From an uncultured archaeon (GTDB taxonomy: Archaea; Asgardarchaeota; Heimdallarchaeia; Heimdallarchaeales; Heimdallarchaeaceae), in the NCBI GenBank assembly GCA_964549075.1, contig CAZJUB010000025.1:247-34886 (forward strand): a stretch of 34,640 nt of DNA. Reading direction: 5' to 3'. Under the pieces are notes generated by a model that was not told where the DNA came from, did not search any database, and saw only the letters and a list, made by a program, of their open reading frames with translations. Within the stretch, counting starts at the first letter, position 1. Every line of letters starts with the position of its first letter. The position numbers were made by a program, and so were the translations under genes. Shown piece by piece: positions 1 to 34,640 of this stretch.

Positions 1-151
1 TCACATGGTATCCTTTTTAGACAACTATTGATCTTTTTGGCATACCTACACATACACCTATCTTCACTATGAATAGTTATAGCTTTACAAAAGCTATTCA
101 GACATAGCTTTAAAAGTTTTTTTCGAGCGACATACGAAAATGAAGAATAAT

Positions 152-1309
152 CTAGTTGAGTAGAAGCCATAATTTTGCTATGAGCTTATCAATATCCTCT
201 TCAGTATTGTAGAAATGAGGACTTATCCTTATTCCACCATAGCGGCTGGAAACTATAATGTTGTCATTCAAGAGTTTCTTAACTATGTCAACATTATCTG
301 GTAATCTGATGTTTATTACACCTGATCTATATTCGGATTCAAGAGGTGAGATGAATTCATAATCGCCTAATTGCTCGAGTTCTTGAACGAGATAATCTGT
401 AAGTTTGATAATTCTCGTCTCAACATTTTTAATACCATATTCAAGAATAATGTCCATTCCTTTACTAGAAACATAAAATAAGAAATCACTTGGATTTGTG
501 TCCATAAATTTGGAAATATCCTCTACATAGACTAAATCATTTACATTCCAGTATGGTTGATCATGAGAGCCTGGATCAACACCATGATATCCAGCAAATG
601 GTGGTTCAAATCTATCTATATGTTCTTTTTTCATATAAAAATATCCAGCTTGATTTGCTCCTAAAAGCCACTTTGCAGTACCACAAGTAAGAAAATCTAC
701 ATTCCAGTTTTTCACATCATTCGTTAGTGCTCCTGTAGATTGAATAGAATCAACTGCGATTAATGCTTCATTTTCATGTGCTATTTTAGCAATTTCTTTA
801 ATATCTGCTCTACATCCAGACAGCCATTGAACATGAGACAGAAGAACAAGTTTGGTATTCTTATCTATCTTACTTGCAAATTCCTCTGCTATGACTCGAT
901 TCCGTTTATCAGGAACTGGTCGATATTCTATATTTTTAGTCTTTTTCAAGAAAAGAGCTTGATATACTTGCGCAACATAATCGTTCCAATAGCATACAAC
1001 GTTGCTTTTCGCATCATAATCGATCATGTTTGCAGCTAATCTTGAACCAGAAGTGACATCCCTCGTAAAGACAATTTCATCTTCAGCAGCATTTATTAGT
1101 TTCCCGAACTTTCCTCGAGCATCTTGAAATACTTTGTTCGTTTCTTCGAAATTAAATTCTCCCCAACACTCAGTATATTCTTGTATTGCTTTTTGAGTTA
1201 TACCATGAAGTGGTCCGCGTGAAGAATGATTCATAAAAGTTTTTTTCTGAAGTGTAGGTGATTCTGCTCGAATTTTTTCTATAAAATTATCAACCATATT
1301 TATTAACAT
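152..1309 (-). CDS. Aminotransferase class V-fold PLP-dependent enzyme (SufS/EgtE/CefD-like lyase, no desulfurase catalytic Cys)
   Basis: Class V motifs FMNHSSRGP, SHVQWLSG, VDSIQSTG, PLP-lysine in GTAKWLLG, and C-terminal RISPHFYNTEEDID. Alternative start at ATG 1297. Confidence 0.85.
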   Translation of the reverse strand: MLINMVDNFIEKIRAESPTLQKKTFMNHSSRGPLHGITQKAIQEYTECWGEFNFEETNKVFQDARGKFGKLINAAEDEIVFTRDVTSGSRLAANMIDYDAKSNVVCYWNDYVAQVYQALFLKKTKNIEYRPVPDKRNRVIAEEFASKIDKNTKLVLLSHVQWLSGCRADIKEIAKIAHENEALIAVDSIQSTGALTNDVKNWNVDFLTCGTAKWLLGANQAGYFYMKKEHIDRFEPPFAGYHGVDPGSHDQPYWNVNDLVYVEDISKFMDTNPSDFLFYVSSKGMDIILEYGIKNVETRIIKLTDYLVQELEQLGDYEFISPLESEYRSGVINIRLPDNVDIVKKLLNDNIIVSSRYGGIRISPHFYNTEEDIDKLIAKLWLLLN

Positions 1310-1344
1310 ATGAAGATTCGACTAATATATTTTTCCGAGGATAC

Positions 1345-1899
1345 TTAATCGCATACTGCCGATCTTTGATGATAGATAGATTCAAGCAATTTATCAACAA
1401 TTAATGGCAATCCTTTACCAGTTTTTGAAGAAATCTCAAAAAAATGATTTTCAACATTGTCAATTTTTGTTGATCTGTTTAATCTGAAAACATATTCTTT
1501 TGCATCGATAGGATTAAGTGTTCTATCACTAGATGCACGTAAATCTGCTTTGTTACCAATTAACACTATTGGAACTTTACCATATCCATTATAATTCGTG
1601 AGTTCCTCAATCCAGAAAGGTGCATGTCTAAAGCTGTTAGGATTAGAAATATCATAAACGACGAATGCTCCATTAGCTCCTTGATAATGCTTAGAACGAT
1701 TGGCATTAGATAGTTCTCTACCAGGTATATCATATACATGTACAGTGATTTCTTCTCCCTCAATAGTTCTAGTAAACTCAATTAGATCCAATTTGATAGA
1801 AGGTTTTCTCTCTGCTCCAGGTAGACTTTTCTCTACTAAGTTGAAAAAAGAAGTTTTACCAGCTCCCCAATCCCCTAACACTAGAATTTTATAAATCAT
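1345..1899 (-). CDS. Divergent Rab-like small GTPase
   Basis: G1 GDWGAGKTS, G3 DIPG, HYQGANGAFVVYDI, G4 NKAD, G5 SSKTG. Confidence 0.9.
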   Translation of the reverse strand: MIYKILVLGDWGAGKTSFFNLVEKSLPGAERKPSIKLDLIEFTRTIEGEEITVHVYDIPGRELSNANRSKHYQGANGAFVVYDISNPNSFRHAPFWIEELTNYNGYGKVPIVLIGNKADLRASSDRTLNPIDAKEYVFRLNRSTKIDNVENHFFEISSKTGKGLPLIVDKLLESIYHQRSAVCD

Positions 1900-1958
1900 C
1901 TTGAATCACGAGTATACTTTATCTTTTCCTCTTCTAAAATACTATTTTCTAACCACTT

Positions 1959-2510
1959 TTAAACTCTTTCCCGAATTGCTTTACCTAACATCTCAAAAGC
2001 TTTATCAATATTTTGTCCAGTTTTTGCACTTGTTTCAAGGAGATGATTAGTAATTTTATAGCTGTGTGTTCCGTTATTTAAGATATCGACATATCTTTGT
2101 GCTTCTTTCATGGAAACACTTTTTCTTGAACGCAAATCACTCTTATTTGCTAACATTACAATGGGAACAACCTCTTTTCCACAATATCTATAGAGCTCTC
2201 TAATCCAAATTAAACAGTTTTTAAAAGTCCGTCTATTAGTAATATCGAAAACAACTAGAGCTCCCATACTGCCATTGTAAAAACGACCTCGTACTTCCTT
2301 GAAGATAGGTTGTCCAGCAAGATCCCAAATTTGAAAACGCCAAAGCTCATTATTTGGCATTTTCTTTTTTACAACGCTGAAATCAGCCCCTAGAGTCATT
2401 AAGTGAGATGCCGAAAAACCATGCCCCATATATCTATTTCTAATGGACGTTTTTCCTACTGCTCCATCGCCTAAGAGCGTTATCTTGAAAACAAACTCAG
2501 CTTGACTCAC
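1959..2510 (-). CDS. Rab-like small GTPase (eukaryotic signature protein)
   Basis: G1 GDGAVGKTS, G2/RabF1-like TLGADF, RFQIWDLAGQ, FYNGSMGALVVFDIT, G4 NKSD, G5 ETSAK. GTG start. Confidence 0.93.
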   Translation of the reverse strand: MSQAEFVFKITLLGDGAVGKTSIRNRYMGHGFSASHLMTLGADFSVVKKKMPNNELWRFQIWDLAGQPIFKEVRGRFYNGSMGALVVFDITNRRTFKNCLIWIRELYRYCGKEVVPIVMLANKSDLRSRKSVSMKEAQRYVDILNNGTHSYKITNHLLETSAKTGQNIDKAFEMLGKAIRERV

Positions 2511-2765
2511 AACTAGTAGAGGATGTCTTAACTAAAAAATCTACTTATTACCTTGAAACTATTTCTATGAGAAAACTATATTATGAGAGAGCTTACTCAA
2601 AATTGACTCAGGTTAACTCCAACACTTACGTATTCTTAATTTTTATTATCTTGTAGTAAGGTATTATTTTTACCGACACATCAAAGGATTGGATAAGCAA
2701 TTATTGAATCTCACTACAAAAGAAAGAGAAAGTGTTAATAAGCGATTTAATCAACTATATTCAAT

Positions 2766-3248
2766 ATGGTACTTGACGCATTTAATATTCTCTTTGTGGT
2801 TACAGCTGTTTTAGCAAATATCAGTGTATCTGGCATCTATATAAGTGATAGACACAAATCAATGAAATTCATTCGAATATTCGGAATTATCTTTCTTTCT
2901 ATAGGATTTCCAATTATTACTGTATTGATTGGTTATATTATTACAGGAGGTTATGATTGGTGGATTTATGTCCTTCTTTCGTATATCATTGTTTTCATTA
3001 TAGTACAGCTTATGTTAGATTATATTCTGAAAAGCCAATTCAGGGAAAAAACCGTGCCACATGTTATTTATATTGTATTTTTCTATATGTTTCAAGCAGC
3101 ACTAATCTTAATTGCATTTAATATAAATGACACATGTGGATATGCCGTTTCAATTTCATTTTGGGTTTTATTAGGAGCTCTCATTTATCTGTTAATTGGA
3201 AAACAGATGGATAAAAGACTCAAGAAAGAGAATAAAGAAAGTTCCTGA
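2766..3248 (+). CDS. Hypothetical membrane protein (about 5 TM segments)
   Basis: 160-aa ORF with repeated hydrophobic stretches and a charged tail. BRE/TATA-like GAGAAAGTGTTAATAA lies about 25-40 nt upstream. Confidence 0.75.
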   Translation: MVLDAFNILFVVTAVLANISVSGIYISDRHKSMKFIRIFGIIFLSIGFPIITVLIGYIITGGYDWWIYVLLSYIIVFIIVQLMLDYILKSQFREKTVPHVIYIVFFYMFQAALILIAFNINDTCGYAVSISFWVLLGALIYLLIGKQMDKRLKKENKESS

Positions 3249-3269
3249 TAAAATTACTTTTACTTTTCT

Positions 3270-3311
3270 ATTTTAAGAAACTGTTTTATGGTTAGAATAC
3301 CATGTTAAAAT
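3270..3311 (+). promoter_or_regulatory. Putative BRE/TATA promoter of microprotein 1 (duplicated at 3458-3499)
   Basis: ATTTTAAGAAA starts exactly 42 nt before both ATG 3312 and ATG 3500. TAGAA and TGTT also sit at identical offsets in both copies. Confidence 0.55.
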
Positions 3312-3434
3312 ATGAAAAAGAGCAAAATCAAAAAATTAAAGACAAAACGTAAACTTCCTCCAATAAAAGTCGACAAAGATACTACTGAAAAAGAAATGAG
3401 ACATGCTGAATTTAAAAGGAAGTATTATTATTAA
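3312..3434 (+). CDS. Small Lys-rich protein, 40 aa (MKKSKIKKLKTKRKLPPIKVDKDTTEKEMRHAEFKRKYYY)
   Basis: Hand-translated ATG..TAA ORF below the track cut-off. Shares the motif TExE[ML]RxAExK and the upstream promoter with the next ORF. Confidence 0.65.
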   Translation: MKKSKIKKLKTKRKLPPIKVDKDTTEKEMRHAEFKRKYYY

Positions 3435-3457
3435 TACGCGTTTTAATTGCTTGCAAA

Positions 3458-3499
3458 ATTTTAAGAAAGAATATTAAGTGTAGAAATTATTGTTTTCTT
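3458..3499 (+). promoter_or_regulatory. Putative BRE/TATA promoter of microprotein 2
   Basis: Positional copy of 3270-3311 (ATTTTAAGAAA...TATTAAG..TAGAA...TGTT). Confidence 0.55.
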
Positions 3500-3610
3500 A
3501 TGAAAGAGAAAAAGAGAAAGACAAAGAAGAAGAAAACTCTCTCTGCTAAAGAGATTACAGAACAAGAACTTAGACGAGCGGAAGCAAAAATGGCTCTCCA
3601 AAAGCCTTGA
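3500..3610 (+). CDS. Small Lys-rich protein, 36 aa (MKEKKRKTKKKKTLSAKEITEQELRRAEAKMALQKP)
   Basis: Hand-translated ATG..TGA ORF, a paralog of 3312..3434. Confidence 0.65.
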   Translation: MKEKKRKTKKKKTLSAKEITEQELRRAEAKMALQKP

Positions 3611-3718
3611 AATCAATCTGTGATTTTTATCCATCTATTGCTTTTTTCTATAGAGTAAGTTTATCTTGAAAATTTGTATGAATAAAAGACTAAAATAAGA
3701 TGACCTGTATCTTCATTC

Positions 3719-4081
3719 ATGAAAATTAATGGTTTTATAGTCGGAAAAGTCATTTCACTGATAGCATTTATTACTATGCTAGTAGCTTTACTTTATGGTT
3801 TTATTTTTGCAAATTTCTTTTCTGAAGGAAGTTTGATAATATCTGTACCTTGGGGTATAATCACCTTAATTGACATCTACATTAGCTTTTTGGTATTTTG
3901 TGGTTGGATAATTTATCGAGAAAAAACTATTTATGCGAAGATAATTTGGGTAATTTTTGTTTTAGTTTTAGGAAGTTTTACTATAGCAATTTACTTATTC
4001 ATAGCGTTTCAAACATGTGAAGAAAATTGGCAAAAATTCTGGCATGGTAAAAGGCAAAATTCTGTAATTATTGCTCAATAA
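3719..4081 (+). CDS. DUF1475-family small membrane protein
   Basis: PWGIITLIDIYISF...WIIYRE...W..LVLGS pattern with 3 hydrophobic helices. Confidence 0.75.
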   Translation: MKINGFIVGKVISLIAFITMLVALLYGFIFANFFSEGSLIISVPWGIITLIDIYISFLVFCGWIIYREKTIYAKIIWVIFVLVLGSFTIAIYLFIAFQTCEENWQKFWHGKRQNSVIIAQ

Positions 4082-4093
4082 TTTGTAAATAAA

Positions 4094-4124
4094 AAGAGAA
4101 GGAATCTTATCTCTTCCTTTTCTT
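4094..4124 (+). terminator. Hairpin after the DUF1475 gene, possible terminator
   Basis: AAGAGAAGGAA (4094-4104) pairs with TTCCTTTTCTT (4114-4124), with one G-U pair and a 9-nt loop, 13 nt after the stop. Confidence 0.4.
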
Positions 4125-4174
4125 AACAGTCTTTACAAGAAAGTTTTTAACGTGGCCCTTATTTTCTGTTTTTA

Positions 4175-5536
4175 ATGCCAGAAGTTACTAGTAAATATCC
4201 AATTGTTGCTTTAGGAGCTCTTATCTTTGGTCACTTTCTAAACCATTTCTATGCTTATGTACTAGGAGCATCGTTGTTTATTATAAGAGAGGATATTTTT
4301 CTTTCAAATGCACAAATTGGGTTAGTTGGTACAGCACAAATTGTAGTTTTTGCAATTTGTAGTGTGTTTATTGGAATTTTAGGAGACAGATGGTTAAGAA
4401 GTAGAAATGTATTTGTACCAATAGGAGTACTTCTGATGGGAGGAAGTTTGTTTATTGTAGCATACTCATATAATATAGCAGGTTTAATACTTGCTGCGGT
4501 TCTTACTGGTTTTGGTGCTTCATTTTATCATCCTGTTGCATATGCATCAATAGCTGATCTTTACGAAGAGAAAAAAGGTATAGCTATGGGATTTAATACT
4601 GCATTGGGAATGATAGGCACTTCTATCACACCAATTTTTATTGTTGTTTTTAATAATTGGATAGGATGGAGATATTTTTTCATCATCTTTGGAATCATTG
4701 CTATAGCTCTTGCTCTATTTATGTTCTTTCTATTCCATTACATGATGTCTTACAAACGTACTGAAGAAGAGATGAGTGAACAAACAATAAACAGAAATAA
4801 TGAACGCAAGGACCAATTGAAAAACTGGTTCAAGAAAGAACTGCTTGTTGTTTTAACTTTAATTATCGTTGTATGTTTATTCTTTTCAGTCTTCAGATCA
4901 GGAATATTTAGAATTACTAATCAATTCTTATCAATTATCTTTGTTGATTATTATGGTTTTAATCTCTTTCAAGCAGGATGGATTACAACAGTTATTCTAG
5001 TAATAGGAGGGTTAACTTCCATTGCTGGAGGTATGTTAAGTGACAGAGTGGCAACAACATTAACCATGGTTATATCAGCTGTTGGCTCAGCATTTATGCT
5101 ACTTTTGTTAGTAATTCTAGGGAATGTAATTTCTGGAGTTGGAGCAATTGTATTGTTTTTCATATTTATTGCATTTTTATATTTCTCAGCTGCAGCGAGT
5201 ACAAAATATGTTTCAGAAAATGTTCCACAAAAATCAAGATCACTAGCTTTAGGATTTTTGTTTGCTATACCAAATGCAGTAGCTGGAATCTTCCCATGGA
5301 TATTTGGATTGATTTTAGATGCAAGTAGGTTTACAATGGGAATAACAGAAAATATAGCTATCTATCATGGAATAATTAACATCAATGGAAGTCATATCTG
5401 GGCATTTGCATTTTTGTTATTGTTAGCTATTGCTGCTTCATTTATGGTGTTATACTTGTTTAGAAGAGACTGGAAACTTGGAAGAATTAGTAGAAAGAGC
5501 AAGATTAAAGTGCTAAAATACACAGATGAAATCTAA
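4175..5536 (+). CDS. MFS transporter
   Basis: About 12 TM helices, MFS motif A in both halves (GILGDRW, GMLSDRV), and an FSR-like GASFYHP motif. Confidence 0.9.
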   Translation: MPEVTSKYPIVALGALIFGHFLNHFYAYVLGASLFIIREDIFLSNAQIGLVGTAQIVVFAICSVFIGILGDRWLRSRNVFVPIGVLLMGGSLFIVAYSYNIAGLILAAVLTGFGASFYHPVAYASIADLYEEKKGIAMGFNTALGMIGTSITPIFIVVFNNWIGWRYFFIIFGIIAIALALFMFFLFHYMMSYKRTEEEMSEQTINRNNERKDQLKNWFKKELLVVLTLIIVVCLFFSVFRSGIFRITNQFLSIIFVDYYGFNLFQAGWITTVILVIGGLTSIAGGMLSDRVATTLTMVISAVGSAFMLLLLVILGNVISGVGAIVLFFIFIAFLYFSAAASTKYVSENVPQKSRSLALGFLFAIPNAVAGIFPWIFGLILDASRFTMGITENIAIYHGIININGSHIWAFAFLLLLAIAASFMVLYLFRRDWKLGRISRKSKIKVLKYTDEI

Positions 5537-5630
5537 AGTTAAGCTGGTTTTAAATGAGATATAGACTGCGTAAGTTTTATATAATATACTCTTCATCGAT
5601 GAATAGCTAAAAAATATAAAGTGAAGAAAT

Positions 5631-7895
5631 ATGGCCGTACCAATTATACTAATTGTTGCGTTAATATCTGGATTAATCTCAATTTTAGCTGCGATATATT
5701 TCACTGTAATTGTGATGAGAGAAGATCGTGGAAATGAAAAAATGATTGAGATATCCGGTTATATAGAAACAGGTGCTAAAAGATTCATCAAAGTACAATA
5801 CCTAGTTTTAGGTGTATTCGTCTTTGTGCTGTTTTTAGTGATATTATTATTCCTACCTTCTGAAATGACCTCAGGTGGTGTCCCAATCATAACTGGAGAT
5901 CTAAATTGGGAACAAGCTATAGCTTATTTCATAGGTTCCGGAGCTTCAATGTTAGCTGGTTGGATTGGATTACTGGTAGGTGTAAAAACTAATACTAGAG
6001 CAGCTCAAGGTGTAACTAAAGGAATCAAAAAAGGATTCGATATAGCTTTCTTTGGTGGATCTGTAATGGGACTAGCTGTTGTCGGTGTAGCTTTAATCGG
6101 TGTAGCTGCTATCTACTGGATTTTTGCACCAGCAGTATCAGCAGATGTTGCTCCAAAGGTTGTGTTAGGATTTAGTTTCGGAGCCTCGACCATCGCACTC
6201 TTTATGAAATGTGGAGGTGGGATTTACACCAAAACCGCAGACGTTGGAGCAGATTTAGTAGGTAAAGCTGAATATAATTTACCTGAAGATGATATACGTA
6301 ACCCAGCTACCATCGCGGACAACGTAGGTGATAATGTCGGAGATATTGCAGGAATGGGTAGTGATTTACTCGACTCTTATGTAGCATCAATTGTTGCTGC
6401 AATGATTCTAGCTTCTGCTTTTGCTTACTCTGGAAAAGAAGTGTTCTTTATTGTTCTTCCAATAGTGATTTCAGGTGTAGGTATTATCGCTTCGCTAATA
6501 GGTATTTTTCTAATCAAATACTTTGGTGGAGATAATCCTGGAAAATCTTTAAACAATGGAACATATCTAGCAACATTACTGTTCGCAGGTTTTGCAGCTC
6601 TTATCGTTTGGGGGATAACAACTCAAGAAGTAGATCATGTCGTTCAACTTTGGAAAGATTACTTTGCAGTAGTTTTAGGTCTTCTTAGTGGCATTGTAAT
6701 AGGCTGGACGAGTGATTACTATACGAGAGATGATAAAAACCCAACGAGAAACATGGCGGGTGCAGCAGAAGAAGGTCACGCAGTGGTCATTCTCTCAGGA
6801 TTCTCTTATGGTTTAATAAGTGTCGTACCACCAGCTCTAGGCATAGTAGTAGCTATGGCAGTATCATTCCTTTTAGACGGAGTCTTTGGAGTAGCTATGG
6901 CTGCAGTAGGAATGTTAGCTATTGTTGGAACAATCGTTTCTAATGATGCTTACGGACCTATAGTTGATAATTCCAGAGCTATTGCTGAACAAGGTGGATT
7001 AGGTGACGAGGTTATCAGACAAGCTGATCAACTTGATTCTGCTGGAAACACAGCTAAAGCAATTACCAAAGGATTTGCTATTGGAGCAGCTAATCTAGCA
7101 GTACTAGCGTTACTATTCTCCTTCGCTGAAGAAGCGGGAATAAAAGCTGCAGGAATTAATTTGCTTGATGTTAAGATTCTGATTGGTGCATTTATTGGAG
7201 TAGTAGTACCAGCATTGTTCTCTGCGTTACTAATACTTTCTGTACAAAGAAATGCAGCGAAAATGGTTCTAGAAATACGAAGACAATTTGAAACCAATCC
7301 AAAGATATTGGAAGGAACAGAACCAGCAGATTTCAATAAGACAATTGGAATAGCAACAAAAGGAGCTTTGATTGAACTAATACTACCAAGTATAATTTCA
7401 ATAGCAGTACCAATAGTAGTAGGAATACTATTGGGAGTAGCAGCTCTAGGAGCATTCTTAGCAGGAGCAATTCTATCAGGATTTGTGTTCGCAATCATGA
7501 TGGCTAATGCAGGTGGAGCCTGGGATAATGCCAAAAAGTGGATCGAAGATGGAAACCTAGGTGGAAAGGGAACAGAAGTCCATAAAGCTGCAATCACAGG
7601 AGACACAGTAGGCGATCCTTTCAAAGACACAGCAGGACCTTCAATTAACACTTTACTTGTTGTTATGTCCTTAACTTCATCAGTTTTCATGGGATTATTA
7701 CTTATTCCTGGACTTAACGGTGGAGCAGGTCTTCTCCCTGATGTTTGGTTTGCTGAAAATGGTATCGGTGAGACCTGGTGGATAGTGACAATTGTAGTTT
7801 TTGCTTGTATTCTTGGAGCTATCTTAATTTGGGCTCTTATCAAAATATTTAGAACTAGAGAAGTTGTTCAAAAAATCTTAAAGAGAAGAAAGTAA
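5631..7895 (+). CDS. hppA: Membrane-bound ion-translocating pyrophosphatase, K+-independent signature (probably H+-pumping)
   Basis: GGGIYTKTADVGADLVGK, EDDIRNPATIADNVGDNVGD and GDTVGDPFKDTAGP motifs. GNTAKAITKG has the Lys/Thr pair of the K+-independent subfamily. Confidence 0.95.
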   Translation: MAVPIILIVALISGLISILAAIYFTVIVMREDRGNEKMIEISGYIETGAKRFIKVQYLVLGVFVFVLFLVILLFLPSEMTSGGVPIITGDLNWEQAIAYFIGSGASMLAGWIGLLVGVKTNTRAAQGVTKGIKKGFDIAFFGGSVMGLAVVGVALIGVAAIYWIFAPAVSADVAPKVVLGFSFGASTIALFMKCGGGIYTKTADVGADLVGKAEYNLPEDDIRNPATIADNVGDNVGDIAGMGSDLLDSYVASIVAAMILASAFAYSGKEVFFIVLPIVISGVGIIASLIGIFLIKYFGGDNPGKSLNNGTYLATLLFAGFAALIVWGITTQEVDHVVQLWKDYFAVVLGLLSGIVIGWTSDYYTRDDKNPTRNMAGAAEEGHAVVILSGFSYGLISVVPPALGIVVAMAVSFLLDGVFGVAMAAVGMLAIVGTIVSNDAYGPIVDNSRAIAEQGGLGDEVIRQADQLDSAGNTAKAITKGFAIGAANLAVLALLFSFAEEAGIKAAGINLLDVKILIGAFIGVVVPALFSALLILSVQRNAAKMVLEIRRQFETNPKILEGTEPADFNKTIGIATKGALIELILPSIISIAVPIVVGILLGVAALGAFLAGAILSGFVFAIMMANAGGAWDNAKKWIEDGNLGGKGTEVHKAAITGDTVGDPFKDTAGPSINTLLVVMSLTSSVFMGLLLIPGLNGGAGLLPDVWFAENGIGETWWIVTIVVFACILGAILIWALIKIFRTREVVQKILKRRK

Positions 7896-7915
7896 TCTTA
7901 CTTTCTTTTTATTTT
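7886..7915 (+). terminator. Inverted repeat plus T-tract between convergent genes
   Basis: AAGAAAGTAA-TC-TTACTTTCTT perfect inverted repeat overlapping the hppA stop and followed by T runs. Confidence 0.5.
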
Positions 7916-7918
7916 CTT

Positions 7919-8473
7919 TCATTTTTTCTTTGAAATAATTTTTGTTTCTTTATTAGGATGAGTATCTTTTAACAAGAAAGGTGCCCACTCTTTTTCTACT
8001 TGGTCTATATTTTTTTCCCAGTATTTTAAACGGTTACAAAACCAATCACATTTTTCAGCAATCACTTCTTCAGCATTTTTTTGTATGTTCTCATACACAA
8101 ATGCTGTTAGTGCATACATTACAACACCAATCGCGTGTGTTTTTACATGAACAGTTCCTACAACATGCCCCATTGTTCGTGCAGTTGCTCGAGCTGCTGG
8201 ATTTTCATCTCCTGCTTCAGTCGCAGCATTATGAGCTGCATGTGCTGCTTTCTTTGCAACAGGCATCTTTATCTGTCCAAAAGCCCAGGACTTTGCTGCT
8301 TCTAATGCTTCTCTTGGACGTTTATCATTTGGAAATTTGCTTTCAAAAATTGGGAGAACTCCTTCTGCACATTCTAAAGTCCACATGACCAAAGTTCTGC
8401 GCTTTTGGTTTTCTATCAGTTTTTTTATTGGTTGCAGAAAAGTACTATCTCTATTAACTAGAAGTTTTCTCAT
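7919..8473 (-). CDS. Imm5-like putative immunity protein
   Basis: WxxECAExVLxxFE..PxDxRPRxALEAAxxW..G..Ala-rich..AAR..GH..T.HV.TH pattern typical of this family. Confidence 0.75.
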   Translation of the reverse strand: MRKLLVNRDSTFLQPIKKLIENQKRRTLVMWTLECAEGVLPIFESKFPNDKRPREALEAAKSWAFGQIKMPVAKKAAHAAHNAATEAGDENPAARATARTMGHVVGTVHVKTHAIGVVMYALTAFVYENIQKNAEEVIAEKCDWFCNRLKYWEKNIDQVEKEWAPFLLKDTHPNKETKIISKKK

Positions 8474-8626
8474 CCTTTTGTTGTATGAAAATTGTTTATT
8501 TATATTTTTATTTAGTAAAATTAGAAAAATTCCAGTAAGTTAAAAATCTTTAAGAAAGAATTTACAGTCGTTCATATACTTTAATATCATAATTCTCTCA
8601 TATATTCTCAAGGGAAATGACTAAAA

Positions 8627-9454
8627 ATGAGTAAGATTAAACCTTCTTATAGTATTTTCTCAAATGGAATTCCTTATGCTAAAATTGGTTTTGGAAAAAA
8701 GGTTATGCTCATCCTTCAAGGAGGACTAGTTAATGAAATTCCAAAGGGATCGGCATTTACTATGTTTGCAAAACCGTTCTACATGTTCTTGCATGAATAT
8801 ACAGTTTATTTTGTCACTAGAAAATCTAGATTACCTGAAAATTATTCTACTTTGGATATGGCAAATGATTATGCAAATTTAATCAATGAGGAATTTGATA
8901 GCAATGTGGATGTGATAATTGGCATTTCTTTTGGTGGATATATAGTTCAGCATTTAGCTGCTGATTATCCTGAAATGAGTAATTACTTCGTAATAGTTAT
9001 GGCTTCTTACAAATGTTCAGATAAAGGAGTAAAATTTGTTTTAGAGTATTCAAGATATATGAACGAAGGGAAATCTGGAAAAGCATTTTCAACAATTTCA
9101 AATGTTTTTATACCTAATAAAGTTATAAGATTCTTTCTAAAACCTTTTTTCTATATCTTTGGAATATTCATGAAACCTGCAAGTGAAACTTTTAAACAAG
9201 ATTTAGCTGTAGAAGTTAAAGCAGAAGCAAAGCATGATACTAAAAACAGACTAAAAGAAATAACTAAACCAACGCTTGTTATCTGTGGAGACAAGGATTT
9301 TTTTGTACCACTTAATCATCTTCGAGAAATGGAAAAACTAATACCGAATGCAACTGTGAAAATCTATGAAAGGGAAGGACACAACATAGTAAACAATAAC
9401 AGATTTACTAAAGATATTGCTATTTTCATAAAAAAACAAGAAGTTGTCTTATGA
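8627..9454 (+). CDS. Alpha/beta hydrolase
   Basis: Nucleophile elbow GISFGG, acid in GDKD, and His in EGHN. Confidence 0.88.
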   Translation: MSKIKPSYSIFSNGIPYAKIGFGKKVMLILQGGLVNEIPKGSAFTMFAKPFYMFLHEYTVYFVTRKSRLPENYSTLDMANDYANLINEEFDSNVDVIIGISFGGYIVQHLAADYPEMSNYFVIVMASYKCSDKGVKFVLEYSRYMNEGKSGKAFSTISNVFIPNKVIRFFLKPFFYIFGIFMKPASETFKQDLAVEVKAEAKHDTKNRLKEITKPTLVICGDKDFFVPLNHLREMEKLIPNATVKIYEREGHNIVNNNRFTKDIAIFIKKQEVVL

Positions 9455-9466
9455 TTACTATTTCTG

Positions 9467-10759
9467 CTATTCAGTCCAGTTTTTAGCAATCAAAAGAATA
9501 ACTTCAGTTGCTTTTTGCAACGCTTTAGTCGGAATATATTCTTTTCTTGAATGGAAAAGCATTCCTCCTGCGAACAGATTAGGTGTAGGTAGACCCTTTG
9601 CTGATAACCTTGCTCCATCTGTTCCCCCTCTTATAGCTGTGTGTTTTACTTCTAAATCAGATTCAATGATTGCTTTTTCAGCTTTTTCCACTACTTCAGG
9701 AAAAGGATCTAGAAAGACTTTCATATTTTCATAGCTATGAGTGAAATCCAATTTTATTGTCAATCCCTTATACAATTTTTCAAACGTATCTTTTAACGAT
9801 TTCAAATATTCCATTCTTTGTTTGTTTTCTTCTTCTTTAAAATCTCTTAGAATCATTTTCGCTTCTGCTTTTTCTGCTCCACCTTTCAAATCGTAAAGAT
9901 GATAAAATCCTTCTCGTTTTTCTGTGTGCTCTGGTGTTTCAAATTCTGGGATTTGACTAAGAAATCTTGCAGCAACATCAATAGCATTGATCATTTTGTT
10001 TTTTGCGTAACCAGGATGCACACTTAACCCTAGAAACTCGATTTCTGCTTTCCAAGCGTCAAAACATTCTATTTCTAATTGTCCCATTTCTCCTCCATCT
10101 AATGTATATCCACATTTGAGTTGTTTCATTTTTTGCATGTCTATCATCAAAGTTCCTTCTCCTATTTCTTCATCTGGTGTGAAACAGATGGTTATTGGCC
10201 CGTGTTTTAGTTCGGGATATTTTTTCCAAGCTGTTAAGGCTGCCATTATTTCTGCTACTCCAGCTTTATCATCAGCTCCAAGAAGAGTATCCCCAGATGC
10301 TGTGATAATATCTAATCCTATCATGTCTTTTAATTCAGGTGAATCTTCAATTGAAATAGTAAGCTCTTTATCATTTGGAAAAGTAATAACTGATCCATCA
10401 TAATTTTTGTGTATCTGATATTTGACATTCCTTCCACTAGCTGCAGAAGAGGTATCCATATGAGCTAGAAAGCCAATAGAGGGAGTATCTTCATGTCCTT
10501 GACTAGCAGGTAAATCTGCATAAACATAACCATACTCATCGTGAATGACATTCATTAAACCAAGTTCCAGAAGTTCCTCTTTCAACAATTTTCCTAGTTC
10601 TAGTTGTTCTGGAGTAGAGGGGTGAGTTCCTGTGTTTTCTGAAGAAGTCGTTTCTAGTTGTATATATTTGAGAAATCTTTCTACAGCATTTTCTTGTATG
10701 AAATTTTGTATTTCTGTTGATAAATCCATTTTATTCGTTTGAATTACGATAACTAGCAT
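9467..10759 (-). CDS. pepT: Peptidase T (M20B tripeptidase)
   Basis: AHMDTS, LLGADDKAG, FTPDEEIG, HPGYAKNKMINA, IRGGTDGARLS and FHSRKE motifs. The true start may be ATG 10729. Confidence 0.95.
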   Translation of the reverse strand: MLVIVIQTNKMDLSTEIQNFIQENAVERFLKYIQLETTSSENTGTHPSTPEQLELGKLLKEELLELGLMNVIHDEYGYVYADLPASQGHEDTPSIGFLAHMDTSSAASGRNVKYQIHKNYDGSVITFPNDKELTISIEDSPELKDMIGLDIITASGDTLLGADDKAGVAEIMAALTAWKKYPELKHGPITICFTPDEEIGEGTLMIDMQKMKQLKCGYTLDGGEMGQLEIECFDAWKAEIEFLGLSVHPGYAKNKMINAIDVAARFLSQIPEFETPEHTEKREGFYHLYDLKGGAEKAEAKMILRDFKEEENKQRMEYLKSLKDTFEKLYKGLTIKLDFTHSYENMKVFLDPFPEVVEKAEKAIIESDLEVKHTAIRGGTDGARLSAKGLPTPNLFAGGMLFHSRKEYIPTKALQKATEVILLIAKNWTE

Positions 10760-10791
10760 TAATAAGTTTTCTAATTTTAAAAAAATTTATT

Positions 10792-11247
10792 ATGATTTGT
10801 GCACTAAGCTTATTGGTAAAGTTGTCAGACTCAGATATATCTAATGATGAGCAAAAGATTAGTAAAATTCTTCATGATGCTTTTGGATGGGCTTTGACTA
10901 AAGATAGAAATTTGTTTGAGAGTATTTTCTCTAATGATGATGATTTTTTCTCTTATTTTCCTGATTCTCAAAGTACAGCTATGGGTTGGAATCAATTTGT
11001 GAAATTTCTAGATGAATGGATGGATCCAAGGAATATAGCTAAAGGATATGACATTAGAAACCTTAGAATAGTAATATCAGAGAATAAAGATATAGCTTGG
11101 TTCTCTGCCATTGTAGATGATGAAGGAGAATTTGATGGTAAGCCATGGGGATCAAAAAACGTCAGATGGACAGGAGTTCTTGAGAAAAGAGATGGAAACT
11201 GGAAAATCTGTCAACAACATCTATCTGAAGCTAATGATACAATATAA
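10792..11247 (+). CDS. SnoaL-like / NTF2-fold protein
   Basis: C-terminal RWTGVLEKRDGNWKICQQHLS and DIAWFS pattern. The start is uncertain. Confidence 0.8.
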   Translation: MICALSLLVKLSDSDISNDEQKISKILHDAFGWALTKDRNLFESIFSNDDDFFSYFPDSQSTAMGWNQFVKFLDEWMDPRNIAKGYDIRNLRIVISENKDIAWFSAIVDDEGEFDGKPWGSKNVRWTGVLEKRDGNWKICQQHLSEANDTI

Positions 11248-11296
11248 AATAAGAAACAAGAATTATATTTAAAAACATCTTTTTATCTCTTAGATT

Positions 11297-12190
11297 ATGT
11301 TGGATGAAAAATACAATCAAATCTTTACTTTGAAAGATGGTAGAAAACTAGGTTATGCTGAATTTGGTGATCCTAGTGGAAAACCTGTTATTTATTTCCA
11401 TGGTTGGTTAGGAGGGAGGTTAGATCCGTACGTTTGTGTTCTTTTTGAGAAAGAGATTGGTTGTAGGATAATTTCGGTAGATAGACCTGGGATAGGATTA
11501 TCAGATTTTAAGAAGAATAGAACTATACTCGACTGGTCTGATGATGTTGTAGAATTAGCAAATCACTTGGGTATAGAAAAATTCCATGTGTTAGGTATGT
11601 CAGGAGGAGGACCATATGTTGCAGCTTGTGCGTACAAAATCCCAGAAAGATTGCTTTCTGCTGGGATTATTGGAGGGATGGGTCCATATGAAGAAACTAA
11701 AAGAATGTTAAAAAATCCCAATAGATTTCTCTTTGTTTTATTTGATAAAATTCCATTTTCAATAAAATTAATTCTTTATCCCATGTGGAATCGTTTTCTT
11801 AAAATGAAATTCGATGAAAAAGCAAGAAGGATGTTAGCACGACAAGGAAGTAGATTACCCAAACCAGATAAGGTATTTTATGAAGATTCGATATTTCAAG
11901 AATTTCTCTTAAATCATCTAAAAGACATATTACAACAAAAAACTAAGAAAGGTGCATTTACTGATGGAAAATTATTTACAAAACCTTGGAATTTTTCATT
12001 GGAGGAAATTTCTGAGGATTTGAAATTTTACATCTGGCATGGAGAATTAGATAAAAATGTTCCAATAGAGATAGGCAAATATTACGCTTCAAAAGTGTCA
12101 AATTCTACCGCTTTCTTTTATCCGGATGAAGCTCATTTATCAGTGTTAGTAAATAAAATAGAAGAAATAGTCGAAGTACTAAATCAATAA
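11297..12190 (+). CDS. Alpha/beta hydrolase
   Basis: DGRKLGYAEFGDP, YFHG, DRPGIG, GMSGGG elbow, WHGELD and EAH. Confidence 0.9.
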   Translation: MLDEKYNQIFTLKDGRKLGYAEFGDPSGKPVIYFHGWLGGRLDPYVCVLFEKEIGCRIISVDRPGIGLSDFKKNRTILDWSDDVVELANHLGIEKFHVLGMSGGGPYVAACAYKIPERLLSAGIIGGMGPYEETKRMLKNPNRFLFVLFDKIPFSIKLILYPMWNRFLKMKFDEKARRMLARQGSRLPKPDKVFYEDSIFQEFLLNHLKDILQQKTKKGAFTDGKLFTKPWNFSLEEISEDLKFYIWHGELDKNVPIEIGKYYASKVSNSTAFFYPDEAHLSVLVNKIEEIVEVLNQ

Positions 12191-12210
12191 TATAATCTCA
12201 AATGCTTGAA

Positions 12211-13002
12211 TCATAATCTTATGAATTGTCTACTTCCGCAATTCTTACAACCTTTTATAGAACAATTAGAACAAGTAAGGACTCCACATTTGGAGCATTT
12301 TGAAGTAGCTACATTATCACAGGTAGGACATTTTTTGGTTTGTATTCTTGTTTTTAATTTAGTATAACCAAAAACAGATAAAGCGATTAATCCAAGAACA
12401 CCAACTACTTCCGCAATAGTTATCAGAATATTTGATATATCTGATCCTCCGGAATTAATGGGACCTGGTCCTTCTTCTAAGAGATATTCTATTGCACTAG
12501 TCATTGCAGGTTTTGTTTCTTCATTTGAAAAACCACTATCTGTCCACTGAATAGACCCATCCTGATCTATTATGTAGAATGTGGGAACACTTCCAGTACC
12601 ATATGCACTATTTATTAGTCCTCCTTGATCTAAACTCACTATCCAATCCATGTTTTCTTCTTGGCGGAAAGTTGATACAACTTCTTGTGTCTCGCTTTGA
12701 TCAGCATCAACAGAAATTATACGTAGTTGACTTTGAGAGTATTGAGAGTTAAGTTGTATGAGAAAGGGGATAGAAATCTGACATGGTGAGCACCAAGTTG
12801 CAAACAAATCTAGTATAACTACAGTTCCGCGAAAATCAGAAAGTGAGTAAGTAGAACCAGAATCAACATCTCTAACTGAAAAATCAGTAGCTGCTTGTTT
12901 AATATCAAAAGCATAGGTTCCTGAGATAGTATCTGTTTTAACAAACGAAATCATTGGAATAGCTAGTAATATAACAACTAGCAATGACTTTCTTAGTAAC
13001 AT
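12211..13002 (-). CDS. TlpA-like thiol-disulfide oxidoreductase fused via a TM helix to a C-terminal 8-Cys zinc finger
   Basis: Signal peptide, LDLFATWCSPC, cis-Pro VPTFYIID, TM helix, then CPTC-x7-CSKC-x4-CSNC-x4-CKNC. Confidence 0.88.
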   Translation of the reverse strand: MLLRKSLLVVILLAIPMISFVKTDTISGTYAFDIKQAATDFSVRDVDSGSTYSLSDFRGTVVILDLFATWCSPCQISIPFLIQLNSQYSQSQLRIISVDADQSETQEVVSTFRQEENMDWIVSLDQGGLINSAYGTGSVPTFYIIDQDGSIQWTDSGFSNEETKPAMTSAIEYLLEEGPGPINSGGSDISNILITIAEVVGVLGLIALSVFGYTKLKTRIQTKKCPTCDNVATSKCSKCGVLTCSNCSIKGCKNCGSRQFIRL

Positions 13003-13122
13003 TATACAAAAAATGTCAAAGTATGATATTTGAATTTTATCGAATTACAAAAACTGACAACTGTTTAAAATTTTTCGTTGGAAATAAGTAGTCTTTTTAT
13101 GTTAAACTAAATATGAATATAT

Positions 13123-14115
13123 ATGGAAATTTTTCCAATTGCTTGTGAATCTTTAGGAACAAGATCCTTCGCTCATTTTGTTAAAACAGAAAATATTAAC
13201 ATCTTAATAGATCCTTCTGTTTCTCTTGCACCCGTAAGATTCAAACTACTTCCTCATCCTTTAGAAGTAGCAGTAGCATGGAAATCTCGACAAACTTTAT
13301 TGAAGTTAATTAAACACTCAGATATCATAATTCAAACCCATTATCATGGAGATCATTTTACTTTAGGAGAAAGAAGAATTTACGAATTTAGCAATAGAAA
13401 GGTTTTCAATCAAACCTATACCTCAGAAGCTCATATACTTGCTAAAGATCCTGAAAACAATTTAAATTATAATCAACAAAAACGTGCAAAATGGTTATGG
13501 AATAAACAAGGTTTGCATATCGATATAGCAGATGGTATGGATTATAAATTTGAACAAACAAAGATTAAATTTTCTCAAGCTGTCCCTCATGGTTATGATA
13601 CTCAAAGAGGATCAGTAGTCGAAACCTACATCGAAGATTCAGAAAGCAGTTACCTCTATACTTCAGATGTAAGTGGTCCAGCTTCCAAAAATGCCTTGTC
13701 TTTTATGTTGGAAAGTAATCCTGATGTTGTTGTTCTAGATGGTCCATCAAGTTACCATCCAAACGTATCTAGAGAAGAAATTAATCTAGCTTATGAAATT
13801 TTATCTACTTTAGCTGAACAATTTCCTAAATTATACATAGATCATCATTTTCTAAGAACTTTAGATTGGAAAGAAATTTTGAAAGAAAGAATAGGTAAGG
13901 TTTTACCAGCTTTTAGTGAGCTGAGACAACAAGAACCTATGTTACTCGAAGCAAGAAGAAAAGAACTTTATCAACAGATTAGTTTTCCTAAAGATTTTCA
14001 TTCAAAATTTCAATATGAAGGATATAGTACAGAATATTTTGAGCAATTATTAAAACAACAAAACTTAGAATCTTATTGGAATAATATTCTTGATTTCGCA
14101 AATAATGAAAATTAA
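13123..14115 (+). CDS. UPF0282-family metallo-beta-lactamase-fold hydrolase
   Basis: ESLGTRS, LIDPSVSLAP.RF.L.PHP, THYHGDH, VPHG, TSDVSGP and DHHFLR motifs. Confidence 0.85.
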   Translation: MEIFPIACESLGTRSFAHFVKTENINILIDPSVSLAPVRFKLLPHPLEVAVAWKSRQTLLKLIKHSDIIIQTHYHGDHFTLGERRIYEFSNRKVFNQTYTSEAHILAKDPENNLNYNQQKRAKWLWNKQGLHIDIADGMDYKFEQTKIKFSQAVPHGYDTQRGSVVETYIEDSESSYLYTSDVSGPASKNALSFMLESNPDVVVLDGPSSYHPNVSREEINLAYEILSTLAEQFPKLYIDHHFLRTLDWKEILKERIGKVLPAFSELRQQEPMLLEARRKELYQQISFPKDFHSKFQYEGYSTEYFEQLLKQQNLESYWNNILDFANNEN

Positions 14116-14702
14116 TTGAGTTTAGATTTTCTCCTTTTTACTAAGATAATGCTAACAACTAATACAGAAGTTAAAGCATAAAGAAAATTCAAATTCATAG
14201 AATTAGTTCCGTTTTGAACCTTTCCAGCATCAAACATGATTTCGTTATTGATTGGTTCTATGGTCGGAAGTCCCATAAAATTTTCTAAGTTAGGAACATA
14301 TGCAATAGTAGCATTATCATAATAAATTTGTATTCGAAAACCTATTTGCATTCCTACAGGGAAATCTACTGTATAGTTTCCTTCATATCTTACAGATGTA
14401 GGACATCTAATTAAAGTGGGAATTTCATGCATTGAAATATAGACATAATCACACAAACATATCATGTCTTCAGTTATTTTGAAAAGGTATAACTTAGCAA
14501 CTGAAACATTTGAGTTACAATCAAACTGTACCTTAACTGACATATTTTGACCATAAACTATAGGATTTGGTGAAAGCTCTATACTAGCTATCGCATATGG
14601 ATATGAGCTCACTTTATCTATCGTTTGAGTGTTTATGAATGTCATTGAAAGAAATAGAATTAATAAGATAATGTTTAAATTTTTATTCATTGTAAATGAC
14701 AT
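14112..14702 (-). CDS. Hypothetical Cys-containing surface protein with C-terminal anchor (paralog of the next gene)
   Basis: Signal peptide, beta-rich domain, C-terminal TM plus KRRKSK. Shares PxPxxxGxNMxV, YEG, GFxIxIxY, VP, IEP and FDAGxVQ with 14745..15299. Confidence 0.8.
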   Translation of the reverse strand: MSFTMNKNLNIILLILFLSMTFINTQTIDKVSSYPYAIASIELSPNPIVYGQNMSVKVQFDCNSNVSVAKLYLFKITEDMICLCDYVYISMHEIPTLIRCPTSVRYEGNYTVDFPVGMQIGFRIQIYYDNATIAYVPNLENFMGLPTIEPINNEIMFDAGKVQNGTNSMNLNFLYALTSVLVVSIILVKRRKSKLN

Positions 14703-14744
14703 TTATCTTAATAAAATAAAAATCTTTTAGAAAAATTAAGAGAA

Positions 14745-15299
14745 TTATTTCTTAAGACTTTTCTTTTTTTTAGCTACAACAGATATGGATCCTATTGCTA
14801 AGATAGTACCTACAATTCCACAACATATTGTTTCATCTGTTGCATCTTGAACAGTGCCTGCATCGAAATAATAGAAACCAGTTAAAGGCTCTATGATAGC
14901 CATATCTTGAAATTCAGGTGTTTCTGGTACTATTGTTGCTGGAGTATCGTTAATATAATTTATTTTAATATGAAAACCAACTGTTGTCCCTGCATCATAA
15001 TTTATTAAGAATATTCCTTCATAAATTCCTTGACTTGTCTCTATCATATCGATAGGAGATTCACAGAGGAAATCAGGAGTAATAGTACAGATTAAAAGAT
15101 CCACTGATGAAATATTGGTTGTATCATAAAAAATTGCAGTAACTGTCATATTTTTTCCACTAATAAGTGGAGAAGGATTATATTCAATTGATAAGATACC
15201 ATAGTCACTATTTGCGTAAACTTGGGAATTTACTAAAAAAGCTGTTACACATAAAACAATAAGAGGAATAGGCAATGATAATTTTGTTTTCATTTTCAT
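14745..15299 (-). CDS. Hypothetical Cys-containing surface protein with C-terminal anchor
   Basis: The ORF track starts at 15308, but ATG 15299 follows an AGGTGG RBS at the end of the ccdA fusion. Signal peptide, C-x7-C, and TICCG-TM-KKKK tail. Confidence 0.8.
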   Translation of the reverse strand: MKMKTKLSLPIPLIVLCVTAFLVNSQVYANSDYGILSIEYNPSPLISGKNMTVTAIFYDTTNISSVDLLICTITPDFLCESPIDMIETSQGIYEGIFLINYDAGTTVGFHIKINYINDTPATIVPETPEFQDMAIIEPLTGFYYFDAGTVQDATDETICCGIVGTILAIGSISVVAKKKKSLKK

Positions 15300-15300
15300 T

Positions 15301-16587
15301 TTAACCACCTAAGAAAAATTCCAATAATAAATATATCCCTACACCAACTAAAACTACTCCGCTGATTTTCTTTATAATATTTGTACCCGCTTTAAGTTTC
15401 TGCAATATTGCATCTCTAGATACACTTATCAAAAGAGTTGCTCCTACCATTAAGAGTATTATAGTTATTGCAAAAGCAAGATAAGCAAAAACCATTTTCA
15501 AAACTGTTTCTTGTGCTGAGACTTGAAGACTAAAAGCAATAAAGATTGGAGCATTACAACCTAAAGAAGCTAAACCGTATCCTAATCCATATAGAAAAGT
15601 ACTAGAGAATTTCGATAGATTAGAATCTTTTTCTTTGTTTTCTGACGATATTTGCTTTTTACGTATCCAACTAAGAACTTTAGATAATGAAAACTCTAAT
15701 CTTGTGAACATTATAATTCCAAAAATTATGAAGATTCCCCCAATAATTGGAAGAGCATATACTAAATATGGAAGTATAGAGTTTCCAACTGCACTTACTG
15801 CTACACCTATAACTAAATAACTAATGAGAATACCAATTCCACTGCTTAAACCGAGTAAAGGATACAACCACATTTTACGTCTATTTCTCGTTGATTCTTT
15901 TCCTTCTGTATCTTCCTCTTCTTTTTTCACATCCATTCCGAGGATATGTGCAACATAACTTGGTAATAACGGAAATGAACAAGGTGAGAAGAACGAAGTG
16001 ATAGCAACAACAATCGCAAAGCCAATAACAACTCCTTCGTAACTAGTTATTCCAATACTAACATTTTCACATTCAATAGTCTCAAGTAAAGCTGTTTTTA
16101 AGTCATTTTTTGGTATAATCCCCATATCAGAATAGGTTATATTTCCTTCAGCATTTATGATAATAAAAGTAGGAGTTTGCGAAACGCCATATTCAATTTG
16201 CATCCCATCAGGTGCAATCACAGAGATCCAAGTCATATTTTCAACTAACGCATGATTCTCTAAATCTGTAAGATTATCATCAATAACTATATCAACCGAA
16301 ATGAGCTCAAATTTTCCTACCAATTCAGCATCATAATAGAGTTCATTGAGAATAGGGTTCATCGCTTTACAAGGAACGCACGAGATACTCATGAAATCTA
16401 ATAAAACTGTTTTTGGCTCTAAATCAGATAAAGAAAAGACTGTACCATTTGTGCTTTGTAATACATAGTCAGGAGCAACAGTTAACTCTGTTCCAAATGA
16501 TTGAATGATGAAGTATACTCCAACAGCTCCACCAATAATCAATATAGATGCGATTAGTATAGCAAGTTGACTCTTCTTCACACGCAT
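15301..16587 (-). CDS. ccdA: Redoxin (CVPC) plus CcdA/DsbD transmembrane domain fusion
   Basis: N-terminal anchor, LDFMSISCVPC, TPTF, then 6 TM helices with FFSPCSFPLLPSY and SLGCNAPIF (the two CcdA cysteines). Track start is TTG 16593. Confidence 0.9.
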   Translation of the reverse strand: MRVKKSQLAILIASILIIGGAVGVYFIIQSFGTELTVAPDYVLQSTNGTVFSLSDLEPKTVLLDFMSISCVPCKAMNPILNELYYDAELVGKFELISVDIVIDDNLTDLENHALVENMTWISVIAPDGMQIEYGVSQTPTFIIINAEGNITYSDMGIIPKNDLKTALLETIECENVSIGITSYEGVVIGFAIVVAITSFFSPCSFPLLPSYVAHILGMDVKKEEEDTEGKESTRNRRKMWLYPLLGLSSGIGILISYLVIGVAVSAVGNSILPYLVYALPIIGGIFIIFGIIMFTRLEFSLSKVLSWIRKKQISSENKEKDSNLSKFSSTFLYGLGYGLASLGCNAPIFIAFSLQVSAQETVLKMVFAYLAFAITIILLMVGATLLISVSRDAILQKLKAGTNIIKKISGVVLVGVGIYLLLEFFLGG

Positions 16588-16649
16588 GTGCAAATATAGT
16601 CATTTAAAAATCATTGGTTTTGAAAAAAAAAGTAGAAAAAAAGAGAGTG

Positions 16650-17969
16650 TTATCTTCTCTTTCGAATAAGAATAATAGTAATCAAACCCACTAAAATTGA
16701 AAGAGGTAAGAAAAGAGTAAAATTACTTTCTCCTGGAGTTTCTGTCTCTGAAGGTGTTGTAGTTGGAGGTTCTGCTACAGCTAAATCTTCAGTTACTTCA
16801 TTGCCTACTGCATCGCGAACAACTATATGCGCTGTGAGTTCCCAAGGCATTACTTGTGAGTACAGTAATTCTGCTGAAGCTACCATATGAGTAACGTTGT
16901 AATTTTCAAAAGTTGCAGCTTTCTTGATAGTTGATCCTACCATGAACCAGACATCTTTCTTCAAAAATAAGAGATCTTCCTCTAAAGTTGCAAATACGGT
17001 AACATTGTATCTAATGTCAGAAACTTCATGCCATTCGACAGCTGTGTTGCTAATTGTTGGTGGACCAGAATCGATGTATTGAGTAACTGGAAGATAGTTC
17101 ACAGCTGTCAAATTAGAATGATTCCAATAATCTTTGACATAAATTTGCAGTTCTAGATTAGCTAGTGGATAAAGGAATGATGGATCAAGTGTTATCGCTT
17201 GGTTGAAGGCATAATAACTCCCCATATCTTCATAATTAAGATGAAAAATCACTGCCTCACCATTTACAATCCTTAAATCAAGTTGTTTGATGTTTCTATC
17301 TTCATAAACCCATCCTGAAACATAGAATCTAGGATTGAATATAGATAATTCTGTTGTATTATAGAAAGTAAGATCTGTAAAATATGGAGTTACTGTGTCG
17401 TCTGGGAGTAGAGAACCTAATAAAGTTCTTACAGTAGCTTCATCAAATCCTATTTCTGAATAGACTACATGTCCTGTTTGATTGAGGATATACATTGTTG
17501 GAATAAATCCAGATCCATAATTTAGATGATCCCAAATAAGAGAATTATTTTCATCATACATAGGATCAGAACCTACAATCCAATCCATACCATAATTATC
17601 TCGGAATCCTGAGATTAGAGCTTCAGATTCAGAAGGGTCTACATCTATTGATATTAGTTGAAACATATTTTCAGGATACAATAAATATAATTCCCGTATT
17701 GTAGGAAGGGCAGCAATACAAGGACCACACCAAGTAGCGAAGAAATCAAGCATCACGATTTTTCCTTGAAAATCAGACAATGAATACTCAATATGACTAT
17801 CGACATCAGTTATGTTAAAATCAGGAGCTAAAGTGTAATCATCAACCATATTTATCTTGTTCTCTTTACCATTTGAAGGCACAGTGGCGTTAATAGTTCC
17901 TAAGTTGTTTATTATGAATACAGGTAAAACCATAATCACAATTAAAACGAATACTTTTTTGTTCTTCAT
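16650..17969 (-). CDS. Surface-anchored TlpA-like oxidoreductase with additional beta-rich domains
   Basis: Signal peptide, LDFFATWCGPC, IPTMYIL, Ig-like segments, Thr/Pro/Glu linker, TM and RKRR. Track start is TTG 17978. Confidence 0.88.
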   Translation of the reverse strand: MKNKKVFVLIVIMVLPVFIINNLGTINATVPSNGKENKINMVDDYTLAPDFNITDVDSHIEYSLSDFQGKIVMLDFFATWCGPCIAALPTIRELYLLYPENMFQLISIDVDPSESEALISGFRDNYGMDWIVGSDPMYDENNSLIWDHLNYGSGFIPTMYILNQTGHVVYSEIGFDEATVRTLLGSLLPDDTVTPYFTDLTFYNTTELSIFNPRFYVSGWVYEDRNIKQLDLRIVNGEAVIFHLNYEDMGSYYAFNQAITLDPSFLYPLANLELQIYVKDYWNHSNLTAVNYLPVTQYIDSGPPTISNTAVEWHEVSDIRYNVTVFATLEEDLLFLKKDVWFMVGSTIKKAATFENYNVTHMVASAELLYSQVMPWELTAHIVVRDAVGNEVTEDLAVAEPPTTTPSETETPGESNFTLFLPLSILVGLITIILIRKRR

Positions 17970-18026
17970 AAATTTCAAAAAAAACAGTTATATTTCAATT
18001 TTACCTTTAACAAAAAAATAATGTAG

Positions 18027-18141
18027 AAAAAAAAAACAACCTATAAGACATTTGATTTGTTTTATTCAATATAGTAGTTCTTATATAGGTTGGTGAGAAA
18101 AGACTATTGGTTGTGAGTAATTTGTTTTATTTCTCACAACC
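18027..18141 (-). promoter_or_regulatory. Structured intergenic element: alternative hairpins ending in a stem plus T10 (terminator/attenuator-like)
   Basis: Inverted repeats 18109-18121/18129-18141 and 18037-18048/18079-18092, a competing arm at 18088-18100, and A10 at 18027-18036. Confidence 0.5.
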
Positions 18142-18150
18142 CTCCCTCCC

Positions 18151-18690
18151 TCATTCCATGTTTTGAGAGCATTCTTGTATTAGCTGTTTTAGAATTGAAT
18201 CATGATTAGACCTTTCTAATTTCCATATTCTACTAATTTTTAATTCGAATAATTTTTCTATTTGATCTACTATTTGATGTCTCACGACAAAAAGTACTAC
18301 TTTGACATTCGTTTCTTTTATATTTTCGAGAAATTTTTTAATTCCTTCAAACATTCCCTTTTTATCTGATTCAAGCCAAGCTATTTCATCAATTATAAGC
18401 ATATCAGCTGTTCTTATTTTTGCTATTGATTCTCTAGCGAAGGTTAATGCTCTTACTGATAATTTGTAATCGCCTATTTGCTCTTCTATGATATCTCCTT
18501 CTTTCCAAAAAGCTTCTTGCTCTTTAGTTTCCAGATTTATGAAAGTTTTATATTGTTGTCCTCTAGAAATTATCCCTTTTACTTTTAATCCCTCTTTACT
18601 CAGAATTTTAGCTAATTCCTCAACCAAAAATGTTTTTCCTTCTCCCTTTTTCCCTGTTAAAATAAAAACTTGCATTCCTTTCTTACTCAC
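18151..18690 (-). CDS. THEP1/NTPase_1-like P-loop nucleoside triphosphatase
   Basis: ILTGKKGEGKT Walker A, VKGIIS, LIIDEIAWLE Walker B and VVR. The GTG start overlaps the end of the DAK2 gene. Confidence 0.8.
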   Translation of the reverse strand: MSKKGMQVFILTGKKGEGKTFLVEELAKILSKEGLKVKGIISRGQQYKTFINLETKEQEAFWKEGDIIEEQIGDYKLSVRALTFARESIAKIRTADMLIIDEIAWLESDKKGMFEGIKKFLENIKETNVKVVLFVVRHQIVDQIEKLFELKISRIWKLERSNHDSILKQLIQECSQNME

Positions 18691-19318
18691 TTGCTACAAT
18701 AATATCTCTCCATGATTCGAGTATATGTACAAAACCTTTCGCTCCTGCATCTACAACATTTGCTTCTTTTAATACAGCCAGCATTTCTTTCGTTTGTGCT
18801 AAGGTAGTAATACTCGCTTCAACTAGTTTATTGATATATTCGATCCAATCAATAGCAGGATTTTCTTTAATTAACTCAATTGCTTTATCAGTGATTGCTG
18901 TCATCACAGTCAATATTGTCCCTTCTGTTGGATTCAAAACTGATTCATATGCGAATTCTGTTCCTTCCTTCAATGCTTCTGTAAAGGTAATTGGCGTTAT
19001 AGAACCTGCAGTATCTAAATATTCTACTACTCCAATGAGAAATTGTGAGTAAATGACTCCAGAGTTTCCTTTTGCTCCAACAAAACTCCCTTTACTAATA
19101 GCATGAAAAATCTTATCACATTCTTCATCGGTTAAATTGGATACTTCTTTTACAATTGCTTGCAATGTAAAATAAATATTTGAACCTGTATCGCCATCAG
19201 GTATAGGAAAAACGTTTATTGCGTTGATATTTTCTTTTTCAATTGCAATATGTCTTTCGCTCTTTATCATCATATCCTTGAAAAGTATAGGTCGTATAAC
19301 ATGAGTTTTGCTCATCAT
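18683..19318 (-). CDS. Stand-alone DAK2 domain protein of the FakA/YloV type
   Basis: INAINVFPIPDGDTGSN, GAKGNSGVIYSQ, PTEGTILTV and VVDAGAKG. ATG 19318 follows a GTGAGG RBS (track start 19327). Confidence 0.88.
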   Translation of the reverse strand: MMSKTHVIRPILFKDMMIKSERHIAIEKENINAINVFPIPDGDTGSNIYFTLQAIVKEVSNLTDEECDKIFHAISKGSFVGAKGNSGVIYSQFLIGVVEYLDTAGSITPITFTEALKEGTEFAYESVLNPTEGTILTVMTAITDKAIELIKENPAIDWIEYINKLVEASITTLAQTKEMLAVLKEANVVDAGAKGFVHILESWRDIIVASE

Positions 19319-19469
19319 AATCCTCACTACTGCATAATACTAAAAGCACTTTTCTTTAAAAATTTTGTTTAATGAATAAACTGAGTTTTCTTACCTTTTT
19401 CTTTTTGACTCATATCGTCAATTTTATGAAGTACTCCGCATGTGCTGAATTAGTTAATGGTGAATTAAT

Positions 19470-20675
19470 TTGGTTCAGGAAGGTTATTGGGGCATTTACA
19501 AAAACATTGAAAATATGCCTTTAGAAAGATTTGATCCATTCAGAACAATAGTGAATGAGTTCGACACAAAAGTTGGTCATATGACACAGTTTTCTCCAAT
19601 TAGAGGGAAACGACCTTTTGAATATGATGAAAGTTTTGAAGAAGTTTTTTACGGGACACCAAAAACCGACTCCTTCTGTAAAGTTGTTAAAGGTGAGTTA
19701 CCAGCAGTTGTTCTTGCAAAAGACAAAGAAATTGTTGAGTATTCGTTGAGTGTCCACCCTATTCAGGAAAACTTCGAACAATATACTTCTATTTCAATAG
19801 TTAATCTATTTACTCCGATGGCTAGAGTGTTATATGATAATGTTAAACAGATAGATTCTGTGAAAGATAAGAGTGTGGGGATAGGAATTGTGCATCTTCC
19901 AACCAAACATTATGATAAATTAGCTGAAATACCTATTGAAGAAGTAGCCAAGCTTTTTGAAACTGCTCAATTAGCTCAAAAGAATAGTATCAAAGATCTA
20001 AAAGAGAAATACCAGACAGATAAACTAACAATAATGTATTTCTTCAACATAGGAGAAGAAGCAGGAGCCAGTATCGGACATCTTCACTGTCAAACATACA
20101 TTTATGCAAATGATATCGGTCATGGTTGGACATCTTTAGGTTTCCTAAGTGTTCCAGGCTTTCATAAGAAGTTTAAGAATGATGAAAATTATTGTCTAGC
20201 TTGTGAAGTCGCAAATGATGGGGATAATGTGGTTGATCCAATTGATCAGCAGCTTCTTGTTGATCAACGAAAAATCTTTGAAAATAAGGAATGGGTAGTT
20301 CTAACAGCTTTCTCTCCCGAAAGAGATGGACAGCTGAGATTGATACCTAAAAGACATGTTTCTCAATTTATTGAATTAGACTCTGACCAAATTGCTGGAT
20401 TAGGAGAAGCACTTGTGGTTGCAAACAAAGCTTTAGATCACTTTGTCAGTATGAGTAGTCCTCACATGAACTTATTACAAGATAGAAATGTTCTCTTCAG
20501 ACAAGATAATGTAGGTTATAATTCTGGTATGCATCTCATGATAGATATCATTCCAATTCAAAGAATCGGTGGTGCAGAAATCATGGAAACTTATAGAATT
20601 GCTACCATCTTTCCTGAACACGTAGCTGATATTATGAGAAAAAGCTTAAAAGATAGAGACATAAGCCAACAGTAG
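19470..20675 (+). CDS. GalT-like (HIT superfamily) sugar-1-phosphate nucleotidylyltransferase / NDP-sugar phosphorylase
   Basis: SPIRGKRP, FNIGEEAGASIGHLHCQ (HxHxQ), CLAC, and a second HIT-like half (LIPKRH...PEHVA). TTG start after a GGTGA RBS. Confidence 0.8.
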   Translation: MVQEGYWGIYKNIENMPLERFDPFRTIVNEFDTKVGHMTQFSPIRGKRPFEYDESFEEVFYGTPKTDSFCKVVKGELPAVVLAKDKEIVEYSLSVHPIQENFEQYTSISIVNLFTPMARVLYDNVKQIDSVKDKSVGIGIVHLPTKHYDKLAEIPIEEVAKLFETAQLAQKNSIKDLKEKYQTDKLTIMYFFNIGEEAGASIGHLHCQTYIYANDIGHGWTSLGFLSVPGFHKKFKNDENYCLACEVANDGDNVVDPIDQQLLVDQRKIFENKEWVVLTAFSPERDGQLRLIPKRHVSQFIELDSDQIAGLGEALVVANKALDHFVSMSSPHMNLLQDRNVLFRQDNVGYNSGMHLMIDIIPIQRIGGAEIMETYRIATIFPEHVADIMRKSLKDRDISQQ

Positions 20676-20685
20676 AGGTTTATTT

Positions 20686-21855
20686 ATGGCAGAAGAAGAG
20701 AAGGTTCCTGTTTCCTTTATACTCCACGCATATCAACCAATAACACAAAGGATCGAGATTTTGGAGAGGATAGTTAACAATTGCTATATTCCTTTCTTTG
20801 AAAATCTATCAAAGAAACCAAATACTAAAATAACATTAAATATTGCTGGTTGTCTTCTTGAAACTTTAGCTACAAAATATCCATATGTTTTGCAGCTTCT
20901 AGAAAAATGTATTTCAGCAGGACAAATAGAGATTATGGGATCAGCTTTCTATCATCCACTACTTCCATTAATTTCAATAGAGAATCAGAAATACCAAATA
21001 GGTAAACAAAAGGAAATTATTCAAAATATTTTAGGACTGAAATCGTCAGTTTTCTTCCCTCCAGAATTAGCTGTATCAGAAGAACTTTTACCGCAAATTG
21101 AAGAAAAAGGATATACGACTATAATTGTCCCAGAAAATATCAATTCTGTACCTTATGGTAGTAGTTTTATTTTAGAAAATGGGAAAACAGTTCAATTGAT
21201 TAAGAGAGATAAAGATGCAAGTAACCATATATCCTTTAACCATTATAATCGCAATATTTCTAGTTGTGTTTTAGATTTACAAACTAAGTATAAGCAAACT
21301 CAAAAACCTATCATAATGGCAATGGATCTTGAAACTTTTGGAGAACATATGGCAGAGTATTATTATTTCTTCTTTAATCTCACAGATAGGATTGAAACAA
21401 TGACACTATCTAACTGCCTAGATAGATATCCAATTGATACAGTGAGTGATGTTTTCATCCCTTCTTCGTGGTCAACCACAAAAGAGGATTTAGATAAATT
21501 TATTCCATATCCATTATGGGACCATCCATTTAATTCTATACATCAACTACAACACATACATCTCCGTCTTCTTCACCAGATTAAGAGGTATTTACTTGAT
21601 GGAGATTGGACAGATGAATATCATGCAGCATACTACAGTTGTCAATTCTGGTGGGCTTCTAGAGATTGGTTTTCTGCAGATCTGATACATACAGGATTAA
21701 AATACCAAAGAAATGTTCTTGCAAAAATGATTGAAAGCCTTTCTAAAGACTCCAAACAAATAATTTTAAATCTCTCTAATGACATTATTCAAAAAATAGT
21801 AGACATAGTAGCACAATTAGGGGATAAAAATGAACATAGTGTTTATTTCAGCTGA
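20686..21855 (+). CDS. Glycoside hydrolase family 57 (amylase/amylopullulanase-like)
   Basis: GH57 conserved regions HAYQP, GSAFYHPLLP, FFPPE (nucleophile), MDLETFGEH (acid/base) and SCQFWW. GAGG RBS. Confidence 0.88.
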   Translation: MAEEEKVPVSFILHAYQPITQRIEILERIVNNCYIPFFENLSKKPNTKITLNIAGCLLETLATKYPYVLQLLEKCISAGQIEIMGSAFYHPLLPLISIENQKYQIGKQKEIIQNILGLKSSVFFPPELAVSEELLPQIEEKGYTTIIVPENINSVPYGSSFILENGKTVQLIKRDKDASNHISFNHYNRNISSCVLDLQTKYKQTQKPIIMAMDLETFGEHMAEYYYFFFNLTDRIETMTLSNCLDRYPIDTVSDVFIPSSWSTTKEDLDKFIPYPLWDHPFNSIHQLQHIHLRLLHQIKRYLLDGDWTDEYHAAYYSCQFWWASRDWFSADLIHTGLKYQRNVLAKMIESLSKDSKQIILNLSNDIIQKIVDIVAQLGDKNEHSVYFS

Positions 21856-23299
21856 AGTAGATCCTTTCTCCAAAACAGGAGGATTGGGAGATGTTTCTTC
21901 TGCTTTTCCAAAAGCAATGAAGGAGTTAGGACATGAGATAATAGTGTTTACACCATTATACAAGAAAATAGATTTAGAAGAACACAATATTAAGCTAGTT
22001 AAGAAAGATTTAACAGCTCCAATTGGTGACAAATTAGAAGTTTTCGAGTTATACGAATCAATCCTTCCAGAAAGTCAGGTACCGATTTATTTCATTAAAA
22101 ACGAATATCTTTATAGAGAAGGAATTTATGTGGATGAAAAAACAGGTGAAGATTACGCTGATAGTCCTATCAGATTCTACAGTTTTTCACAATCAGTTTT
22201 CATTTCTCTTGAATTATTAGATTTTACACCAGATATAATTCATGCTAATGATTGGCATACTGGATTAATTCCATTTTTACTCAAGACTGAATATGTTAAA
22301 AAACCTCAATTTAGTAAGACCAAGACAGTTTTTACAATCCATAATATTGGTTATCAAGGAATTTATCCACTTGAAAAATTAGCAGAAGCTAAAATACCAG
22401 AAATTTACTATTCCGAAGATTGTTTGGGATTCTTCAACCAAATAAACTTCATGAAAGCAGCAATAGTATACACAGATATTCTAACAACTGTAAGCTCAAA
22501 ATATGCTGAGGAAATTCAAACCAAAGAATATGGAGATGGACTAGAAAAATTCATTGAAGCACGTAAAGAAGATTTATATGGTATTGTTCATGGTATTGAC
22601 CTCACTGTATGGAATCCAAAAATTGATCCTCTTATAGTTCACAATTATGATTCAAACAAATTTAAAGGAAAATCAGAAAATAAAAAGTATTTACAAGATA
22701 AGTTAAACATCAATGTTTCAGATAAGCCGCTAATTGGAGTAATTTCTAGAATCGCTACACAGAAAGGATTAGATCTTATATTAGAGAAATTTGATGACAT
22801 TATGGACCTTAAAGTTCAATTTGTGCTCCTTGGTACAGGTGATTCAAAATTAGAAAAGAAAATAAAATCAAAAGAAAAGAAGTATGAAGAAAATTGTTCA
22901 ATTAATATTGAATTTGACAATAGATTAGCTCATCAGATAGAAGCAGGAGCAGATTTCTTCTTAATGCCAAGTATTTACGAACCATGTGGATTAAACCAGA
23001 TGTACTCTATGGTTTATGGAACTATCCCAATTGTGCGAAATACTGGTGGATTATCAGATACTGTAGTAGATTTTGTAGATGATCCTGATAAAGGAAATGG
23101 ATTTGTTTTCGAAAATGCAGATGCTGAAGAACTATTCGAAGAGATAAAATTAGCAGTTAGTTTATATTATAACGATAATGCAAGTTTTGTGAAATTACAA
23201 AAACGAGATATGAATCAAGATTTTTCATGGAATCATGCTGCTAAGAATTGGCAAAAAGTCTACGAAAAAGCACTAATGAAGAGATGGAAAAAGAAATAA
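21830..23299 (+). CDS. glgA: Glycogen synthase (GT5)
   Basis: KTGGLGDV, HANDWHTG, FTIHNIGYQG, RIATQKG, MPSIYEPCGLNQ and TGGLSDTV motifs. Confidence 0.95.
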   Translation: MNIVFISAEVDPFSKTGGLGDVSSAFPKAMKELGHEIIVFTPLYKKIDLEEHNIKLVKKDLTAPIGDKLEVFELYESILPESQVPIYFIKNEYLYREGIYVDEKTGEDYADSPIRFYSFSQSVFISLELLDFTPDIIHANDWHTGLIPFLLKTEYVKKPQFSKTKTVFTIHNIGYQGIYPLEKLAEAKIPEIYYSEDCLGFFNQINFMKAAIVYTDILTTVSSKYAEEIQTKEYGDGLEKFIEARKEDLYGIVHGIDLTVWNPKIDPLIVHNYDSNKFKGKSENKKYLQDKLNINVSDKPLIGVISRIATQKGLDLILEKFDDIMDLKVQFVLLGTGDSKLEKKIKSKEKKYEENCSINIEFDNRLAHQIEAGADFFLMPSIYEPCGLNQMYSMVYGTIPIVRNTGGLSDTVVDFVDDPDKGNGFVFENADAEELFEEIKLAVSLYYNDNASFVKLQKRDMNQDFSWNHAAKNWQKVYEKALMKRWKKK

Positions 23300-23426
23300 T
23301 TAGTTTTTATGTAAAATTGATGATATAAAGATTAGTTGTTTCTATAATTTTCTCAAACATCAGAAAAATATTTATTTTAGGTTGCAATTAATACTCTAGT
23401 ATAAAAAACCTAAAGTGTGATTTTTA

Positions 23427-25718
23427 GTGAAAGAGAGAAAAACTATTTATGTCATTATAATTATTTTAAGCAGTTCATTATTTTTTAATATAAACTCCAG
23501 AGAATTGGTGGAAGTAAAAGCAGATACGATGGGAGTACAGTTAGAATGGGCATTCCCAACAGGTGGAGAAGTAAAAAGCTCTCCAGCAGTAGCAGATTTA
23601 GATTCAGATGGTATTATGGAAATAATAGTAGGTTCAAATGACAATAAAGTGTATTGCTTGAATTCAACAGGTGGTTTAAAATGGGCATTTCAAACATGGG
23701 AAGATAGATTGAAACATTCTTCACCATGTATAGCAGATATAGATGGAGATAATGAATTTGAGGTTCTAATAGGAACCTATAACGTCAGTACAGATTATGG
23801 AACTCTCTATTGTATTAACGCTAATGGGACATTGAATTGGATGAATGTAGGTTATAGGATATATTCTACTCCAGCTGTAGCGGATTTAGATAACGATGGG
23901 ACACTGGAGATATTGGTAGGGAGAAGTAGAGCAACTAGTGGAGGATGTTTACAATGTATTGACCATTTTGGTGAAGAAAAATGGTATTACAATTTACCAG
24001 GGAATTCCTTTGGTTCTCCTTGTATTGCAGATTTTGATAATAACGGAATATATGAAATTATTATAAGCTCAGCAGTAGATGGTATTGATTGCTTAAATTG
24101 TTTAGATATTAATGGCTCGCTAATTAGGAACTTTTTCCCCATTCCTGCAGGTACTTATGTGTATTCAACTCCAACAATAGCAGATTTAGATGGAAATGGG
24201 GATACTGAAGTAATGGTTAATATTTTGTCTGAAGTGAATGGAGCTTCTGGATTGTGGATATTTTCTTCTTTAGGTGTACCAAAATATTATAGTGAGTATT
24301 TTTATTTGAATTTATCTTCACCTGTAGTTGCTGATATAGACGGGGATGATTCTTTAGAAATTGTTTCATGTAGTTTGAATCAGTATGATCACCATGGTGA
24401 TATTCTGTTTTTTAATAACCAAGCTCAAAAAGAGCATCAATATGCTACTGGAGCTAATATAGAAGCTTCTCCTGCATTATCAGATCTAAATAATGACGGT
24501 AAATTAGAGATAATTGTAGGTTCAACTAACAATAATCTCTATTGTGTAAATCATACAGGTAATTTAGAATGGATGTTCAGCACCAATGGTAGTATTGAGT
24601 CTTCAGCATGTATTGTTGACGTAAATAATGATGGGAAAGTTGAAGTTCTTTTTGGTTCAGATGACACTAATCTATATTGTTTATCTATAGTAAGTTCAAT
24701 TTACTCAGGAACTCAAAGATGGTGGGGATATTTAGGAAATGCCGCAAATACTGGCAATATTGATAGTGATGGAGATTATTTATGTGATTACATGGAGAAT
24801 TTTTATGATTCAAACAGATATATTACAGATACAGATTCAGATGGACTGGAAGATGGATTAGAAGTCTATCTCTATATAACTTATCCAAATAGAATAGACT
24901 CAGATAATGATACGTTAGAAGATGGGGATGAAGTACTTATTTATGGTACGGAACCAAGGAAAAAAGATTCAGAAGATGATGGTTGTCCGGATGGATGGGA
25001 AATTCAATATTCTTTGAATCCGTTGGCAAATGATTCTAACTTAGATCCAGATGGGGATGATCTTACTAATCTAAACGAATTCATTCTTGGATGTAATCCT
25101 AGAGATGAGGATTCTGATGATGATAGTCTTTTGGATGGAGAAGAAGTGAATATATACTCTACAGATCCACTAGATGATGATTCGGACTCTGATGGTCTTT
25201 TAGATGGAGAAGAAGTAATTGTTTTTCACAGCAATCCAAATCAAAATGATACAGATTTAGACGGTATAGAGGATTGGGATGAAGTTTATCTTTACTATAC
25301 TAATATAACTAACAGTGATACAGACAACGACGGTTTAATCGATGGAGACGAAGTCTTCAAATATTCTAGCTCCCCTTTAAATCACGATACTGACAATGAT
25401 GGTTTATCAGATAGAGAGGAAGTTATTTTTTATAACACACTTCCCTATGACAACGATACAGATAAAGATGGATTACTGGATGGATGGGAAATAGTTTTCT
25501 ATTTAACAGATCCCTTGGATGAAGATTCAGACAACGATGGATTTTCAGATGGTGTAGAAGTTCTTGCAGGTTCAGATCCTCTTGATTCTGAAGATATACC
25601 TACAGAACCTACAGAAACCGAAGAAACATTTTTCTCTAGTTACTTATTAGCTATATTATCACTTTGTGTTTACATAATGCTCTATCAAAAACGAAGAAAA
25701 TTAAAAAACGATTTATGA
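23427..25718 (+). CDS. Surface protein: FG-GAP-like beta-propeller, Ca-binding DxDxDG (TSP3-like) repeat stalk and C-terminal anchor
   Basis: Signal peptide, 8 SSPxxADxDxDG-type repeats, about 12 D[ST]DxDG[LI]xDxxE repeats, TM and KRRK. Confidence 0.88.
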   Translation: MKERKTIYVIIIILSSSLFFNINSRELVEVKADTMGVQLEWAFPTGGEVKSSPAVADLDSDGIMEIIVGSNDNKVYCLNSTGGLKWAFQTWEDRLKHSSPCIADIDGDNEFEVLIGTYNVSTDYGTLYCINANGTLNWMNVGYRIYSTPAVADLDNDGTLEILVGRSRATSGGCLQCIDHFGEEKWYYNLPGNSFGSPCIADFDNNGIYEIIISSAVDGIDCLNCLDINGSLIRNFFPIPAGTYVYSTPTIADLDGNGDTEVMVNILSEVNGASGLWIFSSLGVPKYYSEYFYLNLSSPVVADIDGDDSLEIVSCSLNQYDHHGDILFFNNQAQKEHQYATGANIEASPALSDLNNDGKLEIIVGSTNNNLYCVNHTGNLEWMFSTNGSIESSACIVDVNNDGKVEVLFGSDDTNLYCLSIVSSIYSGTQRWWGYLGNAANTGNIDSDGDYLCDYMENFYDSNRYITDTDSDGLEDGLEVYLYITYPNRIDSDNDTLEDGDEVLIYGTEPRKKDSEDDGCPDGWEIQYSLNPLANDSNLDPDGDDLTNLNEFILGCNPRDEDSDDDSLLDGEEVNIYSTDPLDDDSDSDGLLDGEEVIVFHSNPNQNDTDLDGIEDWDEVYLYYTNITNSDTDNDGLIDGDEVFKYSSSPLNHDTDNDGLSDREEVIFYNTLPYDNDTDKDGLLDGWEIVFYLTDPLDEDSDNDGFSDGVEVLAGSDPLDSEDIPTEPTETEETFFSSYLLAILSLCVYIMLYQKRRKLKNDL

Positions 25719-25758
25719 GCTAGTATTAATGAAAAGATGGAAGAAAAAAAACTATCTT

Positions 25759-27480
25759 CTACTTTTCAAACCAAAGATAAACATCCTGTTCCCAAGCAAT
25801 ACTATCTTCTTTTTCCATCTTTTCTAGGTTTCGAATAGCTTGCTCATTAATTCTACCATCTTTATATTGTTTCAACAATGAATAAAGTTTCTTGAAATTG
25901 GTATAATGTAATTCAATCCTTTTTTCTGCATAATCTCGAGCAGCCCAAGTAGAAATTAAGAATTCCCAATCTGATGATGAAAGAAGTAATAATTCTCTCC
26001 CCATTTGATTGATAAGTCTTTTTGCTAAATTGAAATCTTGATAATAGGTTTCTTTGAATTCTTTCAAAGCCTTTAGATAAAGATCCTCACATTCATAGAC
26101 ATATTTCCAGCAATAAGCTGTATCATCGTTTAACCAAATCCAATGAAAATTACCTTTACCCCAAGATCCTTCAGGAAGAGGAACATAAACATCTTTATCG
26201 GATGGATATCGTTCTAGATAAGTTTTTGTGGTAGTTGTAGCTATTTCGTCATCTTTATTCACTTTCATAATTAGTCTTTCTAGGAATCCTATGGCTTCAA
26301 ACCACCAATGACCAAAAAGCTCAAAATCATACGGACAAACAACTACTCCTGGTTTTTCCAGTTGTTGATAAGTTTGTAGAAGACTTTCTTTGACTACATT
26401 AAAGAAATGATCAGAATTTTCATCTAAACGTTCTACTACTTTCCTATGGTCATACACTTCTTTCTTACCTAAGTCTACATCTTTTCCAGTTACTCTCCAA
26501 TATCTATTTCCAGATGGCCAATGCTTTTTATGGAACTCCAAGTAACAACCATCTCCTGGAAAACCGATATCACCTGACCATACTAAAATCCCAGTTTTAT
26601 CATCTCTGGTAAAGAAATTAACTTTATTTTCATAATTCTCAGTTCCTCCAACAAGATATGGTCGATAAAGCGAATAATCTTTGTGAGTTAAATTAGGCTT
26701 TTGTTTTTCAAATTGTGTCCATAATTTCTTCAATGCATCAAATTTATCTAGATATGTTCCAATACCTTCACCACCTCTCAATAATGGTGTATCAACCAGA
26801 AAATAGTTGATATCATGTTTAGCAAGGTAATATTCAATCCCTTGTCTGTCGAACTCCTCTTCAGTCAAAGGATTTTTCCATCTATATGTAGGACGATATG
26901 CGAGTTCAGGTAACCATATTCCTGCAGAATCTCTTCCCCCATACCTATATTTATAGATACTTTGTCCTCCTTTAATTTGAGCATTTACTGTCTCCTCTTT
27001 TCCTAATAAAGGGAGATACCCATGAGTTAATCCACAGGTTATTATCTCTATTGCACCTTTATCCTGTAAAATTTTGTAACCTTCTACCAAGTCTTTATTA
27101 AACCTTTCAACGAATTGCTCCTTTACAGAAGAGTAATATCTGATCCACCTCTCTGCTAGTTGGGCAATTTCAGGTTCTCCCATCCAATTGAAATGATCTT
27201 TGTCTTTATAACTTTGATCAATCCTTTCATTCAGATAATTTTCAAATCCTCCTTTGAATCTTGGATGTGCTAATTGTTCAGTTAATACTGGTGTAATTCC
27301 CATGGTTAGCATATTTGAGAAACCATTTTTCTCATAAAGATTTGTCAACATTGTTAACGTTGGTGTATAGGTTTCAGCTGCAGCCTCTAATAACCACACT
27401 TCTCCATGAGGCCATGTACCTTGTTCTAAAACCCAAGGTAAGTGTCCGTGTAAAACAAAACTTAGATAACCTTTAGTCAT
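25759..27480 (-). CDS. GH57 1,4-alpha-glucan branching enzyme (DUF1957-containing)
   Basis: LHGHLPWV, EIITCGLTHGYLPL, GIWLPE, PYDFELFGHWWFE, LPEGSWG and SSDWEF motifs. Confidence 0.92.
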   Translation of the reverse strand: MTKGYLSFVLHGHLPWVLEQGTWPHGEVWLLEAAAETYTPTLTMLTNLYEKNGFSNMLTMGITPVLTEQLAHPRFKGGFENYLNERIDQSYKDKDHFNWMGEPEIAQLAERWIRYYSSVKEQFVERFNKDLVEGYKILQDKGAIEIITCGLTHGYLPLLGKEETVNAQIKGGQSIYKYRYGGRDSAGIWLPELAYRPTYRWKNPLTEEEFDRQGIEYYLAKHDINYFLVDTPLLRGGEGIGTYLDKFDALKKLWTQFEKQKPNLTHKDYSLYRPYLVGGTENYENKVNFFTRDDKTGILVWSGDIGFPGDGCYLEFHKKHWPSGNRYWRVTGKDVDLGKKEVYDHRKVVERLDENSDHFFNVVKESLLQTYQQLEKPGVVVCPYDFELFGHWWFEAIGFLERLIMKVNKDDEIATTTTKTYLERYPSDKDVYVPLPEGSWGKGNFHWIWLNDDTAYCWKYVYECEDLYLKALKEFKETYYQDFNLAKRLINQMGRELLLLSSSDWEFLISTWAARDYAEKRIELHYTNFKKLYSLLKQYKDGRINEQAIRNLEKMEKEDSIAWEQDVYLWFEK

Positions 27481-27533
27481 TATTATCTGCTTATATTACC
27501 TATTCTTTAATGTTTTTAAAAATAGACAAAATA

Positions 27534-27680
27534 TCAAAGAAGGTTATGTGGATAGTTTGAACGAATATTTATACTTAATCCACAACTTAAACAGAACTTC
27601 TCGTTTTTAGGAATTGTTCTTCCACATTTCAAGCATACATTGACATTTTCTTCGTTCTCTTTGCGTTCTTTCTTCTTCAA
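27534..27680 (-). CDS. Small zinc-ribbon protein, 48 aa (MKKKERKENEENVNVCLKCGRTIPKNEKFCLSCGLSINIRSNYPHNLL)
   Basis: Hand-translated. The TTG start overlaps the upstream TGA (TTGA), with a GGTGA RBS and two CxxCG motifs (CLKCG-x9-CLSCG). Confidence 0.75.
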   Translation of the reverse strand: MKKKERKENEENVNVCLKCGRTIPKNEKFCLSCGLSINIRSNYPHNLL

Positions 27681-29068
27681 GATAGCTCACCGTCGAGAGT
27701 TTCAACCATTAACATTGTTTCATTCATAATTGATTCCCGTTCTTCTTTGTTCTCTGCACACACTCTAACTGTTAACTTTGAAGGTATAATTGTACTAAAG
27801 ATATGACTCCATTTTCTTTTATCGTGCAGTATCTTTACGCCATTTAGAGTATTTATTATCATATTTTGATTATCACTCTCATAAATCTTTTTTAAGAATA
27901 AATCTGGATTCGAAACCAAAGAATAAGGTCTTTCTTCATAATTTTCCCTATCACAAATTTTCCGATCTTCAACAAATGTTGAAAAGTATTTGTGTTTCTC
28001 ATTTCTTGCAAATGAGGTAAGTAATAACAAAGTTGATGCAAAAGGTTCTGACTCATTAGAAATTGTTGGATGGATATAATTTCCTTGTTCATTTGCAGCA
28101 AATATTGCTCTTTGGAATTGCATTGTTCTTGAAATTTCACCTGGATATTCATCAGCAAAATAGGGTTCAAGGTTATTTTCTCTTAACCAATTTTCCATAT
28201 TCCAAAGAGAATTTGAGAGAACAACTTTTCCTTTTTGTCTTCCTATCATTTTATCTTGTAAGAGTATTGAAATAATATCACAGGGTTCTATAATTCTTCC
28301 GTGTTCATCTAGAAAAATTGCTCTTGAACCACTTGGATCAAAAGCTACTCCTAAATCTGCATTGGCAGCAACCATAGTTCTTGAAAGTATTGATAAAGAA
28401 GTAGGACTAGGGAGTGATGGAGGGATTTTTGATGGTTCAAATGCATTTAGAGTCAGAACATTACAACCATCATGAGCAAGGATATTAGGAAAAACCTCAG
28501 CTACAGGCCCAAAAGCGCAATCAACTACAACAGAAAAATTTTGTTTTCTTATCGTCTCTGTCACAAAAGCAGAATTCAGTGCCGCACTATACAAATCATT
28601 TGCTTGTGTCACTGACAATATATCTGCAATCTTATCATAGGAAACACGAACTATGGGTGTTGTTTGAATTCTTTCTTTAGAGTAAATGTCTTGAAAAGGA
28701 AGTTCAATCCCAGTCTGGTCAAAAATTCTGATGTTTATTTTATCAGTAGTTCTATGAGCAGCTGCTAAATGGATTCCTGCATGTGCGCTAAATCGTCTTA
28801 AAGCAAATTGTACTACAGGTAAAGCAGCAGCATGTAAATCAAAAACCGATGTGCCAACACTTATTAAACCAGCATTAAAAGCTCGACTTATCATCCTAGT
28901 GTCTTTTCTGTAATCACGAGCAGATACAACAACAGCTTCTTCTCCACCTAAATAAGTTCCAAGAATTTCTCCTAAAGTAGAAGCCTTATCAGGAGATAAA
29001 TCAAAAGCTGTTCCTGCGAGTCTATTCTTTCTGTTCAAATTAGAAAAATCATAATTATTATCCTGCAT
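27677..29068 (-). CDS. Phosphohexomutase (PGM/PMM)-fold protein with degenerate active site
   Basis: ARDYRKDTRM, VVVDCAFG and ADLGVAFD match the fold. The TASH loop reads AAAH and DxDxDR reads DPSGSR. Confidence 0.82.
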   Translation of the reverse strand: MQDNNYDFSNLNRKNRLAGTAFDLSPDKASTLGEILGTYLGGEEAVVVSARDYRKDTRMISRAFNAGLISVGTSVFDLHAAALPVVQFALRRFSAHAGIHLAAAHRTTDKINIRIFDQTGIELPFQDIYSKERIQTTPIVRVSYDKIADILSVTQANDLYSAALNSAFVTETIRKQNFSVVVDCAFGPVAEVFPNILAHDGCNVLTLNAFEPSKIPPSLPSPTSLSILSRTMVAANADLGVAFDPSGSRAIFLDEHGRIIEPCDIISILLQDKMIGRQKGKVVLSNSLWNMENWLRENNLEPYFADEYPGEISRTMQFQRAIFAANEQGNYIHPTISNESEPFASTLLLLTSFARNEKHKYFSTFVEDRKICDRENYEERPYSLVSNPDLFLKKIYESDNQNMIINTLNGVKILHDKRKWSHIFSTIIPSKLTVRVCAENKEERESIMNETMLMVETLDGELS

Positions 29069-29116
29069 CTAATATAGAGTAATAGTTACATTTTTTAAAT
29101 GTGTTTGAACAAGATG

Positions 29117-31351
29117 TTATTTTCTTCGTTTGCGTTGTACCAAATTAACAATATAAGGAATTATAAGAAATACGCTAACTAAAGAAAATGATGATTCATC
29201 TGTATTGTTAGGAATGGTGGACGTCTCAACAGGATTTAATGGGAAGATATCAACAGAGTAAGCACTACCTGCTATCGTATAATGGTATCCATTAATATTA
29301 GACCACCAGTTACCTTCAAACGTTTCGATGTCGTACCACGTATTATTATACCCGTCATCGCTACATTGAGATAATCTGCCTGTTTCGTCTTCTATTTGAT
29401 TTTTATTGAATATATTATGATGTATTAAATTATGATCCGAATTTAGATCCAAAGAAATTGCATATACCTCATTACCAGCAAAAGTATTATACAGAAAATG
29501 TCCATATGTTGATATTTGAGCTTTCACTCCATAGAAATTCAAGCTTATATTACACCATAAAACATACACTCTATAAGAATTCAGTATGAAAATTCCATCA
29601 TAAGTTGCGTTCTTTATTATACAGTTTAGAACATTTACATTTTCCGATAATCTAAGATATATTCCGTAATCAGCATCAAATGCTTCTACATAAGAAATAG
29701 TACATCTATGAAGTTCGTAAAAATACATATTCAAATCTGTATTATTTGAGATAAATGAGTTATTTATTAAGACATCATCATTTCCTATAAAATATAAACC
29801 AAAACCATTAAAGCTTATCTCACAATTGTTTATTTCTATCTGGTCTGAATTCAAAGAATATAAACCAACCAATTGATTAGAATTCATTATACAGTTATCT
29901 ATATGTATATTTTCAGAAGAACTAGAAATAATTGCTTCAGAATTTCCATTGAATGAGGATGAGATTATACTGATATTTTGGTTGTCAATCAAATTTAAAC
30001 CAACTTCATTATTATTAACGATACTATAGGAAATTTCAATATTATGACAGAGTGCAACAGTTATTGCAGTTTGGGTGTATTGTATATTTTGATTTATTAA
30101 TACTACATCAGAACAATTAAAGAAGATTAGTTGTCCATATTCAGGTTCAGAAAGTGTAATTGAATCTTTTTCAAAGAAGTATCCAAGTTTCTTACCATTT
30201 ATCATGTTGTTTTCTATTATTAGGGTCGAAACTGCTTCTAGTTCAATTTCATCAACTGCAACACCAGTGTAGGTAAAATTGTTTTCAGTTATTGAAACAT
30301 AAAAAGAATTCGTCAACACAAATCCACTGCCACCTACATAATTAGTGAAATTATTTTTAGTAATCTCAGTATAATTGGAATTTTGAATTAGTAAACCTGC
30401 TTGGAAATTGTTTTGAAATTCATTATTTTTGAATATACAATTATTTGAACCAAAACTATGAATTCCAATATAGTTAGATTCAATTTTTAAATTCTCTACT
30501 AATATAAAAGAACAATTCATCAGATAGAGAGCTCCAATATCATTAGAGTTAATCGTTAGAGAATATGAATTTGTATGATAAATGATAGATTTCTTGTTTA
30601 TTCTATTACCTAACAATTCAAATTTTAAATAATCAAATAAGTCATCTTCGTAGATAGCAAATTTGTTGTTGGAGAGAGAATTATTATATAATTTAGATCC
30701 TTTAGCTCTCTGAGAAAGAAATCCAAATTCCTCATTATCACTTAGAAAATTATTTGTATAAGTACAGTTAGGTGAATCGAGTTCTACATTAATTCCATTA
30801 TTGAAATTTCTAGAGCAATTATTATCGAAAATAGAGCAATTTTCAGTTAATTTCACATTGATACCATTAATATTATAGCTGCAAGTATTATTTTTCACAA
30901 GCAATCCTGAACATTCTTGTAAAGATATACCATTTCCTTGTTCACTGTTGCTTATTACATTATTTGTGATATTTCCATATGGTGAGAAAATTTTCCTTAA
31001 AACAATGCCACCATATGTACAAGAATCGATAAAACAATTTTGGATTACAAAATAATGATTCGGATTATTAATATAAATCCCATAATTTTCATTTTGAATT
31101 GATAAATTCTCTATTCTGAAAGGATCTTCCAAAGTTCCATTTCCCGGAAAGTTATATTCTAAAAGATCAATATCTGAGTAAATAATTATTGAATCAGAAT
31201 TTACTAATGTTTTAATAGAAAAATTGTTTTTTTCAACGATTTCTTTGTCATATATGGTAAAAGATTGAAAATTAACTGAATATACCGATATTAAAGTCAT
31301 TATTAATAAAATAGAAATTATTGAAATTGCTGATTTTCTCATTTCTTTCAA
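29117..31351 (-). CDS. Right-handed beta-helix (NosD/PbH1 repeat) surface protein
   Basis: Signal peptide, FPGNGTLEDPFRIEN, many GIxLxxSxNxxIxNN repeats, GNWWS, DIFPL, and C-terminal TM plus RKRRK. Confidence 0.88.
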   Translation of the reverse strand: MKEMRKSAISIISILLIMTLISVYSVNFQSFTIYDKEIVEKNNFSIKTLVNSDSIIIYSDIDLLEYNFPGNGTLEDPFRIENLSIQNENYGIYINNPNHYFVIQNCFIDSCTYGGIVLRKIFSPYGNITNNVISNSEQGNGISLQECSGLLVKNNTCSYNINGINVKLTENCSIFDNNCSRNFNNGINVELDSPNCTYTNNFLSDNEEFGFLSQRAKGSKLYNNSLSNNKFAIYEDDLFDYLKFELLGNRINKKSIIYHTNSYSLTINSNDIGALYLMNCSFILVENLKIESNYIGIHSFGSNNCIFKNNEFQNNFQAGLLIQNSNYTEITKNNFTNYVGGSGFVLTNSFYVSITENNFTYTGVAVDEIELEAVSTLIIENNMINGKKLGYFFEKDSITLSEPEYGQLIFFNCSDVVLINQNIQYTQTAITVALCHNIEISYSIVNNNEVGLNLIDNQNISIISSSFNGNSEAIISSSSENIHIDNCIMNSNQLVGLYSLNSDQIEINNCEISFNGFGLYFIGNDDVLINNSFISNNTDLNMYFYELHRCTISYVEAFDADYGIYLRLSENVNVLNCIIKNATYDGIFILNSYRVYVLWCNISLNFYGVKAQISTYGHFLYNTFAGNEVYAISLDLNSDHNLIHHNIFNKNQIEDETGRLSQCSDDGYNNTWYDIETFEGNWWSNINGYHYTIAGSAYSVDIFPLNPVETSTIPNNTDESSFSLVSVFLIIPYIVNLVQRKRRK

Positions 31352-31393
31352 CTACTAATTATACAGCCATATCTTCATACATTTATATAAATG

Positions 31394-31420
31394 ACTGATT
31401 AAACTGATTAAACTGATTAG
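31394..31420. repeat. 9-bp tandem repeat (ACTGATTAA x3, last copy ACTGATTAG)
   Basis: Read directly: actgattaa actgattaa actgattag. Confidence 0.85.
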
Positions 31421-33690
31421 TTGTTTTTTCTCCTTTTATCATTGGAATAAAATATCAGTCTTAATGGTATTATTAGAATGAGAAACAATATCAGTGAAAA
31501 AGAAGTTTTTTCTGTTTGGTTATTACTAGGTGTTATGATGAAAGGATTAAGAGGGAAAACATCAATTGAACTTGAAGAACCAGCAATAATATAAGTAGAA
31601 CCTCTAATGTTAGACCACCAGTTACCTTCATATGTTTCAGTATCGTAAAAAGTATTGTTATAACCATCATCCCAGGCTTGAGATAACAAACCAGTTTCAT
31701 CATCTAATCTATTGTCTTTGAACACATTATGATAAATGAGATTATGGTTTGAATTAACATCAAAAGAGATTCCATACAATCTGTTTTGGAAAAAAGAATT
31801 GTATTTGTATATTCCATAGGAGGAATTTTTAACTTTAATTCCATATGAATTCAAACTTATGTTACTCCACATAACATTGACTCGATTAGATTCAAAGATA
31901 TATATTCCATCAGAGTAAATATTTTTAATATCACAGTTTGAAATATAGCACAAATTTGTGGTTTTCATATAGATTCCATTATCACTGTTGTTTATATCTA
32001 AGTAAGTAAGATAACAATTACTAATATCACAGAGGTATAAACTGTAATCTCTGCAATCTGCCAGCACAGAATTAGAGATATAGATATTGGAATTTTGCTC
32101 AAGATATAAACCATACCCGCAAGAACCAATATTACAGAAAGAGATTTTTGTATCATTGGAGTTTCTAATATCTAGTGCAGAAACAAGTCCAAAAAAGGTA
32201 ATATTATTTATATTGATTATTGAACAATCAGAAGCAAGAATACCGTAATAGTTGGATCTGAGTTTACAATCATGAATTGTTATATTTTGACTTCGATCCA
32301 TGATCATTCCAAAATCTGAATAATCAATCGTACAGTTTTTGATTATAAAATTCATTGATTCTATAATAGAAATAACATTTTCTTTGTGTTGTATAATCTG
32401 GTCAGAAATTGTAACATTAGAACAATTATAGAATATCAATTGACCATATTCTGGTTCATTTAAAGAGAGATTGTGTTCTTTATAGAAGTAGCTAAGATTA
32501 GAGCCATCTATCTTATTATTTTCAACTGTGATTGTTTCTATAATAGTGCTATCTATCTCTTCAAAATATATTCCTTGCCAATTAAAATTATTCTCTTTTA
32601 GTAGGATGTAGTAGGAATTAGTCAGGCTAAAACTTCTGTAATTGCTTGAAAATGTATTTGAAAGGATAACAGTAAAATTTGAATTAATAAGTTTCAGACC
32701 GTTTAGAGTATTATAACTGAACAAATTGTTTTGATAAGTACAATTACTACTTTCATAACTAAAAATACCTATTGAATTATCTTTAATAACTAAATTCTCA
32801 ATAAAAACTTGCGTACAATTAATCAGAAACAAATTTCGACATGAAGTGTCGTTAAATACGAAATTGTTCAAGTTTTTAAGATAAGTAATGTTTTTACTAT
32901 TGAATGTATTCCCTAGAATTTCATATTTTAAATAACCTTCCAAAGTATTTTCATTAATAATAAGAGAATTATCCAACAAAATATTATTGTATACAAAAGA
33001 ACCTCCAGATTGACTAAACAGTATTCCAAACTTAACATTTTTTTGAACCAAATTATTTTCGTAGAAACAATCAGAAGAATCAGCTTCTGCAAGGATTCCT
33101 GCATTTCTGTTGTTAAGGCATTTATTGTTAATTATTGAACAGTTTGATGAATTTTTTATTCTAATACCATTATAATTTTTGGAAAATGTATTACTTGTTA
33201 CAGTTATACCTTGACAGTTTTGTAAGCAAATACCATCTGATGGTTCATCATAACCATAAACTCCATTATTTGATATATTACCGTAACCTGAAAAAGTGTT
33301 TTGGATACTAATTCCGACTAACCAAGGTGAACCAATTAAGCAGTTTTGTATAATAAAATAATGTTCAACTCCACTAATTAAAATCCCATATTGTCTGGGA
33401 ATAATTGAAAAATTCTCAATTCTAAAAGGATCTTCAAAGGTTCCATTTCCAGGAAAGTTTCTAGCAACAAGTTCACCATCATTATAGATAAGAATAGGAC
33501 CTGAACTTACCAACTTGTTAATAAAAGTCTCAGAAGTAAATGAATCAGAATTTTTTTCTATTAATTCTTGATCAGAAATTATTAAAATGTCAGATAATAT
33601 AAGAGATAATATAATAGTAACAAGAAATGAAATTTTTAATCCTCTCATATCCATATCAAACTCTTGTACAAAAATTATCCTTTTACACAA
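31417..33690 (-). CDS. Right-handed beta-helix (NosD/PbH1 repeat) surface protein, tandem paralog
   Basis: Colinear with 29117..31351 (FPGNGTFEDPFRIEN, EPEYGQLIF, DETG..SQ..DDGYNNT, EGNWWSNI). The start may be ATG 33654 or 33648. Confidence 0.88.
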   Translation of the reverse strand: MCKRIIFVQEFDMDMRGLKISFLVTIILSLILSDILIISDQELIEKNSDSFTSETFINKLVSSGPILIYNDGELVARNFPGNGTFEDPFRIENFSIIPRQYGILISGVEHYFIIQNCLIGSPWLVGISIQNTFSGYGNISNNGVYGYDEPSDGICLQNCQGITVTSNTFSKNYNGIRIKNSSNCSIINNKCLNNRNAGILAEADSSDCFYENNLVQKNVKFGILFSQSGGSFVYNNILLDNSLIINENTLEGYLKYEILGNTFNSKNITYLKNLNNFVFNDTSCRNLFLINCTQVFIENLVIKDNSIGIFSYESSNCTYQNNLFSYNTLNGLKLINSNFTVILSNTFSSNYRSFSLTNSYYILLKENNFNWQGIYFEEIDSTIIETITVENNKIDGSNLSYFYKEHNLSLNEPEYGQLIFYNCSNVTISDQIIQHKENVISIIESMNFIIKNCTIDYSDFGMIMDRSQNITIHDCKLRSNYYGILASDCSIININNITFFGLVSALDIRNSNDTKISFCNIGSCGYGLYLEQNSNIYISNSVLADCRDYSLYLCDISNCYLTYLDINNSDNGIYMKTTNLCYISNCDIKNIYSDGIYIFESNRVNVMWSNISLNSYGIKVKNSSYGIYKYNSFFQNRLYGISFDVNSNHNLIYHNVFKDNRLDDETGLLSQAWDDGYNNTFYDTETYEGNWWSNIRGSTYIIAGSSSSIDVFPLNPFIITPSNNQTEKTSFSLILFLILIIPLRLIFYSNDKRRKNN

Positions 33691-33711
33691 TTAAATATGT
33701 ATCTACAAAAG

Positions 33712-34218
33712 TTAATTCTGATTACTTTCTTTAAACATATTCCAAAAATCTAGTTTTGAAAATAAAGTTGGAAAGTTCTTCTTTTTAGCAACTAATATTA
33801 AAATAAAGAACGCTAGAGAGCAAATTGCAGAAAGCACACAAAACTCGCAGAAAAACTTTATCACAAAAATCTCAATAATTGTCAAGTATATCGAGAATAT
33901 AACTCCCACTAATCCTGCTACAGGAAGAAAGAAACTCAACCAATATTCATTTTTTGTATATAATGCTAAAAATAGAATTCCAATAACCACTATGAAAAAT
34001 ATACACCCTAATAAGCTAACAGGGATTCCATTTCCTGGTGGTAATTTTGAATAAATACTCTGGCCAACAGTTGCACATTGAAAAACACCAGCATTAATCA
34101 AGCAAGCAAAATAACCTGTAAACTCCATATAATAAAGGTACAACGCATCTAGAAAACCAATTAAAGATACAATCACAGATATCTGTAGAAGCAAGTTTTT
34201 AGGCTTTTTGTCGGTCAT
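33712..34218 (-). CDS. Vitamin K epoxide reductase (VKOR) family disulfide-bond formation protein
   Basis: Loop cysteines CLINAGVFQC..V.QS.YS, GIPVSLLG, 4-5 TM helices and active-site FCEFC. Confidence 0.9.
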   Translation of the reverse strand: MTDKKPKNLLLQISVIVSLIGFLDALYLYYMEFTGYFACLINAGVFQCATVGQSIYSKLPPGNGIPVSLLGCIFFIVVIGILFLALYTKNEYWLSFFLPVAGLVGVIFSIYLTIIEIFVIKFFCEFCVLSAICSLAFFILILVAKKKNFPTLFSKLDFWNMFKESNQN

Positions 34219-34251
34219 TTTTGTAAAATTAAATAATAAATTATATAAAGG

Positions 34252-34271
34252 ATGTTAACAATTGTTAATAT
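34252..34271. promoter_or_regulatory. Palindromic operator candidate in the divergent VKOR/CpXC promoter region
   Basis: Perfect 14-bp palindrome TTAACAATTGTTAA (34255-34268) beside TATA box TTATATAAA (34241-34249). Confidence 0.5.
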
Positions 34272-34299
34272 TGGTAATAACTTATCGAAGGGGTTCATA

Positions 34300-34640
34300 T
34301 TGCCATTAAAAGAAATAGAATGCTTGAAATGTGGGACTATTCTAAAAAAGAAGGTTGGGGAAGCTATCAATTTAACTGAAAATCCCAAGATCATCAAAGA
34401 CATAATTGAAGGGAAAATTAACTTTTCTTATAGCCCAAACTGTAAGACAAAAATTGAACATAAATCTCATGTATTACTTACTTATCTTGATCCACCAAGT
34501 TGGATTTGGCTAGTATCAAAAAGATTTCAAAATCCTGAGTATTGTGAAGAATTCTTTACTTCTGTACTTCCACCAGGATCAGCAGAATTTATTGATCAAG
34601 ACATGGTATTTGTGGAATTTGGAAAACCTTGTGAAAGTTT
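34300..34640 (+). CDS. CpXC-domain-like protein, truncated by the window end
   Basis: Hand-translated open frame from TTG 34300 after GAAGGGG: MPLKEIECLKCG...INLTENPKIIKDIIEGKINFSYSPNCK...TYLDPPSWIWLV. No stop before 34640. Confidence 0.7.
   Translation, partial: MPLKEIECLKCGTILKKKVGEAINLTENPKIIKDIIEGKINFSYSPNCKTKIEHKSHVLLTYLDPPSWIWLVSKRFQNPEYCEEFFTSVLPPGSAEFIDQDMVFVEFGKPCES

Follow-up and report, generated by a model that had tools for sequence, protein, structure and literature searches.

In the window (the whole stretch of 34,640 nt analysed here), a gap of 470 nt between the stop of a 160-aa ORF (position 3248) and the start of a 120-aa ORF (position 3719) contains two small ORFs on the same strand. 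Judged by comparison of related genomes, the second (ORF2) is a new, narrowly distributed and selected orphan archaeal microprotein gene, and the first (ORF1) is a tandem copy of it, specific to this lineage and strongly diverged. ORF1 (3312-3434, + strand) would encode a peptide of 40 aa with a pI of 10.2, MKKSKIKKLKTKRKLPPIKVDKDTTEKEMRHAEFKRKYYY, and is a diverged duplicate found in this genome only; ORF2 (3500-3610, + strand), the conserved microprotein gene, encodes 36 aa with a pI of 10.4, MKEKKRKTKKKKTLSAKEITEQELRRAEAKMALQKP. The two starts lie 188 nt apart. The explanation of the locus that we consider probable is that it comprises two adjacent same-strand small transcription units arisen by tandem duplication, with ORF2 as the conserved parent and ORF1 as the copy. 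A unit of about 188 bp, promoter and ORF together, would have been duplicated in tandem to give the two adjacent units; ORF2 would represent an orphan family of 36-38-aa microproteins that occurs only within one subclade of a single genus, and ORF1 would have been copied from it in the lineage of this genome, keeping its start, its frame, its basic tail, some of the helix motif and a promoter of similar build.

The window lies on contig C25 of an assembly of 217 contigs (G000; 3.23 Mb, 32% G+C, 89.7% complete). Two small membrane-protein ORFs flank the gap, the 160-aa one upstream (2766-3248) and a DUF1475-like one of 120 aa downstream (3719-4081); an MFS transporter gene lies at 4175-5536. 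The segment EITEQELRRAEAK belongs to the ORF2 peptide and TTEKEMRHAEFK to that of ORF1.

The gap very probably holds a tandem duplication. The first unit (3270..3457, + strand) takes in the promoter region, ORF1 and a short 3' flank, and the second (3458..3645, + strand) the promoter region, ORF2 and its 3' flank. A local DNA alignment of the two units, of 188 nt each, scores 26 and runs from a shared 11-mer, ATTTTAAGAAA, through the peptide motif (see also alignment A1); dinucleotide shuffles of the units score 13.3 +/- 2.1, and none of 2000 reaches 26. The hidden tandem duplication put forward in the original prediction is thus borne out, in the form of a diverged copy of promoter and small ORF. 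In the 62 nt upstream of the two starts, compared in register, 31 positions are identical, against a mean of 19.0 +/- 3.8 for background pairs of upstream regions drawn from 1,875 long ORFs (P = 0.00175 for at least 31 identities and P = 0.0002 for an exact run of at least 11). The peptide pattern TE.E[MLIV]R.[AVS]E.[KR] has two matches in the 82,244 six-frame segments of the genome, namely ORF1 and ORF2. By BLASTP the two peptides share 8 of 14 residues (E = 2e-4 for a single comparison), and under a profile built from the ORF2 orthologues only, ORF1 obtains 8.2 bits, which ranks it 13th among the 82,244 segments (genome-wide E = 11). The likeness of the two peptides is weak evidence when taken alone, and becomes convincing only together with their adjacency and the promoter match.

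Further comparisons bear on the lineage in which the duplication took place. The region upstream of ORF1 matches that upstream of the G000 ORF2 at 31 of 62 positions, the other pairs among the five upstream regions (ORF1, ORF2 and three orthologues) matching at 17-27 of 62. The ORF1 motif block stands at much the same distance from each of the four ORF2 genes (27-32 of 42 positions identical). These two results agree with a duplication in the G000 lineage, after which ORF1 would have changed freely and ORF2 under constraint. The nearest relative, G020, is without ORF1. By a rough estimate, the 30 of 42 identities between the motif blocks of ORF1 and ORF2 are compatible with neutral drift of the former against constraint on the latter.

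ORF2 has orthologues at the same locus in three relatives of the genus, G020, G001 and G006 (found with the ORF2 protein alone as query, at E values of 2e-10 to 3e-8), to which it is 81, 81 and 72% identical, respectively, in alignment A2 (72-83% overall). A four-sequence profile places the family in 4 of the 25 genomes of the genus, all with E <= 1e-19, and a six-sequence profile in the same 4 of the 83 genomes of the class; it is not a family of Asgard archaea at large, no match reaching a convincing score in the 58 other genomes of the class. In an exhaustive HMMER search of 1,835,955,588 representative proteins, P0002 and P0003 were the only further matches at E <= 0.001. Weak matches to the single protein were seen in G040 (E 0.03) and G027 (E 0.39), and to the profile in G003 (two) and G017 (E 0.1-0.3); matches in G041 and G042 (E 0.004 per genome, with 83 searched) are located in the juxtamembrane part of a membrane ORF of 331 aa and were judged to be due to chance. 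The exact ORF2 sequence is absent from a collection of 15 billion proteins and present in the ESM Atlas. Members of the family are 36-38 aa long and consist of a Lys-rich tail followed by LSAKEITEQE[LI]RR[AV]EA[KR]xA[LF]QKP and the stop (alignment A4, six members); ORF2 itself scores 71-72 bits against the family profiles and conforms to this definition.

The mode of substitution among these orthologues indicates that ORF2 is very probably a real, selected gene. Across the final 24 codons, each of the six pairs of genes differs at 10-13 third positions, vs 1-5 first and 1-5 second positions. Synonymous divergence is near saturation (pS 0.63-0.81) with pN at 0.08-0.17, and dN/dS is 0.03-0.09 in the three of six pairs for which dS is defined; one Ser codon has changed from TCT to AGT between genomes. 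The ORF2 frame is the only one open in all four genomes, so that the frameshifts or stops in relatives that might have betrayed a spurious ORF are not seen. The claim in the original prediction that this ORF is a real gene is well supported by these orthologues, their dN/dS and the sole shared open frame. An antisense ORF of 57 aa (3461-3634) was also considered and rejected, as it is interrupted by stops in G001 and G006.

ORF1 presents a different picture. No orthologue was found among 41 relatives, and a search of the 22-70-aa proteins of a set of 5.8 billion returned only ORF1 itself, on 5 contigs; weak matches in G008 and G005 (E 0.4-0.6) were dropped when reading showed the motif to be absent. 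Of the 15 columns that are invariant in the family, ORF1 matches six (M1, K2, K7, E23, R25 and E28 in alignment A4). Outside the basic tail it retains only E23, R25 and E28 of 12 invariant positions and has lost the other nine, and its C-terminus reads KYYY in place of the family ALQKP. This loss of most family-invariant residues points to relaxed or changed constraint. The substitutions between the copies, which the original prediction had wished to see compared, give a pN/pS of 0.52 over the 14-codon motif block (3.7 synonymous and 8.3 non-synonymous differences), vs about 0.1-0.2 among the ORF2 orthologues. By descent, ORF1 is a paralogue of ORF2 without being a conforming member of its family, given its low profile score and the missing ALQKP. 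The earlier view of two real genes holds for ORF2; for ORF1 it is undercut by the want of an orthologue in every set searched and by the loss of nine of those 12 invariant positions.

A plausible, if still tentative, reading of these data is that ORF1 is a decaying duplicate, that is a young pseudogene or an untranslated relic, and that a functional peptide is made from ORF2 only. The lack of homologues, the erosion of the invariant positions and of the conserved end, the raised pN/pS and the low profile score all speak for it. Against it, ORF1 has retained its start, its frame and 40 open codons although 21 of the 40 lie one step from a stop, and its promoter-like elements stand at identical offsets to those of ORF2. 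In neutral simulations with substitutions only, indels not yet being counted, a start followed by at least 30 stop-free codons survived in 14, 10, 8 and 5% of cases at 20, 25, 30 and 35% divergence, respectively, and all 36 codons remained stop-free in 12, 8, 6 and 4%. The net length difference between ORF1 and ORF2 before the motif, 15 nt, is a multiple of three. These figures lend weak support to the idea that ORF1 is still being kept open. ORF1 was noticed for the very reason that it is open (an ascertainment bias), and we consider the case for its still encoding a working peptide to be evenly balanced.

Homologues of the upstream 160-aa gene occur in G023, G002 and G022, and in the first two they lie in other contexts; no ORF1-like ORF was found behind them in G023 and G002 (the G022 locus is cut off). 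Logan contigs from four DNA runs (X6, X7, X8 and X12), compared with positions 2600-4200, gave low-depth fragments only, with zero variant letters, indels or joints listed, and so offered no population variation by which to judge ORF1.

The upstream regions of the two ORFs are built alike. The copies of the 11-mer ATTTTAAGAAA (3270..3280 and 3458..3468, + strand) span -42..-32 of ORF1 and ORF2, respectively, and their 3' part, AGAAA, is a BRE-like A-rich element at -36..-32 of both. A TATA-like string follows in each, TTTTAT (3284..3289, -28..-23) ahead of ORF1, as read from the sequence and the genome-wide peaks described below, and ATATTAAG (3471..3478, -29..-22) ahead of ORF2, as read from the sequence. 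TAGAA (3293-3297 and 3481-3485, -19..-15) and TGTT (3303-3306 and 3491-3494, -9..-6) complete the series on the same + strand. We could thus confirm the coordinates given in the original prediction, the start spacing of 188, the 11-mer at -42 and the identical offsets of TAGAA and TGTT. Its further claim, joint conservation of peptide and promoter, is true only between the two copies in this genome, since the 11-mer was not found upstream of the three ORF2 orthologues. Of 36 copies of ATTTTAAGAAA on both strands of the 3.23-Mb genome, just the two ahead of ORF1 and ORF2 have an ATG at +42, and the 11-mer was rejected as a regulon motif on that account.

The genome at large offers a standard against which to place these elements. 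Upstream of 1,858-1,875 long ORFs, A reaches 0.44-0.46 at -35..-33 and T reaches 0.40-0.44 at -29..-27; there is an A-rich element at -35..-32 and an enrichment of T and then A at -30..-23 from the ATG. AGAAA has a start-offset peak at -37 (28 occurrences vs a mean of 10.8 per position, 1,858 long ORFs), and TTTTA, TTTAA and TTTAT peak at -30..-28. The archaeal TATA box is centred near -26/-27 of the transcription start, and the profile is of the kind that leaderless mRNAs with BRE/TATA promoters would give. G is enriched at -12..-7 in this profile; none of the five small ORFs (ORF1, ORF2 and the three orthologues) has a GGTG-like run before its ATG, and all five have a TATA-like box at about -33..-22. 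A leaderless archaeal unit is expected to have its BRE/TATA some 24-35 nt ahead of the start codon and no Shine-Dalgarno sequence. Judged by position-specific composition, in a genome of 68% A+T where TATA-like strings are common, the BRE/TATA-like elements of ORF1 and ORF2 fall at the peaks of the genome profile with no Shine-Dalgarno-like run in either copy, and may be those of leaderless genes, as first suggested. This layout is compatible with ORF1 and ORF2 being separate leaderless units, each of which would have a BRE/TATA-type promoter of its own and give an mRNA with little or no leader. A second TATA-like string within the 11-mer (-41..-35) would instead imply a leader of about 10-15 nt.

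The candidate ends of the transcripts are less marked. A run of four T lies 7 nt past the ORF1 stop (3441..3444, + strand) and may be a weak oligo-T termination signal; T5 (3624-3628) and T6 (3642-3647) runs past the ORF2 stop (3624..3647, + strand) are candidate archaeal oligo-T terminators, with no conservation after the three orthologues. A scan for bacterial-type promoters and terminators was uninformative, the host being an archaeon. There were no RNA runs among the 14 sequencing runs listed for this DNA.

In G020, G001 and G006, ORF2 lies between a divergent Ras-family GTPase gene and a same-strand MFS transporter gene, with about 50-85 nt from its stop to the MFS ATG. Besides the locus of the window, we read 17 orthologous GTPase loci (L018-L034). 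Three carry ORF2; in eight (G011, G009, G013, G004, G003, G012, G002 and G017) the GTPase gene stands directly next to the MFS gene with no small ORF between; four (G015, G022, G005 and G008) have other neighbours; and two (G010 and G016) were left unresolved. Five aligned ORF2-less loci have 110-123 nt between conserved anchors in the GTPase and MFS genes. An alignment of eight spacers, three from carriers and these five others, shows the ORF2 region as an inserted cassette of ~200 nt. It lies between two promoter-like elements that are conserved, ...AAAAAAGATACTTATTAC toward the GTPase gene and AAGAAAGTTTTTAAC ahead of the MFS gene. Among metagenome contigs a single locus, L016, was found, arranged as in G020. 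The public records of two of the relatives that carry the family are titled Candidatus Heimdallarchaeota archaeon.

In a tree of the GTPase (a single gene; 16 rows, 184 columns, midpoint root, with G010 dropped and G016 not included), three ORF2 carriers group as (G001,(G000,G020)) with a support of 93/91, and the fourth, G006, is sister to the ORF2-less G011/G009/G013 (support 100/99). The simplest reading of this tree of one short gene would be one gain and one loss of ORF2. One might go further and speculate that a few Heimdallarchaeial species share a recent ancestor in which ORF2 arose de novo, or was acquired from a source not yet sampled, within a spacer of ~110 nt separating two divergent promoters, that it came quickly under strong purifying selection and that promoter and ORF were later duplicated in one species; we regard this whole sequence of events as unlikely. 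A search of viral contigs for relatives of the family gave 343 pattern matches, of which none was confirmed.

The ORF2 family product carries a net charge of about +9. AlphaFold2, run on the six-sequence alignment, predicts no secondary structure for residues 1-15 of ORF2, which would form a disordered poly-Lys tail, and a helix for residues 16-34, ending in ALQKP (mean pLDDT 78.4; 61, 83, 91 and 78 for successive blocks of ten). The conserved helix reads (E)LSAKEITEQE[LI]RR[AV]EA[KR]xA[LF]QKP. The best-conserved part of the family is this C-terminal half, in which an invariant Q-K-P immediately precedes the stop; hydrophobic segments are absent from ORF2. From this charge and predicted shape we would propose, with considerable doubt, that the ORF2 microprotein binds a polyanion through its tail. 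It would act in trans, the polycationic tail holding the peptide on RNA or the ribosome, on DNA or on an acidic membrane surface, and the conserved helix giving specificity. Prediction of a homodimer (two copies, alignment A4) gave scores of 0.07 and 0.06 vs a mark of 0.42, which speaks neither for nor against such a complex.

The original prediction had recognised no family, and this is upheld for ORF2 in Pfam, NCBIfam, PHROGs, PADLOC and the PDB. ORF2 has nothing at E <= 1 in Pfam and NCBIfam, and a scan of the six members of alignment A4 at E <= 10 gave a best match of 0.096; the best Pfam match of ORF1, DUF3914, obtained 14.6 bits with a cut-off of 25. PHROGs and PADLOC returned no matches for the four proteins searched. 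The best PDB profile match was the N-terminus of GpsB/DivIVA, over 14 residues and not significant (E = 0.23), and the best ESM Atlas feature score, 0.76, is not informative, being below the level where shuffled sequences also score. There is some likeness to TMA7-like Lys-rich translation-associated peptides; Pfam TMA7 was absent from the results at both E <= 1 and E <= 10, where HMMER filters may drop very weak matches. We thus call the family undescribed on the strength of database searches, the literature having served for general context only.

The neighbourhood of the gene raises another possibility, that the ORF2 peptide regulates a membrane protein encoded nearby, with the MFS transporter as the candidate, by analogy with bacterial small proteins that bind transporters. 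Its position immediately upstream of the same-strand MFS gene in G020, G001 and G006 would suit such a role, as would its place in the window between two small membrane-protein ORFs with an MFS gene nearby. This adjacency in four close genomes is a single evolutionary event and not independent support, however; eight genomes of the genus have the GTPase-MFS pair without ORF2, and the peptide has no hydrophobic segment. We therefore find this role quite improbable. The small-protein transporter regulators known from bacteria include AcrZ, MntS, SgrT and KdpF. ORF2 resembles them in being a microgene that adjoins a transporter gene, and differs in having neither a transmembrane segment nor homology to them, in an association with the transporter seen in a single lineage only and in the eight genomes that have the transporter alone.

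Very unlikely, in our opinion, is a role of ORF2 in cis as a regulatory leader peptide (uORF) of the downstream transporter gene, in which the ribosome would stall at termination on the ...QKP-stop. Some known stalling peptides do end in Pro-stop, the conservation of the C-terminal half up to Q-K-P is what such a peptide might show, ORF2 precedes a same-strand MFS gene in 3 of the 4 genomes and its orthologues are followed by no conserved oligo-T. What tells against the leader role is that the MFS gene has a promoter-like element to itself past the end of ORF2: AAGAAAGTTTTTAAC, at about -38..-24 of the MFS gene, lies between ORF2 and the MFS ATG and is the same in ORF2-less genomes. A cis-acting leader should be co-transcribed with the gene it regulates and have no promoter between itself and that gene, and such a promoter-like element is present in all carriers. 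Moreover, the spacer from ORF2 to AAGAAAGTTTTTAAC differs in length and sequence, in the window the gene at 3719-4081 and the T5/T6 runs intervene before the MFS gene, and no RNA-structure signal is apparent. Weakest of all, and close to refuted for ORF2 on the comparative data, is the notion that neither ORF is a gene and that a non-coding element (a promoter or small RNA) was duplicated, its A-rich DNA being open in these frames by accident: ORFs of 40-57 aa do often arise by chance in this A+T-rich stretch, but the codon-position pattern and dN/dS across the four genomes are those of a coding sequence, just one frame is open throughout them, the two units show no RNA fold signal on either strand (z = +0.7, +0.7, -0.8 and +0.7 vs shuffles), and Rfam has no match in 3270-3650 and only three elsewhere in 2500-4500, at E 2-7 and under the gathering scores, which is not above chance.

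Setting these rivals aside, the preferred reading, a selected ORF2 gene with a diverged tandem copy, can be compared with small proteins described elsewhere. Small, very basic proteins associated with the ribosome include eL41-type peptides and lineage-specific archaeal ribosomal proteins. ORF1 and ORF2 are like eL41-type peptides in their 36-40 aa, their pI above 10, their richness in Lys and Arg and their predicted helix. Unlike ribosomal proteins, the ORF2 family matches no ribosomal family of Pfam or NCBIfam, and with a gene present in 4 of the 25 genus genomes and one inferred loss it cannot be a core ribosomal or chromatin component. With the GpsB/DivIVA N-terminal segment, 14 residues of the ORF2 profile (kkelsAkEIteqEl) align to KVKLSAKEILEKEF; at E = 0.23 the match covers the first short stretch of a domain of ~60 residues, for which ORF2 is too short.

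Ribosome profiling and mass spectrometry have yielded catalogues of archaeal small proteins (<=70 aa) for Haloferax volcanii and Methanosarcina mazei (PMC10117724, PMC12704099, PMC7261190). As far as these catalogues describe them, ORF2 is similar in being a tiny gene of a mostly unannotated kind with its own promoter, and probably leaderless, here as deduced from DNA sequence alone. It differs from the proteins they present in that it shares no sequence family with them, as far as Pfam, NCBIfam and the 1.84-billion-protein search show, where no match fell beyond the genus-level family, and from the zinc-finger micro-proteins in having no Cys motifs. Lineage-restricted (ORFan) prokaryotic genes are described as short, taxonomically restricted, of obscure origin and sited in former intergenic spacers (PMC12315717, PMC11293555). 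ORF2 likewise is short, taxonomically restricted and sited in a former intergenic spacer; in contrast to the ORFan genes compared, as these accounts portray them, it is under clear purifying selection across species and has a datable tandem duplicate.

Orphan small genes are common, and this one touches no long-standing open problem; its value would be modest unless a function or a de novo origin were shown. Microproteins are, however, systematically missed in metagenome-assembled archaeal genomes, and here the comparison of genomes is enough to establish that ORF2 is a gene under selection. Its pattern of presence and absence at a single syntenic spacer is clear, and it has a paralogue whose polarity is known. 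The locus thus offers a tractable case for the origin and diversification of very short Asgard genes, and for the role of a 36-residue peptide made of a poly-Lys tail and a helix. If a birth within the spacer were true, it would be a rare datable instance of a microprotein gene arising, and then being duplicated and diverging, in the archaeal lineage closest to eukaryotes.

The small ORFs of the window lie beside two Ras-family small GTPase genes arranged in tandem on the minus strand (1345-2510; Pfam Ras, E values of 2.8e-24 and 2.3e-39). The nearer of the two is present in 20 of the 25 genomes of the genus that were searched (E <= 1e-60), and of the 17 other loci that were read, 11 have a gene for an MFS transporter coming after it. 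The same succession is found in the window, where the MFS gene (4175-5536) stands beyond the inserted ORFs. Besides the tandem microprotein ORFs (ORF1 and ORF2), these include two small multi-pass membrane ORFs on the plus strand, one of 160 aa (2766-3248), which was assigned to no family, and one of 120 aa (3719-4081), which weakly matches DUF1475 (26.8 bits). Among the loci read, both are found at the GTPase-MFS locus only in the window's own genome. The 160-aa gene has homologues in three relatives (G023, G002 and G022), in a different context in both that could be read (G023 and G002); the G023 homologue contains an internal TAA.

The ORF1-ORF2 pair is enclosed by a 15-nt inverted repeat (3202-3216 and 3625-3639, 93% complementary) and by a 23-nt direct repeat (3207-3229 and 3678-3700, 83%). 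By a rough estimate, both are borderline, being near the limit of what chance would produce in A+T-rich DNA.

A profile of the ORF2 family also weakly matched the stretch KRRKRTDRPYEYSAKEIQDQ of a 331-aa membrane protein from a sister genus (G042, locus L043, 679-1674), with an orthologue in G041. The match has an E value of 0.004 per genome, lies in a juxtamembrane position and was judged to be due to chance.

Elsewhere in the window, a 184-aa minus-strand ORF (7919-8473) matches the Imm5-like immunity protein family (PF21805, E value of 2e-41) and adjoins an H+-pyrophosphatase gene in this archaeal chromosome; the family is linked to polymorphic-toxin systems. Three consecutive minus-strand ORFs (12211-17978) have the thioredoxin/redoxin fold, which in one of them is joined to a transmembrane domain of the DsbD type. 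The stretch 19470-29068 contains a glycogen or alpha-glucan cluster. It encodes two GH57 enzymes, of which one has the C-terminal domain of branching enzymes, together with a phosphoglucomutase and a glycosyltransferase of the starch-synthase type, and amid these genes lies that of an FG-GAP/beta-propeller protein of 763 aa that contains a TSP3 repeat.

Returning to the GTPase side, the promoter element is directly followed by GAAACTATTTC...GAGAAAACTATATT (2540-2590), a segment similar to the MFS-side promoter stretch of genomes that do not carry ORF2 (AAAACTATTTCGTTAAGAGAAACTTTTTAAC in G011, where the GTPase and MFS genes are direct neighbours). The segment may be a leftover of the original spacer, divided by later insertions.
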